Of a stretch of DNA of 64,000 bases, positions 1 through 64,000 are shown one piece after another. How positions within the stretch are numbered: the first letter of the stretch is position 1; every line of letters starts with the position of its first letter. A program made the translations under genes and the position numbers. The notes below the pieces were generated by a model, which did no database searches, was not told the DNA's origin, and was given only the letters and a program-made list of their open reading frames with translations. The stretch spans positions 15,448-79,447 of the forward strand of contig JALWAP010000107.1 in the NCBI GenBank assembly GCA_027016315.1. Direction: 5' to 3'. Origin of the DNA: Anaerolineae bacterium (GTDB lineage: Bacteria; Chloroflexota; Anaerolineae; S016-19).

Positions 1-1136
1 CGACGAGCTATTTCCTGGCCCCTGAGCGAGAGGGTGATAGAAGAGGTTATCTGTGACTCTTGGGGGAGGTCTTGCTTTTCCAGCCTGCTGCTACCCTGCC
101 AGTTCACAGCAATACGACCAAAGCCTTCGGAACGTCGTTCGCCTACACCATCTTGTTGTAGACGCTCCAGTTCATCAAAAGTGAACGCATCTGCAGCAAA
201 TACAAACACGCTGCCCGCTCTTAAGGCCACAGCCTGAGGTAAAGGAGATCGCCAAGCACGATTAAAGCCTCCAACTACGGTAGTTTCGTAGTAGGCTTCT
301 TGCCAGCTGCGTTTTGGTTTACCAAGGGCTAAAGCCAAATCGTCCGTCCACTGGCCAGTTGCCGGGTGACTGAGAAGAGTATCGCTCAGTAAAGTGAGAA
401 CCAGTTTCCCGCTTTGCCGTTCATCCCCATAGGGGGTAAATTCCCGAAAATTATCGACCAGCCTCACCTCTTCTATTGAGATGGTACCGTATCCCGCGCT
501 ACGAGAGCGCCCAAGATGGGCAATGGGTTCCTGGTTTAGCAAGGCCTGGATTTCCTCCAAAACCTCTTCCTCGCCCAAAATCACCCCCTTTAACCTTTCC
601 CCTGCCGCAATGGCCTCGTAACGAAAAACTGTACTTTCCTCTTTCCCTTTGTGCATACGTTTCGGGCTGGCATTATGGTAGCGGACTTCTCTCTTTGCAC
701 GTACGAAGGTGACAACAACCTCACCTTCGTCCTCCTCCACCCGACAAAAGTCCTGACGCACACGCATGGAGTGCTCCAGGCTTTCCTTGTCTTCTTTCTC
801 CAGCAATGCGAAATCCCAGATGGGGTGTGCTTTGGCCTCAAAATCGCTCTTTTCCATTCGCCAGGAGAGAGGGACAGGCAAAGCGCGTTGACGCCGCCGG
901 TCTTCTGGATAAGCGTGCAGGTAGCAGGTACTGGGCTCCAGGAACAGCCTGCGGAAATGGGGATCCAATGCCGGGGTATCCACAGGGTGACGCTGGAGAT
1001 AACGCCCGGCCAGCAGCCCCCGCATGGCACTGCCAGGGACATACTCTAGGCTGGTCGAACTGTTTTCGCCACCAGGACGATAGGAAGAGAACAACACAGG
1101 TTGCAATGTGCGCAGGGTGTAGGTCAAGGCTTTCAT
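1..1136 (-). CDS. csx10: Type III CRISPR RAMP protein, Csx10-like (Cas5-family subunit typical of subtype III-D); N-terminal 378 codons only, C-terminus lies beyond the left edge
   Basis: Absent from the ORF track because no stop lies in the window. I read the minus frame codon by codon from ATG (1136-1134) to base 1 and found no stop. Product begins MKALTYTLRTLQPVLFSSYRPGGENSSTSLEYVPGSAMRGLLAG. It carries glycine-rich RAMP loops GRSRSAGYG and GERRSEGFGRI. The start overlaps the upstream stop in an ATGA junction (1133-1136). Confidence 0.75.
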   Translation of the reverse strand, partial: MKALTYTLRTLQPVLFSSYRPGGENSSTSLEYVPGSAMRGLLAGRYLQRHPVDTPALDPHFRRLFLEPSTCYLHAYPEDRRRQRALPVPLSWRMEKSDFEAKAHPIWDFALLEKEDKESLEHSMRVRQDFCRVEEDEGEVVVTFVRAKREVRYHNASPKRMHKGKEESTVFRYEAIAAGERLKGVILGEEEVLEEIQALLNQEPIAHLGRSRSAGYGTISIEEVRLVDNFREFTPYGDERQSGKLVLTLLSDTLLSHPATGQWTDDLALALGKPKRSWQEAYYETTVVGGFNRAWRSPLPQAVALRAGSVFVFAADAFTFDELERLQQDGVGERRSEGFGRIAVNWQGSSRLEKQDLPQESQITSSITLSLRGQEIAR

Positions 1137-1774
1137 ATGCCAATCTCCTGATAGAAACGATCGACCCAATGCTGCGTCACGTCTTGTCCGTCGCATAACA
1201 AGCTGGCTTTCAAGCGGCCGAAGCCACGGGTACGGCGTGAACCAGCACGGCGTAGGGCTTTGGTGCATACAGCGAGCAACGAGAGGTCGTCCTTGGTAAG
1301 GTTTTCTTCAAAAAAGAGAGGTGCCTGGAAAGTAGTATTTCGCAGGATAACGCGTATACTGCGCAAAGTATGGGCTTCGGGTACCCCTGTGACTTCCATC
1401 GCCGTTTGGCGACGGATTGCCGTCAAGGACTCCAAGACCTGAGAAGGTGTTAGCTTCCCCTCTTCTACCTGAGAAACCACAAAGGCGTGTAAGTCTTCAG
1501 GTAAGGCTGCATCGCCAACAGAGAGTATGCCTTTCTGCTCCCCAGGCACACCGAACAGCCGAGCCGCTGTACGCTCCCAATGCTCGCTTTGTTCCCCCAG
1601 CGCGGCCAAAGTATCGGCACACGCTTCGGTCAGGAGACCTTTCAATGTCCTTCCTCCCAAGAAAGGGAAACCCCAGCGATCATGTTGGACTTCAATGTCT
1701 ACCAAGCCGCTGACACCGTCACCGCGTGCAAAAACAGCCTCGCTTTTCAGAGTAAACTCGAGAAGGCACGTCAT
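1133..1774 (-). CDS. cas7: Type III CRISPR RAMP backbone subunit (Cas7 / Csm3-Cmr4-like)
   Basis: 213 aa with FLGGRTLKGLL and a C-terminal G-rich loop RRTRGFGRL, as expected for a RAMP. A GAGGAGGGG RBS precedes it. There is a 2-nt gap after the cas10 stop and a 4-nt overlap with csx10, so the genes are operonic. Confidence 0.7.
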   Translation of the reverse strand: MTCLLEFTLKSEAVFARGDGVSGLVDIEVQHDRWGFPFLGGRTLKGLLTEACADTLAALGEQSEHWERTAARLFGVPGEQKGILSVGDAALPEDLHAFVVSQVEEGKLTPSQVLESLTAIRRQTAMEVTGVPEAHTLRSIRVILRNTTFQAPLFFEENLTKDDLSLLAVCTKALRRAGSRRTRGFGRLKASLLCDGQDVTQHWVDRFYQEIGI

Positions 1775-1776
1775 GT

Positions 1777-3393
1777 CTACCCCTCCTCATCCAAGGGAAT
1801 AAAGAAATCCATCGCCTCAATGGCGTCAAAATATGGCGTCCGCTTACCTACCCATCCGCGTTTTTGGACCTCTGGGGAGACGCTTGCCAATGGTGGCAAC
1901 TCAGGAATTCGGTATAGTCTTCTGAAATTTTCCACGGCCTCGGGTGTGCCCTGACGGAGAACCTCTCGCAAAGACTTTACTTTATTTCGCCGATCGCGCC
2001 ATGCATCGTCCGTCTTGAAGGCCAGGGTGATCTCAACAAAATTACGCCAAGTTCGCCACCCATTATACGGGGCGAGCTCGTTCCCCAATGCCACAGGGCG
2101 CATCAGCAGTGTATGTCCACCCGGCAGATGATAGGCGTGACGAATTTCTTCCAAATCGCCAAGCAGGCCAGCACTGGCAAAATGCCAGTCCAAGGCGTTC
2201 AAATCGTGGTCACCATTGCGTTGGTCTTGAATAAACGCTTTCGCCGAGTGGTTGAGGGCCTCGGTCAAAACATACGCCTGCGCAAAAGGATAGTGGGTTT
2301 TCACAATGGCGATGCCCCCACGAGCGTAAATCGGCCATTGGTTTCCTTCTGGGCCGATCAAACGCTGCTGGGTAAGCACTTTAATGTAATGGGCGGCCAA
2401 GCCAAGCCCAAGACGGCCTTCGGTGACAAAAGTAACATCATCGCCGCCATAGACAATAGGTCGAATGGGGAGATATATCTTTCCCTTTTCATCTTTGGGG
2501 GTAATGCCGTATTCCGATTTTAACTTCTCCATATTTACGGCTAAAAGCCGGATTGTGCTCTCTAATGCAACGTGGGCGGCCCTTTTCATACTCTGAGAGA
2601 AAGCCCTCATGGCCTCCACATAGGCACGATTCTTTTCAGAAGCAGCATAATACTGGGAGAGTTTCCGAACTTTCTTTCCCATGCCATTCACGTCCACGTG
2701 AACCACTGCCATATAACTACTCTCGCCCTCGCTGCGTCCCAAGTGATCAAAATCCTTTGGAATGCCAAAGTCACCCCAAGCCCCCTTGAATTCTGTCCAC
2801 AGATACTGATGAGCATCGGAAGCAGCACGAATTTTCGCTTCAGCCTCAGCAGAGAGCAAACTCCCATTCTCCCGGGCAACAGCGGGTAAGCCGGTAAACG
2901 CCCCGGAGGCCGTAACTCCCATACCAAGAAACGGCATATCTGTAGGGCGATTTTGCTTTTGCCGGGCCAGCCTCTCCATAGTGCGTTGCACAACGCCTTC
3001 TTCACCACCAAGGGCGCACTTTCTCCAGTCAAATGGCTCAGAATGAGCCATGACCACTTGTAAGCCAGGCGCTTCACGAAGCGCCCGATGTGTCAACCTT
3101 GCGGCGAACTCACGGGCAAGTGCATCCGACGAAAACAAGACCACAGCGTTGCCACCGCCGAAATAGATTACTTCTGCATCTAATTTGCCCTCTTCTATTC
3201 TTTTGTTAGAGTCAAATATTATCTCTTTATCCTCTAACTTCACATTGCACGCTTTTGGCAATGCTTCGATAACCCAACGGCTTGTCGCTTGCTTTACAAT
3301 CCACGAAGCACCTACGTTCTGACGCAGGTGGTTTGTACCATAAATATAGGGCTGAATACCCGATGTATCGACGATAGTGAGGATGTATTCCAT
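1777..3393 (-). CDS. cas10: Cas10-like cyclase/polymerase subunit lacking an HD nuclease domain (538 aa)
   Basis: Track ORF is 1777-3447. I prefer ATG at 3393 (RBS AAGGAGAGAGCAAATG). The protein opens directly with palm-1 motif IVDTSGIQPYIYG. Palm-2 has an intact VYGGDDVTF, with GGDD encoded at nt 2437-2448. There is no H..HD motif and no room for an HD domain N-terminal of palm 1. No CxxC pairs lie between the palms. Confidence 0.85.
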   Translation of the reverse strand: MEYILTIVDTSGIQPYIYGTNHLRQNVGASWIVKQATSRWVIEALPKACNVKLEDKEIIFDSNKRIEEGKLDAEVIYFGGGNAVVLFSSDALAREFAARLTHRALREAPGLQVVMAHSEPFDWRKCALGGEEGVVQRTMERLARQKQNRPTDMPFLGMGVTASGAFTGLPAVARENGSLLSAEAEAKIRAASDAHQYLWTEFKGAWGDFGIPKDFDHLGRSEGESSYMAVVHVDVNGMGKKVRKLSQYYAASEKNRAYVEAMRAFSQSMKRAAHVALESTIRLLAVNMEKLKSEYGITPKDEKGKIYLPIRPIVYGGDDVTFVTEGRLGLGLAAHYIKVLTQQRLIGPEGNQWPIYARGGIAIVKTHYPFAQAYVLTEALNHSAKAFIQDQRNGDHDLNALDWHFASAGLLGDLEEIRHAYHLPGGHTLLMRPVALGNELAPYNGWRTWRNFVEITLAFKTDDAWRDRRNKVKSLREVLRQGTPEAVENFRRLYRIPELPPLASVSPEVQKRGWVGKRTPYFDAIEAMDFFIPLDEEG

Positions 3394-3419
3394 TTGCTCT
3401 CTCCTTAATACTGCAAAAT

Positions 3420-4652
3420 TCACATATGGGCCGATTTGCGGATCCACGCCTTGAGATACTCGGCCAACTCTGGTAACTCCTTAGGGCCAAAAGCCTTCAC
3501 ATGCCCCTCCGTTAACCAATCCTCATCAACTTCGCGCTCGATTTTAGCAGGGTCATCATACATTGAGACCAAAGCTGTATGGGCTTCATCCCCTCCCATC
3601 TGGTGGGAGCGCAGATACGCTTCAAACAATTTACTCTTACACAAAGACTTCCTGCCGTCGGTAGTGCAAGAGACTGCAAACAATTGGTATCCTCTTAAAG
3701 CCGCTACATCGAACTCAAAATGTTTATCCGCCTCCGAGGGAGTCTCAATGTTCATTCCCACCTCGTGCAAATCAACCTCTGAGGCAATGCGCTGGAAGGA
3801 CATCAAGACATAATGCTCCAGCCATTTGCCTGCCAGCCACTCAGCCAAGTGCTCGACGTTCCACTTTTTGTGGCCAACCCGAGACCTCAGACCATCTTCC
3901 AAGTCACCTAAAGACAAAGCCGTAGACATCCCAAAAGCCTGAAATACTCGTCCGGGCGGCCCCGATGAGGGTAAAGGCACCTCTCTCAAATCCCTCTTAC
4001 TCTTAAACTTGATGAATCTCGGGGGCCGTCTTAGATTTTGAGCACACCACTCGCGCCACTTTTCTCGTGAAATTCCGTCAGCGTGAATTTCAACCAGCAC
4101 CTTAATGACTTCAGGAAACCACACTTCAGCCGCAGGCTCTTTTTTGAGAGTGCGACCATGTAACTGCATCAAGGTCCGAAGGGGTAAACGGCAATCTGTC
4201 CCCACTTTGCGAACGTGAGTAGACCCATCAAGTTGCTCAATCCTCATTGCCAATTCCCTAGCATCCAGGTAACTGAATACGGCGTCGGAGCGCTTATCTG
4301 CAACAGCCCGATAAGCGTGAACAGCCATCGCTTTGGTGCCCCCCGTGTAATGCAAACCTATACTTCCTCTATCAGCAAACTCTTGGACCAGATCACCAAC
4401 CGCTTTGTAAATTCGTGAAGCATCTGTCCAATGAATTTCCCGCGGGGCAGGGACTTTCCATTTTTGGGCGCTCTGTTCAAAAACTTGCTTCAATCGCTCA
4501 GCGATCGCATAAGTATCTGCCGTAGCCAATAAAACGATAGTGCCCTCTGGTTTGGTGAGTAAACATCCGGCTACATAATTCGGCAGCGGATTCGTACCAA
4601 CTAGCAAGAACAGCACATCCGTCTGATATGCTTTCCACCGTTCACTTGGCAT
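3420..4652 (-). CDS. CARF domain + PD-(D/E)xK-fold protein, Can2/Card1-like cOA-sensing effector (catalytic ExK position substituted)
   Basis: Track ORF is 3420-4688. ATG at 4652 has a GGGAGGGG RBS, giving 410 aa. N-terminal CARF-type motifs are LFLLVGTNPLPN and LHYTGGTKAM. The C-terminal nuclease-fold motifs are GKWLEHYV, FEFD(315)V and then LFAVSCTT. Where relatives read I-E-C-K-T (from memory), this protein reads S328-C-T330 (nt 3663-3671). Confidence 0.75.
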   Translation of the reverse strand: MPSERWKAYQTDVLFLLVGTNPLPNYVAGCLLTKPEGTIVLLATADTYAIAERLKQVFEQSAQKWKVPAPREIHWTDASRIYKAVGDLVQEFADRGSIGLHYTGGTKAMAVHAYRAVADKRSDAVFSYLDARELAMRIEQLDGSTHVRKVGTDCRLPLRTLMQLHGRTLKKEPAAEVWFPEVIKVLVEIHADGISREKWREWCAQNLRRPPRFIKFKSKRDLREVPLPSSGPPGRVFQAFGMSTALSLGDLEDGLRSRVGHKKWNVEHLAEWLAGKWLEHYVLMSFQRIASEVDLHEVGMNIETPSEADKHFEFDVAALRGYQLFAVSCTTDGRKSLCKSKLFEAYLRSHQMGGDEAHTALVSMYDDPAKIEREVDEDWLTEGHVKAFGPKELPELAEYLKAWIRKSAHM

Positions 4653-4727
4653 AAGCCTTTCCCCTCCCTGCGTCTTATAATACTTCACTCTCCACCTTTT
4701 TACATCAGAACAACCTCTGAAATCCCC

Positions 4728-5609
4728 CTACTTTTCCCCAAACCACCTCCTCATCACCGGCAGGCAGGGGGCGAAATGCTCCCGGACGAAGTGATAGCTG
4801 ATGTACTCATCAGGCTCCAGGCCCCACGCGTTCCGGCATTCGTCCAGGATCGGGGTCTTGTGAGAGTCCACCGTCTTCAGCGTGATCACCAGCTTCTCGG
4901 CCACCTCCTGCGGTGTCAGGCCTTCGGCAAGCGCAATCAGCGTCTCTCGCTGGCGGGGCGTCAGCCGCTCCCACACCTGCCTGCACCGCTGGATGCTCAT
5001 GGCGTCCAGCATACGGGTGTAGGAAGAAAGAGCCTCCGATGGAGAAACCCCGGCCAGCATCCGGAGCGTGGGGAAATACGCCCCCCACGGCGCCATCGGT
5101 ATCTGGATCAGGCGAACGTTTTCCCCTGTAGGGTCGTGCAATATCGCACCATCCCGGGCGCGTTCCAGAAAATCCGCCTCCGTGAACATATGCCACGCCC
5201 TGTCCTGATGCCCGAACATCAACATCGCCGCAGAAAGCGCCATGAACCCGATCATCCTACGCCCACCTGCCAGCACCAGGTGCAGGCTCCGCTCCTCGTC
5301 CTTCAGGCTCCTGACCAGATTCCACACGTCCATCCAGACCGCTTCTGCGTCCGCCTCCGTCCTCACATCGCGGAGCGGCTCGCCCGAAGGTCTGCGCAGC
5401 AGGTGCCTTCGGAACCGGACCTTCCTGCCAGCGTAGGAACCTCCTGCGAACTCCCGCGCCAACTGAGAAAGCGCCCTGTTCACCCTGACATCCTCCGGCG
5501 ACAGATGCAGCACCACCACCTCGTCCACGCCATCGTCGAGCAGCAAATCGGCGGCGAAAGTCACCACCTGCGCCTGCCCGCCCATCGTAACCACCAGAGT
5601 TTTTCCCAC
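4728..5609 (-). CDS. CARF-like sensor domain fused to a C-terminal LuxR/GerE-type HTH (putative cOA-responsive transcription regulator)
   Basis: GTG start with a GGGGGAGAA RBS. N-terminal motifs LVVTMGGQAQVVTFAADLL and LVLAGGRRMIGF resemble the NE0113-type CRISPR-associated Rossmann (CARF) family, recalled from memory. The C-terminus LTPRQRETLIALAEGLTPQEVAEKLVITLKTVDSHKTPIL is a canonical LuxR-family HTH. It is the first gene of the minus-strand cas operon. Confidence 0.75.
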   Translation of the reverse strand: MGKTLVVTMGGQAQVVTFAADLLLDDGVDEVVVLHLSPEDVRVNRALSQLAREFAGGSYAGRKVRFRRHLLRRPSGEPLRDVRTEADAEAVWMDVWNLVRSLKDEERSLHLVLAGGRRMIGFMALSAAMLMFGHQDRAWHMFTEADFLERARDGAILHDPTGENVRLIQIPMAPWGAYFPTLRMLAGVSPSEALSSYTRMLDAMSIQRCRQVWERLTPRQRETLIALAEGLTPQEVAEKLVITLKTVDSHKTPILDECRNAWGLEPDEYISYHFVREHFAPCLPVMRRWFGEK

Positions 5610-5624
5610 ATTCTCCCCCGAATA

Positions 5625-5640
5625 TCAGAGATTTCTCCGA
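5625..5640. promoter_or_regulatory. Imperfect 16-bp inverted repeat in the divergent control region (candidate operator)
   Basis: TCAGAGATTTCTCCGA matches its own reverse complement at 12 of 16 positions (half-sites GAGA / TCTC). It lies 16-31 nt upstream of the CARF-LuxR GTG start and about 50 nt upstream of the AAA-Csx3 ATG. Confidence 0.25.
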
Positions 5641-5691
5641 TGCAAACCCCGCCTTTCTGAGTTAAACTTGTACCGAGAGGAGCGAAAGACC

Positions 5692-6798
5692 ATGTCCGAA
5701 TTTCCGGCCATCCTCATCGGCGGCCCGCCCCACAGCGGGAAATCGGTGCTGGCGTACCACCTGACCCGCAGACTCCGCCAGCTCCGGGTGGATCACTACG
5801 TCCTCCGGGCCTACCCCGACGGAGAAGGCGACTGGAGCTACGAAGCCGACCAGAACCTGGTCCGCGCCATCAGAATCAAAGGCATCGGCGACGACAGATG
5901 GGTCGCCAGGATACGCCGCGACATCGCCCGAAGGCACCTGCCGCTCATCGTGGACGTGGGCGGCAAACCCACCCCGTCCCAGGAAACCATCTTCGACGAA
6001 TGCACCCACGCCATCCTCCTCTGGCCCGACGAGATCGCCCATCAGGAGTGGATCTCCCGCATGGAACGCCACGGCCTGCCGATCATCGCCGACCTGCACT
6101 CATCCCTCAATGGCACCGACGAAATCGCCTCCACGGGACCGGTGGTACGGGGCACCATATCCGGGCTGGACAGAACCAACCCGAAGCTCGGACCGGCGTT
6201 CGACGCCGTGTTCGAAAAAGTTGCCGGACTCTTCGCCACCGACAGGGAAGCCCTGCGCCGGAAGCACATCCTGGAAGCTCCGGTGGACCTGGCGATAGAC
6301 ATCGAACGACTCGCCTACACCCTGAAAGTCCCCGGCAACCCACCCCGATGGCGTCCGGAGGACATTCCGGCGCTCATAGACTACCTGCCGGAGCACAAGC
6401 CGCTGGGAGTGTACGGCAGGGCCCCTTGCTGGATATACTCGGCGCTGGCGGCCTATTCGCTTCCCGCCGAATTCTGGCAGTTCGACCCAAGGTACGGGTG
6501 GATGAAGCCGCCGACACTCCGCATTTCTGGGAAGTGGAACGATGCTCCGTGGACTGTGATGTATTCCCAGGAAGGTAAAGTTATTCGCCTGTATTTTGCT
6601 CTAAGGCACCACTACGTGGACCCGATAGACGCTGGAGGGCAACCTGTACCAAAAGTCGCTCCCGAACGCTCAGTCATCCTGGAAGGCAAACTCCCTCTGT
6701 GGCTTTTCACGGCTTTGACCAGAACTTACGCTCCGTATCATGCAGTGTTCGTATCTCAACCCCAGCTTTCGGACAAGCCGGTAAAAGTCTCTAAATGA
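5692..6798 (+). CDS. csx3: P-loop NTPase fused to two tandem Csx3 (Crn3 ring-nuclease-type) modules
   Basis: Track ORF starts at TTG 5668. ATG 5692 has a GAGGAG RBS, giving 368 aa. Walker A is ILIGGPPHSGKS and Walker B-like is PLIVDVGG. Module A (about aa 198-275) reads LGVYGRAPCWIYSALAAYS..FWQFDPRYGW. Module B (about aa 286-365) reads VILEGKLPLWLFTALTRTYAPYHAVFVSQPQL. Both mirror the A. fulgidus Csx3 core VVISGRGPIWLHCFLAHKYHH..VAVYDPRLG, recalled from memory. Confidence 0.8.
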   Translation: MSEFPAILIGGPPHSGKSVLAYHLTRRLRQLRVDHYVLRAYPDGEGDWSYEADQNLVRAIRIKGIGDDRWVARIRRDIARRHLPLIVDVGGKPTPSQETIFDECTHAILLWPDEIAHQEWISRMERHGLPIIADLHSSLNGTDEIASTGPVVRGTISGLDRTNPKLGPAFDAVFEKVAGLFATDREALRRKHILEAPVDLAIDIERLAYTLKVPGNPPRWRPEDIPALIDYLPEHKPLGVYGRAPCWIYSALAAYSLPAEFWQFDPRYGWMKPPTLRISGKWNDAPWTVMYSQEGKVIRLYFALRHHYVDPIDAGGQPVPKVAPERSVILEGKLPLWLFTALTRTYAPYHAVFVSQPQLSDKPVKVSK

Positions 6799-7117
6799 AG
6801 TCCGGCACTCCCGACGAATGACGCCCTCTCACAGTCTTACTCTGCAAGCGAAGTTTTCCATTTGATACATTCTACAACGATAAGCATACCTCTGTCAAAA
6901 AAACGAGCCCCAGGGTCTAAGATGTGTATTCTGACATTCTCGAGATGTGTCTTCGTGGAGGTCTTGGGCAACCAGCCTGTTGGGCCGTACTGGTTCATCT
7001 GTCCTGATGAAGGGGAGCAGCGACGACGAGCCCCTGCCTCGGCCGGGAATGAGGCGACAGAGGGCGCCCGCGAAGGGGCTGTAGCTCGGACTCACGCCCG
7101 AAAGTCGCAGAACGCTT

Positions 7118-7163
7118 CAAAACACAGCGGCGTTGCACGGGTTCGACACCCGCGAAACGCCGC
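7118..7163 (-). terminator. Probable intrinsic terminator of the lipoprotein gene
   Basis: An 8-bp stem GCGGCGTT (7127-7134) / AACGCCGC (7156-7163) encloses an inner CGGG..CCCG helix. On the minus strand it is followed by TGTGTTTTG. It sits about 60 nt after the stop at 7223. Confidence 0.45.
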
Positions 7164-7222
7164 CATGTAAATGTCCGATTCCCCGCGGCCCACTCGAGGA
7201 CTCATGGGGGCATCGAAATTCT

Positions 7223-8632
7223 CTACGGGGTCCATATGGTCGTCAGGTCCTTCGAGTTGTTGGATTCATTGCTCTCGGGAACCTGATTTTCCGCATCCAC
7301 TACTGCTCTTTGGTGTCTGGTTTGCTGTGAGCTACAGGTAAAGGTGAACGAGTAACTCGTGCTCCAGGTCGCTCCTGCATTCAAACCCGAAACAGTGGAT
7401 TGTCTCATTGGGCTCGGCGCGCTCGAGCTCCAATAGTAGTAGACCTCGAAACTCCCTGCCGCCACGTTACCCACATTCTTCACGGTGATATGGACCCAGT
7501 AGGAATCTCCGCAGTGCGGATTGGGCTTCGACGTGAAGCTGGAGACGATCAAATCCGGCTTCAAAGTGAACACCGGAGTCGGCAAAGAAAGGCTTGGCAA
7601 GACGTTTATCGTGACATGCCTGTCTTCGGCGGTCCCGTCGGATTTTACGATGTGCAGCGTATACGTCTTGTTGGCCGAAGGACATACCTGCTTGCTGCCG
7701 TGTCCAGCGACTCCGGCGCCTTCGAGGTACACTGCCTGAACACCCTCCACATCCCAATGAAGATTCGTGCACTGACCGTTGAAGATGCTCGCCTTGTCCG
7801 ACCAGAAATTAGCCTGAAAAGCTGCGCCCTCGCCTGCCTCTGGCGGGGACGTAGGTACGGCCGTCGGAGGAGCAGGTGTCGTTCCCGGGGCTTCCGATGG
7901 GATCGGAGGGACATCCGCAACCTGTACGTTTTCCACATTGCTCGGAGAGACGTAAGCGGCTGCGACCCAACCGCGCCGCCCGGTGTCGGCTGGAAACTCG
8001 ATCTGCCACCACGCTCCGGTCGGGTCCTTGCCGGTGATGACGGCGCTGTTTCCTTTCTGCAGCACCCCGACCTTCGGATAATCAGTGCCTGGGCCAGTAC
8101 GCACGTTCAGATCAACCGCAGCCACCAGGCTTGGGACGGATGGAACTGGGGTATCCGGCTTCTTCGTTGCCGTAGGTTCCTTCGTCGCTGCAGCAGCCGC
8201 AGGCGGCGTCGAGGTGGGAGGCGCCGGAGTTGGCGACGCTTCTGCCGTTTTCGGCGCCACGGATATCACCAGAGGAAACGGCGACGGTTGCGTTCCATCG
8301 TGGCAATACCCCCGTGCTTCCAGAGAGTAAGTTCCGGCGGAAGTTGGCATCCATTTGAACGTTACCGGAAGTTCCTTCGGGTAGCTACCTTGCGGGGCAT
8401 CCGCTCGTCCGATTGCAGCCCCGTTCACCCACAACTCCACCCTTTCCACGCCGCTGCCACATGCGGCCTTCACTTTCACGTCAATCGTATCGTTGGAGAA
8501 TACAGCGCTCCCCGGAGCAGGAGATTCTATCACGATGGCCGACCCACCGGTCGGAAGTTTCGAATGGGTACATGCTGTCAATAGCAAGACAAACGAGAGG
8601 GCCAGTAGGAAGAAGAATTTCGGGCGATGCAT
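7223..8632 (-). CDS. Secreted multidomain lipoprotein (Ig-like, SH3b and CARDB-like domains, Pro/Thr-rich linkers)
   Basis: Track ORF is 7223-8725. I prefer MHRPKFFFLLALSFVLLLTAC (signal peptide plus lipobox, ATG 8632). The SH3b-like stretch is DLNVRTGPGTDYPKVGVLQKGNSAVITG..WWQIEF. The C-terminal CARDB-like stretch is PDLIVSS..ITVKNVGNVAAGSFEVYYYW..NESNN. Confidence 0.8.
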   Translation of the reverse strand: MHRPKFFFLLALSFVLLLTACTHSKLPTGGSAIVIESPAPGSAVFSNDTIDVKVKAACGSGVERVELWVNGAAIGRADAPQGSYPKELPVTFKWMPTSAGTYSLEARGYCHDGTQPSPFPLVISVAPKTAEASPTPAPPTSTPPAAAAATKEPTATKKPDTPVPSVPSLVAAVDLNVRTGPGTDYPKVGVLQKGNSAVITGKDPTGAWWQIEFPADTGRRGWVAAAYVSPSNVENVQVADVPPIPSEAPGTTPAPPTAVPTSPPEAGEGAAFQANFWSDKASIFNGQCTNLHWDVEGVQAVYLEGAGVAGHGSKQVCPSANKTYTLHIVKSDGTAEDRHVTINVLPSLSLPTPVFTLKPDLIVSSFTSKPNPHCGDSYWVHITVKNVGNVAAGSFEVYYYWSSSAPSPMRQSTVSGLNAGATWSTSYSFTFTCSSQQTRHQRAVVDAENQVPESNESNNSKDLTTIWTP

Positions 8633-9009
8633 TTCACTTTCCCCTTTCGGCAACCTGTGCCTGCTTGAAAGCGGTACGGATTTTGTCGACGATCGAATTA
8701 TATTCGAAAATTTTCTCATCGTCAAATTTTTCTAAAATCAACAAAAACTCGCTAATCCAAGGACCTTTCCCCCCAGCGGGATTGTACCAACCCCCGCATG
8801 GTCGCCACTACCCGACCATAACGCCAAAGGGAGTAAGCCCACAGCGGTTGGCGCTGCTCAAACAGGACGAAAATCTATCGGGAGAGAGTCAGAGGGAACG
8901 CCAAGACGGGATTCGGAACCGGGGTCATGGCCTCGGCTCACCTCATTGACAAAAACCTCTTCGGCATGGTATCTCTCCATAGGTGAAAACTTTCGAGTGG
9001 TCGAGGAAC

Positions 9010-9855
9010 ATGGAATCCGAAACCAAACTCGCGCTTCTCATGGACGTAATCCGTCCGATGGAGCGCGTTGCGATAGGCTACTCCGGCGGCGTGGACAGCG
9101 CCCTGCTCCTGCGGGTTGCGCTGGAGACGCTGGGCCGTGAGAACGTGCTGGCGGTGATGGCCGTGGCGCCCATCTGGCCCACCGACGAGCAGGAACGGGC
9201 GATCCACATGGCGCGGGAGATGGGCGCCGAAGTCCGGACGGTGCAGGCACCGGACATCTCGCAGCCTGCGTTTGCCAGGCACCTGCCGAACCGGTGCTAC
9301 TTCTGCAAGCTGGACATCTTCTCCCACGTGATCCGGGCGGCGAAGGATGCGGGCTCCCGGTGGATCGCCGACGGCACCAACCTGGACGACCTGGGCGAGG
9401 ACAGGCCCGGCCTGCGGGCGCTGCGCGAGCTTGGGGTTCGCAGCCCGCTGGCAGAGGCAGGGTTGACCAAGTCCGACGTCCGGGCTCTGGCCCACGAGTT
9501 CAGCCTGCCCGTCTGGGACGCGCCGGTGCGGGCCTGCCTGGCGACCCGCATCCCCTTCGGGACGCCGGTCACGGAGGATCGGCTGCGCCTGGCGGAAGCG
9601 GCAGAGCGTGCCATCGCCGGACTGGGGTTCCGGGAGTACCGATGCAGGCTCCACGGCGATCTCGTCCGGCTGGAACTTCCGCCGGACGAACTGCCGCGTG
9701 CGCTGGAGATGCGTGAGCGGATAACATCCGAGATGCACCGCCTCGGATTCAGGCACGTGACGGTGGATCTGGATGGCTTAAGACAAGAACATGGCCGGAG
9801 TTCATCCACAATCGCGAAGATTGCACAGACCGGAAAAGCAAATTTTGAGGTTTGA
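9010..9855 (+). CDS. larE: ATP-dependent sulfur transferase LarE (nickel-pincer cofactor biosynthesis, PP-loop ATPase)
   Basis: PP-loop IGYSGGVDSALLL, the motif CYFCK, and a conserved Cys in RACLATRIPFGT are present. The C-terminus matches LarE (GFRHVTVDLDG). The start is ambiguous between GTG 8983 in the track and ATG 9010. Confidence 0.9.
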   Translation: MESETKLALLMDVIRPMERVAIGYSGGVDSALLLRVALETLGRENVLAVMAVAPIWPTDEQERAIHMAREMGAEVRTVQAPDISQPAFARHLPNRCYFCKLDIFSHVIRAAKDAGSRWIADGTNLDDLGEDRPGLRALRELGVRSPLAEAGLTKSDVRALAHEFSLPVWDAPVRACLATRIPFGTPVTEDRLRLAEAAERAIAGLGFREYRCRLHGDLVRLELPPDELPRALEMRERITSEMHRLGFRHVTVDLDGLRQEHGRSSSTIAKIAQTGKANFEV

Positions 9856-9910
9856 GCACCCCATACAATCTGTGGATTCCCGGTCGATTACATATCTTGG
9901 AGTTCGTGAC

Positions 9911-10666
9911 GTGAACGAGGATCGGATAAGAGAGATTATTCGGAGTGTAAAAGAAGGCGTGTTAGGAGAAGAGGAAGCGCTGGAGAAGCTGCGCCGCCTC
10001 TCCTTCGAAGACCTGGGGTTCGCCCGCATAGACCACCATCGGGCGATCCGCCAGGGGATGCCGGAGGTGGTCTTTGCCCAGGGAAAGAAGCCGGAGCAGG
10101 TGGCTGCCATCCTGGAGAAGCTGGCGGCGCGCAATCCGCTGGTGATCGCCACCAGGGCCGACCGGGACGACCTGGACGCGGTGAAGAAGCTGCTGCCGGA
10201 GGCTCGCTGTTTTCCCGACGCCCGGATCATCGCCGTCGGGGAAATCCCGGAGCCGGGCGAAGACGATCCTTACGTCCTGGTGGTCAGCGCTGGGACTTCG
10301 GATCAGCCGGTGGCGGAGGAAGCGGCGGTGACGGCGGAGCTTCTGGGGCTGCGTGTTCGTCAGCTGTACGATGTGGGCGTGGCGGGGATTCACCGGCTCC
10401 TGGCGTACCAGGACTTGATCCGAGGAGCGGCGGTGGTCATCGTGGTCGCCGGGATGGAAGGCGCCCTGCCCAGCGTCGTCGGCGGGCTCGTGCGCTCGCC
10501 GGTGATTGCCGTGCCAACCAGCGTCGGATACGGGGCCAGCTTCGGCGGGCTGGCGGCGCTCCTGGGGATGCTGAATTCATGTGCACCGGGCATCGCCGTC
10601 GTGAACATCGACAACGGCTTCGGCGCTGCGGTGATGGCCCGCCGCATCCTCGACGTGGGGAAGTAG
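9911..10666 (+). CDS. larB: LarB, pyridinium-3,5-biscarboxylic acid mononucleotide synthase (PurE-like)
   Basis: LarB-like motifs are [36 protein letters not shown] and [16 protein letters not shown]. Track ORF starts at 9791. GTG at 9911, preceded by TGGAG, gives the expected length of about 251 aa. Confidence 0.9.
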
Positions 10667-10854
10667 GGCTTGCCTCCGACTCACAAGCCAAAAACTACAT
10701 CCCCGCCGGAAACGAGCATCAGGCCCACCTATGGCTTGAGCGTAAAACTCATGGGTGTCATTGCCGTGTACGTGAAGGCAAAGAGGCGCTAAGCCTCCCG
10801 AAAACCCGCCGACATCTACAGTCTTGGCGCAGAGGATACAGACAGGAGGTCCAC

Positions 10855-11484
10855 ATGTCGGTTTTGGAAAAACTCGCTTCTTCACTTGGCAGGCGGGACG
10901 ATGTCCCAAACCAGCAACTTGCGAGAGAACTGGCAGAATCCGAAGACGCTGAAGCTATCGAAGAACTGGTCGAGAACCTGTCCAACAAAGACCGCAACAT
11001 CCAGAGCGATTGCATCAAAGTTCTGTACGAAATCGGATACATTCGTCCCGAGCTGATAGCCGGATACGTGGACGACTTCCTCGGATTGCTGAAGAGCAAG
11101 AACAACCGGCTCGTGTGGGGAGGGATGATCGCCCTTTCTACTATCGCAGAATTGCAGGGAAACAAGCTGTACCGTCACCTGGACGAGATAAAAAGCACCA
11201 TAGACAGAGGCTCAGTCATAACCGTGGACAGGGGAATCAAGACCTTGTCCATCCTCGCATCTCAGAGCCAGGAATACAGACGGTCGATTTTCCCGTATCT
11301 GTTGCAGCACCTTCGGTCGTGCAGGCCAAAGGACTTTCCCCAAAGGGCAGAGTATGTGCTCGCAGCCGTGGATGCGACCAACAAGGACGCGTTCCTGGAA
11401 GTGATCCAAAAGCGAATTCCGGAGATGAAACCGTCGCAGGTCAAAAGGCTGAAACGGGTGCTGGCTTCCGTCGAAAAGCTGTAA
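10855..11484 (+). CDS. Hypothetical HEAT/ARM-repeat-like protein (209 aa)
   Basis: ATG 10855 follows a strong AGGAGG RBS. The track ORF 10579-11484 includes a low-complexity, Arg-rich leader that I reject. The helical-repeat-like sequence has no catalytic motif that I recognise. Confidence 0.6.
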   Translation: MSVLEKLASSLGRRDDVPNQQLARELAESEDAEAIEELVENLSNKDRNIQSDCIKVLYEIGYIRPELIAGYVDDFLGLLKSKNNRLVWGGMIALSTIAELQGNKLYRHLDEIKSTIDRGSVITVDRGIKTLSILASQSQEYRRSIFPYLLQHLRSCRPKDFPQRAEYVLAAVDATNKDAFLEVIQKRIPEMKPSQVKRLKRVLASVEKL

Positions 11485-11504
11485 GGTCCTTCTGCTCACT
11501 GTGG

Positions 11505-11534
11505 AAAGAAAAACCGGCAGCAAGTTGCTGCCGG
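11505..11534 (-). terminator. Intrinsic terminator at the end of the ABC operon (possibly bidirectional)
   Basis: Perfect stem CCGGCAGC/GCTGCCGG (11514-11534). On the minus strand it is followed by TTTTTCTTTCC. It sits 25 nt after the permease stop. Confidence 0.7.
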
Positions 11535-11558
11535 TCTGATCTGCGAGAGTTGTGATTC

Positions 11559-12611
11559 TTACGCTTCGCCGCGGAGCCTCGGGTCCATAACATCCCTGAT
11601 CGCATCGCCGATGAGGTTCCAGCCCAGGACGAAGAGCACGAGCGCCGTGCCTGGATAAGCCACCATGTACCAGTAAGTGGTGAGCTGGGCGATCCAATCC
11701 CTGGCGAAGCTTATCAGCTGTCCCCAATCGGCGTAACCGACTTCCACGCCCACGCCGAGGAAGCTCAGGGCGGCGAAGGAAAGCACGTAGGAACCGACAT
11801 CCATCGACGCGACCACAAGGGTGGGATAGATTGCGTTCGGCAGGATATGCCGCGTGATGATCCTGAAATCAGACGCGCCCAGGGCTCGCGCAGCGAGCAC
11901 GTAATCCCTGCCTTTGACCGAGAGCACGTCACCCCTGATGAGGCGGGAATAACCCATCCACCCGAACGTGATAAGGGCTATCATCGCCGGGACGATCCCT
12001 TTGCCCACCTTCGGGGTTAGGATGGCGGAGAACGTCAGTGCTGCCACCAGGAACGGGAAGGTCATGAAAATGTCGGTGATCCTCATCAGCACGTTGTCGA
12101 CCCATCCTCCGTAAAACCCGGATAGGGACCCCACGATTATTCCGATCATCACAACGGAGAAAGTGATGATTATGCCGACCTTGAAAGCCGTCCGCGTTCC
12201 CCAGACGATGCCGTAGTAGATATCCCACTGGCCGCTGGCGGTCCCCATAAGGTGCTTCCATTTCTTCGTCCCCATAATCGGCTCCCACCAGAAAGGCAGC
12301 GGAGGCTCATAGCGAGACCGCCATTCGGTCATGGGAGGGCGGGGTTCAGGGCTGAATCCATCCCTCGGTATCCTGTACGGCTTGTCCCTCCGCAACGGGG
12401 GAGCAAGCACCGGGGCGAACACAGCTATCAAAACGAAGAACATCACTATTATCATGCCAGCAACGGAGAGGGGATTCGTGTACAAGCCCCTCACTATCCG
12501 GTAGTTTTCGATTCCGATCTTCTGGGCGAGCCACGGCTGAGGCTTGGCAAGAAGCCGGGCTTCCTCGTCCATCAAGAATTTTTCGATGTCATTTTCAGGT
12601 TCTTGCGGCAT
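11559..12611 (-). CDS. ABC transporter permease, OppC/DppC/NikC-type
   Basis: 350 aa polytopic membrane protein. It carries the binding-protein-dependent transport signature region AARALGASDFRIITRHILPN. Confidence 0.9.
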   Translation of the reverse strand: MPQEPENDIEKFLMDEEARLLAKPQPWLAQKIGIENYRIVRGLYTNPLSVAGMIIVMFFVLIAVFAPVLAPPLRRDKPYRIPRDGFSPEPRPPMTEWRSRYEPPLPFWWEPIMGTKKWKHLMGTASGQWDIYYGIVWGTRTAFKVGIIITFSVVMIGIIVGSLSGFYGGWVDNVLMRITDIFMTFPFLVAALTFSAILTPKVGKGIVPAMIALITFGWMGYSRLIRGDVLSVKGRDYVLAARALGASDFRIITRHILPNAIYPTLVVASMDVGSYVLSFAALSFLGVGVEVGYADWGQLISFARDWIAQLTTYWYMVAYPGTALVLFVLGWNLIGDAIRDVMDPRLRGEA

Positions 12612-12621
12612 CTACTTCCTC

Positions 12622-13686
12622 CTACTCCAACCTGACCCGAGGATCGATCACGGCGTACATTATATCCACGAGGAGGTTCGTCAAAATTATTATCACGCCA
12701 CTGAACAACGTCAGCCCGAGCACCGTTACCACGTCCAGCTGCAAAGCTGCGTTGGCTGCAGCAGAGCCGATCCCAGGGTAGTTGAACACTGTTTCCGTGA
12801 TGACCACGCCGTTCAACAAGCCGATCACGGTAAATCCGGCGATGGTTGCTACCGGGATCAGGGCGTTGGGCAACACATGCCTTCTGATCACGACTTTCTC
12901 GTCCAGCCCTTTAGCCCTGGCGGTGGTGACATAGTTCTGGCGCAGCACTTCCAGCATGGACGATCTGGTCACCCTCAGAAGCAATGCCCAGGAAAGATAG
13001 GAAAGGGTGATGATCGGGAGAATGAGATGGCGCAACGCATCCCAAAACACGTCCAACCGTCCGTTGAGCAAAGCGTCCACCGTCACCAGGTACGTGAATC
13101 TGTGAAAGTGCTTTGAGCGCACTACGGCATCAGCCCAATCCGATAGCCTACCCGGAGGGAACCACTGAAGCTGAGCATAAAATATCATGAGTACCAACAG
13201 ACCAAATACGAATGTGGGAAAAGACCAACCCACGATGCTGAATACACGGGCAAGCTGGTCTATGAATTTATTGTGGTTTATGGCCGCCACGACGCCAAGC
13301 CATATCCCCCCCAGGATGATCGGCAACATGCTCCAAAGAGCGAGTTCCAGGGTGGCAGGGAACCTCTCTTTGATCAAATCCATCACCGGTTCCGATGAAG
13401 TGCGGGAATACCCCAAATCACCGCGCAAAATTCCACCGCTCTTCTTGCCGGTTACGGGGTCTTTGACCCCAACCAGCCATTTCCAATACTGAACGTAAAT
13501 AGGCTGATCCAGCCCGTACTTGCGGATTACCCCTTCCAGAGCCTGCGGGTTCTTTGGAATATCCTTGATGTAAAGTGCCGCCCTTTCCGCCGGGCTGAGG
13601 AACTGGAGCATTCCGAATATCAAAACTGTTACGCCGAACAGCAAAAGTGGTAGTAACAGTAATCTTCTGATTATGTATTGGGTCAT
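12622..13686 (-). CDS. ABC transporter permease, OppB/DppB/NikB-type
   Basis: 354 aa. The N-terminus MTQYIIRRLLLLPLLLFGVTVLIF is typical of OppB/DppB. The EAA-like loop reads TARAKGLDEKVVIRRHVLPNA. Confidence 0.9.
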   Translation of the reverse strand: MTQYIIRRLLLLPLLLFGVTVLIFGMLQFLSPAERAALYIKDIPKNPQALEGVIRKYGLDQPIYVQYWKWLVGVKDPVTGKKSGGILRGDLGYSRTSSEPVMDLIKERFPATLELALWSMLPIILGGIWLGVVAAINHNKFIDQLARVFSIVGWSFPTFVFGLLVLMIFYAQLQWFPPGRLSDWADAVVRSKHFHRFTYLVTVDALLNGRLDVFWDALRHLILPIITLSYLSWALLLRVTRSSMLEVLRQNYVTTARAKGLDEKVVIRRHVLPNALIPVATIAGFTVIGLLNGVVITETVFNYPGIGSAAANAALQLDVVTVLGLTLFSGVIIILTNLLVDIMYAVIDPRVRLE

Positions 13687-13746
13687 TTTCCAACCTCACA
13701 GGGTGCTGGCGCCGGAGTCGATTCCGGCGCCAGCGTTCACATCCGA

Positions 13747-15750
13747 TTACTTGACGTGGAAGTTGAACATCACGTCGGTGCGGACGACCTCGGGCTGCCC
13801 CTTGTACAAGCGGAACTTGCCGTTCGGCTTGTCCGTAGGCTTGCAGGTGAAGTCCTTGGTGTCCTGGTTGTAGGTGCAGAGCTCGCCGACCATAGGATCG
13901 ACCTGGCTCACATACTGGAACGGAACAGCGATGAAGTCGGCATCGCCGGCCTTGAACATGGCGAAGCGGGTGCCCCACTCCTTCACGTTCTTGATCACGA
14001 CGCTCGAGAGTTTGGCAGGACCGCTGGGGCCGCCATCCCAAGCCGGCTTCGTCCGCCAGTATCCATCGAACCTCTTGAGGACAAGCTCCGTCCCCTTGGT
14101 CCAGTGATCCAGCATGAACGGGCCAGTCCCGTTCTCCTTGTCGGTGAACGGATCGTCCTCAGACGACACACCGTAGTACTTCGTCCAGGTATCGCAGGTG
14201 CCGTCCCAGCCGCCGTTCTTGATGACCCACTTCTTGTCCATCACAGAGCCCCAGCTCTGAGCGATGGTCGCCAGGAACGGGCCCCAAGGCTGAGCCAGCT
14301 TCATGGTCACGGTGCCCTTCTCGTTGTCGAAGGTGATGGCGTCCATGACCTTCTGGCAGGCTGCCTTCAGCTTGGCAGGATCGGCCTTCTGCAATTTCTC
14401 GGTGTCGCCTTCCAGATCGGGGTTGATCAGGTCGGCGATGTCGTACTTGCCAACGCCGAAGAACGGCTCGGTCAGCAACCACTGCGGCGAGTCAGGCCCG
14501 CCCTGCAGCAGACCACGGCGGAACGAGTAGGCAACATCCTCGGCCGTCATCTCGTCGCCGTTGTGGAACTTCACACCCTTGCGGATGTAGAAGGTGTAGG
14601 TCTTGCCATCAGGCGAGATCTCCCACTTGGTGGCCAGCTGAGGCACGAACTTCGTAGGATCGTTCTTCTTGTAGGTGATCAGGGTTTCGTAGGTGTTGTC
14701 GATGATCTCGGCGCCAGCCGTCTCGTAGCAGAGGGCCGGATCAAGTGTCTCAGGATCACCGATAGTCGCCACGACGAAGGTGTCAGGGTTCTTTGCGGTC
14801 TTGTCCTTGCTGTAGGCATAGTAGTAGCCGCCAGGATAGACCGGGTTGTAGTACCACCCTTTCACCCAGCGCTGCTCATAGTGTCGACCGGTGGGAACGG
14901 CACCGCGAATAGCGATAGCATACTCGTAGTCGAGCTTGGTGAGCTCCTTGTAGATCTCCGCACGCTTGGCAGGATCGGTCTCGGAAACACCCTCGTCGAC
15001 CAGCTTCTTGAACTTAGCGACCATGTCCTTCGGCAGGTTCTGCCGGCGGGCGTAGGTGCCGATCATGAACGGCTGAGCCCAGTTGTGCGGGTCATGGATG
15101 TCCTCGAGCCACCCGCTTACGAAGATCGGGAGCTTGCCGGAGCGGATGTTCCGCAGGAACGTAGGCCACGGCAGAGCGATGATGGAAATCTGGAATTTGT
15201 CGTTGACCTGGGCAACGTTCTGCTGCAGGATCTCCGCAATGGTCCGGCGGGTGTCGTTGCCGGTGTTGTAAGCGATGGTGAAGCGGAAGCCCTTCTCCCA
15301 GACCTTGCCGCCCCAGGCTTTCTTGAACTCCTCCTCACATTTCTTGGGATCGTAGCTGTAGTGAGGAGCATTCGGGTCGTAGCCCAGCATTCCAGGGATC
15401 AGCGGGCCATAGCACTGGACGGCCTCACCATGGAGCGCTTCCTTGATGTAGGTATCCCAGTCGAAGCAGTAGTTGAATGCTTTCCTGACATGGATGTCGC
15501 TGAAGAAGTCAGGCGGGATACCGTTCCCGTCCAGCTTGCCGCTCCCGATAAACGGATTGCTCACCGGCGTCGGGGTGATCACCTTCTCTACGACCTTGGT
15601 CTTCTCGATGACCTTGGTCTGAACGACTTTCTTCTCAACGATCTTGGTCTGAACGACCACTTTCGGTGTGGGCTTGGCGCATGCCGCAGCAATAAAGCTG
15701 ACGATCAGCAGCAAGCTCAGCACCAGCATGAACTTCTTGTTACGCCACAT
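13747..15750 (-). CDS. ABC substrate-binding lipoprotein, family 5 (peptide/nickel type)
   Basis: The signal peptide plus lipobox is LLLIVSFIAAAC. A repetitive linker VVQTKIVEKKVVQTKVIEKTKVVEKV follows. The body is family-5 SBP-like (TFYIRKGVKFHNGDEMTAEDVAYSF). Confidence 0.9.
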   Translation of the reverse strand: MWRNKKFMLVLSLLLIVSFIAAACAKPTPKVVVQTKIVEKKVVQTKVIEKTKVVEKVITPTPVSNPFIGSGKLDGNGIPPDFFSDIHVRKAFNYCFDWDTYIKEALHGEAVQCYGPLIPGMLGYDPNAPHYSYDPKKCEEEFKKAWGGKVWEKGFRFTIAYNTGNDTRRTIAEILQQNVAQVNDKFQISIIALPWPTFLRNIRSGKLPIFVSGWLEDIHDPHNWAQPFMIGTYARRQNLPKDMVAKFKKLVDEGVSETDPAKRAEIYKELTKLDYEYAIAIRGAVPTGRHYEQRWVKGWYYNPVYPGGYYYAYSKDKTAKNPDTFVVATIGDPETLDPALCYETAGAEIIDNTYETLITYKKNDPTKFVPQLATKWEISPDGKTYTFYIRKGVKFHNGDEMTAEDVAYSFRRGLLQGGPDSPQWLLTEPFFGVGKYDIADLINPDLEGDTEKLQKADPAKLKAACQKVMDAITFDNEKGTVTMKLAQPWGPFLATIAQSWGSVMDKKWVIKNGGWDGTCDTWTKYYGVSSEDDPFTDKENGTGPFMLDHWTKGTELVLKRFDGYWRTKPAWDGGPSGPAKLSSVVIKNVKEWGTRFAMFKAGDADFIAVPFQYVSQVDPMVGELCTYNQDTKDFTCKPTDKPNGKFRLYKGQPEVVRTDVMFNFHVK

Positions 15751-15880
15751 AAGACTCTCCTCCTAACCAAAGGATTTTACTGAAACGTCCAATAACCATC
15801 CGGACAAGCCAGCCACGCTTATCTCACGTCAAGATTGGCTCCTATCACCTCCTTTCCTCGGATTCAGAAAACCCAATCTC

Positions 15881-16876
15881 TCAGTCGTAAAGATGACAAG
15901 CGACGAAATGCCCGGGAGCCACTTCTTTCAGCTCCGGCTCCACTTCCCTGCAGATGTCCATGACTTTCGGACACCTGGTGCTGAAGTTACAGCCTTTGGG
16001 TGGGTTGATAGGGGTCGGAACGTCCCCCTGAAGGATTATGCGCTGGCGCTTCTCCTCGATGACCGGATCCGGGATCGGGGCAGCCGAAAGAAGCGCCTCC
16101 GTGTATGGATGAAGCGGATGCTCGTACAACTCGTCTCGATCCGCTATTTCCACCAACTTCCCAAGGTACATCACCGCAACCCGTGTGGAAATGTGTCTGA
16201 CGACGGCAAGGTCGTGGGCGATGAAAAGGTAGGTGAGACCGAGCTTTCCCTGCAAGTCTTCCAGCAGGTTGATCACCTGCGCCTGGATGGAAACGTCCAG
16301 AGCCGAGATCGGCTCGTCGCACACGATGAATTCCGGGTTTATGGCCAGAGCCCTGGCTATGCCGATCCTCTGACGCTGGCCGCCGCTGAATTCGTGGGGG
16401 TATCGGTTGATGACGTACGGGTTCAACCCCACGAGCCGGAGGATCTCCTTAACTTTCTCCGTTCTTTCCTTTCGCGAAGCGATTTTGTGGATGTCCAAAG
16501 GCTCGCCCACGATCGCACCTACGGTCATCCTCGGATTTAGGGAAGCGTATGGGTCCTGGAAGATGATCTGCATCCTGCGTCGCATGAGCTGCAGGTCCCT
16601 TCCTTTCATTTTGGTCAGGTCCACCATCTCGCCATCTTTGTTGAAATAGACCTTCCCCGCCGTTGGGCGGTATAGCTGGAGGATAGCCCTGCCGGTGGTG
16701 GACTTCCCACATCCGGACTCCCCGACGAGCCCGAACGTTTCCCCTTTGCGGATGAAGAAACTGATGTCATCCACCGCTTTCACATATCCGACAGTCCGCT
16801 GTATCACGATTCCCCTGGTGATGGGGAAGTACATCTTCAGATTTTCGACCTTGAGCAGCACGTCGTTGTTGTTCAT
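15881..16876 (-). CDS. ABC transporter ATP-binding protein, OppF/DppF-type
   Basis: Walker A is GESGCGKST, the signature is FSGGQRQR and Walker B is [12 protein letters not shown]. Track ORF extends to 17002. ATG 16876 ([13 protein letters not shown]) forms an ATGA overlap with the upstream stop. Confidence 0.9.
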
Positions 16877-17871
16877 GATGCAACTCCGCCTTCCATGTCC
16901 ACCCAGCAGGCGATGCGATGTCCTGGACCAACTTCCCTGAGTTCCGGCTTTTCGTGCAAGCACCTTTCGGTTCGATACTCGCACCTCGGGGCGAAAGGAC
17001 ACCCTGGAGGCATGTCAATCAGATTTGGGGGCAGACCTTTGATCGGGGTCAGTTTCTTTTTCCTCGGGCGATCCATGCGCGGGATCGACCTGAGCAAGCC
17101 CAGCGTGTATGGGTGCTTTGGATTGCCGTAAAGCTCCTTCACAGGAGCCGATTCCACGATGCTTCCTGCGTACATCACGATCACCCTATCGGCAAGCCCG
17201 GCCACGACACCCAGATCGTGGGTTATCCAGATCACCGACATGCCTATCTCCTTTTGGAGCTTCTTCACCAAATCGACGATCTGTGCCTGGATGGTCACGT
17301 CGAGCGCCGTAGTCGGCTCGTCTGCGATCAGAATCTGGGGATTGCAAGCAAGCCCCATGGCTATCATCACCCTTTGCCGCATACCGCCGGAGAATTGATG
17401 AGGGTAATCCTTGAGCCGTTTCTCCGCGTCCGGTATCCCGACCATTTCCAGCAACTCGATGGTGCGCTCCCTGGCTTGCTGCTTGTTCATCCCCATATGC
17501 AGCTGAAGCGCCTCCATCACCTGGAATCCGATGGTCAACACCGGGTTCAGGGAAGTCATCGGGTCCTGGAAGATCATGGCGATCTTGTTGCCGCGGATAT
17601 GCCGGATTTCCGAATCCGACATTTTGAGAAGGTCTTTGCCTTCGAACCAAACCTCCCCGCCGGTTATCTTGCCGGGGGGATGCGGAATCAACCGTAGGAT
17701 CGACAAAACGCTGACGCTCTTACCGCTCCCGCTTTCCCCGACGATGGCAAGGGTTTCTCCCTTGTCGAGGGTATATGAAATCCCGTTTACGGCATGAACC
17801 ACCCCATCCTGGGTAAAAAAGCGGGTTTCAAGGTTTTTGACCTCAAGCAAAGCTCCCATGCAGACCTCCAC
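16873..17871 (-). CDS. ABC transporter ATP-binding protein, OppD/DppD-type
   Basis: Walker A is GESGSGKSV, the signature is FSGGMRQR and Walker B is [20 protein letters not shown] precedes the start. An alternative start is the inner ATG at 17859. Confidence 0.9.
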
Positions 17872-18026
17872 GAAGAGTGCTGAAAGGAGAAGAACGGAAT
17901 CGGGCGACAGGCCAACGGCTACCGGCTACTGCTCCAAGGAACCCTCCATGCAAACGAATGAATTTCGATGAAAAGTGCATAACGCCATTGTCTCCCGTAA
18001 GGTTTTTCCCCTCGTTACAAGTCTAA

Positions 18027-18055
18027 ATTTTAGCATACAGTCTCGCGGTTGTCAA
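18027..18055 (-). promoter_or_regulatory. Sigma-70-type promoter for the ABC importer operon
   Basis: On the minus strand, TTGACA (18055-18050) is followed by a 17-nt spacer and TAAAAT (18032-18027). This predicts a leader of about 150 nt. Confidence 0.5.
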
Positions 18056-18201
18056 TTAACAAAAGTTGAGCACCCAGTATCATATATGTTCTCTGATAGC
18101 CACCGAACATCAAGCTTGCGTTGATCCTTACCATCAGACCACGTGGAGCATCTAACTGATTCTGCCCACCCCCGGCTCGTGTCCACAACAGCGCGCTCCC
18201 G

Positions 18202-18723
18202 TTATCTTTCGATCCCATCCCTCGAGGTCACGCCCGAGGTCTTGTAGTAATGCTTGATCTCGCCCATTTCGGTCACCAGGTCGGCGAACTCGATGGCCTC
18301 CTGTGGAGCGTACCTGCCCGTCAGAACCACCTCGACGCCATCGGCGCGGGATTCGACGGCGCTCCTCACCTCGTCCCAGGTCAGCAGCCCGTAGAACATC
18401 GCCACGTTGACTTCGTCCATCACCACGACCCGATACCTGCCGAAGGCAAGCGCCTCCCGCACCCTGGCAAGCCCCGATTCTGCCGCTTGTACGTCCTTTG
18501 GGTCTGGGCCGGAAACATGTCCGGGACGCCCGAACAGTTCCACTGTCACCAGGTCGCTACACCGTTCTTTCAGCATGGCGACCTCGCCGTAGGGGATCGA
18601 TTTCAGGAACTGCCCCACGAAGCAGCGCATTCCCCGCCCTGCAGCCCGGACCACGAGGCCGATTGCTGCGGTGGTCTTTCCCTTGCCGTTGCCGGTGTAA
18701 ACGTGCACGAACCCTTTCGCCAT
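18202..18723 (-). CDS. cobO: Cob(I)yrinic acid a,c-diamide adenosyltransferase (CobO/BtuR type)
   Basis: MAKGFVHVYTGNGKGKTTAAIGL..VVMDEVN..GEIKHYY. Track ORF 18202-19575 adds an implausible Arg/Gly-rich N-terminus that overlaps the ADH gene. ATG 18723 abuts the ADH stop (TGATG). Confidence 0.9.
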   Translation of the reverse strand: MAKGFVHVYTGNGKGKTTAAIGLVVRAAGRGMRCFVGQFLKSIPYGEVAMLKERCSDLVTVELFGRPGHVSGPDPKDVQAAESGLARVREALAFGRYRVVVMDEVNVAMFYGLLTWDEVRSAVESRADGVEVVLTGRYAPQEAIEFADLVTEMGEIKHYYKTSGVTSRDGIER

Positions 18724-19685
18724 CACATCACCAGCGCCACTTTCAACACGCCCGGACGGGAAGCAAATTCGATTGCCTCGGCGCCCCTTTCCAGCGGGTA
18801 CTCCGCATCGAGCATCGAAAGCACGTCCACATCCCGGCGCTCCAGCCAGCCCAACGCCTTGTCGAACGGCCCGCACCTGGAACCTACCAGCGTAAGCTCG
18901 TCCACCACGACGCTGGTCATGTTCACCAACATCTCGCCGTGGTAAGTGCTTTTCAGCACCATGGTACCACGGGGGCGCACGAGGCTCCTGGCAGCCTCGA
19001 ATCCTTCGGGAGTGCCGGTGGCGTCGATTACCTTGTCGGCCATGGCTTTCGGCAGCTCTTCCAGCGACGCAGTCCCAATGCCCCATTTGCGGAGCAACTC
19101 GTAGTTCCTGCGCCTGGTGCGGAGGACGACCGTGAGATCGGCGCCGGTTCTGGCGACCACCTGAGCTATCAGCAGCCCGAGCTTCCCTGCGCCCACCACT
19201 ACCACCCGCTCGCCAGGGGCGATCGTCACCTGTTCCAGGATCTCCAGAGCGGCAGCCAGCGGCTCCGTGAAAGCCGCCTCGGCGTCGGAGATGGAATCCG
19301 GAACGGCGTGGAGGTTCTCCAGCGGAAGCGTCACGTAATCGGCAAAAGCGCCATCTTTCCCAAGGATGCCCAACACTTTCCGATTGCGACAGTGCCGCGG
19401 CAATCCCCGTCGGCACATGTCGCATTCGCCGCAGGCGATGTTTATCTCGCCCACCACCCGCCGCCCGACCCACGACGGATCGTCCGGACTTTCCTCCACG
19501 ACCCCCACGAACTCGTGCCCGAGGACGCCCTGATAGCCGTAATACCCTTTCACCAGTTCCAGATCCGTGTTGCAAATCCCGGCCCTGACGACCCGGATCA
19601 GCGCTTCCCCGCTCCCTGGGGTGGGATCCGGGTAATCCGGAACGAACCGGACGCCCTGGCCACGTTCGAGGTAGAGCGCTCTCAC
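18723..19685 (-). CDS. Zinc-dependent alcohol dehydrogenase family (MDR) oxidoreductase
   Basis: The catalytic Zn motif is GICNTDLE..GHEFVG. The structural Zn cluster is CGECDMCRRGLPRHC. The Rossmann motif is VVVVGAGKLG. Confidence 0.85.
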   Translation of the reverse strand: MRALYLERGQGVRFVPDYPDPTPGSGEALIRVVRAGICNTDLELVKGYYGYQGVLGHEFVGVVEESPDDPSWVGRRVVGEINIACGECDMCRRGLPRHCRNRKVLGILGKDGAFADYVTLPLENLHAVPDSISDAEAAFTEPLAAALEILEQVTIAPGERVVVVGAGKLGLLIAQVVARTGADLTVVLRTRRRNYELLRKWGIGTASLEELPKAMADKVIDATGTPEGFEAARSLVRPRGTMVLKSTYHGEMLVNMTSVVVDELTLVGSRCGPFDKALGWLERRDVDVLSMLDAEYPLERGAEAIEFASRPGVLKVALVM

Positions 19686-21910
19686 GATCTACCGCCCTCG
19701 TTCAAAGCCTGCCAGACTCGCTCCGCGGTGGCGGGAATCTGCGGCAGCCTGATCCCAACTGCGTCGTGAATGGCGTTCAGGATGGCCGGAGCGGTGGGCA
19801 AAGTAGGCATTTCGCCCATGCCTTTTGCGCCAAACGGCCCGGTCTCCTCCGGAACTTCCACGTTGATGCTCTCGAATTCGTACGGCATATCGAGAACCGT
19901 AGGTATCAGGTACTCGCTGAAATTGCGGGTGTATACGTAGCCATCACGCTGTCGGAATTCTTCCATAAGGGCATACCCAACCCCCATGTGCACTGCTCCG
20001 GCGACCTGTCCCCAGACCAGTTTCGGGTTGACCGCCTTGCCCATGTCCTGGGCCGAGACGATTTTCACGACCTCCACTTCGCCTGTATCGGTATCGACCT
20101 CCACCTCCGCGACCTGGCAGGAGAACCCGTAGAGTGCGTGCGGCTCGCAAAGCCCGGTGTTCGGGTCGAATGGGAACGTGGCATGTACTTTTCGCAGGTA
20201 GAAAGTGTATTCCGACTCGATGTGGTTCGGATCGTTCGGATCGACCTCGCCGCGGGCCAGCATCCTGAGCGCCTGCCTGCACGCTCCGAACACCGCGTTC
20301 CCCGACATGTAAGTCTGCCTCGATGCGGAGCTCGACCCGGCGCTCCTGACGTTGGAGGTGTCCAGCGGCGCCATTTCCACCCTGGAGATGTCCACCCCGA
20401 GCGCGTCGGCGGCTATCTGGGTCAGAACCGTGTTCGATCCCTGCCCCACGTCGGACGTGCCTATCCGCACCACCGCTTTCTCGATCTCCTTGCCGTTCAG
20501 GTAGAGATCGACTATCGCCGTGGCTTTGTCGTCGAATCCAAAAGAATAGGCGATGTTCTTGTACGTGAGAGCAAGTCCGATTCCTCTCTTCCTGCCAGGA
20601 GCACTCGGTTCGGGGAGCTCGGGAGCAGTCCATCGGCCCTCGACTTGTCTCCATCCGGCGGCGGTAGCTGCTTTGGTCAGCACTTCCTCTCCGGCCTCCA
20701 CGCTTCTGGGCAGGAACTGCCCGACCGCTCCTCTATCGCCCGGCTTTACAAGGTTCTTCAGCCGGATTTCCACCGGATCGAGCCCCAGCCTACTGGCGAG
20801 CTCGTCCATCATCTGCTCGTAAGCTACGGGAGGCTGCGTGGCACCGAACCCGCGCATAGCCATGGTGGGCGCGTTGTTGGTGAACACGGCCTTGGCGTTC
20901 AGCTCGATGGCCGGAACACGATAGGGGCCAACCGAGAACGAGACCGCGTTGGAGAGAACGACGATGCTTGTGGATGTATGCGCCCCAGCATCGGCCAGCA
21001 TCTTGATCTTGGCTCCAAGGAGCGTACCATCATTCTTCGCCGCCCACTTGTATTTCATCACGAACGGATGGCGCTTGCCGTGCCCGCGGAAGCTCTCCTC
21101 GCGTGTCCATACGAGCTTCACTGGTTTGCGCAGAACGTAAGCGGCCACCGCCACCAGATGCTGGATCGACATGTCCTCCCTGCCGCCGAATGCGCCGCCG
21201 ATCCCGGGGACGATCTCCCGGACCTTTTCCTCCGGCAGGTTCAGGAGGTGTGCAAGCTGTCTGACGTCGTCGTGCGCCCACTGGGCTGCCGCAACCACCA
21301 CCACTCGGCCTTCTTCGTCGATGTAGCCAAGGCCTGCTTCCGGCTGCAAATACGCGTGCTCGATGGCAGGCGTCCGGACTTCCATTTCGACGATCACATC
21401 GGCGCTGGAGAACGCGTCCTCGATGTCGCCTAAGTGGACGTTTACCTCCTTCAGGATGTTGTTGGCGCGATTTTCGTACACAAGCGGTGCACCTGGCTTC
21501 AGGGCTTCTTCTGCGTTTTCGACCACCGGTAGCGGCTCGTATTCCACATCCACCAGGTCGCGGGCCTTCTCGGCAATCTCCTCCGTCTCCGCCACGACAA
21601 GGGCCACCGGGTCGCCTATCCACCGGACCTTGCTCCCCTCCGCGACGAACACTTCCTGATCCATGTCGTAAATTCCGAATTCGTTGACCGGTACGTCCCT
21701 GTAGGTCAGCACTTTGACCACGCCCGGCACTGCTTCGGCTTTGCTCGTGTCGATTTTCAGGACTTTGGCGTGGGGGTATTTGGGCCAGACCACCTTGGCG
21801 AACAGCATCCCTTCCATGGAGTAGTCCTGCGGATACGGGAGCGTTCCGGTGACCTTCGCCTTTCCATCGACTTTCGGCACGCTCTGCCCGACGAAACGAG
21901 TCTCAGTCAT
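19682..21910 (-). CDS. Molybdopterin-binding large subunit of a xanthine dehydrogenase / aldehyde oxidoreductase family enzyme
   Basis: 742 aa with typical motifs GGAFGGRED, MRGFGATQ and GEMPTLPTAPAILNA. It overlaps both neighbours by 4-8 nt. Confidence 0.9.
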   Translation of the reverse strand: MTETRFVGQSVPKVDGKAKVTGTLPYPQDYSMEGMLFAKVVWPKYPHAKVLKIDTSKAEAVPGVVKVLTYRDVPVNEFGIYDMDQEVFVAEGSKVRWIGDPVALVVAETEEIAEKARDLVDVEYEPLPVVENAEEALKPGAPLVYENRANNILKEVNVHLGDIEDAFSSADVIVEMEVRTPAIEHAYLQPEAGLGYIDEEGRVVVVAAAQWAHDDVRQLAHLLNLPEEKVREIVPGIGGAFGGREDMSIQHLVAVAAYVLRKPVKLVWTREESFRGHGKRHPFVMKYKWAAKNDGTLLGAKIKMLADAGAHTSTSIVVLSNAVSFSVGPYRVPAIELNAKAVFTNNAPTMAMRGFGATQPPVAYEQMMDELASRLGLDPVEIRLKNLVKPGDRGAVGQFLPRSVEAGEEVLTKAATAAGWRQVEGRWTAPELPEPSAPGRKRGIGLALTYKNIAYSFGFDDKATAIVDLYLNGKEIEKAVVRIGTSDVGQGSNTVLTQIAADALGVDISRVEMAPLDTSNVRSAGSSSASRQTYMSGNAVFGACRQALRMLARGEVDPNDPNHIESEYTFYLRKVHATFPFDPNTGLCEPHALYGFSCQVAEVEVDTDTGEVEVVKIVSAQDMGKAVNPKLVWGQVAGAVHMGVGYALMEEFRQRDGYVYTRNFSEYLIPTVLDMPYEFESINVEVPEETGPFGAKGMGEMPTLPTAPAILNAIHDAVGIRLPQIPATAERVWQALNEGGRS

Positions 21911-23303
21911 CGTTCACCTCCTCGGCGGCAGCTTTTACGGCTTCGACGATCTGGTAGTAGCCGGTGCATCGGCACAGGTTCCCGGCCAGCGCACGCTTGA
22001 TCGTCTCGTCATCTGGCTTCCGATAGGTCTCCAGGAGCGCCTTGGCCGACATGATGAACCCGGACGTGCAGTACCCACATTGAGCCGCTGCATGATCCAC
22101 GAACGCCTGCTGGATCGGATGGAGCGAGCCGTTCTTCGAGATGCCCTCGATGGTCTCCACCGTGCGGCCATGCGCCTGGGGTGCCGGAACGAGGCAAGAC
22201 GTGACCGCCCTGCCATCGAGCTGCACCGTGCACGCGCCACATTCCCCAGCGCTGCATCCATCCTTGACGCCCAAAAGCCCAAGTTCATCCCGAAGCGCGT
22301 ACAGGAGGCTCTTCCCGCGCACGTCCTTGAGCGTAACCTCCTGTCCATTCACGGTTAGCGTGACCCTGTTTCCGTCGGCGATTTCGTCGCTCGAGGGCAC
22401 GGGGAGCAGCCTGAACTCCTGCCTGTTCATCGGCGGGAGCAGTTCCGGAACATTTCCGCTCGCGATATGCTGGAGAGCACGCTTCACCAATACTTCCACC
22501 AGATGCCGACGATAGGCCGCCGTTCCACGAATGTCGTCGATGGGCCTGGACGCCCGGCTCGCTGCGGCAGCGGCATCGGCTATGGCCTTTTCGTCGAGGT
22601 CCGAGCCTTCCAGCATCTTCTCCGCTTCTTCCGCCCGGAAAACGGTGGGAGCGACCGAGCCGAGGGCGATCCGAGCCTCGGCCACTTTCCCGCTTTCCAT
22701 CGTGACCAGCACAGCAGCGTTCACCACCGATATGGCGTGTGCCCTCCGGAGCCCGTGTTTCACGAAGACCCCAATCTGGTTTTCGGCCTGCGGGGGCACA
22801 AGCACGCCTTCGATTATCTCGTCGTCATTCAGGACGGTTTTGCGCACGCCCAAGAAGAACTCTGTGATCGGCACGGTTCTCCTGCCGCCCGGACCGGCCA
22901 GCGCCACTTCCGCTCCCAGCGCCATGAGCGCTGGGATGGCGTCTCCTGCCGGTGAGGCCGTGGCCAGGTTCCCGCCGATGCTGCCCAGGTTCCTGATCTG
23001 GACCGAGCCTATCTCCTGGACTGCCTGCAAGAGCAGCGGTGTGCTTTCCCTCAGCATTGGCGAAGCAAGCAGCCTGGAATAAGCCACAGCAGCTCCAATC
23101 CATATCTTGCCATCACGCCTTTCTATCGATTGCAAACTTGGGATTCTGGTGACATCTATGAGTGTCCCAACCTCCAGCCCGCCTCCTTTCATGGCCACAG
23201 AGAGGTCGGTTCCCCCGGCGATTATTCGGGCTTCGGTTCCAAGTTCCTTCAGCAAACTTCCGGCTTCCTCAGGCGAGGCAGCGAAAACGTACCTTTGCCA
23301 CAT
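21903..23303 (-). CDS. Fused FAD-binding (CoxM/XdhB-like) and [2Fe-2S] (CoxS-like) subunit of the molybdo-hydroxylase
   Basis: The N-terminal half is IIAGGTDL..GSIGGNLATASPAGD (FAD domain). The C-terminal half is CSAGECGACTV..CGYCTSGFIM..NLCRCTGY (two 2Fe-2S motifs). I prefer ATG 23303 (MWQRYVF, GGAGG RBS) over the track start 23429. Confidence 0.9.
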   Translation of the reverse strand: MWQRYVFAASPEEAGSLLKELGTEARIIAGGTDLSVAMKGGGLEVGTLIDVTRIPSLQSIERRDGKIWIGAAVAYSRLLASPMLRESTPLLLQAVQEIGSVQIRNLGSIGGNLATASPAGDAIPALMALGAEVALAGPGGRRTVPITEFFLGVRKTVLNDDEIIEGVLVPPQAENQIGVFVKHGLRRAHAISVVNAAVLVTMESGKVAEARIALGSVAPTVFRAEEAEKMLEGSDLDEKAIADAAAAASRASRPIDDIRGTAAYRRHLVEVLVKRALQHIASGNVPELLPPMNRQEFRLLPVPSSDEIADGNRVTLTVNGQEVTLKDVRGKSLLYALRDELGLLGVKDGCSAGECGACTVQLDGRAVTSCLVPAPQAHGRTVETIEGISKNGSLHPIQQAFVDHAAAQCGYCTSGFIMSAKALLETYRKPDDETIKRALAGNLCRCTGYYQIVEAVKAAAEEVNDD

Positions 23304-23489
23304 TCCACATTCCTCCAAGTGTATTCGTTGCAGGTGCTTGTTACCCTCGAGTTTGGCGCTTTGAAAATTATAACAGAGCGGAACAGGCCAGGACAAGCCC
23401 AAGCGCCCGCGGCGGCTGGCATTCGCCAAAAGAAAAGCCCCGGTGTCTGTCCCGGGGCCTGACAGTTGTGATACAATGAAGGAGGGCAG

Positions 23490-23562
<73 letters not shown>

Positions 23563-23765
23563 TCATGCGCTCACAATTATATTCGGGGAGAGCGGCTTTG
23601 ACAAATCGAAAAGAGTTCCGCCAACGGCGCTTCGATGGAAAAGAAGCCTGGAGGCTACTCCAGCAACGGAAATGCCATCTGGAGAAGGGGCTTTCCAGTG
23701 CTCTGCCCCCGTCAGTGTACCGCTCACTCAAATCCCTTTGGGAACCGGTGCAGACTTTCGTCAAA

Positions 23766-24257
23766 ATGCTTTCTCCGCTTCCTGCTCCGCTGGTCGAATT
23801 GTGGGCCAGGGTACCCAACGGTCACCTTCTCTTTTCCGCCAGGCCCTCGGCATATGAACCCAACGCCGTGACGGTTGGCGACCGGATGTTCGTGGCGGTT
23901 GCCACAATTGGGATCCAGCAGTTGATAGACGCGGAGATCGCCCCGCTGATCGCCACCGGCAGGCTGATCGACCATCTTCTCGGAAGCTATTGCGAACCCG
24001 GAAAGCCAAATCTCACCGACGGTTCTTCGGTGCTCGGGCCTGAGGTCTCAAAGCTTGGCCTGGAAATCCAGGAGCTCTGGCGCCTCGGTTACGGGCCGGA
24101 GTGGACCGAAAACTCCCCCGCCGACTATTTCGCCTGGGGTTTCGCTGAATTCATACGTGACAGGAAAAGGCTGAACGTGGTGGATCCTCTGCTGGAAAAG
24201 CTGTTCCGGCACAAGCTCTTCTCGGTGCGGCTTTGGGGTACCGTTCAAAGGAAATGA
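23766..24257 (+). CDS. Hypothetical protein
   Basis: Track ORF 23565-24257 starts 3 nt after the tRNA and its first third looks non-protein-like. The C-terminal part (..IGIQQLIDAEIAPLIATGRLIDHLLG..YFAWGFAEFIRDRK..) looks genuine. The start is uncertain; ATG 23766 is one option. Confidence 0.4.
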   Translation: MLSPLPAPLVELWARVPNGHLLFSARPSAYEPNAVTVGDRMFVAVATIGIQQLIDAEIAPLIATGRLIDHLLGSYCEPGKPNLTDGSSVLGPEVSKLGLEIQELWRLGYGPEWTENSPADYFAWGFAEFIRDRKRLNVVDPLLEKLFRHKLFSVRLWGTVQRK

Positions 24258-24339
24258 TACAGCCCGATAGAGCTCGACGAAGCACTCTCCGGTCCTCCCG
24301 TCTTTTCAAATAACGACCGACGATTTCGTCTTGGGGGTT

Positions 24340-24368
24340 TTGATTTTGGGGGTGGTTGGTGGTATAGT
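24340..24368 (+). promoter_or_regulatory. Sigma-70-type promoter of pckA
   Basis: TTGATT (24340-24345) is followed by a 17-nt spacer and TATAGT (24363-24368). It lies about 45 nt upstream of the AGGAGGAAGCATAATG start region. Confidence 0.45.
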
Positions 24369-24415
24369 CGTCCAAAAGCGGTGTTACATGACTCTTATCT
24401 TCAGGAGGAAGCATA

Positions 24416-26020
24416 ATGAAGGTCATCGGATTCGAAGGAAACTACAAACTCGAGAACCATGGAGTGTACGGCGCCCGCAACGTGTACTGGTCTGTCCCCT
24501 CTGCAATGCTCTACGAAGAAGCTCTGAAGCGCGGGGAGGGGATAGCCCTCGAAAGCGGAGCACTTTCGGTGATCACCAGCCCGTTCACCGGACGCTCGCC
24601 TCAGGACAAGTACATCGTCACGGAGCCGTCGTCCTACGACAACATCTGGTGGGGGGAGATAAACCATCCCATCTCGGAAGAGGTTTTCGACAAGCTTCTC
24701 AACCGGATGCACGGCTATATTCAGGGGAAAGACATCTTCGTCGAGGATGTGTACGCCGGCGCAGACCCGGACTACACAGTGCCGGTAAGGGTGATTACCG
24801 ATAATGCGTGGTTGGGGTTGTTCTCCCGCAACATGCTGCTCCGGCGAAAGCCGGGTGAGGACCTGGATTTCAAGCCGCAGTTTACCCTGTACCACTTCAC
24901 CGGTTTCCACGCCTTGCCGGAGTTGGACGGAACCCGCTCGCCGGTGTTCATTATCATCAATTTCAAGAAGAACATCGGCATAATCGGCGGCACGAAGTAC
25001 GGCGGCGAGCTGAAGAAATCCGTTTTCACGTACATGAACTATTTCCTGCCCATGAACGACGTCTTCTCGATGCACTGTTCGGCCAACGTGGGCCCCAAAG
25101 GGGACGTGGCGCTCTTCTTCGGGCTGTCCGGCACCGGTAAGACCACCCTCTCCTCCGACCCGAGCCGCCCTCTCATCGGCGACGACGAGCACGGCTGGAC
25201 CGATAAGGGCGTATTCAATATCGAAGGCGGGTGCTACGCCAAGGTCATCGGGCTGAAGGAGGAGGACGACCCGAACATCTACAGCGCGGTCAATCGGTTC
25301 GGCACGATCCTTGAGAACGTGGTCGTCGATCCGATCAAGCGGCTTCCCGATTTCGACGATGGTTCGATCACCCAAAACACCAGGGCGTCCTACCCGCTCT
25401 TCTACATCCCCAATTCGGTGGAGAGCGAGATGGCGGGTCACCCGAAGAACATCTTCTTCCTGAGCGCAGACGCTTTCGGCGTGCTGCCTCCGATTGCGAA
25501 GCTCACGCCGGAGCAGGCAATGTACTACTACCTCTCCGGCTACACCGCCAAGGTGGCAGGCACCGAAAGAGGGCTTTCCGACGAGCCTCAGGCCACGTTC
25601 AGCACGTGCTTCGCAGCTCCATTCCTCCCGTTGAGGCCTCAGGTATATGCCAAGATGCTTCGGGACAGGGTGAACAAGCACAAGGCGAACGTGTGGCTGG
25701 TGAATACCGGCTGGGTCGGCGGTCCTTACGGAGTCGGCACCAGGATCAAGCTCAGGTACACCAGGGCGATGATCACCGCTGCGCTGAACGGCGACCTGGA
25801 CGACGTGGAGTTCCAGGAAGACCCGATTTTCGGGTTTGCCATCCCGAAGAGCTGCCCGAACGTGCCCTCCGAAGTGCTGGATCAGCGTGCTCAGTGGAAG
25901 GACGTGAAGGAATACGAGGCGAAGGCGAGATACCTGGCCGGGCTCTTCAAGGAGAATTTCGAAAAGCGGTTCTCCGACGAAGAAGGCAGGGAAATCGCAA
26001 AGCACGGCCCAAGGGTCTGA
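24416..26020 (+). CDS. pckA: Phosphoenolpyruvate carboxykinase (ATP)
   Basis: 534 aa. It shows FTGRSPQDKYIV, kinase-1a GLSGTGKTTLS and DDEHGW, and is collinear with ATP-type PckA. Confidence 0.95.
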   Translation: MKVIGFEGNYKLENHGVYGARNVYWSVPSAMLYEEALKRGEGIALESGALSVITSPFTGRSPQDKYIVTEPSSYDNIWWGEINHPISEEVFDKLLNRMHGYIQGKDIFVEDVYAGADPDYTVPVRVITDNAWLGLFSRNMLLRRKPGEDLDFKPQFTLYHFTGFHALPELDGTRSPVFIIINFKKNIGIIGGTKYGGELKKSVFTYMNYFLPMNDVFSMHCSANVGPKGDVALFFGLSGTGKTTLSSDPSRPLIGDDEHGWTDKGVFNIEGGCYAKVIGLKEEDDPNIYSAVNRFGTILENVVVDPIKRLPDFDDGSITQNTRASYPLFYIPNSVESEMAGHPKNIFFLSADAFGVLPPIAKLTPEQAMYYYLSGYTAKVAGTERGLSDEPQATFSTCFAAPFLPLRPQVYAKMLRDRVNKHKANVWLVNTGWVGGPYGVGTRIKLRYTRAMITAALNGDLDDVEFQEDPIFGFAIPKSCPNVPSEVLDQRAQWKDVKEYEAKARYLAGLFKENFEKRFSDEEGREIAKHGPRV

Positions 26021-26063
26021 TGGCCTTTGTGGCACTTGGCTTCAATGTAGAACTGACTTTGAG

Positions 26064-26100
26064 ACGAGGGCGCATCGCTAAGCGCCCTCGTTTGTTTCGT
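26064..26100 (+). terminator. Intrinsic terminator after pckA
   Basis: A 10-bp perfect stem ACGAGGGCGC / GCGCCCTCGT with an 8-nt loop is followed by TTGTTTCGTT. Confidence 0.7.
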
Positions 26101-26125
26101 TCGCGGCGTTTCCTTCGACTCGCAC

Positions 26126-28513
26126 TTACCTTTCTCGCAGCGTTATCGTCTCTCCATCCGTGACGAACTCGATGTCCCCGTTCCTGTCCGTGTAAAGCGC
26201 CTTCGCGCCTGCCTGGTTGTAGCGCCAGAGCACTTCGGCGTCCGGATAGCCGTAGCTGCGGCTGCGCTTGCCCAGGCTGAAGACCACGTACCGCGGTCGT
26301 ACGGCAAGCACGAATTCCTTCGGGGAACTGCCTTTTCTGCCGCTTTCGGGCGCCAGCAGAACGGCGCACCTCAGGCTGTTTCCCCACTTCTTTGCCAGCC
26401 AGAGTTCGTTTTCTGGCCTGGTGTCCGCGGGTAGGAGAAAGCACGTCTTGCCCCGTGCGACCCTCACAGCGTAGGTCGTCGATCCCTGCCCCAGGGCGTC
26501 GATCACCACGCCATCCCCCAGCAGCAGCCGCGCTCCCGGGAGCATCTTTTCCACCTGTGGCCGATATGGTATGTCCGATTCGATCTTGTTCCACTCGGGG
26601 GCGTCTGCCAGGTCGCCGGAGACGAACACTTGCGGAACGGAGTACCGGCGCAGAAATCCATCCAATCCATAGGAGAACTTCGACCCCAACCCTGAGACGA
26701 TCAGAGCTTCGACCCTGTGATCCCAGAAAGGCATGTGCCTGCCGAGGGCGGTCAGCAAGGCGGTGCTCGAGCCGCCTCCATTGATGAGGATGCGCTTGCC
26801 GTCCGGAGCCTGTACCAGCACCGACTCCCCATCCCCCACGTTCAGGAACACGACGTGGAGCTTCCCATCGGCGGCGTGGGCGTTTGCCTGCCACAGGAGG
26901 ATGTCCAGCAACGCGAGACCAATAACAGCGTGCTCGAGTTTGAGGCTTCCGGCGAGCTTGCTGGCGATCTCTTTCGCTTTCCCGGGGTAGATCGCGGCAG
27001 CCCCGACGAGCGCGTAGTATCCAACGAGCCATCCTGCTCCGAACCCGGGGACCTGCACCGACGCAAGCGGCATTCTCGAAAAGAAACGGACGAACCAGAC
27101 GGTGTAGTGAAGGAAAAGCCACGGGATCGCCGCGAGCACCTGTCCAATCGAATGGGAGATCGCTGCACCGGCGAGCATCGCTCCCCCGCCGATCATCACG
27201 TAAGGTTGCACCGGCAGGATGAAGAAATTGGTCGGGAGTGAGACCAGAGAGATCCGGTGGAACGAATGGGCAATGAGGGGTACCGTGAGTATCTGGGCGG
27301 AAAAGGTCACGATGAGGGCGTCGTTCAGGAAGGAAATCGCCTTTTCCGCGACGGAGGGCGACATCATGGTGCGCACTTTGGCCGCTGCCCATTTTTCGAT
27401 CGGAGCGCTGAAGAGCACCAGGCTCAACGTGGCCGCAAACGATAGCTGAAATCCCAAGTCCCACAGCATCAGCGGGTTGATGGCTGTCATGAGCATGGCC
27501 GAGAAGAACAGGGAGATGGCAGCCGTGCTTTGCCTGCCCAGCGAGATTGCCAGGACGTAGATCATTCCCATGAAAGCAGCCCTCACCACGGGTGGGTTCG
27601 CTCCAACGAAGAGAGTGTACACAGCGATTCCAACGACAGCCGCCACAGCCCCCGCCCGCTCTCCCATGACCCGCCCGAAGAGAAGCATCAACAGCCCGGC
27701 CACGATCGTTATGTTGAACCCCGATATGACGATAATGTGGCTCGTTCCGGTTCTGTTGAATCGGTCGTACAGTTCCTTCGGGATGGTGCTTTCGATGCCG
27801 AGGAGTATCCCATCCAGCAACGACGCCTCTGGCTCCGGCAAAAGGCTTTCGATTTGCGCCCGTGAGGCATCGCGGACGGCGTAGAGCTCCCGCCAGAATG
27901 CAGAGCCGCGGCCTCGGTCGAGGATTCGTACGTTGCCCGGCCTTCGGACGATGGAATTTATCCCTTTGCGTGCCAGATACGCCCGATAGTCGAAATCGCG
28001 GAACACCTTTGGGATTGCGAGCCTGCCCTGGATTTCGACTTCGTCGCCGTACTTCAGAGGCGGTGCGCTGCGATCGGTTATGACGAGCACCTTCCCTCTG
28101 ACTCGCAACCTCTTCCCGCCGGAGGTGAGGATTTCCCTGGCGGTGATCACGTACCGGAACCCGTTCGGTCTTTCCTCAGGATACCCGGATACGAGCCCGG
28201 TGAGCACCACGTTGGAGCCATCGGCGTAGAAACCGACGTCCGCGGGGGTCAAACACGGCGAAGCGGGGTGAAAAGCGTACCTTGCCATCCCAAACAGGCC
28301 GACCCCGAGCAAGAGCGACCAGAGCGCCGCTTTTCCCTTTTCCAGCTTTGACGATGCGAATGCAGCAAGCAGGAGGATCGCAGCTACGATGGCAAAAGCA
28401 ATCGGCCGTGGGCGGTTGCATCCGATGAGGTGCGCTTTCCACAACCGATCGGCGAGCTCTATGCCCGCCAGCCAGGCTGTGGATATGTACAGCAGGAGGT
28501 ACCCTGATCGCAT
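26126..28513 (-). CDS. comEC: DNA internalization competence protein ComEC/Rec2 with C-terminal metallo-beta-lactamase domain
   Basis: 795 aa with a polytopic competence domain (TGTSHIIVISGFNI) and a C-terminal MBL-like part (VVFLNVGDGESVLVQAPDGKRILINGGG). Confidence 0.9.
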   Translation of the reverse strand: MRSGYLLLYISTAWLAGIELADRLWKAHLIGCNRPRPIAFAIVAAILLLAAFASSKLEKGKAALWSLLLGVGLFGMARYAFHPASPCLTPADVGFYADGSNVVLTGLVSGYPEERPNGFRYVITAREILTSGGKRLRVRGKVLVITDRSAPPLKYGDEVEIQGRLAIPKVFRDFDYRAYLARKGINSIVRRPGNVRILDRGRGSAFWRELYAVRDASRAQIESLLPEPEASLLDGILLGIESTIPKELYDRFNRTGTSHIIVISGFNITIVAGLLMLLFGRVMGERAGAVAAVVGIAVYTLFVGANPPVVRAAFMGMIYVLAISLGRQSTAAISLFFSAMLMTAINPLMLWDLGFQLSFAATLSLVLFSAPIEKWAAAKVRTMMSPSVAEKAISFLNDALIVTFSAQILTVPLIAHSFHRISLVSLPTNFFILPVQPYVMIGGGAMLAGAAISHSIGQVLAAIPWLFLHYTVWFVRFFSRMPLASVQVPGFGAGWLVGYYALVGAAAIYPGKAKEIASKLAGSLKLEHAVIGLALLDILLWQANAHAADGKLHVVFLNVGDGESVLVQAPDGKRILINGGGSSTALLTALGRHMPFWDHRVEALIVSGLGSKFSYGLDGFLRRYSVPQVFVSGDLADAPEWNKIESDIPYRPQVEKMLPGARLLLGDGVVIDALGQGSTTYAVRVARGKTCFLLPADTRPENELWLAKKWGNSLRCAVLLAPESGRKGSSPKEFVLAVRPRYVVFSLGKRSRSYGYPDAEVLWRYNQAGAKALYTDRNGDIEFVTDGETITLRER

Positions 28514-28690
28514 CGGGGCGATTTCCTTCCGAACGAAAACGGACTTTTCGGTGCAGGGCGACGATGAAAAAGCTCAAGACGCAAGCACGGTTGTGCTGGC
28601 TCGATTGCACAGAGGGCTACGACGGAGGCAGGATTGACGGGGAAAGTGAGTCTGGGCGGAGCAAGCCCCGCCCAGACGGTCGGATCGAGA

Positions 28691-29398
28691 TCACCCCTGC
28701 GTGAGTTCGGCGGGGGCGGAGTTGATCTTTTCGAAATATTCTTTCCCGATCTGCCCGTACAGATGGGCTTCGACCATGGTAAGCCAAAATAGCGCCGGGA
28801 ATATGCCGATCAGGCACAATATCAACCCGGCGATGCTTGCCGCCAGGGCTGCCACCCAGATGATCACCGCGGCAATTACGATGTTCACCACTTCTTTCTG
28901 CACGAAGTCGAAAATGAAAGACAGGTCGAACCCCGCGGATACCTCGCCAACTTTGGCGAAATTCACCAGCACGGCAGGGGTTATGAACATCAGCACCACT
29001 CCCCAGGCCAGGTTGAGGAGACTGAACACCAGAACGAATAGCGTGCCCAAAGCCGCTGTTGCAGAATGCCCATTGGCCATGAAGTGCCCGATTTCTTCGA
29101 AGATGAGGAAAATGATGGAAGGTATCGACCAGACCAACTCGATTATGAAGAATTTCAACCCCTCGGAGAACAGTTTACCCCACTCGTCCCACTGAGGCAT
29201 TGGAGTTTCCTTGCCTTCCATCACGTTTCTGACCACTTCGACGACGTACCCGCCCAGCACGAAAAGCAGGGCGAAACCCACGATGATCGGCAGCGTCAGT
29301 ATCCCAAGCAGCACCAGGATCGCGCCGATGAGTATCTTGACCAACCATTCGGGGTCTTCGAACTGAAATGTCAACGACTTGACTATGTCCATCGCCAT
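28691..29398 (-). CDS. DUF4013-like integral membrane protein
   Basis: 235 aa. An N-terminal FQFEDPEWLVKILIGAIL motif is followed by about 6 hydrophobic helices. Family assignment is from memory. Confidence 0.65.
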   Translation of the reverse strand: MAMDIVKSLTFQFEDPEWLVKILIGAILVLLGILTLPIIVGFALLFVLGGYVVEVVRNVMEGKETPMPQWDEWGKLFSEGLKFFIIELVWSIPSIIFLIFEEIGHFMANGHSATAALGTLFVLVFSLLNLAWGVVLMFITPAVLVNFAKVGEVSAGFDLSFIFDFVQKEVVNIVIAAVIIWVAALAASIAGLILCLIGIFPALFWLTMVEAHLYGQIGKEYFEKINSAPAELTQG

Positions 29399-29538
29399 GA
29401 CCTCCTTTCCATATTTTGAAGATCGATCGATTACTATTATACATCAATTTCCAACCCGGCACAACGAAGAACAATAAACGAACGTGGTACTAAAACCAGC
29501 AAATAGTCAGAGGTAAAATTAGAGACGAAGTCATTCCC

Positions 29539-30144
29539 CTATTTGTGAAACACCCGAAATATCTTTTCAGGCGAAATCGGCCCGCTGCGCAAGATCGAAG
29601 GTTCGTCGCCGGAGAGATCGACGATGGTGGATGGCGTGCCGCCTGGGCACCTGCCGCCGTCCAGAACCAGGTCTATCCTTTCGCATAGCTGGGATACGAC
29701 GCCCTCTGCCGTCAACGGAGGGGCAGCGCCGGAAATGTTCGCGCTGGTGACGGCCATCGGCCCTGCCAGGCGCAGCAACTCGAGCGCCACTTCGTGATCC
29801 GGAACCCTGACGGCGACGGTCTCCTGACCTGCCGTCACCTCGGGCGGGACAGCAGGCGATTTTCTGAGCACTATCGTGAGAGGCCCCGGCCAGAAGCGCT
29901 CTGAAAGCCGCAGTGCTTCCGGCGGGACATCGACGGCAACCGAAGGGAGTTCGGACGCATGTGCGATCAAAACCGGTATCGCTTTGTCCCTCGGGCGGGA
30001 CTTTGCCCGGTAGAGCCTCAACACAGCGTCCACCAGCCGGATCGACGCTCCTACCCCGTATACCGTATCCGTCGGGAACGCCACCAGCTTTCCTTTTGCC
30101 ACGGCCTCCGCAGCCAGCTTTATGGCGTTGTCGGAAGATTTCAT
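29539..30144 (-). CDS. tsaC: L-threonylcarbamoyladenylate synthase (YrdC/TsaC type)
   Basis: It shows KGKLVAFPTDTVYGVGA and SANISG motifs. ATG 30144 abuts the stop of the upstream HAD gene (TGATG); the track start is 30156. Confidence 0.85.
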   Translation of the reverse strand: MKSSDNAIKLAAEAVAKGKLVAFPTDTVYGVGASIRLVDAVLRLYRAKSRPRDKAIPVLIAHASELPSVAVDVPPEALRLSERFWPGPLTIVLRKSPAVPPEVTAGQETVAVRVPDHEVALELLRLAGPMAVTSANISGAAPPLTAEGVVSQLCERIDLVLDGGRCPGGTPSTIVDLSGDEPSILRSGPISPEKIFRVFHK

Positions 30145-30956
30145 CACGTCACACACGATAGCCCGCCGTACTTCCTCAAGACCTCAACCACGCCGTCCTC
30201 GTCCACCGATGGAGCGACCCAGTCGGCGATGCGCTTCAGGTTTGGGGATGCGTTACCCATGGCGACCCCAACTCCAGCCCATTGAACCATTTCCAGATCG
30301 TTCTCGTTGTCGCCTATGGCCACCACGTCGTCTCGCTTTACGCCAAGGTAATCGGCGAGGAATTCCAGGGCAGACCCTTTGGAAACTTCCCTGGAAACGA
30401 GTTCGATGAACAGGTTGTGAGATTTGACGACCCGAACTTTGCTCCCGAACCGCTTCTCCGCCATTGCTCTCACCGAATCGTTCTTCTCCGGAGACGTGGT
30501 GATGATGAATTTGATCACCCTGTCCCCTACGGCCGACTCCAGGTCGTCCACTATCTCCACAGGGAGGCCGAACCAACGCCGGTAGAACTCCATCCCCTGG
30601 CGGATCCGCCTCGTCAGGACTTTGCCTGCCTGATACATCGTTATGTCGATGTCGTGCTCCGAAGCCCACTTGGCTATCTCCCTGGCCGTTGCAACCGGCA
30701 GCGTTCTCATCATGAGGGGATGACCTCCTGGAGCTTCGACCATTGCGCCCTGATAGCATATAACTGGCTCCGAAACCCCTAGTCTCCGGGCAAAAAGTTG
30801 AGTCGGGGGACAGCCCCTGCCGCTTGCCAGAGTGATCCTGTGACCGCATCCCTTTGCTGCGCGCAGGGCACACTCCACCCTTGGGGAAAGGATTGTGTGT
30901 TCGTTGAGTATCGTTCCATCGAGGTCGAAGACGAAGAGCTTCGAATCGTTATGCAT
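30144..30956 (-). CDS. Cof-type HAD-IIB family phosphatase
   Basis: Motif I is FVFDLDGTIL, with ASGR, and the C-terminal motif is VVAIGDNENDLEM. Confidence 0.85.
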   Translation of the reverse strand: MHNDSKLFVFDLDGTILNEHTILSPRVECALRAAKGCGHRITLASGRGCPPTQLFARRLGVSEPVICYQGAMVEAPGGHPLMMRTLPVATAREIAKWASEHDIDITMYQAGKVLTRRIRQGMEFYRRWFGLPVEIVDDLESAVGDRVIKFIITTSPEKNDSVRAMAEKRFGSKVRVVKSHNLFIELVSREVSKGSALEFLADYLGVKRDDVVAIGDNENDLEMVQWAGVGVAMGNASPNLKRIADWVAPSVDEDGVVEVLRKYGGLSCVT

Positions 30957-31899
30957 GGTTCTTCTTTTTCACCGATGCTTTGATCTTTGGCAGGAGTAGC
31001 TTACCTCGGGCCATCGCCTGCTTGTAAAGCCCCCGCATCTCTTTCTTGGAAAGCTTTCTGCCGGTTGCGTACCACTGATACACTGCCATGCCGGTGGCGT
31101 ATGTTCCGGCGTATGCGACCAGCACCTGCGGCACGACGCCCCAACCCGGGATCAGGCCAATGAGCTGCCTGGCGGCCTGTCTCCACAGGAATCCACTGCC
31201 GACCACCGAAAGGAGCTCCGGCAGCACGTCCTCTGCGCTCCCCTCCTCGCCCATCCCAAGAGCGATCCTGTAGGCCATTATGGCCTGGTTTTTGGTCAGG
31301 ATCAGCATGTCGGCCATGTCCACGGAGATATTCAGCACAGGTACCATCTCCCCGATGCCCGACATGAGGATGTAAGTGGCGTTTTGCCAGGATACGTCCT
31401 CCACCAGCTTCTTCAGAAGGTGGGAGCGCAACGCGGGGAAGGCCCTGGCCAGGGCGGTTTGCCTCGAGGGAATAGACTTCACCAGCAACTCTGAAAGCCT
31501 TCGGAAGAACTCCTCTTTGCTGTCTTCGTTCCAAACCACAGATGCGGGACGCGGAGGTATTTCCGGCTTGGTCAGGACTTCTATCACCACATAGCCCCTG
31601 CGTCGAAGGTCGGAAACCTCACTGTTGCCGGAAACGTACAGAATGGCGTCTGCACGTTTAGCAGCGTCCTCACAGAACCGATCGCAAGGGGATGGATACG
31701 CCACCACCGTCCTGCCGGGAAGGGCGGTTCCAGCACGCGGGCCCTGGAACAGAGCGGTCAGTAAGTCCTTCCGCATTTCCTCCGAGCCGCCCACGAGCAA
31801 GAGCAGCGGAGGAATATTGGATTCTTCGCGAATTGCCGCGAAGTTGACCTCCTTCAATGTCCCCCACAAAGATTTCATCACCGATACGCTCATCCCCAT
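30949..31899 (-). CDS. Hypothetical protein; degenerate GTPase-like N-terminus and DUF697-like C-terminal half
   Basis: 316 aa. The C-terminal part ..VDMADMLILTKNQAIMAYRIALGMG..LIGLIPGWGVVPQVLVAYAGTYATG resembles DUF697/YcjF-type domains, from memory. No intact Walker A motif is present. Confidence 0.55.
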   Translation of the reverse strand: MGMSVSVMKSLWGTLKEVNFAAIREESNIPPLLLLVGGSEEMRKDLLTALFQGPRAGTALPGRTVVAYPSPCDRFCEDAAKRADAILYVSGNSEVSDLRRRGYVVIEVLTKPEIPPRPASVVWNEDSKEEFFRRLSELLVKSIPSRQTALARAFPALRSHLLKKLVEDVSWQNATYILMSGIGEMVPVLNISVDMADMLILTKNQAIMAYRIALGMGEEGSAEDVLPELLSVVGSGFLWRQAARQLIGLIPGWGVVPQVLVAYAGTYATGMAVYQWYATGRKLSKKEMRGLYKQAMARGKLLLPKIKASVKKKNHA

Positions 31900-31906
31900 T
31901 CTTGAT

Positions 31907-33121
31907 CTACCCTTCTTTCCGGATCTTTTCCCAGTTCAGCTTGACCTGCTTCATCTCTCCTGCCCACTTCTTTGAAGCCAGTTCAATCTGCGCTATGATA
32001 GTGGCCTGTGCATCTCTCAAGACTTGCATCAAATCCATGTGTACCTGTAATTCCTTTTCGAACGACCTGAGTGCTTCTCTGAGTTCCTGATTGACCTTGT
32101 CCTGAGAGTTCCATTGGCTCTCAAGGGTTACCAACTGTTTGTGCCACATGCGGTCGTTCTCGTCCTTGAATTCCGCCAATTCTTTTCGCTGGCGTTCCTC
32201 GGCTATGCGCTGCAACTCCGATACCTGATTGATCCCCCGCCGCATTTCTTCTTTGAATTCCTCCAGAGTGTCTACAACCTTAAGCATCTCACGGTGAGAT
32301 ACGGCAAATTCTTCCATCTGTTCCCGGAATTTTCCGAGTTTTGTTTCTATCTCATTCCACTCCTTCTCCCACTCGGAAATCTTCTTGTCGCGAGCAGTCT
32401 CCCGGAGATTCACCCTCTCAATGAATTCTTTGTGGTCTTTGTTGATTCTTTCTACGGCGAGTTTTAGTTCCTCAGAGGTCTTCTGTTGTCTTTCGATCTG
32501 TTCGCTCAGCAACGGATACCTTGATTTCAGCTCGCCGAGGGCTTTTTGGAACGCAATGATTTCACCCTGAGTTTTGGAAATCCTTTTGTGATCCTGTTCG
32601 ATCCTCTCAGATAAGAACGTAAGAGGACGAACCTTCTCCTCGACTTCTGACCTTATGCTTTCGAATTGATGCTTCAGTTCGATGATGATATCGTTGAGGC
32701 GGCCTTCTTCTGCCTCCCTAGTTTTCATCCATTCCTTAAGCCCTATCGAATGGAATGCATTTATGTCTTTCCGCATCAATGCAACTTGCTGGGAAAGCCT
32801 CTCCAAGTCCCCCCTGTACAGCCTTTCAGATTCGTGGACTTCCTCCAGCAGGTCTTCTCGGTAATCCTTCAAAGTGAGCCCAAGCTCGCTTTTCAGCTGA
32901 TCCAAAGATTCTTCGATTTGCTTCAGTTTGGAAAGCTGACCCTGAACACTCGAAAGCTCGAATTCCAGCTGCTGTACCCTCGCGGTCTGTTCCTCGAGCT
33001 CGCCCATGAGTCCGGCCACCTGCTGCATCAGCCGTGCTCTTTCCTCTTTGTCCTTTTTTCTTTCCTCATCGAGCCACTTGACCATCTGGCTTATCTGGGT
33101 AATGTCCAGTTCCTTGGGCAT
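31907..33121 (-). CDS. Hypothetical long coiled-coil protein (404 aa, E/K/L/Q-rich)
   Basis: The sequence is heptad-like throughout (..LEEQTARVQQLEFELSSVQGQLSKLKQIEESLDQLK..). It ends 7 nt before the next gene starts. Confidence 0.6.
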   Translation of the reverse strand: MPKELDITQISQMVKWLDEERKKDKEERARLMQQVAGLMGELEEQTARVQQLEFELSSVQGQLSKLKQIEESLDQLKSELGLTLKDYREDLLEEVHESERLYRGDLERLSQQVALMRKDINAFHSIGLKEWMKTREAEEGRLNDIIIELKHQFESIRSEVEEKVRPLTFLSERIEQDHKRISKTQGEIIAFQKALGELKSRYPLLSEQIERQQKTSEELKLAVERINKDHKEFIERVNLRETARDKKISEWEKEWNEIETKLGKFREQMEEFAVSHREMLKVVDTLEEFKEEMRRGINQVSELQRIAEERQRKELAEFKDENDRMWHKQLVTLESQWNSQDKVNQELREALRSFEKELQVHMDLMQVLRDAQATIIAQIELASKKWAGEMKQVKLNWEKIRKEG

Positions 33122-33326
33122 TTTGCTTTCCTCCGTATTGGTCTACGCGAAATTATATCACCGCGATTCCGATAAAAGCAATCCCGCACGATTATGAACT
33201 CTAACGAATAATAAATAATACAAAGCGCCCGAGAGGAAATCTGAAAGGGAAAACATGGCAGAGCCGCCCGGCCTGCCCTGTGAAATTCAAATGCTTTTGC
33301 CTTGCTTCATACCACCGGCGATCTTT

Positions 33327-33632
33327 TCAAGGCAAAGGCTCCCCGGCATCCATCCTAGCCTTGAGTCTTTGGAATATATCTTCTTCCGAACCAGAAATCC
33401 TCGCGACGACGGCACCCGTATCAGAGATAGCCTGCTCTTCCTCCTCCGATACGAACTCCGTTCCACCGATTATCGTGACTTTTTCTGCCTGTTTCGCGTC
33501 CTCGACAGAAAATCCAAATGCTGTACCGAACCGCATCAGGTAATCGACGGTCAGAAGGAAGTTGGTCAGCGTTCCGACAACCCCTCTTTCGCCGAACAGG
33601 ACGTATCTTTCAACGAATTTTTCCCTGGACAT
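33327..33632 (-). CDS. Hypothetical small protein (101 aa)
   Basis: A strong RBS (AAGGAGGTGGTATG) lies 10 nt after the stop of the 904-aa gene. I recognise no motif. Confidence 0.5.
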   Translation of the reverse strand: MSREKFVERYVLFGERGVVGTLTNFLLTVDYLMRFGTAFGFSVEDAKQAEKVTIIGGTEFVSEEEEQAISDTGAVVARISGSEEDIFQRLKARMDAGEPLP

Positions 33633-33642
33633 ACCACCTCCT

Positions 33643-36357
33643 TCAGCCTTTCAGCCTCTGGGCTACGAACTCCTCCAGGCTCCGGAGGGAAGCAGGAAGT
33701 GCCTCCACTTTACATCCGTCCCTCCGCAACGATTCCGCCACGTCTTCCCCAACACCAGCGAGGAACACATTCATGGCGTGTCTTGCTTCATCGGCAGAAA
33801 ATCCCGCCGTCCCATGGAGCTTCTGCATGTACGGCCTCAACAGCAGGATCCTTTCCCTGAGGAATCTGTCATCCCGGGCCAAAAGGAAGTAGTACTCGAT
33901 GACTTTCTTCGGAGGAGGAACTTCCAATACTATCTCCGGCACGGTTACCGTGTCGGTGCCTGTGGTCTCTATGCCGGTTACCTCTTCCCCACCAACGGAT
34001 ATGGTGTACTCTCCCCGAGGGAGACCCTCGAACTTGTATTTGCCGTCCTCCGATAGAGCAGCCTCCCTGGTCCAGGAGTAAGTCTCGCTCTTCAGCAACA
34101 CTGTCTGCCCCTGAAAACCATTCTTCACCGAGCCCTGGATCACACTTTGCAATGGGAAGAGAATGGTCTTTTGGTTCCTGCCGGTGAGTTCTATGGAATC
34201 TTCGATCACTCCAATTCCCTCGAGCTCAAGCCGGTACGTGCCCGCGGCGAGGTCGGAGAACTCGAAGTACCCGCTCCTGGTCAGAGTCGTCGTCCTGACA
34301 GAATTGCCCCTGCGCAGGATGACCTTCTGTCCTTCCCTACCCCCGGGTATCTTCCCGGAAATCTTGCTTGCGTGAGCAGGTGCTATCTTTGGGAGCAACT
34401 GGAAATTGATCTCGTAGCTTACAGGCCGATGTTCCTGGCCTGGGGCGTTAACCGTATCAAGGTGATCCGCCACCTCGCTTTCCCAATCTCCCTGCACCAC
34501 CCGAACGCTGAAAACTCCAGCCGTGTGAAGGAATTCGTAATAACCAGGAGGCTTGGAAACGAAATGCCCGCTCTCGACCACCGGGAACCTCGTTCCCGGA
34601 GCTGCTCCTTCCCAACGCATCTCGAGTTTGATGTCGTTCAGGGGACGCCCGTCTTGGTCAAGCACCTGCCCGAAGAAAAGGCTGCGGTTGCGATTCTCCG
34701 CTGCGGGGAGCAATCGCTTCGTAACCACCCGATACACGAACCCTTGAGGGGTAGGCAGTTCGATATGCACCGAGTAGCTACCATCGCCCGTTATCGATAC
34801 AGCCTCCTCGCGATTCTCAGACTGAACCGTGTATTCGCCCTGGGCTTTGACGGCAAACCGGAACTTTCCGCTGGCGTCGGCTCTGGTGGTAGCCAGTACC
34901 TCACCGTCCTCTGAGATCAAAGACACTTTCACCCCTGGGGCCGGGCTCCCGTCCTCATAGGCGATCGAGCCAATGATGTTAGCGTCCGCCGCTGGGGCAA
35001 GGTCCGTTATCCCCAGGCGAGTGACGTTCTTGGCCCTTACTTCGGTCTCGATTTCCTTTCTCCATTCGATTTTCAGCTTGTATTGCCCGGCAGGGATTCT
35101 CTGAAATTCGAACCTCCCGTTTTCGTCGCTGGAGGTCTCTGCGACCGCTTTGTCGCCCCTAACCAGGGTTAGCCGGAGTTGCAACGGCGTTCCGTTTTTG
35201 TCCTTTACGGTGCCTTCTATGGAGCCAAGAACTTCCTCCACGTTGAGCCTGGCTCTGGTAGGCAGCGCTTTGAGCGCGTCTACGGCTGGAAGGTGTCCGT
35301 TGAGGCCGAACCTTGAATCCCACCAGTGTGTGTACCAGGCCTGGCTTTCCCATCCGGGACCGAAGTAGCCTATTTCGTAATTGGCTATCAGCCAGTGGCA
35401 TAGGCAGAAGAAATTGTCTGGAGCGCCCTCTCCGTGGATAACCTTCGTTCCCTGGAGGTATTCCGCTATATCCTCCACCATTTGCCTGTGGAGCTCTGGG
35501 GTGATGCGAGGATACCTCCGGTCGTCACGCCAACCGACGACAGGCCCCCCTTCAGTTCCAAGAATTGGTATCCTGAACCCCAGTGTCTCGTCCATTATGC
35601 TGTTGACGCCTTCGAACTGAAGGAAACAGTACGGTTCGTCCCTGGCGGTGTGGCCGGGGTTCTTGTCCTTCGCACGCCATCGGTTTATCAAGTCCATGGG
35701 TTGGTTGTCCCACGCCCAGGGCCCAAGGGCATCGTATTCTTCCTGACTTAGCGGCTTCCCGAGCTGATTCACATCGTCATAAGGATAGTCGAGAGGATGG
35801 TTCGAAGTATAATTGTGTATCGCAACCCACGCACCGGACTCGAGGATGTCACGTCTGCCCTTTTGCAGGATGATTTCAAAAGGATTGTCCTCGTCTGTGA
35901 TCACCATCGAAGGGAGTGCGGGGAGCCCCCCGACAGATAAGATGAAATCCGCATCAAAGATGAAATTGTCCACGACCACTTCGACCCAGTTCGGTGGCAT
36001 GTTGTGTCCTTGCCACTCGTCGGGCAGGTTCGGTTCGTTGTTCGTTTCGAAATACCGGACCCCCACGGAGACAAGACGGCGGATGGTATCCATTTCCCGC
36101 CCGTGGATATGTCCCGGGTTAGGTTCAGGTCTGTACAGACGGACGACCGGCATCATCCCTTCTTCGACCAACCTGGTGCATACCTTTAGCGATGACCCTC
36201 CGCCATCGTCGAGCACTTTGACCCATTTGATTTTCATTTCTTTCAGTTCGCGTATCCATCTTTCCAGCGGATCTCCCTCCGGATGGTATACGCTCGCGCT
36301 CCAATGTATGCCTCTCCCGTTGTCCTCAGGGGGTCTGGGGAAATCTTCTATACGCAT
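33643..36357 (-). CDS. Large cytoplasmic protein: clan GH-A-like TIM-barrel N-domain, repeated carboxypeptidase-regulatory-like (Ig/PEGA-type) domains and a C-terminal alpha/beta domain
   Basis: 904 aa with no signal peptide. YFETNNEPN and PILGTEGG resemble the acid/base and nucleophile strands of GH-A enzymes. At least five repeats follow the pattern G.V.D..G.P......L......T.SD.NG.F.F..L..G.Y.L. Confidence 0.7.
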   Translation of the reverse strand: MRIEDFPRPPEDNGRGIHWSASVYHPEGDPLERWIRELKEMKIKWVKVLDDGGGSSLKVCTRLVEEGMMPVVRLYRPEPNPGHIHGREMDTIRRLVSVGVRYFETNNEPNLPDEWQGHNMPPNWVEVVVDNFIFDADFILSVGGLPALPSMVITDEDNPFEIILQKGRRDILESGAWVAIHNYTSNHPLDYPYDDVNQLGKPLSQEEYDALGPWAWDNQPMDLINRWRAKDKNPGHTARDEPYCFLQFEGVNSIMDETLGFRIPILGTEGGPVVGWRDDRRYPRITPELHRQMVEDIAEYLQGTKVIHGEGAPDNFFCLCHWLIANYEIGYFGPGWESQAWYTHWWDSRFGLNGHLPAVDALKALPTRARLNVEEVLGSIEGTVKDKNGTPLQLRLTLVRGDKAVAETSSDENGRFEFQRIPAGQYKLKIEWRKEIETEVRAKNVTRLGITDLAPAADANIIGSIAYEDGSPAPGVKVSLISEDGEVLATTRADASGKFRFAVKAQGEYTVQSENREEAVSITGDGSYSVHIELPTPQGFVYRVVTKRLLPAAENRNRSLFFGQVLDQDGRPLNDIKLEMRWEGAAPGTRFPVVESGHFVSKPPGYYEFLHTAGVFSVRVVQGDWESEVADHLDTVNAPGQEHRPVSYEINFQLLPKIAPAHASKISGKIPGGREGQKVILRRGNSVRTTTLTRSGYFEFSDLAAGTYRLELEGIGVIEDSIELTGRNQKTILFPLQSVIQGSVKNGFQGQTVLLKSETYSWTREAALSEDGKYKFEGLPRGEYTISVGGEEVTGIETTGTDTVTVPEIVLEVPPPKKVIEYYFLLARDDRFLRERILLLRPYMQKLHGTAGFSADEARHAMNVFLAGVGEDVAESLRRDGCKVEALPASLRSLEEFVAQRLKG

Positions 36358-36460
36358 GTGGTATCCTCCCTGATAAGCGCTCGCTTGCAGAATCTTCCCC
36401 GAATTATACCACAGAACCCACGAGACGCCTCCTGCGCCGTAGGTGTTGTTCGTGACCGGC

Positions 36461-36985
36461 TTACCCTTCCTTCAGCCTGAACCTCCACGCACACCAGTAT
36501 TCCGGCGGATGCTCGTCGGGGGGGCAGGTTACCACTTCCGTTTCAATGCGCGGATCTATGGTCTTGGCGAAATACGTGTACTCCACGATCCCAACGGGCT
36601 TGCATGGAAAATCTGGGAGCCCTTTCCGCTTCCTTGCTTCCTGCACGCGGCAGGTGTTCATCCTCAGGACGATGGTGTTTTCGTCTTCTTCGATGATTTC
36701 CTGTTCGTTCACGCGTGCGTACAGCCGGAACTGAAGCGCTTTTTTCAGGGCAGGTATGCCTCCCCCGGGGGTTATCCCAAGCCGTCTCATGATTCTCTTC
36801 GCTTCGATGACCGTGAACTGCCGCCACGCTTTCTTGTCCAGTTCGATGGCGGTCTCCATACCGAACTTTTCTTCCACGCCGAGGAACCATAGGCCGTCGT
36901 GAGCAAGCCAGTTCTTGGCGGCATCCTCCAGCAGATCGATCAGATCGTCCTTTGAAAGCTTCTGCAAAACGGTTCTATCAGGCAT
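36461..36985 (-). CDS. Hypothetical cytosolic protein (possibly DUF6125 / ATC-hydrolase-like)
   Basis: 174 aa with WLAHDGLWFL and several Cys (NTCRV, FPCKP, TCPPD, WCAW). Family assignment is tentative. Confidence 0.55.
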   Translation of the reverse strand: MPDRTVLQKLSKDDLIDLLEDAAKNWLAHDGLWFLGVEEKFGMETAIELDKKAWRQFTVIEAKRIMRRLGITPGGGIPALKKALQFRLYARVNEQEIIEEDENTIVLRMNTCRVQEARKRKGLPDFPCKPVGIVEYTYFAKTIDPRIETEVVTCPPDEHPPEYWCAWRFRLKEG

Positions 36986-37037
36986 CGGTTACCTCCAGGG
37001 ATTGTTCATCGAGCGGAGCATATCTCCCCAACGGCGC

Positions 37038-37946
37038 CTACATGGATGCCAGCAACACGCCCAGGGCCATGGAAACGAGCCTCGTGCGGTGCGGGTCGGA
37101 TCTGGAGCCGAGGACGATGGGCACTCTGGCTCCCACGATGATCCCGGCCATGACTCCTCCGGCGAAATACGTGATCGCCTTCGCCATCAGGTTCGCAGCG
37201 GAAATATCCGGTGCGACAAGAACGTCGGCTTTGCCAGCCACCTCCCCGCCGATGCCTTTGATCTTCGCTGCCTTGGGCAGGATGGCGTTGTCCAATCCAA
37301 GCGGCCCGTCCACGTACCCTCCCTTGATGATCCCCCGCTCTGCCATCTTGGCAAGCGCCGCGGCATCGAGCGTGGCGGTGTAGTTGGGGATCACCTTTTC
37401 CGTAGCGGCGACCAGGGCAACACGAGGCGGCTCGATGCCCAGGGCGCGGGCAACGTCTATCCCGTGCTGCACGATGAATCGCTTCTGCTCCAGCGTTGGG
37501 GCTATGTTCACCCCGCCATCGGTGATCAGGATCAGGCGCTCGAATCCGGGGATGTCGAACACCCCCACGTGGCTCAGCAAGTCCTTCCCTCGGATGCCGG
37601 ATTCCTTGTCGAGGGCTGCTTTCAGGAACATGTCGCTGCTGATCTGACCTTTCATCACCACTTGAGCAGTCCCGTTCCTGGCAAGCTCCATGGTCTTCCT
37701 GGCCGAAGAGAGCGGACCCGGGGCGTCTACCACCTCCAGCCCTTGTAGGGACACGCCAGCTTCCCTGGCTGCATCTTCGATCTCGCCAGCCCTTCCCACC
37801 AGGAAACATCGGGCAAAGCCCATATCCATCGCTTCCCGGGCCGCAAGTACCGCTTCCGGATACTGGGCCTCTGCTATTGCCACATTCTTTGCTCCCCTGG
37901 AAACTGCTTCCTGGAGCATTTCGTCATGGCTTCGTAGCCTTTTCAT
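37038..37946 (-). CDS. Phosphate acetyl/butyryl transferase family protein
   Basis: PTA_PTB-like motifs include GQISSD and VAPDISAANLMAK. ATG 37946 follows the RBS AAGGAGGCAGAAGATG; the track start is 38009. No acyl-kinase gene is adjacent. Confidence 0.8.
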   Translation of the reverse strand: MKRLRSHDEMLQEAVSRGAKNVAIAEAQYPEAVLAAREAMDMGFARCFLVGRAGEIEDAAREAGVSLQGLEVVDAPGPLSSARKTMELARNGTAQVVMKGQISSDMFLKAALDKESGIRGKDLLSHVGVFDIPGFERLILITDGGVNIAPTLEQKRFIVQHGIDVARALGIEPPRVALVAATEKVIPNYTATLDAAALAKMAERGIIKGGYVDGPLGLDNAILPKAAKIKGIGGEVAGKADVLVAPDISAANLMAKAITYFAGGVMAGIIVGARVPIVLGSRSDPHRTRLVSMALGVLLASM

Positions 37947-37972
37947 CTTCTGCCTCCTTGCAAGGAAAGTTT

Positions 37973-39703
37973 TCAAGAGCCGTGTGTGCGGGGTCTCCCA
38001 AACGCCCACAACCCCAGGAGCGCTATCGAGGTTGCCAGAGTCGTGAGGCCTCCGAGCTTCCGAACCGGGGTGCTGAACCCGCCCATGTGCACGCGCACCA
38101 CATGGTGCCCTTTCGGCACGCCCAGGGTGATCAAGCCAAACCTTCCCTCAGGCCGAATGGCAGCCGGTTTTCCATCGATCGTGGCGCGCCAGCCTGGGAA
38201 GTAGTACGTGTAGAACTGCAGCACGACCGGCGTACTGGCGTCGACTTCCACCACGTCCGTCGAGCCACCGTGGAAAAGCTGGCGAACCGTCCCTTGGCCT
38301 TTCAGCACGTGTGCTTTCACAAGCTCCTTGCTCTTCCCACGGTAGTACGGCACCATTGGGGAATCCTTCGGCTGGCTTTTGGTCCATATCGTCATGCCGA
38401 TCATGTCGGGATACTGGAGTTCGAAAGCCGTCGGGCCACCCGGAGACTCGTCCACCTTCGAGATATCGGTGAGCCGGGGTGTCACGTACCACAGGCTTCC
38501 CAGAACCACCAGGGAAGCCAGGAAGAACCCCATCTGCGGCGCCTTCAAATCCAATGCTGGCAAGAGACCACCCGCCATGACCGCCATCGCGAGGGCCGCG
38601 ATCCCTAAGAATCTCCACGGGAATTGTATCAAGGAGAGCGACGGAACGTGATCCCAGACCGGTTCCGAAGCTTTCGTCATCATGAACATGGCGACAAGGA
38701 GAACCACCCCGGCGAACAGAATCTCCTCGCGCTCCCGCAATCTGGATTTCAAGGCGAAGCAGCACCCCGAAGCAGCCAGAGCAAAGGCCACCAGCCCGAG
38801 TTGCAGAGGCATTCCATCCTCCGGGCCCGGGACAGAGTACCCAAACCCCCAGAAAGGCTCGAAGAGCTGGAAGAAATAGGTGAAGTTCATCCGGTAGTTG
38901 TAGCTTCCTCCCACCCATTGCGACTCCACGATGTACTTTTTCTCGACCACGGCGGGGAACAGGAAAATCGCCGCAAACCCGATTGCCAGCATCCCGGCGA
39001 GAATCGAGTAGGAAGTCGCCTTGAGAGGGAACTTCTTTTCACGGAACCACGCGCACGCCAGCCAGAACGCCACCCACGCTGCCAGCACCGGCGTGAAAAG
39101 GATGATCGTGCCGGAGTGGGTGAGCATCAGCGCTCCGTACGCAACAGCAGCAACGCTCACGCTCCTCAGGGATTTGCGTCGGGCGAGTTCGTAGAACGCC
39201 AACAACACCCACGGGAACCACGCCACGGCAGCGTACTCGGCGTAAGCCGCCCTCACGTAGATGTCCACCAGGTGGTACGGCACGTACACGTACACCAGCC
39301 CCGCAACTATCGCCCCCCACCGGTTGCGCCACCATCTCAACACCAGAAGGTAGGTTCCCAGCATCCCAAACAGGGTAAACAGAATCCAGCCAGCCTTGAC
39401 GGAGTTGGTGAACCCGAGGCCGATCAGGTGGAACGCCTCCGCCACGTAATAGGCCAGCGGTGCGTACAGGAGCCAAAGGGGATACCCGTAGCCGAGGGCG
39501 TGGTCTGGCCCCCACCGAGGCCAAAACACGCCTTCCTTTATGTTTTGATCCATCTGAACCAGGAAGAAGACACTATGGTGTGCGTCGTGAGCCTGAGTGA
39601 AGTAACCTGGAGAAAACAGGGGCGCAATCGCAAACAGGCTGAAAACAGCCATGATGGCGAAGTCGGTCAGGACCTCTTTGTTTTTCTCGTAGAGCGATTT
39701 CAT
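37973..39703 (-). CDS. Polytopic membrane protein, PTPS-related / glycosyltransferase-39-like family
   Basis: MKSLYEKNKEVLTDF.. is followed by FSPGYFTQAHDAHHSVFFLVQMDQNIKEGVFWPRWGPDHALGYGYPLW, typical of 6-pyruvoyl-tetrahydropterin-synthase-related membrane proteins (from memory). The start forms an ATGA overlap with the trmH-family stop; the track start is 39898. Confidence 0.75.
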   Translation of the reverse strand: MKSLYEKNKEVLTDFAIMAVFSLFAIAPLFSPGYFTQAHDAHHSVFFLVQMDQNIKEGVFWPRWGPDHALGYGYPLWLLYAPLAYYVAEAFHLIGLGFTNSVKAGWILFTLFGMLGTYLLVLRWWRNRWGAIVAGLVYVYVPYHLVDIYVRAAYAEYAAVAWFPWVLLAFYELARRKSLRSVSVAAVAYGALMLTHSGTIILFTPVLAAWVAFWLACAWFREKKFPLKATSYSILAGMLAIGFAAIFLFPAVVEKKYIVESQWVGGSYNYRMNFTYFFQLFEPFWGFGYSVPGPEDGMPLQLGLVAFALAASGCCFALKSRLREREEILFAGVVLLVAMFMMTKASEPVWDHVPSLSLIQFPWRFLGIAALAMAVMAGGLLPALDLKAPQMGFFLASLVVLGSLWYVTPRLTDISKVDESPGGPTAFELQYPDMIGMTIWTKSQPKDSPMVPYYRGKSKELVKAHVLKGQGTVRQLFHGGSTDVVEVDASTPVVLQFYTYYFPGWRATIDGKPAAIRPEGRFGLITLGVPKGHHVVRVHMGGFSTPVRKLGGLTTLATSIALLGLWAFGRPRTHGS

Positions 39704-40494
39704 CCTCCAATGACCCCTAAGGCGTGGGACGCTGTAAAGAGCAGTATGCCAGAAGCCACCACCACATTCAGCGATTCGACGTCGGACGACATCGGTATTG
39801 TTACCTTCACATCGGCGGCTTCCAGGCTTTGTCGGCTGACCCCGAACGCTTCTCCACCCACGACCAGCGCCGATGGAGCTTCCCACTGCACCTTCCACAG
39901 AGAAATGCCTCCGCTCACGGCGGAAACGTACAGCCGATACCCCGCGGCGTACTCATTCCAGGCGTCTCCCGACGCTACTTCGGCTATGCGCCTCAAAGCC
40001 ACCTTGAAATGTGCCCCCATGCCAGCGCGCACGGCCTTTGGATTATAAGGGTCGACCGAGCCGTGAGTCAAGAGAATGCCTCTGACCCCTGCTGCGCTCG
40101 CCGTCCTCAATATCGCTCCCAGGTTCCCCGGCTCTCGAACCCCGTCGAGCACGAGCACGAGCGGCGGACGTTCGGGCCAGGGGAGTTCCTGCATCGGCAC
40201 CACAGCGATCACGCCTTGCGGCGTGGTCGTGTCGCTCACCAGGCGTAAGACCTCCTCCGAGACTTCGAAGCATGGCACGCCTGCAGACTCCATCGCAGCG
40301 AGCAACTCTTTCCCGCCGGAATCAAGCCATCTGGCTACATAGAGGCAGAACTCCGGGAGTGCGCCGGCCTGAAGAGCTTCCCTCAGGAGCCGGGTTCCCT
40401 CCACAACGAAAGCCCTTTCCCTGTAGCGGGCTCTCCTTTGCTCGATGAGCTTCCTGACGAGCTTGATCTTCGGGTTGGCAGCGCTGGTAATCAA
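39700..40494 (-). CDS. TrmH/SpoU-family RNA 2'-O-methyltransferase
   Basis: SpoU motifs are LDGVREPGNLGAILRTA, LVVGGEAFGV and VESLNVVVASGILLF. Confidence 0.85.
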   Translation of the reverse strand: MITSAANPKIKLVRKLIEQRRARYRERAFVVEGTRLLREALQAGALPEFCLYVARWLDSGGKELLAAMESAGVPCFEVSEEVLRLVSDTTTPQGVIAVVPMQELPWPERPPLVLVLDGVREPGNLGAILRTASAAGVRGILLTHGSVDPYNPKAVRAGMGAHFKVALRRIAEVASGDAWNEYAAGYRLYVSAVSGGISLWKVQWEAPSALVVGGEAFGVSRQSLEAADVKVTIPMSSDVESLNVVVASGILLFTASHALGVIGG

Positions 40495-40511
40495 TCTCGA
40501 ACCCTCCTCAC

Positions 40512-40545
40512 CAAAAATCCGGCCTACAGCGAGTCACTGCAGGCC
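40512..40545 (-). terminator. Probable intrinsic terminator after rho
   Basis: A 9-bp stem with one mismatch, GGCCTGCAG..CTGTAGGCC on the minus strand (40521-40545), is followed by GGATTTTTGG. Confidence 0.5.
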
Positions 40546-40604
40546 AGATTCTTCCGACTATTCTGCCCCGATGCAGAAGGAAACCGCAAAGCGCGTTTCT
40601 GGGC

Positions 40605-41972
40605 TTAGATCGTTTCCCTGTGGAGCGTAGCGAGGAATTCCCGGTTGCTCCTGGTCTTGGAAAGTCGCTCCAAAATCGGAAGGATGGCCTCCAGGCTTCC
40701 TCCCATAGCGTCGATCATCCGCCTCAGCGTCCAGACCCGCTGGAGCACGTCCGGCTCGAGGAGGAGTTCTTCTCGCCTGGTTCCGGACTTCTCGATATCG
40801 ATTGCGGGGAATATCCTGCGCTCGGCGAGCCTGCGGTTCAGGTGGAGTTCCATGTTGCCGGTGCCTTTGAATTCTTCGTAGATCACGTCGTCCATCCGGC
40901 TGCCGGTATCGACCAGACACGTGGCGATGATTGTGAGGCTACCACCTTCCTCGATGTTCCGGGCTGCGCCGAAGAACCGCTTCGGCGGGAACAGCGCCGC
41001 CGGATCGAGGCCGCCGGAAAGGGTTCTGCCGGTGGGAGAGATTACCATGTTGTACGCCCTGGCAAGCCTGGTGATGGAGTCCAACAAAATCACCACGTCC
41101 CGCTTGTTCTCCACCATCCTCTTGGCACGCTCCAGCGCCAGCTCAGCGACCTTCACATGCAAGCGGGCCGGGTCGTCGAACGTGGAAGCCACCACCTCAG
41201 CGTCCACCGACCGGTCCATGTCCGTTACTTCCTCCGGCCGCTCGCCGATCAACACCACCATCAGATCGACATCGTCGTAGTTGGTGGTAATGCCGTTGGC
41301 AATCTGCTTCAGGATCGTCGTCTTCCCTGCCTTCGGCGGCGAGACGATGAGCCCGCGCTGCCCCCGGCCGATAGGCGCGAGCATGTCGATCAAGCGCGTG
41401 GCGAGGATATTGGGGCGCGTTTCCAGCTTTAGCTGCTGGTTGGGGAAAATCGGCGTCAGTTGCTCGAACCTGGGCCTGCGGTAGGAAAGCTCGGGATTAG
41501 CGCCGTTGACAGCTTCCACCTTCAGCAGCCCATAGTACCGCTCTGTCTCCTTCGGCGGCCTGACCTGCCCGACCACGAAATCGCCGGTCCTGAGGCCAAA
41601 GCGCCTGATCTGGGACTGAGAGACGTAGATGTCCTCGGGCCCGGGCAGCAGGCGCTCCGATCGAAGGAACCCCACGCCGTCCTCAGTGATATCGAGCACC
41701 CCGCCACCGAATATCAGACCTTGCTTTTCGGCGTTGGCTTTCAGGATTGCCATGACTAAATCGTATTTCTTCATCCTGGTATAGCCGGTAACGCCAATTT
41801 CCCTGGCAAGGTCTCGGAGCTCCGCGAGGCTCCTTTTCTCCAGCATACCAATGTTCAGGTTAAACTGAGGCGTGAGCTCTTTCTGCTCTTTCTGAACTCC
41901 CTGGGAAGAGCCGTCCTGCGTTTCCTGATTTTTTGTTTCTCCACCATTTTCCTGTTTTTCTGACTCTGTCAT
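40605..41972 (-). CDS. rho: Transcription termination factor Rho
   Basis: Present are a Rho N-terminal domain ([13 protein letters not shown]), RNA-binding region [18 protein letters not shown], Walker A PPKAGKTT, and [13 protein letters not shown]. It also has a hydrophilic N-terminal extension of about 40 aa. Confidence 0.95.
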
Positions 41973-42160
41973 GTTTTGATGACCTCCTTGAACGAGTGCA
42001 ATCGATTAACCTCCCCGTGACGCGGATCCGGTATTATTATGGGGGGATGAATTTTCGACCTTGATAAAAGGCTCTATGAAGCCGTAAACTTAAAATTTAA
42101 AGTGACACTGGCGGAAAACATCCACGAATGGAGCATCCGCGGCTTTCTACGCGCCCGCAT

Positions 42161-42190
42161 ATTATATCAAACCATTCCTCGGTATGTCAA
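42161..42190 (-). promoter_or_regulatory. Strong sigma-70-type promoter upstream of rho (extended -10)
   Basis: On the minus strand, TTGACA (42190-42185) is followed by an 18-nt spacer ending TGA and then TATAAT (42166-42161). This predicts a leader of about 180 nt before the rho ATG. Confidence 0.55.
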
Positions 42191-42399
42191 ACTTTTCACT
42201 TAACCTATTTTGACACCTTTTTAGGCTGTTTTTAAGTGTCATCCGTGGATGCCCCCAAACCGTCCTGTTCCATATTGGCTGGATCAACGGCCATGGCCAC
42301 GTCCATCGATAAGACACCTCCCAGGACAAGACGCATTTATCCGCCCAGGACGAGACCGGAAGCGAAGCACTGACGTCGGATAGAATCTGGGGGATCCCG

Positions 42400-43386
42400 C
42401 TACTCACATTCGAAATACCTGATCCTCTCTTTCTTGAACTCCCGCACGCTGTACAGAATAGTATAATCTTTTACATCGATCGCTGTAGAAATACGTTTTG
42501 CAACCTGCTCACACTCTGCTCTGCTTTTCCCGTGGACCATGGTGAAGAGGTTGTAAGGCCAGTCCGGGTATGTGGGGCGCTGGTAGCAGTGGCTCACTTC
42601 CGGGAAAGCCGCCGCTGCAACCCCGGCCTGCTCTATCCGATCATCCGGCACGCGCCAGCAGACCATGCCATTCGCAACGAACCCCGCCTTCCGGTGCCGA
42701 AGTACCGCAGCGAACCGACGCATCCACCCGCTCTCCTGCGCCAGCCTAAGCCACGATAGCACTTCCTCCTGGCTCACGCCCAGCCGCGCCGCAGCAGCTC
42801 CAAAAGGCTCCTCTGACAGCGGGATATCGTCCTGCAGCACTTTCACGAACATCTTGTCCCGATCGCTGAGGGGCGGAGACTGCTTCCGCTCATGCTGACG
42901 AGCGTCCCTGATCGAGCCGCTGCCCATCCTCAGTTGCACGCCAATCTTGAACATCCTGATAGTGGGCAACAATCTGTACTCTCGGATGCCCGCTTCGCTG
43001 ACAAGTCTGGCTACTTCTTCCTCTAAAGACCTGCCCGGCGGCACGGCAATGGTGAACCATAGGTTGAACCTGTGCTCCCGTTCGTAATTGTGGCTGACTC
43101 CGGGATATTCGTTTACCACGCTTGCTGCTTCTTCGAGCCGTCTTGGTTCCACAGCAGCAGCAACCAGGCTCGACCGGTATCCGAGCGCTCGTGTATCGAA
43201 AATAGGGGATATCTGCCGGATTATTCCTTCCGACTTCAATGCCCGAACACGCTCCAGCACTTCCCAACCGGGAACGCCTACCATCTCTCCAAGGGCATCC
43301 CACGGCCTCCGCTCGAGCGGAAACGAAGCCTGCATCTCGTCCAAAAGTCGCATATCGGTCTCGTCCAAAATTTTCCTCCCTTTCAC
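42400..43386 (-). CDS. Fused siroheme decarboxylase (AhbA/AhbB, NirDL-like; two Lrp/AsnC-like repeats)
   Basis: 328 aa with two repeats of the pattern D..LL...Q..FPL..RP...L......E.L.RV..L...G.IR. PGVSHNYEREHRFNLWFT in repeat 1 corresponds to PEVSHCYQRPTYPDWPYNLFTMV in repeat 2. Confidence 0.8.
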   Translation of the reverse strand: MKGRKILDETDMRLLDEMQASFPLERRPWDALGEMVGVPGWEVLERVRALKSEGIIRQISPIFDTRALGYRSSLVAAAVEPRRLEEAASVVNEYPGVSHNYEREHRFNLWFTIAVPPGRSLEEEVARLVSEAGIREYRLLPTIRMFKIGVQLRMGSGSIRDARQHERKQSPPLSDRDKMFVKVLQDDIPLSEEPFGAAAARLGVSQEEVLSWLRLAQESGWMRRFAAVLRHRKAGFVANGMVCWRVPDDRIEQAGVAAAAFPEVSHCYQRPTYPDWPYNLFTMVHGKSRAECEQVAKRISTAIDVKDYTILYSVREFKKERIRYFECE

Positions 43387-43458
43387 GCTCTGTGCAACTC
43401 ATTACGAGGCCAGAGTATCCACTTCTCGAAATGGAATGCAAGATTCCCCTGCACCATC

Positions 43459-43488
43459 TTGACGCTCACACAACTCTCCGCCTATAAT
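43459..43488 (+). promoter_or_regulatory. Sigma-70-type promoter of the transporter gene
   Basis: TTGACG (43459-43464) is followed by an 18-nt spacer and TATAAT (43483-43488). Confidence 0.5.
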
Positions 43489-43494
43489 TTTCTA

Positions 43495-43689
43495 GTTTGG
43501 TGCGATCTTCGCCCCAACGGTTTTCAGTGGGGAAAGGGGTATTTTCTCTCAGGAAAGCGGGGTTTTGCGCGTCTGAGTAGCCCGGCGTGGTTCGAGCCGG
43601 AAAGAAGATCGCCGCGTTCGTCCGGACAGGAAACGTAGGCTAAATCTCGTTCCGCGATTCCGGACGCCATATGACCAAGGAGGAATGTA
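43495..43689 (+). promoter_or_regulatory. Long structured 5' leader (candidate riboswitch or other cis-regulatory RNA)
   Basis: A perfect 9-bp closing helix GCGATCTTC (43502-43510) / GAAGATCGC (43604-43612) encloses two inner hairpins (CCCCA..TGGGG, CCGGC..GCCGG). A perfect 8-bp helix CGTCCGGA (43619-43626) / TCCGGACG (43659-43666) follows, just before the AAGGAGG RBS. Confidence 0.35.
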
Positions 43690-46059
43690 ATGTCGGTCGC
43701 GGTTTCGCACAAGCTCTCGAATTCGCTGGAGGGAGCACTGGCGGGTGGTGGAGACCCCGCCACCTCCCCCCTGTACGTGTTCGGGCCGTTCTTGAAGCTG
43801 ATCGTAGTGGCCGGCGTTGCCGAAGTGACTTTCGGGGCCAGCGTGTGGCTCGTAGTGTTCACGATAGCCACCGTCTCGGCGATGTACCGGCTCGTCATGA
43901 GTTGGGTTACGGATGGGAGCGGCGGCAGTGGCCTCACTGAGGAAGAGTTCGGAGGGTGGGCGGTCAAGATAAACGCCGGGATAACCTTCGTGGAGTACAC
44001 TTTGACGTTTCTGGTGAGCATGGCAGCGCTCGTAACTTTCATCGCAGACCGAGCCCCGGTGCTCAACCAGGCAATCGGCCCCCTGACTTACAGGGCGATA
44101 GCTGCCGTGGCGCTCAGCCTGCTCACCGGATGGCTGGTGAACAGAGGGCCGAAGACGGCTGCCGTCATCTTCGGACCGGCTACTGCCGGGGTACTGCTGC
44201 TGCTTTGGATAATGAATATCGCCACGGTCGTGAAATTCGGCATACACCTGCCGGATTTTTCCCTGAAGGCTTTTACCGACGGCTACCTGCACTACACGCT
44301 TGCGGGGTATTCCAGAATTCTCGCTGTTATGACCGGCATCGAGGTGTTTGCAAACCTGGTGGCGGCATACGACGGCACGCCAGAGGAACGGAGCAAGAAG
44401 GCCTTCGGAAGCCTGCTCATCATCATGGGCACGGCGGCGGTCACGATGGTGATCACCGGGCCTGCAATTTTCCGCCTCTCCGATCCGACCAACCCGGAAG
44501 TATCCGTTTTCACCCAGACCATGGACAAGCTGCTCCCGCAATGGCTTTCGTACGCCGGGACGCTCGTCGGGGTTGCCGTGCTGCTTTCGGCATGCGCCGC
44601 GAGCGCGCAGGGATTGCAGAACCTCGCCCTGGGGCTGAAGGATAGGCATTACATTCCGGAAATCCTGGGACGCAGGAACAAATTCAACGTGGCGGACATG
44701 CCGGTCTGGTTGGAAGTGGGCATTGCCTCCATATGCTTTCTCTTCATAGGCACCAGCGAGGAGATATATCTTTCCGTGTATGCCGCCGGGGTATTCATCC
44801 TCCTGAGCATGACCGGGTGGGCTGCTGCCAAAAGGCTGATCAGGCAACTACGCCAGGAATTCGACCTTTCCCACATGGGAACTTTCGTGGGGACTGTCAT
44901 GGCGGCATTTCTGACATCCGCCGCCACGGTGATAATCTTCGCCGAACGGCTGAAAGAAGGCGCCTGGACGTACTTCCTGTTCATTCCGGTGCTTTACGTG
45001 GCTTTTACTTACTTCAGGAACAAGCTCGGTGCGCCATCGCCGGTGCTGGAAGAGCTGGGCAAGCTGGAGGAAGCCATGTGGACGACGGAAGCTCTGGTCC
45101 CCAGCGAACCGGAGACCGTCGAGATACTGCCCGTTGTCCTGGAGCCTTGGAGTGCATCGCCTGAGCGAATTGCCCTGTGGAGGAGCAAGAAGCAGGTACC
45201 GCGGAACATCCTGATCCCACTGGATGGCTCGAAGTTTGCGGAGAACGCCATCCCGGCAGGAAAGTTCCTCGCCACCCACTACGACGCCACAGTGACCCTG
45301 CTCTCGGTATGCTCCAGCGACAGCGAGGCAGAAGAGAAACGCTCGTACCTGGAAGGAATAGCGAAGAGCATATCCGCAGAAGGGCTGAAGGTGGCGATCG
45401 AAGTGGCCAAAGGGCGGGTATGCGAGACCATCGGCGAGGTGGCCAGGAAAGTTTCCGCCGATATGCTCATAATGACGACCCACGGGTGGGGCGGCTGGAA
45501 AGGGCTGCTGCGCAAGAGCAGGGCTGTGGAAATACTTCGTTCCGTTTCCATCCCGTCCGTCATCATCCGCCCGAGGAACGGGACCGTGCCGCCTCCAAGG
45601 GTCGACCGGGTGCTCGTGCCTCTGGATGGCTCCGTATTCTCGGAAAGGGTGCTTTCCTATGTTCGCGCGCTCGATCCTTCCTTCAACAGCACGGTGATAC
45701 TGCTTTCTGTGCCCGACGTGCCCGAGCCCGGACTCTACGGCACGCTGGCGGACGTGGTTGCGCGATTGCGCAGGAAAGCGGAGTCCCAATCCCGGAGCTA
45801 CCTGGAGGCCATCGCCGAGGTGCTCAGGGAAGATGGTTTGAAGGTGGAGACCGTGGTGACCGGCTCGAATCCGGTCAAGACTATACTCAGGGTTAGCGAA
45901 GAGAAGAAAGTGACGTTGATAATGATGTCCGCCCGTGGGCGCGGAGCTACTTCGAGTTCTTCGCTCGGTGGGGTGGCCGTACGGGTGTTGCGGCAGGTTC
46001 GAAGGCCGCTCTTCTTGCTGCCAATACACGACGAATCCACGAACGCGAAAGTGAGGTAA
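43690..46059 (+). CDS. APC-superfamily transporter (KimA/Kup-like membrane domain) fused to two C-terminal universal stress protein (USP) domains
   Basis: 789 aa. N-terminal GGGDPATSPLYVFGP and TDGSGGSGL resemble Kup GDIGTSPLY / ADNAGEGGI, and MTGIEVFANLVAAY resembles KimA LTGVEAISNAIPAF (all from memory). The USP repeats are ILIPLDGSKFAE..LIMTTHGWGG and VLVPLDGSVFSE..LIMMSARGRG. Confidence 0.8.
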   Translation: MSVAVSHKLSNSLEGALAGGGDPATSPLYVFGPFLKLIVVAGVAEVTFGASVWLVVFTIATVSAMYRLVMSWVTDGSGGSGLTEEEFGGWAVKINAGITFVEYTLTFLVSMAALVTFIADRAPVLNQAIGPLTYRAIAAVALSLLTGWLVNRGPKTAAVIFGPATAGVLLLLWIMNIATVVKFGIHLPDFSLKAFTDGYLHYTLAGYSRILAVMTGIEVFANLVAAYDGTPEERSKKAFGSLLIIMGTAAVTMVITGPAIFRLSDPTNPEVSVFTQTMDKLLPQWLSYAGTLVGVAVLLSACAASAQGLQNLALGLKDRHYIPEILGRRNKFNVADMPVWLEVGIASICFLFIGTSEEIYLSVYAAGVFILLSMTGWAAAKRLIRQLRQEFDLSHMGTFVGTVMAAFLTSAATVIIFAERLKEGAWTYFLFIPVLYVAFTYFRNKLGAPSPVLEELGKLEEAMWTTEALVPSEPETVEILPVVLEPWSASPERIALWRSKKQVPRNILIPLDGSKFAENAIPAGKFLATHYDATVTLLSVCSSDSEAEEKRSYLEGIAKSISAEGLKVAIEVAKGRVCETIGEVARKVSADMLIMTTHGWGGWKGLLRKSRAVEILRSVSIPSVIIRPRNGTVPPPRVDRVLVPLDGSVFSERVLSYVRALDPSFNSTVILLSVPDVPEPGLYGTLADVVARLRRKAESQSRSYLEAIAEVLREDGLKVETVVTGSNPVKTILRVSEEKKVTLIMMSARGRGATSSSSLGGVAVRVLRQVRRPLFLLPIHDESTNAKVR

Positions 46060-46060
46060 T

Positions 46061-46120
46061 GCGGGCGAACCAGACGGCTTGCCGCTACAAAACGCGTAGG
46101 TCGAGTCGTCTGACTCGACC
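46061..46120. repeat. Hairpin-rich interspersed repeat (REP/BIME-like), inverted copy of part of the 57.1-kb unit
   Basis: GCGGGCGAACCAGACGGCTTGCCGCTACAAAACGCGTAGGTCGAGTCGTCTGACTCGACC is closely similar to the reverse complement of 57150-57200 (..GGTCGAGTCAGACGACTTGACCTACGGCGTGCTTTGTAGTGGCGAGCCGTCTGGCTCGCC). Confidence 0.8.
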
Positions 46121-46270
46121 AAATCAGGGCAAGGCTTGTCCTCGCCCCTACCGCGCTGACGCCTAGATGCCGCTTGATCTTCACCGGCCTTGCCCCACGT
46201 ACTCAGAAATATTGTTTCTTTACCTCTGCGTCTCTCATGCCTCTGCGTCATACTAACGAGCCAAACAACT

Positions 46271-46311
46271 GGCCGCCACAAAACGCGTAGGTGGGGTCGT
46301 CAGGCCCGACC
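46271..46311. repeat. Second, more diverged copy of the same repeat family
   Basis: GGCCGCCACAAAACGCGTAGGTGGGGTCGTCAGGCCCGACC shares the CACAAAACGCGTAGGT core and a hairpin. Between the two copies, CTCTGCGTCTCTCATGCCTCTGCGTCA is similar to the reverse complement of 56926-56960. Confidence 0.6.
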
Positions 46312-46509
46312 GATCCGTGGATACCCATCGGCATAAGTGCGTTCCGAGCGAGACCGCTTGCCTCTTAGTAATAATCATCCCGCTTCAATCATACATTGAG
46401 GGCGCAACCGGCAGTTCTCCTCTTCATGTCATGTGCATTGGGTCTCATAAACTTTCACACAACTAACCGACTTTCTTGCGATTAACTATGTCAAGTACAA
46501 TAAAAACTC

Positions 46510-46538
46510 TTGACAATCTTGTCCCTTTGTGTTACTGT
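46510..46538 (+). promoter_or_regulatory. Possible promoter of the MBL-hydrolase / RNase H / rlmD gene string
   Basis: TTGACA (46510-46515) is followed by a 17-nt spacer and TACTGT (46533-46538). It lies about 40 nt upstream of ATG 46576. Confidence 0.4.
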
Positions 46539-46575
46539 GTAATGCAAATAACCAACCAGAGCAGAGAGGTAGCAG

Positions 46576-47439
46576 ATGATCAGAGAAAGGGTCTCGGAAG
46601 ACATCTACGTTTTCACCAGCGAGCTCTACGCTCAGGTGACGGCTGGTTTGATACTCACCCAAGAGGGAAGTGTGGTGGTAGATACGATGCCATTTCCACG
46701 GGAATCCAAGGCGTTGAGGGATTTCGCCCTTCGCGTAAGCGGACCAAAGGGCATCAGGTACGTGATCAACACCCACTCCCATGCAGATCACGTCTATGGG
46801 AACTACCTGTTCGAAGGTTCCGAGATCATCGCGCATAAACGTGCTCGGTATCTGATGGAAAAATATGGCAAGCCCGCTCTCGAAGAGGCGAAAGTAACTT
46901 CTTCCGACCTGAAGGAAGTGCGAATAAGGCTTCCGGAAATGCTTGTGGAGGACGAACTCACCATCCGGCTCGGTGAGAAAACGATACACATTCAGCGGCT
47001 TCCGGGCAACTCGGAAGACGGGATCGGGATACACGTGATAGAGAAGAAGGTCTTCTTTGCCGGTGACGTGGTCATGCCCGTCCCCTACATTGTTGGTGGA
47101 GACCTCAAACAGCTCATGCACTCGCTTCAGAAGCTAAGCCAGCTTCAGCTGGACGCTTTGGTCCCCGGACACGGCCCGGTGCTGCTGAAAGGTGAGATTC
47201 CGGAGAAGCTCTCGAAAAGCATGACGTACCTTCGTACCATCGACAGGCTCGTAGAGCAGACGATCGCCAGGGGAAAGCCGAAGGAAAGCCTTTCACAGAT
47301 CAGCGTGGACGCATGCGGAATCCCGCGGATAGCGCTGGGCGGTCTGGCGCAGGACCTGCACGTGGCGAACCTGTTCTGGCTGTACGACCAGAAAATGCAG
47401 AAGCGCCAGAAGCAAGCGGAAGCAGAAAAGGTTGCCTGA
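46576..47439 (+). CDS. MBL-fold metallo-hydrolase
   Basis: It shows the INTHSHADHVYGN (HxHxDH) motif and later GH residues. 287 aa. Confidence 0.85.
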   Translation: MIRERVSEDIYVFTSELYAQVTAGLILTQEGSVVVDTMPFPRESKALRDFALRVSGPKGIRYVINTHSHADHVYGNYLFEGSEIIAHKRARYLMEKYGKPALEEAKVTSSDLKEVRIRLPEMLVEDELTIRLGEKTIHIQRLPGNSEDGIGIHVIEKKVFFAGDVVMPVPYIVGGDLKQLMHSLQKLSQLQLDALVPGHGPVLLKGEIPEKLSKSMTYLRTIDRLVEQTIARGKPKESLSQISVDACGIPRIALGGLAQDLHVANLFWLYDQKMQKRQKQAEAEKVA

Positions 47440-47946
47440 ATGGGCGAAGATAGGCTCAAGAAGGAAATCGAATCTCTGTCCCCGGCGGAACGGCGAGAAC
47501 TCTTTTCCTGGCTTAAGGAGATCGTGCTCGAGGAGCAAAGCGGCGAGAAGCGGATGACCATAGTTTTCGACGGCGGGAGCCGTGGCAATCCTGGCGTCGG
47601 CTATGGAAGTTATGCGATCATCCTGCCCGGCGAGTCCCCGATCCTCACGAGGCTTGATTTCGAGGGCGTGCTGACGAACAACCAGGCCGAGTACAAGACG
47701 CTGATCGAGGCGCTCAAGGGAGCCGAGCGTCTTTTGAAGGAGAGGGGCGAAGACCCGAAGCTCTGGACGTTGGATGTGAGAGGCGATAGCAAGCTCGTGA
47801 TCAACCAGGTGCTTGGTTCCTGGGCTGCCAGGAACGAACGGCTGGCCGCTCTTCGGGACGAGGCGAAACACCTGATGACCAGATTCGGACGCGTGACCCT
47901 CACCCACCATCCAAGGGATGAAAGCGTCAAAGTCCTTGGACATTGA
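47440..47946 (+). CDS. RNase H (type 1) family protein with a short N-terminal extension
   Basis: The catalytic pattern is present: VFDGGSRGNPG (D), NNQAEYKTLIEAL (E), GDSKLVINQ (D) and PRDES. The start is directly adjacent to the MBL gene stop (TGAATG). Confidence 0.8.
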   Translation: MGEDRLKKEIESLSPAERRELFSWLKEIVLEEQSGEKRMTIVFDGGSRGNPGVGYGSYAIILPGESPILTRLDFEGVLTNNQAEYKTLIEALKGAERLLKERGEDPKLWTLDVRGDSKLVINQVLGSWAARNERLAALRDEAKHLMTRFGRVTLTHHPRDESVKVLGH

Positions 47947-48008
47947 CGCAAGCCCAGGCGCTCTTTGCAATGCCCGAACAACGATGGCACAATTCGCCGG
48001 GAGGATGC

Positions 48009-49250
48009 ATGGGAAACGTCATAGAAATCGAGCTCGAGGGCATAGCGCACGGCGGGGAGGCTTTCGGTAGATACGAAGGGAAGATCGTCTTCGTGGCATA
48101 CGCAATCCCCGGGGAAAGAGTACGGGCAGAGGTCGTTCGGGAGAAGAAGAACTGGGCTCGAGCCAGCTTGCTCGAAGTCATCACGCCGTCGCCGTACAGG
48201 GTAGAGCCGAGATGCCCACATTTCGGGCAGGGTAAGTGCGGCGGTTGTCAATGGCAGCACATCGCGTACCAGAAGCAGGTTGAGCTGAAGCGGGAGATCG
48301 TAGAGGAGCAGCTTCGGCGAATCGGGCACCTGGAAAATCCTCTTGTTCGGCCAGTGGCGCAGGTCGGCGGGCCGTGGCACTACAGGAACAACGCCCGGTT
48401 TGCCGTTGGGAAGCACGGGCGCCTTGGGTTCAAGAAAGCTCAAAGCCATGAAATCGTCCCCATCGAAGAATGCAGCATACTTCACCCCGCGGTAAACGAA
48501 CTTTATCGAGGCTTTGAACTGTCGTGGTCTCCCCTGGTCGCCGTCAGGATCAGGCACGGCGTGAACACTGGCGAGGACATGCTGGTGCTGGAAACCAGGG
48601 GAAAGGAACAGCCGGAGATCTCCGTCGATGTGCCGGTTTCCATCGTGCTTCGGGCAGGGGGCGATTTCGTGCCGCTGATAGGGCTGCCGTACATCCACGA
48701 GGAAGTGGCCGGGATCAGGTATCGGGTCTCTGCCGGGAGCTTTTTCCAGTCGAACACCGCTGGCGCGGAAAAGCTGGTCGAGCTGGTAGATGCATACCTG
48801 GAACCAAAGCCTGGCCAGGCGGTGCTGGACGGGTACGCAGGCGTCGGGCTGTTCAGCCTCCAGTTGTCCCGGAACGTGGGGCAGGTCGTTGCTATCGAGG
48901 AAAACCCGTGGGCCACGGAAGACCTGGCCCGAACGGCCGAGGATTTGGGCGTGGACAATCTCTCTCTGTTCGAAGGGCCTATGGGGGAGGTTGTAGAGGC
49001 GCTGGATCAGCGAATCGATGCGGCGGTCGTGGACCCACCGAGGACCGGAATGGAGAAGAACGTTCCGGCAGACCTGGTACGTCTTGGAGTGAGGAAGCTC
49101 GTGTACGTTTCCTGCGACCCAGCGACCATGGCCCGGGATTCCGCCAATTTGCGCTCGGCGGGGTTCGATCTGATCGAAGTACAGCCGGTCGATATGTTTC
49201 CGCACACTTTCCACATAGAGAGCGTTTCCCTCTGGATAAGGCACGATTAG
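48009..49250 (+). CDS. rlmD: 23S rRNA (uracil-5-)-methyltransferase, RlmD/RumA family (TRAM + Fe-S + SAM MTase)
   Basis: The TRAM-like N-terminus is IELEGIAHGGEAFGRYEGKIVFV. The Cys cluster is CPHFGQGKCGGCQWQH. The SAM motif is VLDGYAGVGLFS and the C-terminus reads YVSCDPATMARD. I prefer ATG 48009 (GGAGG RBS) over the track start 47943. Confidence 0.85.
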   Translation: MGNVIEIELEGIAHGGEAFGRYEGKIVFVAYAIPGERVRAEVVREKKNWARASLLEVITPSPYRVEPRCPHFGQGKCGGCQWQHIAYQKQVELKREIVEEQLRRIGHLENPLVRPVAQVGGPWHYRNNARFAVGKHGRLGFKKAQSHEIVPIEECSILHPAVNELYRGFELSWSPLVAVRIRHGVNTGEDMLVLETRGKEQPEISVDVPVSIVLRAGGDFVPLIGLPYIHEEVAGIRYRVSAGSFFQSNTAGAEKLVELVDAYLEPKPGQAVLDGYAGVGLFSLQLSRNVGQVVAIEENPWATEDLARTAEDLGVDNLSLFEGPMGEVVEALDQRIDAAVVDPPRTGMEKNVPADLVRLGVRKLVYVSCDPATMARDSANLRSAGFDLIEVQPVDMFPHTFHIESVSLWIRHD

Positions 49251-49472
49251 GCACCCTTTCGATGCGGCTGCGAGTTCACCATCAAATGTGCTCCTTTCCA
49301 ACCAACCTGAGAGGTTCCTCATTTCTTTTAGACCGTCACACGCACTACAAACCCGCAGTGCGCCCAAACCCGTGTCCAAGGGCAATGTCTTCGCTTTGTT
49401 ACTTTGTTTCTTGTTGGGGTAGAATAGAAATGAGGTTCGTTTTCCGGAGAAAAGCTTTGCAGCGAGGGGAAA

Positions 49473-50975
49473 ATGAGATCTAAATTCTTCCGTGTGGCTA
49501 TCGGCTTGGCGTTGATCGGAGCGTTCTTCCTGCAGGGATGCCAGCGCGGCTCTGATCTGGTAAAGTTCAACGAAGCAACCAAACAAGCTGTTTTCGAAAC
49601 CCTCAGCGCTCAGATGAAATCCGTAGGGGTGACCGTCGTTGTACCTCCGACGGAAGAAGCCACGGCTACGAACACCCCGGGCAAACCCACCGAGCCTCCT
49701 ACTCAGCCTCCCTCGAGCGCGAGGTCGTCCACGCCGTCGCCTGCACCCACGCCTTCGAGTACTCCGGTGCCGATCCCTCCCACACAGAAAGCCACGGCCG
49801 CGGCAACTGCTTCTCCGCCCGGTTCGCATAAACCGTCGGCGGTGGTTATCTGGCACAGCTATCCCCCGCAAATGGAAAACGTCCTCAACAAAGCGGTAGA
49901 CGCGTATATGAAAGACCACCCCGAGTCCAGGATACAGGTCGTGAAGCAGCCGGATATCCAGGAGGCGATTTCCAACCTCACTGATGCGACCGGGTATCCG
50001 GACATCATCGCATTCACCTCAAACAACGTCGGATCGCTTGCGGAAAGTGGCACCATCATCCCTCTCAACCAGTTGATTCACAAGCTCGGGCTGCCGTTCA
50101 AAAATGAGTTCGAGCCGCTTGCCCTCAAATCGGTCTCCTACCAGGGGTTCGTCTGGGCGGTGCCTCATTCCCTGGGTGGGCTCGCGTGGGTGAGGAACAC
50201 AGACCTTGCGAAAACCGTCCCGACGAACATCGACGATTTCCTGAAGCAGAGGGCAGAGTTCGAAAAAGAGCACCCGGGCGACATATATTTCCTCTATCCG
50301 GGACGTGACAATCCGTATTTCAACGCCCCGTGGCTCTACGGCGAGGGTGGCTTTTACATAACCGACAACTACAAGGTCGGCATAGACACGCCCGGCGGGA
50401 TAAAAGGTATGCAGCTCGTGCGCAAAATAGCCATGTCGATTCCGAAACGACAGATCTCCGTCCCGCCGGAGGAGCTTTTCTCCACCGGGAAGCTCGCTTG
50501 GATAATGACCGAAGGTCAGATCCTGGATCAGATGAAGGAAGTTGTTCCAATCGACCTGCCCCGGTGGCCTGTGCTGGAGGATGGGAAGCGGGCAAAGCCA
50601 CTCGTCACGGCGTGGTGCTTTGGAATCTACTCCGGATCGGCTTTCCAACCGCAGGCGGTGCGCGTCGCAGACGATCTGGCTGTGAAGTACATCCCGGAAG
50701 CAATGAAAGGACAGGTCGGGTTCGCCCCGGCATCCATCAAGTTCAACAACTCGTTGGTCTCCAAAGAGCCATCGAGCCTGCTTGCCAAGCGGATAATTCA
50801 GATTCGAGACGGCGCTCCGTTCCCCAACACGCCCGCGATGGACATCCTATGGAACCCGCTTGCGAACATGTGGCAGGCGGTGTTGAGCGGCGCACCGATA
50901 GAAGATGCGGCCAAGCAGACCCAAAAGCTCATCGAAGATAGCATCAAGGCGGTATGGGGAGCTGGCAGCCAGTGA
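49473..50975 (+). CDS. Extracellular solute-binding lipoprotein, family 1 (sugar/maltodextrin-type), orphan
   Basis: The signal peptide plus lipobox is FFLQGC. A long Pro/Thr/Ser-rich linker follows. The SBP-1-like body includes VVIWHSYPPQMENVLNKAVDAY. No permease or ATPase gene is adjacent. Confidence 0.85.
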   Translation: MRSKFFRVAIGLALIGAFFLQGCQRGSDLVKFNEATKQAVFETLSAQMKSVGVTVVVPPTEEATATNTPGKPTEPPTQPPSSARSSTPSPAPTPSSTPVPIPPTQKATAAATASPPGSHKPSAVVIWHSYPPQMENVLNKAVDAYMKDHPESRIQVVKQPDIQEAISNLTDATGYPDIIAFTSNNVGSLAESGTIIPLNQLIHKLGLPFKNEFEPLALKSVSYQGFVWAVPHSLGGLAWVRNTDLAKTVPTNIDDFLKQRAEFEKEHPGDIYFLYPGRDNPYFNAPWLYGEGGFYITDNYKVGIDTPGGIKGMQLVRKIAMSIPKRQISVPPEELFSTGKLAWIMTEGQILDQMKEVVPIDLPRWPVLEDGKRAKPLVTAWCFGIYSGSAFQPQAVRVADDLAVKYIPEAMKGQVGFAPASIKFNNSLVSKEPSSLLAKRIIQIRDGAPFPNTPAMDILWNPLANMWQAVLSGAPIEDAAKQTQKLIEDSIKAVWGAGSQ

Positions 50976-51054
50976 GGGTTGGCGCAGCGAGATACGCCTG
51001 CAGCGCCTGGATTTGACATCGACCTGACGGTACAGTACAATTTTGGATGCTTGT

Positions 51055-51127
51055 GGCGCATTCGTCTAGTGGCCTAGGATATCGCCCTCTCAAGGCGGAG
51101 ACATGGGTTCGAATCCCATATGCGCCA
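51055..51127 (+). tRNA. tRNA-Glu (anticodon CTC)
   Basis: GGCGCATTCGTCTAGTGGCCTAGGATATCGCCCTCTCAAGGCGGAGACATGGGTTCGAATCCCATATGCGCCA. The acceptor stem is GGCGCAT/ATGCGCC, the anticodon loop is CTCTCAA and the T-loop is TTCGAAT. CCA is not encoded. Confidence 0.9.
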
Positions 51128-51131
51128 TCCG

Positions 51132-51160
51132 GCCCCGGAGCGAAAGCCTGGGGCTTTTTT
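51132..51160 (+). terminator. Intrinsic terminator after tRNA-Glu
   Basis: The stem GCCCCGG / CTGGGGC with loop AGCGAAAGC is followed by TTTTTT. Confidence 0.7.
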
Positions 51161-51177
51161 CGTTACAGAGGTGCTAC

Positions 51178-52497
51178 GTGGGCAAAAAGGTGAAAAGGGC
51201 AATATACCTGGCGCTCGAGCTCCTGTTCCTGATCTTCTTCGTTCCGGGCAATTCCCTCACGCCCCAGATGGTGAAGGACAGGAAGCTGGAGATGATCGTC
51301 GACGGCTGGCATTTCGCGCTGACTCGATGGGAAGTGAGCGCGATCTACGAAAAGCTGGAGACGGCGGTGGAGCGTCCGCAGAAACACCTCACGCCGGAAG
51401 AATCCAGGCGCCTGGTAGTGGAATACGTCCAAACTGCCCAGAAGATTGGGCAGTTGGAAGGGGAGATAACGAAGGATTATGCCCTGGGCGATAGCAAATC
51501 GCTGGAGAAAGCCAGAGAGCTACAGGCCGAGGTCTCCAGGCTCAGGGCTGTTCAGGCAAGACGCAGGCCCACGGTCGAGGCAATCCTACAGCGGATGATC
51601 TCCGACACGATGGAATCGGAGCACCTCGGCATGTTCGGCAAGGTGTTCCCGCCGGTGGAATTTCACTTCACGGAGACGCCGAAATACCTGGTGATCTCCC
51701 CAAGGAACAAGATCGAGATGATAAAGGGAATAACCCTCAAGCCGGATATCCCGGTCTCCGTGCAGGACAAAATGGAAAGGACGATACACGACACCCTCGA
51801 CTGGAGCGCGCTGGTGGATGGGCTTGGCGGGTTCTCGCTGTACCCGACCATGGTGACGGATCAGGCCGATCTCAACTGGATCATGAGCACCATAGCGCAC
51901 GAGTGGACACACAATTACATGGCTTTTCACCCTCTTGGCTGGCACTACTACGACAACCAGGACATGCACACGATCAACGAGACCGTCGCGGACATCGTGG
52001 GGAACGAAATCGGTCGGAAGACGATGAAGAAGTACTTTCCACAGCTTTTGCCGCCTCCGCCATCGCCGTTTCCGCCTCCACCGTCACCCCGGCCGAAGTT
52101 CGACTTCAACCAGGAGATGCGGAAAACGTACCTTCACGTGGTCGAATTGCTGAAGGCGAACAAGATCGACGAGGCGGAACGGTACATGGAGGAGCGGCGA
52201 AAGGTCTTCGTCGCGCATGGCTATTACATCAGGAAGCTGAACCAGGCATACTTTGCGTTCCACGGAAGCTACGCTGCGGGCCCTGGCGCCATCAGCCCGA
52301 TCGGCCCCAAGCTGCAAGAGCTCCGGGCGCTATCGCCGTCGCTCGCGTTCTTCGTGCACACCGTGCAGGGGTTCAAGAACCCGAAAGACCTGGATCGGGC
52401 GTTGCAGAAACTCCGACGCAGGGAGGAAGCGCGGGGTGGCGCTCGGCCTGGCTATGCCTGCGGCGCTTCTCCGGCGGCTTCCGCGTACGCCAGGTAA
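51178..52497 (+). CDS. Putative membrane-anchored zinc metalloprotease (HExxH)
   Basis: Track ORF 51103-52497 overlaps the tRNA and its terminator. An in-frame GTG at 51178 (AGAGGTG RBS) gives an N-terminal TM helix (AIYLALELLFLIFFVPG). It has a STIAHEWTHNYM HExxH motif and a poly-Pro stretch PPPPSPFPPPPSP. Confidence 0.6.
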   Translation: MGKKVKRAIYLALELLFLIFFVPGNSLTPQMVKDRKLEMIVDGWHFALTRWEVSAIYEKLETAVERPQKHLTPEESRRLVVEYVQTAQKIGQLEGEITKDYALGDSKSLEKARELQAEVSRLRAVQARRRPTVEAILQRMISDTMESEHLGMFGKVFPPVEFHFTETPKYLVISPRNKIEMIKGITLKPDIPVSVQDKMERTIHDTLDWSALVDGLGGFSLYPTMVTDQADLNWIMSTIAHEWTHNYMAFHPLGWHYYDNQDMHTINETVADIVGNEIGRKTMKKYFPQLLPPPPSPFPPPPSPRPKFDFNQEMRKTYLHVVELLKANKIDEAERYMEERRKVFVAHGYYIRKLNQAYFAFHGSYAAGPGAISPIGPKLQELRALSPSLAFFVHTVQGFKNPKDLDRALQKLRRREEARGGARPGYACGASPAASAYAR

Positions 52498-53573
52498 GTC
52501 TGCCGCGCTGTCTTTTCCCAGTCGAACATCGCCGCCCTTTCCAGCGCTTCAGCCGCAAGCCGATCCCGCAGATCAGGGTCGGTAACGATCGAAATCATCG
52601 CTTCGGCCCACCGTTCCGGCTCCGTTGGCGGCAGGAGCAAGCCTGCAGTCCCGACGATCTCCGGCAAAGAGCTGGAATCGGACGCTATCACCGGCGTTCG
52701 GCATGACATGGCCTCCAGAACCGGGAGCCCAAATCCTTCGTAAATCGAGGGGAAGAGGAATGCCGTAGCCCCGGAATACACACCTGGTTTGTCCTCCTCG
52801 TCGATCCATCCCGGGAAGACAATCCCTTCGGCACCGGCTTCCGCGGCGAGCCTGCGGGGATCGGGGGTAAAGGGGGAATCCTTCCCCGGCAGTTTCCCGG
52901 CCACGACCAGATTCACATCCTGAAGCCCGGCCATTTTCCACGCCTCCACCAGCGTGCGCAGGTTTTTCCTGACGTCGAAACCGCCCAAGTAGAGGAGATA
53001 CGATCGTGGCAGCCCGTATTTGCGGCGCACGCGATCCATCTCTTCCCGGTTCGATGGCCTGTACCGGCGATCCGCTGCGAGCCAGATGCGCCTGACCCTG
53101 TCCGATGGGATGCCAAGGTGGGACATGATGTCCCTCCGGGACGCTTCGGAATCGGTCAGTATCAGAGCGGCCCTGCGGGCGGTCAGGGACACGAGCGCCG
53201 TGTAAGTTCTGACCATCAGGTTCCCCCTGTACTCAGGCAGGATGCGCGGTATCAAGTCGTGGATGGTCACCACGGTGGGAACCGGGGAGAATGCCGGAGG
53301 AGCCCAGTACGGCACGTGCAACACCGAGGCTCCGGAAGCCGCGGCGGCTCTGGGAGCCGTTACTTGCTCGAACCAGAGCTTCGTCAGGTTTCCGCGCAAG
53401 CGCAAGCGTGCGGCCAGCGCACCCGGAGGTGCGGCTCTGGCATTGGGCTTTAGCAGCAGGCGGAACCGGTCCCGGGGGGCGATTTCATGAAGTGCGTCGA
53501 AGAGCCGGTGCAGGTATTGTCCGCTCCCGGTTTGCTTCTCGCCCCAGAACCACCCGCTTATCAGTACATCCAT
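52452..53573 (-). CDS. Glycosyltransferase family 4 (GT-B fold)
   Basis: The typical C-terminal motif is FLFPSIYEGFGLPVLEAMSCRTPVIASDSSSLPEIVG. Its 3' end overlaps the convergent metalloprotease gene by 46 nt. Confidence 0.85.
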   Translation of the reverse strand: MDVLISGWFWGEKQTGSGQYLHRLFDALHEIAPRDRFRLLLKPNARAAPPGALAARLRLRGNLTKLWFEQVTAPRAAAASGASVLHVPYWAPPAFSPVPTVVTIHDLIPRILPEYRGNLMVRTYTALVSLTARRAALILTDSEASRRDIMSHLGIPSDRVRRIWLAADRRYRPSNREEMDRVRRKYGLPRSYLLYLGGFDVRKNLRTLVEAWKMAGLQDVNLVVAGKLPGKDSPFTPDPRRLAAEAGAEGIVFPGWIDEEDKPGVYSGATAFLFPSIYEGFGLPVLEAMSCRTPVIASDSSSLPEIVGTAGLLLPPTEPERWAEAMISIVTDPDLRDRLAAEALERAAMFDWEKTARQTYLAYAEAAGEAPQA

Positions 53574-54502
53574 CAGAAAGGACGATGCTTCTCGAAATAC
53601 TCCACCGTCAGGCGAAGGCCCTCGTCGAAATCAACCTGAGGCTCCCAGCCCAGCGACGCCTTTGCCTTGCTCGCATCCAGGTAGATCCGGTACACTTCGC
53701 CTTTCTTGGCCGGGCCGTAGTTCGCCTCGTGCGGATAGCCGGTCAGCTCTTTCAGCTTCGCGAAGATGGTGTTCACGTCCACCGGCTTGCCAGTGCCCAG
53801 GTTGAATATCCCGTTGTCGCCCCTGGTCAGCGCAAGCAGGTTGGCGCGAGCCACATCCCCCACGTAAACGAAATCCCGCTGCTGCGTCCCATCGCCGTTT
53901 ATCGTTACCGGCTGCCCGGCGAGCATTCGGCCGGTGAAGATTGCGATGACCCCGGCTTCCCCGAATGGGTCCTGCCTTGGGCCGTAGACGTTCGGGTATC
54001 TGAGCACCACGTAGGGAAGCCCGTAATTGGCATGGTAGAGGTACAGGTAATGCTCCACGGTGTGCTTGCTGGCTCCATACGGGTCCAGGGGATTGATCGG
54101 GTGCTCCTCGGTGACTGGCAGGTAGAGCGGCTCGCCGTACACTGCCCCTCCCGTGGATGCGTAGATGAATCGCTGAACCCCAAAGTCCTTTGAGGCTTCC
54201 AGCAGGTTGATGGAGCCGATTATGTTGACCTCGGCGTAAACGTCCGGCCTTTCCATCGATTCCCTCACGTTGGCCAGAGCCGCCTGGTGCACGACCACGT
54301 CGAATCCTTCAAGCTGGAACAAGAGCCGCAACTGCGTCTTGTCCCTGATGTCCAGGTGGTAGAACTGGAGGTAAGGCGGGACGTTTTCGCGCTTTCCATG
54401 CGACAGGTCGTCGATCACCACCACCTCATGCCCCGCTTCCAGATAAACATCGACCACGTGCGAGCCGATGAATCCTGCTCCACCGGTTACGAGAACTTTC
54501 AT
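53573..54502 (-). CDS. NAD-dependent epimerase/dehydratase (UDP-glucose 4-epimerase-like)
   Basis: It shows MKVLVTGGAGFIGSH and the catalytic YGASK, with a short-chain (extended SDR) layout. Confidence 0.9.
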   Translation of the reverse strand: MKVLVTGGAGFIGSHVVDVYLEAGHEVVVIDDLSHGKRENVPPYLQFYHLDIRDKTQLRLLFQLEGFDVVVHQAALANVRESMERPDVYAEVNIIGSINLLEASKDFGVQRFIYASTGGAVYGEPLYLPVTEEHPINPLDPYGASKHTVEHYLYLYHANYGLPYVVLRYPNVYGPRQDPFGEAGVIAIFTGRMLAGQPVTINGDGTQQRDFVYVGDVARANLLALTRGDNGIFNLGTGKPVDVNTIFAKLKELTGYPHEANYGPAKKGEVYRIYLDASKAKASLGWEPQVDFDEGLRLTVEYFEKHRPF

Positions 54503-54568
54503 CCTTGATCCTCCAACTTATCGAGATTTGCGATCAATAGGCCGCGCTCTACGGGCGATGAGCTATGC

Positions 54569-55819
54569 TCACGCTCCGCCCGCGGCCCGTTCCGGCGAAC
54601 CGACCACAGCCGAGAAATTGCCGTCGCTCACGGCGATGTCCAGCCACCTGCCATTATCCACGTCATGCACGCTGGAGACAACCTTTCCGGAGTCGATATC
54701 TCGCACGACGGCATACCCGCGCTGAAGCACTGCTTTCGGGTCGAGGGCCTTGAGCCGGGCAAGCTCCACGCCGAGTTCGTGCTTTCTTTCCATCAGCGCC
54801 CGGTCGATCGCCATCTCCAGCCTGCGCTCCAGTTCGTCTACCATCTGCCGCCGGTACGCAAGCTGCCTTACGGGCGACCTCATGCTCAGCGCCGACTGAA
54901 GCCTGCGCAGTTCCAGCCTTTCCTCGCCCAGCTTCCTCGAGATGCTGTTCACGAGGGCGGCTTTGTATCCCTCCACCAGCCCTTTCAGCTCGCGCCTGTC
55001 CGGAACGGCGGCCATCGCAGCTCCGGTCGGCGTAGGGGCGCGCCGATCGGCGACGAAATCCGCTATCGTGAAGTCGGTCTCGTGCCCCACGCCGGAGATC
55101 ACCGGCACCCTCGAGCGGGCTATGGCCCTTGCCACCGATTCGTCGTTGAACGCCCACAGGTCTTCTATGGATCCACCGCCCCGGGCGAGGACGATGGCGT
55201 CCAGATCGCAACAATCGTTCAGTGCCCCAAGCGCTCTGACGATCGACGCCGGGGCTTCCTCTCCTTGCACCAGCGCCGGGGCCAAAATCACTTCGACCAG
55301 CGGATACCTTTCCCGCAATATCCGCAGGATGTCCCTCAAAGCCGCACCAGTAGCGGACGTGACGACTCCGAGCCGACGTGGAAATTCCGGTATCGGACGC
55401 TTGCGGGATTCGTCGAACAGCCCTTCGGCTTCAAGCCGGGCCTTTATCCGAAGGAACTCCTGGTACAGGATGCCGACTCCCGCAGGCTGCATCGTGTCGA
55501 CGTAAAGCTGGTATTCGCCACGCGGCTTGTACAACCCAATGTAGCCGTGTGCAAGGACGTGCTCCCCATCCTGCGGCATCCTTTCGAGAAGAAGCGTGTT
55601 GCTGCGCCACATGACGCATTTCAGCGCCGCATCCGCATCCTTGAGGCTGAAATAGAGGTGCCCGGAGGAAGCCCGAACGAAGTTGGAGATTTCCCCGGTC
55701 ACCCACACGTTGGTGAGCAGCGGATCGACCCTGAAGATCTCCTCGATGTAGCTCGACACTTCCGATACGGTGAAGACTTCTATCTGCTCCGTCGGCTCCC
55801 CGAATAGCGAGTCAGGCAT
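54569..55819 (-). CDS. xseA: Exodeoxyribonuclease VII large subunit
   Basis: MPDSLFGEP..FTVSEVSSYIEEIFRVDPLLTNVWVTGEISNF..SGHLYFSLKD..VMWRS. The track ORF 54569-56368 N-terminus overlaps the kinase gene out of frame and I reject it. No xseB gene is visible downstream. Confidence 0.9.
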   Translation of the reverse strand: MPDSLFGEPTEQIEVFTVSEVSSYIEEIFRVDPLLTNVWVTGEISNFVRASSGHLYFSLKDADAALKCVMWRSNTLLLERMPQDGEHVLAHGYIGLYKPRGEYQLYVDTMQPAGVGILYQEFLRIKARLEAEGLFDESRKRPIPEFPRRLGVVTSATGAALRDILRILRERYPLVEVILAPALVQGEEAPASIVRALGALNDCCDLDAIVLARGGGSIEDLWAFNDESVARAIARSRVPVISGVGHETDFTIADFVADRRAPTPTGAAMAAVPDRRELKGLVEGYKAALVNSISRKLGEERLELRRLQSALSMRSPVRQLAYRRQMVDELERRLEMAIDRALMERKHELGVELARLKALDPKAVLQRGYAVVRDIDSGKVVSSVHDVDNGRWLDIAVSDGNFSAVVGSPERAAGGA

Positions 55820-56808
55820 CAAACGCTCACTCCCTTCTGCTTGACCTTCCCGGCGATGAAGAGCCTTTCCGACGGCCTGGGGATCACGAGCCGCAGCGAC
55901 CTCGGGACTACGTCCACGTAGAGAGGGGTCAGGCCGTAAGGCTCGGCGTCGAGGTGGATGGGGATTGGATCTTTCCCTTTGATCTCTATGTGCTTGCCCC
56001 GAAAATAAGTCACGTCGGGCGGTTTGAATTTCAGGCTCGGCTTGAGGAGCAACCCGGCGATGTGCTTTGCAATAGCTATGCCCCGTTTCCCTTCGAACAC
56101 GTACACATCCAGCAGCCCATCGTCGATTTTTGCATCTTCGGCGACACGGACGAACCTGGCGTAAAGCTGGATGTTGCTTATCAGAATCATAACAGCATTC
56201 TTTGTCGTCTCTTCCCCATCGACGATTATGTTGGCCTTGAAGCCTTTGTAGGTGTTGATCGCTATCATCCCGGCCACGACGAACGCCGCTTTGCCGAGCC
56301 TTTTTTTCTGCTCCGGGTTCGATTCGACGTCCTGGGTGACTTTTGCGTCGAACCCTACGCCGCACCATGAAAGGAAGTGCTTCCCGTTAGCCCGTCCGGC
56401 GTCCACTAGGTACACGGTACCGTCGAGGATCACTTCCGCCGCTTCACGGCAGACGACCGGCTTGATGGGGTTGGGTATCGGATATCCGAGGTCTTTCGCC
56501 AGGACGTTGCCAGTGCCCATCGGCAGTATTCCCATTTGTGGCTTTTCCGCAGGGTCGCCTGGGGCAGACAGTATCCCGTCCACTACCTGGCCGATGGTGC
56601 CGTCCCCGCCTGCTGCGAGTATCATGTCGAACCCCTCGAGCACTCCGGCATAAGCCAGGCTTGAAGCTTCCCCGGGAGCGTCCGTGAACCTGATGACCAC
56701 ACTCCATCCGGCGCTTTTCAGGACTTTTCTCGCCTCTTCGAGCCCTTCGGCTCCCCGGCTACCGCCTGCCACCGGGTTCACGATTATCAGAACTTTCTTC
56801 TTCGCCAT
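55819..56808 (-). CDS. Diacylglycerol kinase family lipid kinase (YegS/BmrU-like)
   Basis: It shows MAKKKVLIIVNPVAGGSRG and AAGGDGTIGQVV motifs. I prefer ATG 56808 over the track start 56946. Confidence 0.85.
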   Translation of the reverse strand: MAKKKVLIIVNPVAGGSRGAEGLEEARKVLKSAGWSVVIRFTDAPGEASSLAYAGVLEGFDMILAAGGDGTIGQVVDGILSAPGDPAEKPQMGILPMGTGNVLAKDLGYPIPNPIKPVVCREAAEVILDGTVYLVDAGRANGKHFLSWCGVGFDAKVTQDVESNPEQKKRLGKAAFVVAGMIAINTYKGFKANIIVDGEETTKNAVMILISNIQLYARFVRVAEDAKIDDGLLDVYVFEGKRGIAIAKHIAGLLLKPSLKFKPPDVTYFRGKHIEIKGKDPIPIHLDAEPYGLTPLYVDVVPRSLRLVIPRPSERLFIAGKVKQKGVSV

Positions 56809-56970
56809 ATGGCGATTATACCAACCGCCATCCCAACGCACAAACTTGACAAAACTTGCTCCCGGAAATGGGTTTGGAAGCGCCGTGTCTTGCGTTACAC
56901 TCGAGACGCATGACTCACACTTTTGACGCAGAGACGCGAGAGACACAGAGGAGAAGAGTTTTTTCTTTTC

Positions 56971-57351
56971 GCTGGGGGTTGCTCCCCCGTTTTGGTCGAG
57001 TCAGGCAACTCGACCTACAGGTATTCTGTAGGGCGAGCCGTCTGGCTCGCCCTGTCGAGCTAACAGCTTGACCTACAACCACGCAGAGGCGCGCCCACCG
57101 CTTTGGTCGAGTCAGGCGACTCGACCTACACGTGCTTTTCGGTCGAGTCAGACGACTTGACCTACGGCGTGCTTTGTAGTGGCGAGCCGTCTGGCTCGCC
57201 ATGTCGAGCTGACAGCTCGACCTACGACCACGCAGAGCGCGCTCCCCCACTTTGGTCGAGTCAGGCGACTCGACCTACACGTGCTCTTCGGTCGAGCCAG
57301 GCGACTCGACCGACGGCGTGCTTTGTAGTGGCGAGCCGTGTGGCTCGGGGC
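56971..57351. repeat. Tandem array (about 2.5 copies of a roughly 148-bp unit) of composite palindromic (REP/BIME-like) elements
   Basis: Unit 57102-57249 is repeated from 57250 as a truncated copy. A shorter copy at 56991-57101 lacks the second hairpin. Each full unit holds four different hairpins: GGTCGAGTCAGGCGACTCGACC, GGTCGAGTCAGACGACTTGACC, GGCGAGCCGTCTGGCTCGCC and GTCGAGCTGACAGCTCGAC. Confidence 0.85.
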
Positions 57352-57368
57352 CTATCCTAGGGGTGCCG

Positions 57369-58880
57369 TCAGGGCTCGTCTCCCGCAGAGACGAACCTTT
57401 CGATCCATTCGATGGCTTCTTCACGGGTGGAGACTTCTCCCACGGCCTGCGCTTCCTGAAGCTTCCTCAAAATGCGCCCGACCTCCGGGCCCGGCGGTAT
57501 GTGCCCGAGTCGCATCACGTCCTTGCCGGAGAGGATAGGCCTGGGCAGCCTGGCACCGAGCCGATGGTAGAAGAAATCCAGGATCCTCTTCACAAGCCGC
57601 AAGCGCTCGACCCACCTTCCCATGTCCAGCCGGTCCTGGTAAGTCCCACGGTGGTCGGCGAGGTTCAGAAACACCAGCGACGGCAGTGTGTCCCCTGCGT
57701 CCCTCACCAGCCTGAAAATCGCTCTGTCGGTGATCCTCTCCGCGTGCGCCAGGTGGTGGATGCGCATGTGTAGCCGAACCAGTTTCGAGACCCAGTCCAC
57801 TTCCGCCCTGCTGAAAGCCAGGGCACGGAGCCTGGCCTGAGCCAGTTCCCCGCCGACGGTCTCGTGCCCGTAGAAATGGATGTCGCCGTCCTTCAGGGTG
57901 AATGTCTTCGGCTTTCCCCAATCATGGGCTACCGCTGCCAGTTTCAAGCAGCACCTGACCGTCCTGCCCCATGATAGCTCCTGTGAAAGGTGCTCTTTCG
58001 TCTTCGGGAAAAACTCCCCCAGTTCCTCCAACAGCGCGGAATCCGCCTCGCTCCCCGGCTTCCCACCATCGACGAGGCGCAGGTGCCGTTCCGTGTACTC
58101 GACCACGCTCAGCGTATGGCTGTACACGTCGTCGAAATGGGGGGCGGGCTGCGGAATCCCTTTGAGGTCGTCCAACTCCGGCAGGATCAAAGCGTCTGCC
58201 CCGAGATCACCCAGCCGAGAAAGGCTGTCGGCGAGCCTCCTGGTCTCCACGATGTGGACGACCTCGTCCCTGATACGTTCGGCGGATACCTGGGCGAGAC
58301 CAGTCACGCTCTCCGTCGCCAGCGTCCAGGTGCGTGCGTCCGGCCGGAAGCCAAGCGCCGCCATGAATCGCACCAGCCTCAGCACCCTGACCGGATCGGA
58401 ACGGAACGAATCCTCGCCCACCGCCGACAATCGCCGGTCGAGGATGTGCTGAAGCCCGTTCACGATGTCCACGACCTCCGTCTCCGGCCAGGAAGAGAGC
58501 CTGACAGCCACGGCGTTTATGGTGAAATCCCGACTGCGCAAGTCTTCCTCTAAAGTCCCTTGCATGGAAGCCACATCGACCATAAGCCCGCTGGAACGGA
58601 ATACAACCCTCCCAGTTCCCCTTTCCTCGTCCAGTGGGTAGAAAGCCGCTCCGAGATCGTCTGCGAGCTTCCGAGCCACCCGCAGCCCTCCTTTTGGCAC
58701 CAGGAGATCCAGGTCTTTCACTTTCCTGTCCAGCACCAGGTCTCGAACGACCCCGCCCACGATGTAGAAATCGGTGCCCATCGCCAGCATCCGGTCCAGG
58801 ACATCCGAAAACGGTTGCTCCGAGAAAAGCGCATGTATTTTCTTCGCCAGTTCCGTTCGTATCTCCGTCGCTTTGTTCAT
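57369..58880 (-). CDS. cca: CCA-adding enzyme / poly(A) polymerase family nucleotidyltransferase with HD domain
   Basis: MNKATEI..FYIVGGVVRDLVLDRKVKDLDLLV gives the GG.VRD and DxD motifs. The HD region is AAVAHDWGKP. The start forms an ATGA overlap with the rluB stop; the track start 59111 is rejected. Confidence 0.85.
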   Translation of the reverse strand: MNKATEIRTELAKKIHALFSEQPFSDVLDRMLAMGTDFYIVGGVVRDLVLDRKVKDLDLLVPKGGLRVARKLADDLGAAFYPLDEERGTGRVVFRSSGLMVDVASMQGTLEEDLRSRDFTINAVAVRLSSWPETEVVDIVNGLQHILDRRLSAVGEDSFRSDPVRVLRLVRFMAALGFRPDARTWTLATESVTGLAQVSAERIRDEVVHIVETRRLADSLSRLGDLGADALILPELDDLKGIPQPAPHFDDVYSHTLSVVEYTERHLRLVDGGKPGSEADSALLEELGEFFPKTKEHLSQELSWGRTVRCCLKLAAVAHDWGKPKTFTLKDGDIHFYGHETVGGELAQARLRALAFSRAEVDWVSKLVRLHMRIHHLAHAERITDRAIFRLVRDAGDTLPSLVFLNLADHRGTYQDRLDMGRWVERLRLVKRILDFFYHRLGARLPRPILSGKDVMRLGHIPPGPEVGRILRKLQEAQAVGEVSTREEAIEWIERFVSAGDEP

Positions 58881-59632
58881 CTCAAGCCCACCGATCTTCG
58901 CAGTTTTTCGACCTCTCGATCCGAGAGCCTCCTCCACTGGCCTGGTTTGGTGATCGTCAGCTTTAGCGGCCCTATTCCGACGCGAATGAGCCTGAGAACC
59001 GGATGACCGATCACTCCAAGCATTTGTCTGATCTGCCGTTTCTTCCCCTCCCGTATCACGATCTTGAGCCAGGCGCTTTTTGGTCTGGATACCAGGCCGG
59101 ATGCCAGCCATTTGGGTGGAGAATCGAGGATGCTAACCTCGGCGGGGGCGGTACGGTATCCGCCCTTGATAACCACGCCTTTCCTCAGCCTGACCAGATC
59201 TTGGGTCGAAGGCCTGCCGTCCACCAGCACCAGGTACGTCTTCGGGTGGCGGTATCGGGGATGCGTGAGCCTGTGCGCCAGCTCTCCGTCGTTGGTCAGC
59301 AGCATCAGACCTTCGCTGTTGTAATCCAGCCTTCCGACCGGGTACCAGTGCCCTTCGACCGGGACGATGTCCTTCAACGTCTTGCGTCCCTCGGCATCGG
59401 ACAAAGAGGAGAGGACGCCCCTGGGCTTGTACAGCATGATGTACTGGTTCGTTTCCTGCACTTTTATCCGTTCTCCATCGACGCGGATTTCGTCCCGTTC
59501 TGGATCGGCCTTCGCCCCGATGGTGATGGTTTTGCCGTTCACCGTGACCCGGCCCTGTCGGATGATCTCCTCGCACGCCCTCCGGGAACCGAACCCGGCC
59601 CGGGCGAGTATTTTCTGCACTCTTTCTTCCAT
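58877..59632 (-). CDS. rluB: Pseudouridine synthase, RsuA/RluB family (S4 domain + catalytic domain)
   Basis: The S4 domain is RVQKILARAGFGSRRACEEIIRQGRVTVNG and the catalytic motif is PVGRLDYNSEGLMLLTNDGEL. Confidence 0.9.
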   Translation of the reverse strand: MEERVQKILARAGFGSRRACEEIIRQGRVTVNGKTITIGAKADPERDEIRVDGERIKVQETNQYIMLYKPRGVLSSLSDAEGRKTLKDIVPVEGHWYPVGRLDYNSEGLMLLTNDGELAHRLTHPRYRHPKTYLVLVDGRPSTQDLVRLRKGVVIKGGYRTAPAEVSILDSPPKWLASGLVSRPKSAWLKIVIREGKKRQIRQMLGVIGHPVLRLIRVGIGPLKLTITKPGQWRRLSDREVEKLRRSVGLR

Positions 59633-59680
59633 GATCTCCCTGCCTTTCGCAACGATCGACCCGACGGCAAAGCGTGAATT

Positions 59681-60655
59681 CTACCGCATATGCGGGAGCG
59701 TGAACGTTTTCGGGATCAACATCCGCCGGGTGAAGCCTTCGTACACTTTCGCTTTTTCGTTGCCCGGCGGCTTGCCCGCCGTCAGGTAGTGCGCCCGATA
59801 GTAATCCAGCAACGCCCTGGCGTCCGCGTAGCGATCCCTGCTTCCGAGGATCACGATCAGCACCTGATGACCTCCGTAGACGGCCGAAACGACCAGGCAT
59901 TCCCCGGCCGCCGGAGTCGTGCCGGTCTTGACGCCGTTCACGCCGGGGTACACGCCCAGGAGTTGGTTCCGGTTGTGGAGCCAATGTCCCGCCACCAGGA
60001 TGTCTCTGGTCGATACTATTTCCCTGAAAAGCGGGTACCGGGAATACAGATACCTGGTAAGCTTGAGCAAATCCATGGCCGTCGTGTAATGTCCGGGCTG
60101 GTCGAAGCCGTGCGGATTCATGAAATGCGATTCCGTCATGCCCAGAGCACGCGCTTTGGCGTTCATCATCCTGACGAAATTTGCCAGTGTGCCGCCGACG
60201 GCGTACGCCAGCGTCGTTGCGGCGTCGTTGCCGGAAGGGATCAGCATTCCGTAGAGCAACTGACCGATGGAGAGCTTCTCCCCGGCCCTGAGCCCCATGG
60301 AGGAACCGCCCACCAGCGCGGCGCCTGGGACGACGACCACCCGGTGTATGTGGTCGTGGTCGAGCACGACAGCGGCGGTCATCAATTTCGTCAGGCTCGC
60401 CGGGCGCATCTTCCAATGCGGATGCTTGCTGAAAAGAATCTTGCCACTTCCCACATCCATGACCACAGCCGAATTTGCCGAGACCGGAGGCCACCCGTTG
60501 CCTGAAGCGGCGGAGCCAAAAGCTTCCATCGCGTGGGTGGGCGTGGGGGTAAAAGCGGAAAGCGCAAGAGCGAGCAACAAGGCGAACGAAAAAAAGAGCC
60601 TTCGTACCGCTCTTTCGATTTCTTCCTCGGCAGTCATGGGACACTCTCGAAACAC
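59681..60655 (-). CDS. D-alanyl-D-alanine carboxypeptidase (serine peptidase S11, PBP5/DacB-like)
   Basis: A signal/anchor helix is followed by SxxK (PASLTKLMT), SGN (IPSGNDA) and KTG (VKTGTT). Confidence 0.85.
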   Translation of the reverse strand: MFRECPMTAEEEIERAVRRLFFSFALLLALALSAFTPTPTHAMEAFGSAASGNGWPPVSANSAVVMDVGSGKILFSKHPHWKMRPASLTKLMTAAVVLDHDHIHRVVVVPGAALVGGSSMGLRAGEKLSIGQLLYGMLIPSGNDAATTLAYAVGGTLANFVRMMNAKARALGMTESHFMNPHGFDQPGHYTTAMDLLKLTRYLYSRYPLFREIVSTRDILVAGHWLHNRNQLLGVYPGVNGVKTGTTPAAGECLVVSAVYGGHQVLIVILGSRDRYADARALLDYYRAHYLTAGKPPGNEKAKVYEGFTRRMLIPKTFTLPHMR

Positions 60656-60689
60656 GGTAGGAGATGGAGAGGCCGCGATTTCCGGGGGA

Positions 60690-61532
60690 TCAGGACTCCT
60701 GTTGGAACGGCAGGTCCTCTCCTTCTTCCAAGATGGGTACGTCTGCTTCCTTCAGCCTGCGCATCAGGTCTTCCCTGGCGGCGTTCAGCTTTTCCATGGC
60801 CCTGGACTTCTCCATGCCGGAAACGGTCAGGGTAACCAGCACTTTGGCCTTGCCATCGACTATCCTGGCCCTGGATTTCACGTAGACGTCCGGGTGCGCA
60901 CGGGCGACTTCGTTCACTATGGCGGCGATGGTGCTTTCGCCCTGCCCGATGATCACGCCCCACTGCACGGTTCCCACCCCGGAGAACCATTTCCGCAGGT
61001 AAGGCTGCAGCGAGGTCTCGAAAATCCCCCTCATCTCCGGCGGAACACCGGGCAGCGCCACGATGTTCGTTTCACCCTCGGTGATCAGCACTCCCGGGGC
61101 TGTGCCTACAGGGTTGTGCAGAGGCACAGCGCCTTCCGGCAGGTACGCCATTTTCTTCCGTTCCGGCGTCAGGGTCGCATCCCGCACGAAGCCCGCTTTT
61201 TTCACCGCTTCGTACCTTTCCCTGACCATTTCCAAAGCCTTTGGGTCGAGCCTGACCTCCCGTCCCAGCGCCTTACCCAACGCGGCAACGGTTATGTCGT
61301 CCCACGTAGGCCCGAGGCCGCCGGAGGTGATTATCAGCTTTGGCCTGTGGCTTAGGGCGATCTTCACGACCTCGCCGATGGCGTCCATGTCGTCCCTCAC
61401 CACGTACCCTTGCCACACGAGCGCACCGATACCGGTCAGTTTCCCGGAAAGCCAGTACAGATTGGAATCGTGGACCTGCCCTATGAGCAGTTCGTTGCCG
61501 ATTGCCAGGAGTTCGACCTTGTTATTGCTCAT
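60690..61532 (-). CDS. CinA-like molybdopterin-binding (MoCF_biosynth) domain protein, without the C-terminal deamidase domain
   Basis: The match to CinA is VELLAIGNELLIGQVHDSNLYWLS..LIITSGGLGPTWDDIT. At 280 aa it covers only the N-terminal CinA modules. Confidence 0.8.
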   Translation of the reverse strand: MSNNKVELLAIGNELLIGQVHDSNLYWLSGKLTGIGALVWQGYVVRDDMDAIGEVVKIALSHRPKLIITSGGLGPTWDDITVAALGKALGREVRLDPKALEMVRERYEAVKKAGFVRDATLTPERKKMAYLPEGAVPLHNPVGTAPGVLITEGETNIVALPGVPPEMRGIFETSLQPYLRKWFSGVGTVQWGVIIGQGESTIAAIVNEVARAHPDVYVKSRARIVDGKAKVLVTLTVSGMEKSRAMEKLNAAREDLMRRLKEADVPILEEGEDLPFQQES

Positions 61533-61953
61533 CTGGCTGCACCGGTTTGATCCCCAGGTATACCCGAGGGCCTTTTATGACCCTCAGGATTGTTTCAGGA
61601 GTTCTCCATTTGATGATCTCGCCCAGTTCTATCGGCGAAAGCGGCTTGTTGCCGTTTACGAGGAAAACCCTGAAGACGTTGGTCGTCAGCGGAACGTGGG
61701 GGCTTATGAAATCCTCTCTGTCTTTGCAATGCAGGAGCATGCACTGCATCATCGGATCGGTCCTCGTCACGATTGCGGTGTCTGGGTCGACCCAATCCAC
61801 TTCTTCCACGTCCCAGTTTTCTTCGTATCGCTCACGGCAGATATCGCAAAGCTGATCCCTCAGGGCGAGCCTGAAATTCAGCCCTTTTTCGCGCCACCAG
61901 TCGAAATCTATGTGAAACTTGGTCTCAAGGGTTGGTCTGATCCATTTGCCCAT
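61522..61953 (-). CDS. Hypothetical protein (143 aa)
   Basis: The sequence has good protein-like composition (..FHIDFDWWREKGLNFRLALRDQLCDICRERYEE..). It overlaps the cinA-like start by 11 nt. I recognise no motif. Confidence 0.5.
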   Translation of the reverse strand: MGKWIRPTLETKFHIDFDWWREKGLNFRLALRDQLCDICRERYEENWDVEEVDWVDPDTAIVTRTDPMMQCMLLHCKDREDFISPHVPLTTNVFRVFLVNGNKPLSPIELGEIIKWRTPETILRVIKGPRVYLGIKPVQPDEQ

Positions 61954-62014
61954 ATCGTAGTCCCCTTTCTCGTCAGAGCAAGCGATAGAATGCGTTCCAA
62001 AGGAAAAGGCAACG

Positions 62015-63616
62015 TCACAGATCGCCTTTGCTTATCCAAAAACCGTCGCCGGAATCCACGAAACTCGAATCGGAGACGAGCACCTGGAAAATCGGCTCCG
62101 GCGGGCATCGCCTCAGCATGTTCACCGCCTGATACAGCGTCTTGGCGTGAACGGTTCCTTTTATTTTCGCCAGCTCCGGGAAAAGCCTCCTGACGAGCTC
62201 GTGGATGTTCGCAGACCCGACGGTCTGACGAAGGGAGTCCACAGCCTCGAAATCGCCTTTCCCGAAGAGCATATGCTCGTCGAATTCGCTGGAAATCGAT
62301 TCCTGATTGACGCGGAAGGTGAGCACGTCGCCCTCGACCACGGGCTCTTTGACCCACTCCCGCTTCGGCCTCCTGGTTCTGGCGTCGATCAGTATTTCCT
62401 CCGGATCGTCAGGGTTCCGCTCCAAGATCACCACGCCGCCGATCGGAATTTGCCTTTCTTCGAACCATTCCTTCAGCCCCGCGATGTACCTTCCTTCGGC
62501 CAGAACCCAGCCCGTGAACCGCTTCCCGCGCCTCGTATCGGCGAACCGCACCGGTTCGACTCTACCGCCGCCGGTCCCAACCAGCTTCTTCACCCAGACG
62601 TTGAGCGGAAGGGTCCCGGCTCTCCAGTGGTGATATGGAACGACGACCGTGACGCGCACGGTGTCGCCTTCGTCAGGCAGGTCTTCCAGCAATTCGCTCC
62701 ATTCGTCGGCGATTTGCACAGTTATTTGGGTCAGGTCCACGTTCGGGATGGCATGAGGCATCGGGATCGGCGTATATTCCAGCCACAGGGGAGTCTCCCT
62801 GGCTGCATCCGGCAGCAGCCTCCAGAGGAACCACTTCGGTTCGTCCTCGCTCCCGGCGTTCACGAACCTTTCGTCCCGTTCCAGGGCGAGGTTGAGGGAG
62901 AACAGCATTGCTTCCTCGGATGCATCGCTCTGAACGTCGAGCTGCGGCAGTAGCTCGGAAGCTGGAGTAGGCTTGCCGTTGATCTCTATCAGAGCTTCTG
63001 CGATGTTGAGGTGACCTTCGTTGAACGGAACGAGGGCGTCGGCAAGCATCCATTTCCCGTTGAAGCGCACGAACTCGCCCGGATAGTTCTCCTGTATCTC
63101 CTCCTCCACACGCCTGGCGATCACGGCACCATGTTCGTCGAGGATTTCATCGGTCGAAACGGAGGGCATGGCCCCATCCAGTTCGCCTTCCATGTTGAGC
63201 TTGTGCGGAAGAGGGAAGGACGAAGCGAATTCCAGCGTTTCCCCGGTGTCTGGGAACTCCACCTGTATCACGTCGAACTTGCCGTACTCAGGGTTCACCC
63301 CGGGCCGCTTTCCGATGACTTTTCCCCTCCGGTAGTTCAGCGAAGGGAATGCTATTTCGTCGCCAACGGAATAGTCGGACTTGGGCTGGTAGATGATCCC
63401 TTTCTTGAGCCCCTCGCCGATGCGTTTGAGCTCGTCCCGAACTCTCGAGGCGACGATGACCCGAACGAGCTCTTCCGTCGTGTGAGGATTGCCGTCCTCG
63501 AACAAATCGAACAGGGCTTCTATGTCCGAATCCTCTATTTTCAGGGACTTCCAGTAATCTGCTTCCTTGGTTGCTAACTTAACCACTCTGCCACTCCCCG
63601 GGAAAGTATTGAACAA
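62015..63616 (-). CDS. Hypothetical protein (533 aa)
   Basis: This long ORF is uniformly protein-like and acidic, with no TM segment or signal peptide. I recognise no catalytic motif. Confidence 0.6.
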   Translation of the reverse strand: MFNTFPGSGRVVKLATKEADYWKSLKIEDSDIEALFDLFEDGNPHTTEELVRVIVASRVRDELKRIGEGLKKGIIYQPKSDYSVGDEIAFPSLNYRRGKVIGKRPGVNPEYGKFDVIQVEFPDTGETLEFASSFPLPHKLNMEGELDGAMPSVSTDEILDEHGAVIARRVEEEIQENYPGEFVRFNGKWMLADALVPFNEGHLNIAEALIEINGKPTPASELLPQLDVQSDASEEAMLFSLNLALERDERFVNAGSEDEPKWFLWRLLPDAARETPLWLEYTPIPMPHAIPNVDLTQITVQIADEWSELLEDLPDEGDTVRVTVVVPYHHWRAGTLPLNVWVKKLVGTGGGRVEPVRFADTRRGKRFTGWVLAEGRYIAGLKEWFEERQIPIGGVVILERNPDDPEEILIDARTRRPKREWVKEPVVEGDVLTFRVNQESISSEFDEHMLFGKGDFEAVDSLRQTVGSANIHELVRRLFPELAKIKGTVHAKTLYQAVNMLRRCPPEPIFQVLVSDSSFVDSGDGFWISKGDL

Positions 63617-64000
63617 AGCAAGTGCGCCCCCTGGACGCCTTACATTTTAGACGAACTTTCGTTTCATTATATCCCTCTACACCTTTCTTGCCAAAAATAG
63701 ACCGTGGGGTTCGGGGAGGGATGCTGGACGAATGACCTCGCGATGATCTAAACAGCCCAAGGGCGTTAGGGACACCCCAAGTTTTTCTCCATGGTGCAGG
63801 GTTTGGCCAGCTGCTCCCTACCGCCCATGTCAGGGATGAGACAAAGATAAGACCTCTCAGGAGAAGTAACCCGTAGCGTATCCGGACCCATGTGCAAAGA
63901 ATGGCAAACCAGCATTGACAACGATCGCTAGAAAGTGTAGCCTTTTCCTCGTAACCTTGTGGGTGAACAAGGAGGAAATTTGCCGAAGAAGAGCATAGCC

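Follow-up and report, generated by a model that had tools for sequence, protein, structure and literature searches.

We uncovered what is very probably the promoter-proximal half of an intact composite CRISPR-Cas locus, in which a type III-D effector is joined to a type I-B module, in a 64-kb stretch of Anaerolineae DNA (64,000 nt, hereafter the window). The system is of an already known kind, and the families of its three accessory proteins, a P-loop NTPase-Csx3 fusion, a Can2 nuclease and a CARF-LuxR protein, have all been profiled previously. The pertinent features, including three genes placed to the left of base 1 by a metagenome scaffold (L001) that is 99.85% identical to the window, are as follows:

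1..1136, minus strand, continuing left of base 1: csx10 (type III-D Cas5), the first 378 of its 522 codons being in the window
1133..1774, minus strand: stand-alone cas7, 213 aa (PADLOC Cas7_IIId PDLC02113, 3.5e-70)
1777..3393, minus strand: cas10, 538 aa (PADLOC Cas10d, 2.9e-126)
3420..4652, minus strand: can2 of clade 1 (III-D-type), CARF + PD-(D/E)xK nuclease, 410 aa (PADLOC CARF4--CARF_PDDEXK, 1e-121)
4728..5609, minus strand: CARF (Cas_NE0113 / CARF3) + LuxR/GerE helix-turn-helix protein, 293 aa (PADLOC CARF3--CARF PDLC01855, 3.2e-104, residues 3-281)
5624..5641, divergent intergenic region: 18-nt near-palindrome ATCAGAGATTTCTCCGAT
5692..6798, plus strand, divergent from the CARF-LuxR gene: P-loop NTPase-Csx3 fusion, 368 aa (PADLOC AAA-Csx3 C3a67, 1.2e-117)
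7223-8725, minus strand: convergent lipoprotein gene (signal peptide, LLTAC lipobox, Big_7, SH3_3 and CARDB domains)
L001, left of base 1: cas7-2x, 462 aa (PDLC02111, 7e-119; PDB 8s9t_D, 2.2e-31)
L001, left of base 1: csx19, 187 aa (PADLOC Csx19, 3.3e-35; Pfam PF27799)
L001, left of base 1: cas7-insertion, 717 aa (PDLC02114, 3e-190; gRAMP, 5.9e-32)

All six ORFs of the system within the window lie at the coordinates given by the initial annotation, and their products have strong full-length matches to PADLOC profiles, with Pfam in agreement (RAMPs, Cas10 palm2, Card1_endonuc, Cas_NE0113 with GerE, and Cas_csx3). The profiles bear out each identity proposed there, including those of the three accessory genes beside the effector, and place the Cas10-like and RAMP-like ORFs in Cas rather than non-Cas families. 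The genes are indeed tightly packed, with a 4-nt overlap between the csx10 start and the cas7 stop and a 2-nt gap between cas10 and cas7, and the locus ends, as described, against the convergent lipoprotein gene. That no array, cas6 or cas1/cas2 lies on this side also holds: none was found in the 64-kb window, and in the PADLOC and Pfam scans (25 of 53 Pfam families listed) no Cas family was matched by any of the remaining 38 large ORFs, all housekeeping genes, through to the 64-kb end.

By its gene content the locus is type III-D, the subtype already read from an HD-less Cas10 beside csx10. It codes for a Cas10 large subunit with Palm and cyclase domains, csx10 (the III-D-specific Cas5 variant) and, outside the window, a csx19 within the effector operon. 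Its Cas10 has no HD nuclease domain, the usual state in this subtype: the protein begins directly in Palm1, its sole HD dipeptide is at residue 396, and the cyclase motif GGDD is intact at residues 316-319. The csx10 product matches the PADLOC Cas5_IIId profile (PDLC02090) at 3e-102 when only the part in the window is scored and at 1.5e-135 once L001 supplies the full length; against the NCBIfam Csx10 model TIGR02674 the truncated window part scores 122 bits (2.9e-35), below the cut-off of 177.

Judged from sequence and layout, this effector is intermediate between III-D1 and the III-Dv effector of Synechocystis sp. PCC 6803 (PDB 8s9t; PMC11026444). With the latter it shares the order cas10, cas7/cas5 unit, cas7-2x, csx19 and cas7-insertion, a Cas10 that keeps GGDD in the absence of a working HD domain, and the Cas7-2x double fusion and insertion-containing Cas7 (the 462-aa and 717-aa proteins encoded outside the window). 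Direct sequence matches connect the two Cas10s (8s9t_C, 6.4e-26, with GGDD aligned and query residue 4 falling on chain residue 19), the Cas7-2x proteins (2e-31) and Cas7 (8s9t_A residues 6-220, E 7e-05); the catalytic aspartates align, D26 of Cas7 with the catalytic D26 of the Synechocystis Cas7-Cas5-Cas11 fusion, for which a D26A mutant is listed in PMC11026444, and the csx10 product weakly matches the Cas5 part of 8s9t_A. However, cas7 (213 aa) and csx10 (522 aa) are separate, overlapping ORFs here, whereas their counterparts are fused as Cas7-Cas5-Cas11 in Synechocystis, which places the layout between III-D1 and III-Dv. The two systems further differ in their accessories, Can2, CARF-LuxR and P-loop-Csx3 here as against Csm6 and Csx1 there, and in that cas6 and the adaptation genes would belong here to an adjoining I-B module. 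Alignments indicate that the predicted catalytic residues are kept (Cas7 D26, the Cas7-2x equivalents of D29 and D33, Cas10 GGDD, and those of Can2), and a comparison with the relative L014, which showed no stop codons and gave dN/dS values of 0.14-0.29 for can2 and every effector gene, indicates that these genes are under purifying selection.

The P-loop NTPase-Csx3 fusion matches, over its full length, the profile of the AAA-Csx3 family (cluster 67, C3a67, type gene Caur_2269; Shah et al. 2019, PMC6546367), a family well represented in Chloroflexota (over 1200 relatives at E<=1e-10). It comprises a P-loop NTPase domain (residues 1-170), a divergent Csx3-like module (about 196-285) and a clear Csx3 module (about 286-368). 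In the AF2 model (pLDDT 87.5), the Foldseek neighbors of the N-terminal domain are GPN-loop GTPase, MinD, FtsY and APS kinase; despite the family name, it thus resembles a kinase or SIMIBI-type P-loop protein and not an AAA+ ATPase. The C-terminal module shares the fold of Crn3/Csx3 (AF1864; PMC7371418), as seen in Pfam (Cas_csx3, 9.2e-11) and in the Foldseek match to AfCsx3 (3wzg, TM 0.76, rmsd 1.4 A). As for the middle module, hhalign detects it as a duplication within the chain (probability 83%, E 8.9e-6), a copy that is divergent and only partial, so that of the two Csx3 modules claimed earlier the C-terminal one stands and the middle one does so only in part.

This clear Csx3 fold is the first argument for a genuine Crn3-type ring nuclease that degrades cyclic tetra-adenylate (cA4) and resets the system, with the NTPase domain as an accessory to that activity. 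Further, the middle module has invariant R243, D265 and R267, which on the cA4-binding face correspond to R46, D69 and R71, and the locus requires an off-switch, whereas Csx15 was found to be devoid of ring-nuclease activity in vitro (PMC12409355). However, the residues essential in AfCsx3 are H57, H60, D69 and R71; the two histidines are absolutely conserved in Csx3, and the H60A mutant is inactive (PMC7371418). In the C-terminal module these four positions are occupied by R344, A347, Q356 and Q358, with the QPQ conserved across the fusion family, while the middle module retains D265/R267 as the D69/R71 pair and offers no counterpart for either histidine. The fusion is thereby distinguished from stand-alone Crn3: it has two Csx3 modules per chain, the D69/R71 pair in just one of them and H57/H60 in neither. 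Across 46 homologues the invariant residues are K17/S18 of Walker A, D88, R243, W247, D265 and R267. Since the Csx3 module aligns weakly in sequence with AfCsx3 (E 0.025-0.1) despite the good fold match, this residue assignment is moderately, not fully, secure; the literature gives the function of the fused domain as unknown (PMC12409355). The earlier label of a putative cOA degrader is thus weakly founded, and while a ring nuclease is conceivable, we regard a predicted cA4-sensing NTPase, whose tandem Csx3 modules would bind cA4 by analogy with their relatives, as more likely than a classical Crn3.

The CARF-LuxR protein (Pfam Cas_NE0113, 7.2e-30; GerE, 2.1e-07) belongs to a family with at least 88 full-length representatives at E<=1e-30. 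Structure prediction (AF2, pLDDT 94.5) followed by Foldseek, as the initial annotation had advised, recovered both the CARF and the HTH folds, with the Cad1 CARF domain (TM 0.76-0.80), Csa3 and the Crn1 ring nucleases as neighbors, and VraR/FixJ for the HTH. Like Csa3, the cA4-binding CARF transcription factor of Saccharolobus (PDB 2wte, 6w11, 6wxq; a neighbor at E 3e-6), it displays an N-terminal CARF followed by a C-terminal DNA-binding HTH and has the same predicted role of coupling cA4 to transcription. It differs in that its HTH is of the LuxR/GerE class and its CARF is in the Cas_NE0113 / CARF3 family, with Cad1 as the best structural match; Pfam Csa3_N reaches just E 0.023, under the cut-off. 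Hence, it may act in a Csa3-like manner without being a member of the Csa3 family. The near-palindrome ATCAGAGATTTCTCCGAT in the divergent intergenic region occurs once in the 64-kb window, with 0 chance matches expected, and in the relative L019 the corresponding site is perfectly palindromic and lies within a conserved intergenic block. We infer that it is a candidate operator for the LuxR-type regulator. By analogy, CARF-LuxR would bind cA4 and alter transcription, the likely target being the divergent promoter region that it has in common with the P-loop-Csx3 gene.

It is rather improbable that this protein is instead mainly a Crn1-like ring nuclease bearing an HTH, in the manner of Sis0811. 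The Crn1 enzymes Sso2081, Sis0455 and Sis0811 are among its Foldseek neighbors (E 1e-5 to 5e-4), there are weak NCBIfam matches to the Csm6 ring-nuclease model (TIGR02584, cas_NE0113) and to Csx14, and a near-invariant Thr (T8) stands at the end of CARF strand 1; but the LuxR/GerE HTH is kept full-length across the family, along with a conserved C-terminal C258-x3-W262 helix, the cA4-binding regulator Csa3 is an equally good structural neighbor, and the protein's own promoter region holds the conserved palindrome. We therefore favor the cA4-dependent transcription factor. Ring-nuclease and transcription-factor roles are, in any case, not mutually exclusive.

The third accessory protein is a clade-1 Can2 (Pfam Card1_endonuc, 3.2e-08; PDB 8q3y, 2.8e-27, in two aligned stretches of 45-52 bits each). 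The motifs that typify this clade, E-ExD-SxTTS-K in the REase and NxTGGTK in the CARF domain (PMC10783487), are present with two changes, N to H (HYTGGTK) and the last S to D. The closest solved relative, Thermoanaerobacter brockii Can2 (TbrCan2; clade 1, III-D-associated, PDB 8Q3Y), for which cA4 was the sole ligand bound (PMC10783487), is alike in its CARF + insertion + PD-(D/E)xK architecture, its cA4-binding motifs GTNPLPNY (at 19 here) and xYTGGTK (YTGGTK at 102), and its active site, which is here made up of E279, E313-x-D315, S328-C-T-T-D (with S328, T330 and T331), K341 and E344. The two substitutions mentioned put an Asp at its S360 and a His at the N of NxTGGTK; moreover, its base-selectivity residue E364 is a Ser here, so that the preference for CA dinucleotides need not apply. 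By analogy, this Can2 would be activated by cA4 to degrade single-stranded DNA and RNA.

Extending the locus leftwards on near-identical metagenome scaffolds, a check also advised by the initial annotation, yielded the rest of the effector and then a I-B module. L001 adds the remainder of csx10, Cas7-2x, Csx19 and Cas7-insertion, giving the minus-strand operon order can2, cas10, cas7, csx10, cas7-2x, csx19, cas7-insertion, of which the end of csx10 and the three genes after it lie left of base 1. Farther left, a fragment of csx15 (48 codons) is followed by a Y1 transposase of the IS200 type, by csx15 in full and by a complete type I-B module. Scaffold L021, from the same assembly as L001 and overlapping its end by 55 nt at 100% identity, carries the transposase, the full csx15, cas8b, cas7b, cas5b and cas3; L020, 98% identical to L021, continues with cas6, cas1, cas2, cas4 and then two repeat copies 73 nt apart. 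The CRISPR array would lie about 16.5 kb left of base 1, its start being seen only in this 98%-identical relative. A Cas8b of the same 90%-identity cluster is on a 109,160-nt NCBI contig, and the exact Cas10 and Csx3 proteins of the window are recorded for a contig of this same length. We infer the adjacency of the I-B module, cas6, cas1-cas2-cas4 and the array to the III-D effector from the 55-nt scaffold overlap and this matching figure, rather than from one contiguous sequence. The duplication of csx15, with one copy shortened beside the transposase, indicates that some rearrangement took place. The transposase, the shortened csx15 and the array-free 64 kb to the right could suggest an orphan III-D module, or one in decay, that the insertion has severed from any array. 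This is highly improbable, however: the effector is completed to the left, where a full csx15, the I-B module with cas6 and the adaptation genes, and an array would follow the insertion, and the nine genes are intact, under purifying selection and present in identical or nearly identical form in ten contigs that stem from different samples.

Based on the precedence of characterized type III systems, Cas6 from the neighboring I-B module would make crRNAs off the shared array, and the III-D complex would bind complementary phage RNA and cut it at the conserved Cas7 aspartates. As an HD-less Cas10 has no DNase, its predicted output is second-messenger synthesis at GGDD; to go by the accessory set, the messenger is most likely cA4. 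There is only a slim chance that the messenger is instead SAM-AMP or some other non-cOA molecule, as it is for the HD-less, III-Dv-related III-D2 complexes, which make SAM-AMP and SAM-AMP2 (PMC13294483), and for Bacteroides fragilis III-B. The Cas7x3 and Cas7-5 fusions that, with a CorA effector, define III-D2 (PMC13294483) are absent from the layout here; no CorA turned up in the PADLOC or Pfam scans of the window (25 of 53 Pfam families listed), nor do the gene calls of the extension scaffolds include one. The motif is GGDD, whereas inactivation of the III-D2 Cas10 was by mutation of D347/E348. Moreover, each of the three accessory proteins has a CARF or Csx3 sensor, known cA4 binders (for Csx3 and Csa3, PMC7371418 and Foldseek matches 6wxq and 6w11), and the nearest solved relative, the Synechocystis III-Dv complex, makes cOA on target binding, thereby activating Csx1 (PMC11026444).

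Comparison of gene order with other III-D loci revealed the same accessory trio, in the same order, flanking the III-D modules of relatives L014, L015 and L018/L019, and each of the three proteins has its own published profile (PMC6546367); hence, the accessory load is not unusual, contrary to the initial reading. Lineages have exchanged the block of Can2 and effector genes independently of the sequence on either side of it. One could tentatively, and with low confidence, go further and picture the CARF-LuxR and P-loop-2xCsx3 pair as a resident cA4-responsive control module, next to which Can2 + III-D-effector cassettes are swapped by recombination, with the tandem-Csx3 NTPase being a new cA4-triggered P-loop effector or regulator, not a ring nuclease, that uses an asymmetric intramolecular Csx3 pseudo-dimer as its sensor.

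The locus leaves the current understanding of type III signalling unchanged. It provides an intact example, from an uncultured Anaerolineae-like lineage, of the step between the multi-subunit III-D1 and the fused III-Dv effectors, in which a I-B module coupled to III-D would supply the array, cas6 and the adaptation genes. The way in which can2 and the effector genes have been exchanged like a cassette between conserved flanks shows how type III modules travel from lineage to lineage. The P-loop-Csx3 fusion, a member of an abundant family, offers the most useful lead; its residue pattern suggests the sensing, rather than the cleavage, of cA4.

The six genes at the left end of the window all lie exactly where the initial annotation had placed them, and each of its gene identities is supported by a full-length and very strong PADLOC match, with Pfam and NCBIfam in agreement.

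Genes at the left end of the window, with PADLOC matches (the labels CARF3 and CARF4 are taken from the PADLOC profile names)
1136 to beyond base 1, minus strand: csx10, 378 of 522 codons within the window; Cas5_IIId, 3e-102
1133-1774, minus strand: cas7; Cas7_IIId, 3.5e-70
1777-3393, minus strand: cas10; Cas10d, 2.9e-126
3420-4652, minus strand: CARF-nuclease gene (can2); CARF4--CARF_PDDEXK, 1e-121
4728-5609, minus strand: CARF-LuxR gene; CARF3--CARF, 3.2e-104
5692-6798, plus strand, divergent: P-loop-Csx3 gene; AAA-Csx3, 1.2e-117
7223-8725, convergent with the P-loop-Csx3 gene: lipoprotein gene with an LLTAC lipobox; Big_7, SH3_3, CARDB

The locus indeed ends against the convergent lipoprotein gene, and the annotated lack of an array, cas6 and cas1/cas2 on this side is borne out: no CRISPR array was found anywhere in the 64-kb window, and 38 further large ORFs, out to 64 kb, have housekeeping functions (e.g., Rho, exonuclease VII, ComEC and ABC transporters) and match no Cas family. 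In an intergenic stretch at 56984-57347, a hairpin-containing element of ~39 nt, GGTCGAGTCAGGCnACTCGACC, occurs five times within 2.4 repeats of a 149-nt unit, and the copies look like REP-type palindromic repeats.

The components absent from the window probably lie just outside it: extending the locus leftwards, the check proposed with the initial annotation, recovered the remaining effector genes, a I-B module, cas6, cas1-cas2-cas4 and, in the metagenome scaffold L020, an array that by the sum of the overlapping pieces is ~16.5 kb left of base 1. By exact-protein look-up, the same Cas10 is carried by ten metagenome contigs. The scaffold L001 (ENA ERZ23491340, scaffold_130), which shares 99.85% identity with the window and extends 4,771 nt past base 1, supplies the rest of csx10, along with genes for a 462-aa Cas7-2x (PDLC02111, 7e-119; PDB 8s9t_D, from the Synechocystis III-Dv complex, 2.2e-31), Csx19 (3.3e-35) and a 717-aa insertion-containing Cas7 (15768-17921; PDLC02114, 3e-190). 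Beyond the last of these, alignment identifies a 48-codon ORF as the 5′ part of csx15, and all contigs with the same Cas10 stop a few dozen bases past this fragment, within the start of another ORF. Pfam names no family for that 25-residue start, and its sequence had no exact match in the JGI metagenome contigs scanned; the full gene, present in L020 and L021, encodes an IS200-type Y1 transposase (Y1_Tnp). The first 55 nt of L021 (scaffold_8094, same assembly as L001) are identical to the final 55 nt of L001, and it runs from the transposase through full-length csx15, cas8b, a 128-aa gene, cas7b and cas5b to cas3. L020, 98% identical to L021 and reaching further, continues with a relB-like gene, cas6, a 23S-rRNA-IVP-like gene, cas1, cas2 and cas4, and closes at the contig end with the repeat GTTTCATCGCGTAGACCCGAGGTTGAGGG, present twice at a spacing of 73 nt; Rfam CRISPR repeat families were detected neither there nor in the window. 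Assembled thus from ENA scaffolds, the join is an overlap and not one continuous sequence, from which we infer that the window effector is linked to the I-B module. Independent support comes from a Cas8b record (P0186) that belongs to the same 90% cluster and has no gene in the window: it lies on a 109,160-nt NCBI contig, the size also on record for the contig whose Cas10 and Csx3 proteins are identical to those of the window.

Several local features accompany these scaffolds. The Y1 transposase (L021 1-645; L020 454-1067), a single ORF in L021 but broken in L020 into two ORFs of 158 and 49 aa, sits between the csx15 fragment and full csx15, and a hairpin, GGGTAGGCGACGGCAnTGCCGTCGCCTACCC, occurs once within its gene and once after it. 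At L001 7262-7361 versus window 5978-6032 the Csx3 gene shows a 100-nt discrepancy that includes a duplicated overlap of 55 nt and looks like a scaffolding gap; the gene is split to a 245-aa call in that assembly and intact in the window. Within the I-B adaptation module, cas6 and cas1 are separated by a conserved gene for a 128-aa 23S_rRNA_IVP/bAvd-like four-helix protein (Pfam 5e-37; L020 9602-9988; L018 17872-18258, in a relative with the same accessory genes). The insertion-containing Cas7 of L018 (7141-9324) has a Pfam cold-shock-domain (CSD) match, and that of the window lineage matches RAMPs only.

The effector order (cas10, cas7, csx10, cas7-2x, csx19, cas7-insertion) is the same as in the Synechocystis III-Dv operon (PMC11026444); however, cas7 and csx10 are separate here, whereas the latter has a Cas7-Cas5-Cas11 fusion. 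Hence, we place the layout between III-D1 and III-Dv, and reject III-Dv proper, as the fusion is absent. The initial assignment to type III-D with csx10 and an HD-less Cas10 holds in light of the Cas10d and Cas5_IIId matches: residue 4 of Cas10 aligns with residue 19 of the III-Dv Cas10, which leaves it without an HD domain, its sole HD dipeptide being at residue 396, and the GGDD is retained at residues 316-319. Cas7 D26 aligns to D26, a catalytic residue of the III-Dv fusion, and Cas7-2x retains equivalents of D29 and D33. SAM-AMP signaling is rejected, since the Cas7x3, Cas7-5 and CorA of the SAM-AMP-making III-D2 systems (PMC13294483) do not fit the locus.

As judged from its sequence, the CARF-nuclease can be assigned to the clade-1, III-D-associated Can2 proteins. 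It matches Can2 of Thermoanaerobacter brockii (TbrCan2, PDB 8Q3Y; 2.8e-27), whose nuclease activity against single-stranded DNA and RNA is cA4-specific, and possesses the cA4-binding motifs GTNPLPNY and YTGGTK and the active site E-ExD-SxTTS-K (E279, E313-x-D315, S328-C-T-T-D, K341, E344), but has a Ser at the base-selectivity position E364 of TbrCan2.

The CARF-LuxR protein is most likely, by analogy to Csa3, a cA4-responsive transcription factor. Its AF2 model (pLDDT 94.5) combines a CARF domain nearest in structure to Cad1, Csa3 and Crn1 ring nucleases with a C-terminus like the VraR/FixJ-type HTH domains; less probably, it may act as a ring nuclease. Proteins with both domains form a real, if modest-sized, family of at least 88 representatives at E<=1e-30, mostly of 280-320 aa. 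The divergent promoter region of this putative regulator features an 18-nt near-palindrome at 5624-5641, unique in the window, which is a candidate operator; it was detected only via alignment with the relative L019, where it is perfect. Scanning the intergenic sequences for inverted repeats and promoters yielded no signal above background.

The P-loop-Csx3 protein belongs to the AAA-Csx3 family (cluster 67; PMC6546367), with >1,200 relatives, mostly from Chloroflexota. In its AF2 model (pLDDT 87.5), the N-terminal domain is closer to GPN-loop GTPases, MinD, FtsY and APS kinase than to AAA+ ATPases. Of the two Csx3 modules initially annotated, the C-terminal one stands, superposing on AfCsx3 (AF1864) with TM 0.76 and rmsd 1.4 Å; the middle one is divergent and emerges from profile self-comparison (residues 232-260 versus 322-350; probability 83%, E 8.9e-6), in support of that annotation. 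AfCsx3 requires H57, H60, D69 and R71 (PMC7371418). In the C-terminal module, these positions are occupied by R, A, Q and Q, with a QPQ conserved across the family, and the middle module has invariant R243, D265 and R267 and lacks the histidines; the Walker A and B residues are likewise invariant. Hence, the cOA degrader of the initial annotation, a ring nuclease for which the Csx3 fold would speak, is less favored, as counterparts of the catalytic H57 and H60 are missing in both modules, and we favor a cA4-sensing NTPase; confidence in this is moderate, given how weakly the sequences align with AfCsx3.

Comparisons with relatives bearing the same accessory trio point to a mosaic locus. Relative to L014, identity is 90% for can2, 89% for cas10 and 82-92% for the other effector genes, and 40% for CARF-LuxR, 38% for P-loop-Csx3 and 58% for Cas8b (Cas8b identities refer to P0186, encoded on the 109,160-nt contig). 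Conversely, relative to L018/L019 (GCA_054037055.1), identity is 37% for can2 and 45% for cas10, and 72%, 71% and 87% for CARF-LuxR, P-loop-Csx3 and Cas8b, respectively. From these opposite patterns, sequence comparison indicates that can2 and the effector block are exchanged as a cassette between flanks evolving with the host lineage; one junction of this exchange may correspond to the duplicated csx15 5′ end beside the Y1 transposase. An orphan or decayed module, as the initial annotation had contemplated, is rejected given the further effector genes and the probable array to the left, and a dN/dS of 0.14-0.29 with no stop codons for can2 and all effector genes versus L014. The latter also carries tandem runs of 7-nt repeats (CGCCAAC/CGCTAAC) in intergenic gaps of the I-B cas genes and after the CARF-LuxR gene (15466-15549, 17059-17163, 18251-18362 and about 5575-5610).

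A Cas10 search of genome contigs retrieved only distant relatives (43-47% identity), from an Anaerolineales MAG and two ANME-type archaea. In the former (L007, 47%), the III-D module is followed, with the I-B module absent at that position, by a split ABC/AAA ATPase pair (9324-11744) matching NsnB, PDC-M55A and AriA-like defense profiles, and then csx15. In the archaeal relatives, Methanobacteriota MAG122 (L008) and Candidatus Methanogaster (L009), with a Cas10 identity of 43-44%, CRISPR arrays share a contig with the III-D module (L008 1-736; L009 2185-2378), and their repeat, GTGTGAAAAGTAGACCCGATCAATAGGGGATTGAAAC, has a core, GTAGACCCGA, in common with the L020 repeat.

By homology, crRNAs would be supplied by Cas6 of the I-B module, and the III-D complex would bind and cut target RNA; with a Cas10 devoid of DNase, the output would be cA4 signaling, with the cA4 made by Cas10 predicted to turn on Can2, the CARF-LuxR regulator and the Csx3-NTPase. 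The accessory load, initially taken as unusual, is conserved in relatives and already catalogued, and the locus belongs to a known kind; the points of some interest are the cassette exchange, the non-canonical tandem-Csx3 NTPase and the transposase-associated csx15 duplication.

Follow-up and report, generated by a model that had tools for sequence, protein, structure and literature searches.

A predicted clade-1 Can2 nuclease with a Ser-Cys-Thr active-site strand in a Csx19-containing type III-D CRISPR-Cas operon

TbrCan2 (Thebr_0943) from Thermoanaerobacter brockii (PDB 8Q3Y-8Q44) is an ssRNase and ssDNase that needs cA4 and Mn2+ and binds cA4 only (Jungfer, Sigg and Jinek, NAR 2023, PMC10783487). 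In this study an insertion (INS) domain is described between the CARF and PD-(D/E)xK (REase) domains of Can2, and in the published Can2 phylogeny of 828 sequences the largest clade is the one associated with type III-D loci. Clade-1 Can2 proteins of type III-D loci feature an E-ExD-SxTTS-K active site, not E-ExD-(E/S)CK, and in TbrCan2 the catalytic lysine, K369, sits on the helix that follows the SxTTS strand. S356 is involved in outer-sphere coordination of Mn2+, and T358, T359, and S360 bind the substrate phosphates. Mutagenesis studies determined that DNase activity is abolished by E304A, D343A, and K369A, that T358A and T359A disrupt activity, and that S356A and S360A lower it. An allosteric relay couples cA4 sensing to strand beta10 (PMC10783487).

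SthCan2 and TsuCan2 (PDB 7BDV; Zhu et al., NAR 2021, PMC7969007) and TresuCard1 (PDB 6WXW/6XL1) are homodimeric, cA4-activated nucleases with CARF and PD-(D/E)xK domains. These proteins fall in clades 2, 5, and 6, belong to III-A/III-B loci, and are activated by a 'pull-and-rotate' mechanism, unlike clade 1 (PMC10783487). The Can2 protein described here folds like them (Foldseek E 1e-15 to 1e-18) and has in common with them the E...ExD residues of the active site and the GxWxE helix, and a homodimer and cA4 activation are predicted for it as well; however, the third core strand carries the canonical E-C-K in SthCan2, TsuCan2, and TresuCard1 and S-C-T in this protein. Can1 (TTHB144, PDB 6SCE) and Cdn1 (PDB 8Z4I/9U49) are DUF1887-type CARF nucleases activated by cyclic oligoadenylate (cOA) that are detectable fold relatives with much more distant sequences. 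Unlike this Can2, Can1 is monomeric and has two CARF and two nuclease-like domains, and several cAn species activate Cdn1.

The can2 gene is located at positions 3420-4652 on the minus strand of the window, the 64,000-nucleotide stretch of DNA that was analysed. Translation of this open reading frame yields a protein of 410 aa, followed by a stop codon, with a CARF domain, an INS domain, and a PD-(D/E)xK nuclease domain of the clade-1 E-ExD-SxTT-K type. A Shine-Dalgarno-like GGGAGGGG precedes the ATG at 4652. The motifs quoted in the first-pass annotation are all in this frame, namely LVGTNPLPN (17-25), YTGGTKAM (102-109), GKWLEHYV (275-282), FEFDV with D315, V-S328-C329-T330-T331, and TDGRKSLCKSK (331-341). 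The identical protein is encoded on four public metagenome contigs, and orthologues that are 65-67% identical retain the motifs. The intact frame, the good Shine-Dalgarno sequence and ATG, the identical copies, and these orthologues rule out a pseudogene or gene decay.

The protein is a member of the Can2/Card1 family (CARF4 + PD-(D/E)xK; DUF1887 / PF09002) by its nuclease domain, its CARF motifs, and its fold, as the first-pass annotation had held. Residues 271-405 match the 136-position Pfam model PF09002 (Card1_endonuc) with 33.6 bits against a gathering threshold of 26.4 (E 3.2e-8), and PADLOC assigns the protein to CARF4--CARF_PDDEXK (1e-121). The best PDB match is TbrCan2, at 2.8e-27 with the single sequence and at 2.4e-59 over the full length with the family profile, followed with the single sequence by the weaker matches SthCan2 (2.9e-5) and Card1 (0.04). 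The AF2 model has a pLDDT of 95.8 and a pTM of 0.93. A Foldseek search with this model places TbrCan2 (8q41/8q3y) at the top with E ~1e-23, above SthCan2, VC1899, Card1, Cdn1, and Can1, and its first 22 rows are TbrCan2, SthCan2, VC1899, Dysgonamonadaceae Can2, Card1, or Cdn1 throughout, with a probability of 1.00.

The REase domain comprises residues 266-410 (3423-3857, minus strand), as delimited by PF09002 and by alignment to TbrCan2. The alignment pairs residues 266-371 with TbrCan2 291-398; its one insertion, of three residues, lies in TbrCan2, and no gaps occur from residue 297 on. E279 (3816-3818) corresponds to the catalytic Glu304, and E313-F-D315 (3708-3716) corresponds to Glu341-x-Asp343 on strand beta10, which provides the ligands of the two Mn2+ ions. 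The codons TCT TGC ACT at nucleotides 3671-3663 of the minus strand encode S328-C-T330, so the reading of the ExK position as S-C-T with the central cysteine kept was accurate. Opposite 'hvIECKT' of SthCan2 (7BDV) the protein reads 'faVSCTT' with the single sequence and 'FaiSCtt' with the family profile; because both alignments agree, S328 and T330 occupy the canonical Glu and Lys positions and the Cys is retained. Thr330 and not a lysine aligns with the Lys of I-E-C-K-T in 7BDV and 1XMX, and the canonical E-ExD-(E/S)CK pattern is thus missing from this protein. The segment S328-C-T330-T331-D332 (3657-3671) takes the place of E-C-K and corresponds to the clade-1 'SxTTS', which is S356-L-T358-T359-S360 in TbrCan2, with S328, T330, and T331 opposite S356, T358, and T359. 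K341-L-F-E344 (3621-3632), on the following helix, aligns without gaps with the catalytic Lys369 and with Glu372 of TbrCan2, which makes K341 the predicted relocated lysine. The register of K341 in the active site was taken from the ungapped alignment to the TbrCan2 crystal structure together with the secondary structure of the AF2 model, in which residues 335-356, K341 included, are helical. A suggestion that the lysine-rich TDGRKSLCKSK could supply relocated residues therefore proves essentially correct, since it is the last lysine of this stretch that aligns with K369.

Two sets were used to count conservation, 120 homologues and 80 genomes of different species. S328 is a serine in 119/120 homologues and 78/80 genomes, so the S-C-T site is neither accidental nor a sign of degeneration. 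No variation occurs at D315, E344, and R348 in either set (120/120 and 80/80), and E279 is a glutamate in all 80 genomes and in 113 homologues, the remaining 7 having aspartate. A lysine is found at position 341 in 108 of the homologues and 76 of the genomes and at position 339 in 119 and 80, respectively, and E313 is a glutamate in 91/120 homologues and 57/80 genomes.

The CARF domain (approximately residues 1-150; 4203-4652, minus strand) aligns to TbrCan2 4-162, including G11/T12/P16 and T99-K103. It features the cA4-contact motifs G19-T20-N21-P22-L23-P24-N25 and T103-G104-G105-T106-K107, whose positions are near-invariant among the 120 homologues. The NxTGGTK motif reads H101-Y-T-G-G-T-K107; its T, G, G, T, and K are each found in at least 117/120 homologues, and its first residue, which is His in this protein, is Asn in 70 homologues and His in 50. 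The alpha-helical INS domain (approximately residues 151-265; 3858-4202) has six helices in the AF2 secondary structure (158-164, 180-191, 193-207, 219-223, 231-238, and 248-259), and the family profile spans this region against TbrCan2 with gaps. The segment R348...M352-G-G-D355-E356 (3585-3611) aligns with R376, I380, D383, and E384 of the TbrCan2 relay, and F312 with its remaining member, F340; in the numbering of the nuclease domain, E344 precedes this segment as the counterpart of E372. Among the 120 homologues F312 is Phe in 113, R348 is Arg in 120, M352 is Met, Leu, Ile, or Val in 120, D355 is Asp or Glu in 119, and E356 is Glu in 119. Judged by alignment, each catalytic and relay residue of TbrCan2 has a counterpart in this Can2, the replacement of I380 by M352 being conservative.

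By gene content the can2 locus is assigned to a Csx19-containing type III-D operon. The cas10 gene (1777-3393, minus strand) encodes a type III-D protein of 538 aa (PADLOC Cas10d 2.9e-126; PF22335 palm2) with an intact cyclase motif, Y-G-G-D-D-V; its translation shows no HD domain. It is followed by cas7/csm3 (1133-1774, minus strand; 213 aa; PF03787 RAMPs; PADLOC Cas7_IIId 3.5e-70) and by the 5' part of cas5_IIId/csx10 (1-1136, minus strand; PADLOC Cas5_IIId 2.4e-136), of whose 522 aa 378 codons are present before the gene runs off the window. A public metagenome contig, L001, is 99.87% identical to window positions 1-4754, has the same 538-aa cas10 gene call, and provides the full cas5_IIId and the genes downstream of it. 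Past the window edge this contig encodes a double Cas7 (462 aa), Csx19 (187 aa; PADLOC 3.3e-35), and a Cas7 with an insertion (717 aa). The gene order is can2, 26 nt, cas10d, and then cas7, cas5_IIId, double cas7, csx19, and cas7-insertion, and can2 followed by cas10 is retained in 77/80 genomes.

The Synechocystis sp. PCC 6803 III-Dv system (PDB 8S9U; Schwartz et al. 2024, PMC11026444) shares with this locus an HD-less Cas10 with an intact GGDD, the double Cas7, Csx19, and the Cas7-insertion, and its complex produces cOA, which switches on a CARF nuclease. The accessory proteins named for Synechocystis are Csm6 and Csx1 (PMC11026444), and not Can2. The III-Dv module is defined by cas10, a cas7-cas5-cas11 fusion, cas7-2x, csx19, and cas7-insertion. 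In this locus the first Cas7 (213 aa) has its own gene, apart from that of Cas5_IIId (522 aa), whereas in other genomes the two form a single product of 680-710 aa (PADLOC models PDLC02089/02091 match both); a Cas11 part was not recognised here.

Two further genes are located on the other side of can2. The gene 75 nt upstream (4728-5609, minus strand) encodes a 293-aa protein with a CARF domain (Cas_NE0113 / CARF3; PF09623 7.2e-30; PADLOC CARF3--CARF 3.2e-104) and a LuxR/GerE-type HTH (PF00196 2.1e-7), a putative cOA-responsive transcription regulator. An AAA-Csx3 fusion is encoded on the plus strand at 5668-6798, with a probable ATG at 5692 (PF09620 Cas_csx3 9.7e-11; PADLOC AAA-Csx3 1.3e-117). 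Its TIGR02579 match is 'ring nuclease Crn3/Csx3', which places the Csx3/Crn3 module in a ring-nuclease family, and this family reportedly acts on cA4. In the window and on contig L001, TRF and direct-repeat scans found no CRISPR array, and cas6 and adaptation genes were not found; the repeats present are REP-like palindromes, distant from the can2 locus. Scanned with Rfam and for tRNAs, the window yielded two tRNAs only, which have no bearing on can2.

Taken with the motif, the relay, and the best PDB match, the last of which serves here as a proxy for placement in a tree, the III-D locus points to a clade-1 Can2. The reading frame very likely encodes an intact ancillary nuclease of a type III-D CRISPR-Cas system that works as a TbrCan2-like enzyme. 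The unusual S-C-T is already explained, because the published clade-1 Can2 has Ser-x-Thr-Thr and a lysine on the next helix. The first-pass annotation had instead considered a catalytically dead cOA binder, serving as a sponge, buffer, or scaffold, on the grounds that both ExK residues are replaced. S328 and T330 do stand at the canonical Glu and Lys positions of SthCan2, VC1899, and Card1, and the SxTTS motif ends in Asp332 instead of Ser. TbrCan2, however, has the same S-x-T-T arrangement and is an active cA4-dependent nuclease, and its structure reveals a complete constellation of metal ligands and lysine that is supplied by other residues. All residues whose mutation is lethal to TbrCan2 activity are present here, and the conservation or invariance of E279, D315, and K341 across 120 homologues and 80 genomes would be unexpected for a pure binder. 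By homology to TbrCan2, a dead nuclease or sponge is rejected as an explanation and is very unlikely. This Can2 is very probably active as a nuclease, and with the complete constellation and K341 in place, the earlier concern that the locus has no cleaving effector falls away.

An active nuclease that answers to a signal other than cA4, such as cA3, cA6, or a SAM-AMP-type messenger, was considered because type III-D Cas10 enzymes are diverse in their products, and it is improbable. SAM-AMP and SAM-AMP2, and not cOA, are the products of a type III-D2 complex (PMC13294483), the first NxTGGTK residue is His in this protein, and the Can2 relative Cdn1 takes several cAn species (PMC12825302; PDB 8z4i/9u49). 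The III-D2 complex differs in composition, with Cas7x3 and Cas7-5, and uses CorA rather than a CARF protein (PMC13294483); SAM-AMP signalling of this kind was judged unlikely for a Csx19-type locus with CARF effectors. The closer likeness is to Synechocystis III-Dv, whose cOA activates a CARF nuclease (PMC11026444), and the cA4 contacts of TbrCan2, which is restricted to cA4 (PMC10783487), are conserved here (G11, T12, P16, T99-K103, D383, and E384). The pairing of can2 with an adjoining gene of the Csx3/Crn3 module bears on the same point. This family is said to be a ring nuclease for cA4, which also speaks for cA4 as the signal.

For the preferred TbrCan2-like enzyme, the direct evidence consists of sequence, motif conservation, fold, and gene context, and the ligand, metal dependence, substrates, and activation mechanism are inferred from TbrCan2 and Synechocystis III-Dv. 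A foreign transcript would be bound by the Csx19-containing effector complex, and the HD-less, GGDD-intact Cas10 would synthesise cyclic oligoadenylate, most likely cA4. A Can2 homodimer would bind cA4 between its two CARF domains, through G19/T20/P24, T103-K107, and D355/E356, and this would press the D355-E356 loop and the R348/M352 helix onto strand beta10 (F312-E313-F-D315). E313 and D315 could then hold two Mn2+ ions. The predicted catalytic set is E279, E313, D315, and K341, with K341 contributed by the helix after the third core strand and not by the ExK position; S328 would take part in water-mediated metal coordination, and T330 and T331 would grip the phosphates of single-stranded RNA or DNA. 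The output would be collateral ssRNA/ssDNA cleavage that leads to growth arrest. The AAA-Csx3 ring nuclease next door probably turns the Can2 signal off, and the CARF-HTH protein probably links the signal to transcription. The locus would thus have a complete, conventional signalling pathway within the window, made up of a Cas10 able to act as a cyclase, Can2 as the effector, the Csx3 ring nuclease, and the CARF-HTH regulator.

The absence of ExK from a Can2/Card1-type protein is not evidence of inactivation, because the III-D clade uses E-ExD-SxTT(S)-K and one member is a proven cA4-dependent nuclease. The kind of enzyme and the active-site variant are both already published, and no new question is raised by them; the protein is of modest use to work on substrate specificity, as a further divergent member of clade 1. 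It shares with TbrCan2 the CARF-INS-REase architecture, the E-ExD-SxTT-K layout with the lysine on the following helix, the relay residues F, R, I/M, D, and E, the cA4-contact motifs, and the III-D locus type, but the two proteins are only ~23-28% identical. TbrCan2 has S-L-T-T-S where this protein has S-C-T-T-D, with the canonical Cys retained and the last Ser changed to Asp. Position 332 is Ser in 51, Asp in 31, and Glu in 18 of the 120 homologues, and since an acidic residue stands there in 49/120, Asp332 counts as a tolerated change. Ser336 aligns with E364, the residue behind base selectivity in TbrCan2, and the sequence preference of TbrCan2 is therefore not transferable to this Can2. 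In the S-C-T-T-D / Ser336 subclade, from Chloroflexota and Cyanobacteria, the E-C-K cysteine is retained, the final serine of SxTTS gives way to an acidic residue, and the base-selectivity position is occupied by neither Glu nor Arg. Tentatively, the substrate choice or the base preference of these proteins may depart from that of TbrCan2, for instance through cleavage of RNA alone or through absence of the CA preference. If so, the subclade would be a distinct functional variant, useful in type III-based diagnostics. The INS domain is ~30 residues shorter here than in TbrCan2, and the host is probably one of the Chloroflexota, whereas TbrCan2 comes from the Firmicutes.

The Can2 protein (410 aa) is the translation of the minus-strand ORF at 3420-4652, with GGGAGGGG before its ATG start. 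The whole protein is matched by the PADLOC model CARF4--CARF_PDDEXK (1e-121), and residues 271-405 match the Card1-like endonuclease domain, Pfam PF09002, above the gathering score. All of the motifs quoted in the first-pass annotation were found in the translation at the residues claimed, and S328-C329-T330 is indeed encoded by TCT TGC ACT at exactly nt 3671-3663 (-). The protein was aligned to SthCan2 (PDB 7BDV) twice, as a single sequence and with a 117-sequence family profile, and both alignments place its V-S-C-T-T opposite the I-E-C-K-T of SthCan2; therefore Ser and Thr occupy the canonical Glu and Lys positions and the Cys is kept, as that annotation had read them. VC1899 (PDB 1XMX) carries E-C-K-T in the alignments, as SthCan2 does. 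The S-C-T anomaly is real, and it has already been published and mechanistically explained (PMC10783487).

The best solved relative of the protein is neither SthCan2 nor Card1 but Can2 from Thermoanaerobacter brockii (TbrCan2, PDB 8Q3Y-8Q44). A single-sequence search matched TbrCan2 with E = 2.8e-27, versus 2.9e-5 for SthCan2 and 0.04 for Card1, and the family profile matched TbrCan2 over nearly the full length (E = 2.4e-59). The AlphaFold2 (AF2) model, for which 117 homologues were used, has very high confidence (pLDDT 95.8, pTM 0.93), and TbrCan2 chains make up all of its top ten Foldseek matches in the PDB, followed by SthCan2, VC1899, a Dysgonamonadaceae Can2, Card1, Cdn1 and Can1. In the phylogeny of 828 Can2 orthologues by Jungfer, Sigg and Jinek (NAR 2023, PMC10783487), the largest clade, clade 1, belongs to type III-D loci and features an E-ExD-SxTTS-K motif, whereas other Can2 clades feature E-ExD-(E/S)CK. 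TbrCan2 is a cA4- and Mn2+-dependent nuclease despite its SxTTS motif, with a kcat of 7.6 per min for ssRNA and 0.1 per min for ssDNA. Its catalytic site consists of Glu304, Glu341, Asp343, Lys369, and Glu372; Ser356, at the site of Card1 Glu308 and SthCan2 Glu291, is involved in outer-sphere Mn2+ coordination, and Thr358, Thr359, and Ser360 bind substrate phosphates. Mutagenesis showed that E304A, D343A, and K369A abolish DNase activity and that T358A and T359A disrupt activity (PMC10783487).

Residues 266-371 of the protein correspond to TbrCan2 291-398 in a HMMER alignment that has one 3-residue insertion and is ungapped from residue 297 on; its numbering was checked against the residue numbers in PMC10783487. 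E279, E313, D315, K341, and E344 correspond to TbrCan2 E304, E341, D343, K369, and E372, respectively, and S328, T330, and T331 to S356, T358, and T359. K276, F312, R348, M352, D355, and E356 correspond to K301, F340, R376, I380, D383, and E384. In the CARF domain, G19/T20/P24 align with G11/T12/P16 and T103-K107 with T99-K103. By this mapping, nothing of the catalytic constellation is missing, and the protein also has the threonines that hold the substrate, the residues that contact cA4 and the allosteric relay specific to the clade. The AF2 secondary structure agrees with the alignment register: E279 lies within helix 266-289, strand 313-320 begins with E313/D315, strand 323-329 ends near S328, and K341/E344 lie within the next helix, 335-356.

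There are two minor differences. The protein reads S-C-T-T-D where TbrCan2 reads S-L-T-T-S (D332 for S360), and an acidic residue occupies this last SxTTS position in 49/120 homologues. At the base-selectivity position, E364 in TbrCan2, the protein has S336 (window 3645-3647). Glu364 sets the CA-dinucleotide preference of TbrCan2 and is replaced by Arg in many clade-1 members (PMC10783487); with Ser at this position a CA preference is therefore not to be assumed. The 120 homologues show a mixture here (G 47, S 27, D 15), which suggests that base preference is unpredictable in this subclade.

Conservation was counted in the best 120 homologues (35-67% identity) of a family of at least 2040 database clusters at E <= 1e-5, and in 80 genomes from different species. 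D315, E344, and R348 are found in 120/120 homologues and 80/80 genomes, and K339 in 119/120 and 80/80. S328 is kept in 119/120 and 78/80, C329 in 120/120 and 67/80, T331 in 109/120 and 66/80, and K341 in 108/120 and 76/80. Position 330 is Thr in 84 and Ser in 25 of the homologues (59 and 16 of the genomes), and position 279 is Glu in 113 and Asp in 7 (Glu in all 80 genomes). These counts mark S-C-T-T as a selected motif and not a decayed ExK.

Position 313 (window 3714-3716) is Glu in 91, Gln in 21, and Asp in 8 of the 120 homologues, and in 57, 20, and 3 of the 80 genomes. The equivalent Glu341 is the second-metal ligand of TbrCan2, and E341A served as the 'inactive' form for crystallography (PMC10783487). 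The genomes with Gln are mostly Cyanobacteria, e.g. Microcoleus (loci L009, L012, L021, L025, L027, L028, L030, L034-L036, L044, L047, L058, L062, L064, L066, L070, L076, L080, and L083). These natural Gln variants keep all other catalytic residues and might have reduced activity or a bias towards RNA; the protein studied here has Glu.

The first-pass annotation had mainly read the replaced Glu and Lys as the possible mark of a dead cOA binder. Homology refutes this by that annotation's own measure, and such a binder is extremely unlikely. A protein that only soaked up ligand would not be expected to preserve an active site with metal and lysine unchanged. Its alternative of relocated residues was right, as the Lys-rich stretch contains the relocated catalytic lysine, K341. 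It is also very unlikely that the protein is active with a different ligand. Type III-D2 complexes, from a subtype with Cas7x3/Cas7-5 and a CorA effector, make SAM-AMP (PMC13294483). SAM-AMP signalling of this kind is disfavoured, as that composition is unlike the window locus, and cOA (cA4) signalling therefore stays the best inference there. The protein, apparently a typical representative of the largest Can2 clade and encoded in the genomic surroundings usual for it, is very probably an active cA4-type nuclease.

Sequence, motif mapping, conservation, fold and synteny were obtained directly, whereas the mechanism of this nuclease is drawn from homology. Target-RNA binding would activate Cas10, which would make cA4. 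Binding of cA4 at the CARF interface of the Can2 dimer would push on the D355-E356 loop, and the R348/M352 helix would then shift strand beta10, letting E313 and D315 take up two Mn2+ ions. E279 and K341 would complete catalysis on a single-stranded substrate positioned by S328, T330, and T331. Collateral ssRNA/ssDNA cleavage would then result in growth arrest, and Csx3 would degrade the signal.

The window starts inside a type III locus, which is extended leftwards by L001, a public metagenome contig that matches window 1-4754 at 99.87% identity and from which the gene order beyond the window was read. The operon, all on the minus strand, consists, in the order in which the genes are transcribed, of a CARF-HTH gene (4728-5609), can2 (3420-4652), cas10 (1777-3393, 26 nt after can2), cas7 (1133-1774), cas5_IIId/csx10 (from 1136, running off the window), a double cas7 (462 aa), csx19 (187 aa), and a cas7 with a large insertion (717 aa). 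The order can2, cas10, remaining genes is kept in 77/80 genomes, mostly Cyanobacteria and Chloroflexota. Cas10 ('Cas10d' by PADLOC, 2.9e-126) is short (538 aa) and has an intact Y-G-G-D-D-V cyclase motif (GGDD), and its sequence (1777-3393(-)) contains no HD nuclease domain; defence by this locus therefore presumably relies on signalling together with RNA cleavage by Cas7 rather than on DNase activity of Cas10. This Csx19-containing type III-D architecture is close to Synechocystis III-Dv, a complex without HD nuclease function that makes cOA activating a CARF nuclease (PMC11026444).

The first Cas7 (213 aa) is encoded apart from Cas5_IIId/Csx10 (522 aa) (window 1-1774(-), L001:2981-5187). In the PADLOC Cas5_IIId models (679-709 positions), this Cas7 matches N-terminal positions 3-199 and Cas5 positions 216-640, so other genomes carry the two as one fusion, like the Cas7-Cas5-Cas11 of Synechocystis, and the unfused window locus looks like an intermediate between III-D1 and III-Dv. 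Neither the window nor the 9.5-kb L001 (1-9531) yielded a CRISPR array, cas6, cas1, cas2 or other adaptation genes; the array may be situated further to the left or in another part of the genome.

The CARF-HTH gene lies 75 nt upstream of can2. Its product joins a CARF domain (Cas_NE0113 / CARF3) to a LuxR/GerE-type HTH and is presumably a transcription factor that responds to cOA; a homologue adjoins can2 in only 9/80 related genomes, mainly Chloroflexota. Divergent from it is an AAA-Csx3 fusion gene (5668-6798(+), P-loop GGPPHSGKS in the AAA part), of which a homologue adjoins can2 in 21/80 genomes. Csx3/Crn3 is a ring-nuclease family, which suggests that this module is a ring nuclease switching the signal off.

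G+C falls to ~0.50 at 2001-4000 and 32001-34000, versus ~0.58 elsewhere in the window. The first dip spans cas10 and can2, which would fit horizontal acquisition of the CRISPR module; the second takes in the 3' end of a large secreted repeat protein gene (CarboxypepD_reg domains, 33643-36357). The remainder is ordinary chromosome, with LarB, an Opp-type ABC transporter, xanthine-dehydrogenase-like genes, PEPCK, ComEC, exonuclease VII, a poly(A) polymerase/CCA-adding-type nucleotidyltransferase, and two tRNAs. The window also contains six copies of GGTCGAGTCAGGCGACTCGACC, a palindrome of 22 nt that is perfect or near-perfect (0 expected by chance); they look like REP-type intergenic hairpin repeats. 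Five (56984-57347) form a 149-bp tandem arrangement between the genes for a DAGK/YegS-like kinase and the nucleotidyltransferase, and one (46099-46120) lies just past a Usp-domain gene.

Follow-up and report, generated by a model that had tools for sequence, protein, structure and literature searches.

The gene considered here lies at 4728..5609 on the minus strand of the window, the whole 64,000-nucleotide stretch of Anaerolineae bacterium DNA that was analysed, and encodes a protein of 293 aa, referred to below as the CARF-LuxR protein. The reading frame runs from a GTG codon at 5609-5607, preceded by the Shine-Dalgarno (SD) sequence GGGGGAG at 5619-5613, to a stop codon at 4730-4728, and the GTG at 5609 is favoured as the start because homologues open with M-x-K-T-L-V-V-T-M-G-G. 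The open reading frame at 4776..5660 (+), which overlaps the gene, is its antisense shadow. On the opposite strand, at 5692..6798 (+), stands a divergent partner whose product has a P-loop (GGPPHSGKS) at its N-terminus and a Csx3/Crn3 ring-nuclease domain at its C-terminus (AAA-Csx3; Pfam Cas_csx3, E=9e-11, with a weak AAA_18 match). On the minus strand beyond the regulator stop, the gene at 3420..4652 (can2; likely ATG at 4652-4650) encodes a CARF and Card1/Can2-type PD-(D/E)xK effector nuclease (Pfam Card1_endonuc, E=3e-8), which the TIGR02710 CARF family of NCBIfam matches weakly (E=1.7e-4, 20.7 bits, under the 83.9-bit cut-off). It is followed by a gene for a short Cas10 (1777..3447, minus strand; Pfam Cas10-Cmr2_palm2) with no Pfam match to an HD domain and with an intact cyclase motif, IVYGGDDVTF, at residues ~331-340 (GGDD at residue 334).

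The region 3..1774 (minus strand) completes this type III-D-like effector operon with two RAMP (Cas7-like) genes. The one at 1133-1774 has a Pfam match to RAMPs, and the second, which runs from 1136 to 3 and is cut by the window edge, is matched at E=3e-64 in a tblastn search by the 505-aa RAMP of a homologous locus, L002, that runs on with Csx19. The can2-led gene order is common to L002, L015, L046, L058, L059 and L084. No CRISPR array was found within the window, and the array presumably sits past its left edge.

Both motifs quoted in the earlier note are present in the 293-aa protein, LVVTMGGQAQVVTF together with LAGGRRMIGF in its N-terminal part and LTPRQRETLIALAEGLTPQEVAEKLVITLKTVDSHK in its C-terminal part, and the two domains that the note had proposed from them, an NE0113-type CARF domain and a LuxR-family helix-turn-helix (HTH), are borne out by profile searches. 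Pfam assigns residues 14-200 to Cas_NE0113 (PF09623; E=7.2e-30, 104.8 bits against a cut-off of 23) and residues 215-255 to GerE (PF00196; E=2.1e-7, 30.9 bits against a cut-off of 23.5), the latter over positions 2-42 only of the 57 in the profile; against the NCBIfam cas_NE0113 and Csx14 models the protein scores below their cut-offs. Matches of the protein to PDB sequences are confined to residues ~197-260 and comprise the DNA-binding domains of VraR, LiaR and NarL, those of VraR and LiaR being matched at E=1.5e-10 by the A1 profile, and Pfam, NCBIfam and PDB matches agree on an HTH of the GerE/sigma70-region-4 class. Because searching the PDB by sequence, whether with the protein, the full profile or a CARF-only profile, gave only HTH relatives and a marginal match to Sso2081 (E ~0.1), a fold search was required for the N-terminal part.

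The AF2 model, built from a 50-sequence alignment, has a pLDDT of 90.8 (single-sequence AlphaFold gave 55), and its top 15 Foldseek matches are all CARF proteins, namely Sso2081, Cad1-CARF, Csa3 and Sis0455, with E-values of 3e-6 to 6e-5. Sso2081, a Crn1 enzyme, is matched at E=3e-6 with a target-normalised TM of ~0.65; the TM is highest for Cad1-CARF, at 0.68-0.76; and the Csa3 structures 2wte, 6wxq and 6w11 are among the matches. Full-length response regulators (VraR, LiaR and FixJ) reach a TM of only 0.2-0.35 and are aligned through the HTH only, while the NCBIfam response-regulator models extend over residues ~197-257 only and fall far under their cut-offs. The N-terminal domain models as a CARF fold and not as the receiver domain that the earlier note had raised as an alternative and, with no Response_reg match in Pfam, the reading of this protein as a two-component response regulator is rejected. 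An N-terminal CARF fold and a C-terminal LuxR/GerE-type HTH are confirmed.

The CARF domain (5052..5603, minus strand; residues ~3-186), delimited by Pfam, AF2, Foldseek, profile alignment and conservation, carries motif I as T8-M-G-G-Q12 in the loop after beta-1 and motif II as G115-G116-R117-R118 after beta-4, the latter reading GGRR in 45 of 50 close relatives. In the family alignment D81, R118 and the Gly-Gly of motif II are invariant and R117 nearly so, and the segment H134-x-D136-x-x-W139-H140-x-x-T143 is both family-specific and invariant. A long connecting helix in the AF2 secondary structure (4968..5042, minus strand; residues ~190-214) leads from the CARF domain to the HTH (4824..4967, minus strand; residues ~215-262), which is located by the Pfam GerE and PDB matches and whose recognition helix, I-T-L-K-T-V-D-S-H-K-T, is long in the model (244-262). 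The protein ends in a family-specific helix (4737..4796, minus strand; residues ~272-291), recognised from AF2 and from the conservation of Y272, F274 and F279, which occupies the place of the canonical fourth GerE helix in the model.

Relatives of the CARF-LuxR protein occur in 230 species genomes, and the 80 loci retrieved, with P0001 (98% identical) standing in for the window protein in the contig look-up, are essentially all from Chloroflexota. The divergence from a Csx3 gene that the earlier note had pointed out, seen in the window as the P-loop/AAA-like and Csx3 gene at 5692-6798 (+), is a property of the family: none of the 83 loci lacks an AAA-Csx3 homologue, which stands next to the CARF-LuxR gene and head-to-head with it in 80 of them. 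The first downstream gene encodes Cas10 in 28 of 54 loci, Can2/Card1 in 7, a RAMP in 5 and Cas6 in 4. The survey of this architecture that the note had suggested thus returns a tight linkage to type III genes, the CARF-LuxR gene preceding type III-A, III-B or III-D genes in neighbourhoods that include Cas10, RAMPs, Csx19, Cmr3 and Csm1_B. WYL-domain regulator genes lie near some loci and are missing from most. The architecture is not rare, having hundreds of database members, which are labelled Csx14, ring nuclease or, wrongly, histidine kinase. The statement of the earlier note that it knew of no characterised CARF-LuxR combination agrees with the searchable literature, in which no characterised example was found and queries for CARF and LuxR returned only quorum-sensing papers. 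The NE0113 family was predicted in 2014 to comprise transcription regulators (PMC4012209), and a 2025 survey of ring nucleases left out candidates longer than 250 aa.

In loci of this family a 16-bp palindrome, TCAGAG-N4-CTCTGA, lies just 3' of the stop codon of the CARF-LuxR gene. Among 88 matches with up to two mismatches in 1.06 Mb, 62 fall 0-250 bp past the stop of the gene, where ~0.5 would be expected from background. A second copy is usually found 22 bp away (+21 to +23, with up to 5/12 mismatches, in 46 of 62 loci vs ~1.3% of control offsets), and a TAnnnT -10 box begins exactly 22 nt after the proximal palindrome in 46 of 61 loci. With transcription start sites (TSSs) inferred from the -10-like hexamers, this spacing places the proximal palindrome at about -42.5 and the second copy, in most relatives, at about -64.5. 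The palindrome occurs in both orientations, with AAAC or GTTT centres.

Two such sites are predicted as operators in the window. Site 2 (4705..4720), reading TCAGAGGTTGTTCTGA on the minus strand and palindromic with 1 mismatch, starts 8 nt past the regulator stop, a position conserved in the family, and exactly 22 nt after it follows the candidate -10 box of a can2-cas10 promoter, TATTAT (4677..4682, minus strand); its centre is ~-42.5 from the inferred TSS at ~4670, and the SD GGGAGGGG occupies 4668-4661. Site 1 (5625..5640), the imperfect palindrome TCAGAGATTTCTCCGA with 1 mismatch to TCAGAG-N4-CTCTGA, is placed 15 nt upstream of the regulator GTG and is again centred ~-42.5 from a predicted start, that of csx3-AAA at ~5675, with the SD GAGAGGAG at 5675-5682 and the ATG at 5692. 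The candidate -10 box of this promoter, TAAACT (5663..5668, plus strand), was read from the sequence, and its 22-nt distance from the site is conserved; indeed, the succession of site, 22 nt and TAnnnT toward csx3-AAA recurs in 6/6 loci of the window clade, and L006 keeps it despite a 469-bp insertion between the site and the regulator gene. The window alone contains 3 palindromes vs 3.2 expected (up to two mismatches), a count not above chance, and the case for the operators rests on their positional conservation across loci. A generic sigma70 promoter scan of 4400-6000 returned nothing, and its terminator-like matches fall inside coding sequence; a repeat search of 4600-5800 did not report the operator palindromes, which it overlooked because of their mismatches.

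Because a conserved operator and -10 box lie between the regulator stop and the next gene, the can2-cas10 genes are predicted to have their own regulated promoter. The view of the earlier note, in which the regulator heads the cas operon as its first gene, needs amendment, given that the operator (4705-4720) and the -10 box (4682-4677) separate its stop codon from the next gene here and in most relatives; the CARF-LuxR gene appears to be a separate regulator and not simply the head of that operon. The suggestion of feedback on both arms fares better, at least for the DNA sites, with putative operators facing both csx3-AAA and can2-cas10 in the window clade, while the region 5610-5691 that had been proposed for footprinting holds only one of the two predicted sites.

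The palindromes vary between loci, and the variants track recognition-helix residues 244, 245 and 248. TCAGAG sites accompany L244/K245/D248; TTGGAA-N4-TTCCAA sites accompany V244/H248, in 13 of 13 loci; and TCAGCA-N4-TGCTGA sites accompany S or N at 245 with N248. In a CARF-only neighbour-joining tree, which carries no support values, type A and type B loci are intermixed, and the covarying groups of operator and helix partly coincide with clades. A single operator consensus for the whole family is rejected, as ~19 of 80 loci fit none of the palindrome types A, B and C; these include L017, L022, L026 and L036 (half-site-like AAATCTCTGATG) as well as L068, L072 and L075, and in such loci the sites may differ or be absent.

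The explanation preferred for this locus, which as a whole is judged moderately probable, is that of a dimeric signalling transcription factor of type III systems, with a CARF domain that senses cyclic oligoadenylate (cOA), an HTH that acts on 16-bp palindromes, and activation as the outcome. The N-terminal domain would sense cOA produced by the neighbouring Cas10, most likely cA4, and the LuxR/GerE-type HTH would bind the palindromes, TCAGAG-N4-CTCTGA in the lineage of the window, immediately upstream of the -35 position of sigma70-type promoters with a good -10 box. We infer that the CARF-LuxR protein, and no other, binds these palindromes, and that its effect is activation, not repression. 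In the window, site 2 would control the can2-cas10-RAMP effector operon and site 1 the divergent AAA-Csx3 ring-nuclease gene. A lux box centred at -42.5 represents the geometry of a class II activator, LuxR; the sites described here share it, and cOA-stimulated activation is therefore judged the most likely mode of action. Under such activation the effector and nuclease genes would receive positive feedback, to which the window clade would add delayed negative feedback through induced Csx3. A more detailed version, possible but held only tentatively, is that of a cOA-switched class II activator in which cA4 made by Cas10 upon infection would turn the protein into an RNA-polymerase-recruiting pair of dimers at -42.5/-64.5 that boosts the effector operon and Can2 and, in the window clade, at the same time AAA-Csx3, whose ring nuclease would afterwards clear the signal, the whole acting as a pulse generator. 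DNA specificity would follow a simple code of residues 244/245/248 against TCAGAG, TTGGAA and TCAGCA, and this code would have changed several times in step with the operators.

The same operators could instead serve a repressor, the unliganded protein blocking the -35 element and RNA polymerase until released by cOA, or cOA strengthening the repression. The proximal site extends up to the first base of the -35 hexamer, some loci have a good TTGAC element overlapping it, tandem sites are common among repressors, site 1 lies between any upstream promoter and the regulator start codon, as would suit autorepression, and Shah et al. (PMC6546367) describe Csa3 as repressing the interference genes of type I-A. 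Against this, repressor sites usually allow variable positions, and the -35 hexamers are poor in most loci (e.g. ATGTAA and ATGCAG). A rigid distance between site and -10 box is a classical sign of activators that contact RNA polymerase, and by analogy with the lux box the very rigid -42.5/-64.5 spacing would carry that signature, such that repression is considered rather unlikely. Far less probable still is that the palindromes are RNA elements, whether terminators or processing hairpins, or sites of another factor such as a WYL-domain protein. Every palindrome could pair as a 6-bp stem with a 4-nt loop just past the stop codon, and WYL genes lie near several loci; yet the fold of 4655-4735 is no stabler than that of shuffled sequence (z=-0.45), no terminator-like site is called there and no T-run follows the palindrome, the sequence itself is conserved beyond its pairing, and the palindrome is also present upstream of csx3-AAA, where no gene ends. 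On this fold result, the occurrence of both orientations and the fixed geometry, including the 22-nt distance to the -10 box, the hairpin reading is rejected. As for another factor, most loci are without WYL genes, and it is with the recognition-helix residues of the CARF-LuxR protein that the palindrome changes.

Alternatives to cOA sensing turn on the ligand pocket. In a profile alignment that is marginal (E ~0.1) but anchored on both canonical CARF motifs, D75, R105 and K106 of Sso2081, the functions of which are taken from PMC9638899, align to D81, R117 and R118 of the CARF-LuxR protein. Kept as R117 and D81 is the Crn1 feature, found in the small Crn1 group, of Arg105 positioned by Asp75. 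The catalytic Lys on the pocket floor (K106 in Sis0455/Sso2081, K169 in Sis0811 and K168 in Sso1393; PMC9638899, PMC9676260) is replaced, its aligned residue being the invariant R118, and T10/S11 of motif I in Sso2081 become G11/Q12 (GQ in 43/50 and GG in 5/50 relatives). Because motif I presents Gly-Gln in place of Ser/Thr and the catalytic Lys is an Arg, the protein probably senses its ligand rather than cleaving it efficiently, and the conservation of Asp81, Arg117 and Arg118 is consistent with a cyclic oligoadenylate as the predicted ligand. It could nonetheless be mainly a stand-alone ring nuclease that degrades cA4, with a structural HTH like the 'large' Crn1 enzymes Sis0811/Sso1393, which likewise join CARF and HTH: the nearest structural match of the CARF domain is the ring nuclease Sso2081, the equivalents of D75 and R105 are conserved, GGRK is retained in 29 of 55 more distant CARF-HTH relatives, and database names include 'CRISPR-associated ring nuclease' and 'Csx14', the latter a predicted ring nuclease in the literature. 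This is held to be unlikely, since motif I has lost its Thr-Ser, and the pocket the Lys that is essential in Sis0455, Sis0811 and Sso1393, since the adjacent gene supplies a dedicated ring-nuclease domain, that of Csx3, in practically all loci, and since the conservation of the predicted operators, and the way in which they covary with the recognition helix, point to an HTH selected for sequence-specific DNA binding. The protein may also combine the two roles, regulating transcription while slowly breaking down the molecule that it senses. An equally low probability is given to a CARF domain that senses some other ligand (cA6, cA3, SAM-AMP or a linear product) or none, the protein then being a constitutive regulator. 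The Gly-Gln motif I and Arg-Arg motif II do make the pocket unlike those of characterised cA4 binders, additional invariant His, Asp and Trp residues lie in the pocket region, and Cad1-CARF, a close structural match, takes both cA4 and cA6; however, cA4 specificity has been reported for the families of both the co-encoded Can2/Card1-type effector and Csx3, the phosphate-binding triad of Asp, Arg and a basic residue is invariant, and the GGDD of the neighbouring Cas10 is intact.

As a predicted cOA-responsive activator, the CARF-LuxR protein invites comparison with Csa3 of Saccharolobus/Sulfolobus, also known from Thermus, which likewise joins an N-terminal CARF sensor to a C-terminal DNA-binding HTH. 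Csa3 forms homodimers, which bind cA4 and leave it intact, and its regulatory targets are CRISPR and cas promoters. Its DNA-binding domain is of the winged-helix/MarR-like kind, whereas the CARF-LuxR protein bears a LuxR/GerE (NarL/FixJ-type) HTH and a family-specific C-terminal helix, and whereas Csa3 belongs mostly to type I-A loci of archaea, the present family resides in Chloroflexota, inside type III loci and strictly paired with AAA-Csx3. Its CARF domain is also nearer to Sso2081 and Cad1 than to Csa3, and its predicted operators stand in class II activator geometry. Among the Crn1 enzymes, the small Sso2081/Sis0455 (CARF_m13, 'Crf5') provide the best structural match to the CARF domain and share with it the GGR and basic residue of motif II and the Asp that positions the Arg; the large Sis0811/Sso1393 consist of CARF7 and an HTH of another class that has no known DNA-binding role, in contrast to the conserved predicted operators that suggest DNA binding by the CARF-LuxR protein.

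The HTH itself matches the LuxR/FixJ/NarL family (LuxR, NarL, VraR/LiaR, RcsB and GerE), the palindromes would by their size suit a dimer, and with its centre at -42.5 the proximal site is reminiscent of a lux box. Members of that family receive their input through a receiver or autoinducer-binding domain, whereas here the input domain is CARF, and another helix appears to stand in for the last one of GerE. The same broad CARF branch drives a fused non-nuclease output in Cad1 (CARF-adenosine deaminase) and Cami1/SyCsm6 (CARF-RelE), ATP deamination in Cad1 and ribosome-dependent RNA cleavage in Cami1/SyCsm6, in place of which the output of the CARF-LuxR protein is predicted to be transcription. 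The AAA-Csx3 partner corresponds to accessory cluster 67, 'AAA-Csx3' (Caur_2269), of Shah et al. 2019, with the same order of AAA then Csx3 and a Chloroflexus-type origin; the searchable text of that survey contains no mention of a CARF-LuxR partner or of regulatory sites.

The family bears on two little-understood questions, the self-regulation of type III CRISPR systems and the link from the cyclic-oligoadenylate alarm to transcription in bacteria. According to a 2022 review, Csa3, which is archaeal and occurs mostly with type I-A, is the sole non-nuclease CARF effector to have been characterised experimentally. The CARF-LuxR family would be a bacterial counterpart of Csa3 with other components, its CARF domain being Sso2081/Cad1-like and its HTH of the LuxR kind. 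Its exclusion by a 250-aa survey limit and the public names 'ring nuclease' and 'histidine kinase' reveal a systematic blind spot of annotation. The comparative analysis yields defined 16-bp operators, predicted TSSs, a predicted specificity code and a predicted two-arm circuit of effector operon and ring nuclease, and the placement of the predicted sites 42.5 bp upstream of the predicted TSSs makes this proposed bacterial immune feedback switch directly testable. If the protein is ligand-dependent, it would, together with its operator, be usable as a cOA-responsive genetic switch or biosensor.

The regulator gene CARF-LuxR occupies 4728-5609 on the minus strand and encodes 293 aa from a GTG start codon at 5609 that is preceded by GGGGGAG. 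Both motifs quoted for this gene in the earlier note were found in the translated ORF, and the proposed union of a CARF sensor with a LuxR HTH was borne out by Pfam matches to PF09623 (Cas_NE0113; E=7.2e-30, residues 14-200) and PF00196 (GerE; residues 215-255, scoring 30.9 bits where the cut-off is 23.5). NCBIfam returned cas_NE0113 and Csx14 below threshold only, along with the HTH parts of many NarL-class regulators, and sequence matches in the PDB were confined to the HTH (VraR, LiaR and NarL). The structure model was poor from the single sequence (pLDDT 55) and reached a pLDDT of 90.8 with the 50-member alignment A1. In a Foldseek comparison with the PDB, the top match of the model was the ring nuclease Sso2081 (E=3e-6, target-normalised TM ~0.65), with the Cad1 CARF domain among the first matches (TM 0.68-0.76) and Csa3, Sis0455, Can2 and Csm6 also among the leading ones. 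Response regulators were matched through the HTH only (TM 0.2-0.35), so that the alternative of an N-terminal receiver domain, named in the earlier note as a refuting outcome, is not borne out. A 294-aa ORF at 4776-5660 (plus strand) lies almost exactly antisense to the gene and, given the G+C-rich sequence, is most simply read as a shadow ORF.

The architecture is widespread in Chloroflexota. Relatives occur in 230 species-representative genomes, and the 80 loci retrieved are essentially all from this phylum, including Chloroflexus islandicus and Roseiflexus. A word-indexed search with the CARF-LuxR protein yielded 538 clusters; the best 120 of these are ~290 aa long, and 119 of them carry PF09623 with PF00196, P0076 bearing PF09623 alone. 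Source-named entries among the same 120 are mostly Anaerolineae or Chloroflexi, and the names given are 'Csx14', 'CRISPR-associated ring nuclease' or 'histidine kinase'. A CARF-only profile reached 1285 clusters (50% identity), 139 at E<=1e-30, and 55 more distant members all retain PF09623, with GerE in 37 and related sigma70-r4-type HTH matches in the remainder. Within the family (entries P0014, P0021, P0046, P0057, P0075, P0076), several members are misannotated as 'histidine kinase', and others bear the name 'CRISPR-associated ring nuclease' despite lacking the canonical catalytic Lys and Ser.

Precomputed Pfam neighbourhoods display a typical order of a divergent AAA-Csx3 gene, CARF-LuxR, then Cas10 and RAMPs, with markers of type III-D (Csx19) or III-B (Cmr2_N, Cmr3, Cmr5) further downstream. 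The linkage to CRISPR loci held in other genomes: a Csx3-AAA homologue is present in all 83 non-redundant loci, directly upstream and divergent in 80, and of 54 loci, 28 have Cas10 as the gene next downstream (16 Csm1_B, 5 Cmr2_N), 7 a Card1/Can2-type gene, 5 a RAMP and 4 Cas6. These neighbours therefore tie the architecture firmly to several subtypes of type III locus. Its AAA-Csx3 partner matches accessory cluster 67 (Caur_2269) in Shah et al. (2019). A distant CARF-HTH relative, P0250 (275 aa; locus L087, 8001-8828), has no csx3-AAA adjoining it and converges on a type III-A operon that is complete (Csm1-Csm5 and a Csm6-like gene); strict pairing therefore holds for the close family only.

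Several loci depart from the common arrangement or add to it. The divergent starts lie 14-60 bp apart in most relatives (L003, L014, L015, L023, L024, L025, L041, L052 and others), with little between them beyond two back-to-back Shine-Dalgarno sequences; each promoter must therefore sit within the neighbour's coding region, and the 5' ends overlap as antisense transcripts. Genes for WYL/WCX-domain regulators lie just past csx3-AAA in L003 (7812-8783), L005 (5387-6430, adjoining a Cas3-like helicase), L034 (873-1910), L064 (215-1255) and L065 (7474-8436), and several type III loci may therefore possess a second, independent regulator. The type III-D operon of L003 ends in a second Cas_NE0113 CARF protein (20536-20882; 373 aa, cut by the locus end), and thus two such proteins with differing C-terminal parts are possible in one locus. 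L068, L072 and L075 are the sole loci with ~4.3 kb between csx3-AAA and the regulator; their recognition helix reads L-A-T-V-H, none of the three operator types described below was matched, and BTAD/TPR-type genes lie downstream.

Comparison of the csx3/CARF intergenic regions revealed ATC(A/G)GAGA-AA-TCTCTGAT in the closest relatives of the window, and a scan of every locus placed the same palindrome in most of them, there just past the CARF-LuxR stop codon. Allowing <=2 mismatches, TCAGAG-N4-CTCTGA occurs 88 times in 1.06 Mb: 62 matches, spread over 47 of the 81 loci, lie 0-250 bp past the stop codon, 6 lie no more than 150 bp ahead of the start codon and 20 lie elsewhere. With 0-300 bp past the stop as foreground, 26 matches fall outside and the background predicts ~0.5 inside. 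Of 62 loci, 46 have a second, weaker copy (<=5/12 mismatches) 21-23 bp farther downstream, a score reached by ~1.3% of control offsets. After the promoter-proximal copy comes TG or TTGAC, and the distance from the end of this copy to the start of a TAnnnT hexamer is exactly 22 nt in 46 of 61 loci (23 in 8, 24 in 5, 21 in 2). With the hexamer placed at -12 to -7, the sites would be centred at -42.5 and -64.5, the proximal one ending on the first base of the -35 hexamer. By analogy with the lux box, such placement would be the geometry of class II activators.

Within the window, site 2 (4705-4720) reads TCAGAGGTTGTTCTGA on the minus strand and starts 8 nt past the CARF-LuxR stop codon. It is followed after 22 nt by a candidate -10, TATTAT (4682-4677), and then by GGGAGGGG (4668-4661) ahead of the Can2-like gene, for which the in-frame ATG at 4652 is a better start than the GTG at 4688. 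Site 1 (5625-5640) lies 15 nt upstream of the CARF-LuxR GTG; read toward csx3-AAA, it is followed by TG, 22 nt, TAAACT (5663-5668), GAGAGGAG and the ATG at 5692. The site, the 22-nt interval and TAnnnT toward csx3-AAA recur in all six clade loci (the window, L001, L002, L006, L007 and L008), and in L006 a 469-bp insertion parts the site from the regulator gene and not from the csx3 promoter; site 1 thus belongs to the csx3-AAA promoter, and may also be autoregulatory. The window alone holds 3 matches against 3.2 expected, a chance level; significance derives from position and conservation across loci. That the palindromes instead form an RNA hairpin or terminator is unlikely, as 4655-4735 folds no better than shuffled sequence (z=-0.45), no terminator call fell within it, and the element occurs in both orientations with a copy upstream of csx3-AAA.

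Loci without the TCAGAG type (type A) bear TTGGAA-N4-TTCCAA (type B) or TCAGCA-N4-TGCTGA (type C) at the same position, with the same tandem and -10 geometry, and two bear TCATAG-N4-CTATGA. The recognition helix differs with the site: (I)(T/S)LKTVD(S/T)HKT (L244, K245, D248) is typical of the 47 type A loci, VTV(K/R)TVHAHKT (V244, H248) accompanies type B in 13 of 13, L(S/N)TVN(T/S)HKT (S/N245, N248) is found in four type C and three mixed loci, and L(T/A)TVNSHKT (T/A245, N248) in the two TCATAG loci. Residue 248 would correspond to the Lys that contacts bases in the T-V-K-x-H motif of NarL. In an NJ tree of the CARF domain only, drawn without support values, type B loci are intermixed with those of type A (L014 with L015, L023 and L070; L042 paired with L045; L050 apart), which suggests several operator/helix switches. 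Four loci (L017, L022, L026, L036) have the helix L-A-T-V-N, csx3/CARF spacers of 240-260 bp and a differing first downstream product (MVRWRDERDD..DRDWW..); L017 matches type C only weakly, with 2 mismatches, and the other three match no palindrome type; downstream of the regulator, all that precedes a TATGAT box is a half-site-like AAATCTCTGATG.

Whether the CARF domain also cleaves its ligand was considered through a profile alignment with Sso2081, marginal (E ~0.1) and anchored on both CARF motifs, in which T10 and S11 align to G11 and Q12 of CARF-LuxR, D75 to the invariant D81, and R105 and K106 to R117 and R118. Sis0455 needs R105, which D75 positions, and K106 for both binding and catalysis but can dispense with S11; in Sis0811 and Sso1393, Ser and Lys both matter (PMC9638899); and SyCsm6 K167A is inactive (PMC9676260). 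Motif II is GGRR in 45 of 50 close-family members, no Ser occupies the S11 position of motif I, and GGRK is kept in 29 of 55 more distant CARF-HTH relatives. The phosphate-binding pocket is thus conserved and the canonical catalytic Lys is not, and from these residues we infer a sensor with weak or no ring-nuclease activity. An invariant H134-x-D136-x-x-W139-H140-x-x-T143 with H158 (window 5092-5210, residues 134-172) has no counterpart in the Sso2081 alignment; a second catalytic centre, a lid or a dimer contact are candidate roles. The ligand is likely cA4, given the GGDD of the neighbouring Cas10 and the reported cA4 specificity of Can2/Card1 and Csx3.

The remaining genes of the window are ordinary chromosomal ones (oligopeptide ABC transporter, LarB, molybdopterin dehydrogenase, ComEC-like protein). 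Five copies of a ~39-nt element with a hairpin-forming core, GGTCGAGTCAGGCGACTCGACC, lie at 56984-57347, partly between ORFs (149-bp super-period, TRF score 559), and resemble REP or MITE-type repeats, not a CRISPR array. Short imperfect tandem repeats at 15582-15658 (15-, 18- and 30-nt periods; TCTTCTCGA(C/T)GACCTTGGT...), inside the solute-binding-protein gene 13747-15750 (minus strand), probably encode a low-complexity linker.

In function, Csa3 comes closest among known systems: this CARF-HTH protein binds cA4 but does not cleave it and regulates CRISPR loci, although it is archaeal, mostly type I-A-associated and bears a winged-helix domain in place of the LuxR/GerE HTH. Structurally, the modelled CARF domain is closest to Crn1/Sso2081 and Cad1, and the architecture of large Crn1 enzymes is CARF7+HTH. 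The 2025 nomenclature groups Sso2081 (CARF_m13) and Cad1 as Crf5, with architectures listed as 'CARF or CARF+ADA' and the HTH fusion absent from that table (PMC12669027, supplementary table), and the 250-aa length cut-off of the 2025 ring-nuclease survey would leave out the 293-aa CARF-LuxR. The NE0113 family was already predicted to regulate transcription by Makarova et al. (2014); in the literature searched, to which the 2020 CARF census did not belong, we found no paper describing a CARF-LuxR protein, its operators or the AAA-Csx3 pairing. The regulatory role proposed in the earlier note is largely supported, and sharpened by the operator evidence, but its placement as first gene of the cas operon requires correction: CARF-LuxR is a regulator in its own right, with a regulated cas promoter downstream of it, rather than just the operon's first cistron, and is best classed as an uncharacterised form of CARF transcription factor.
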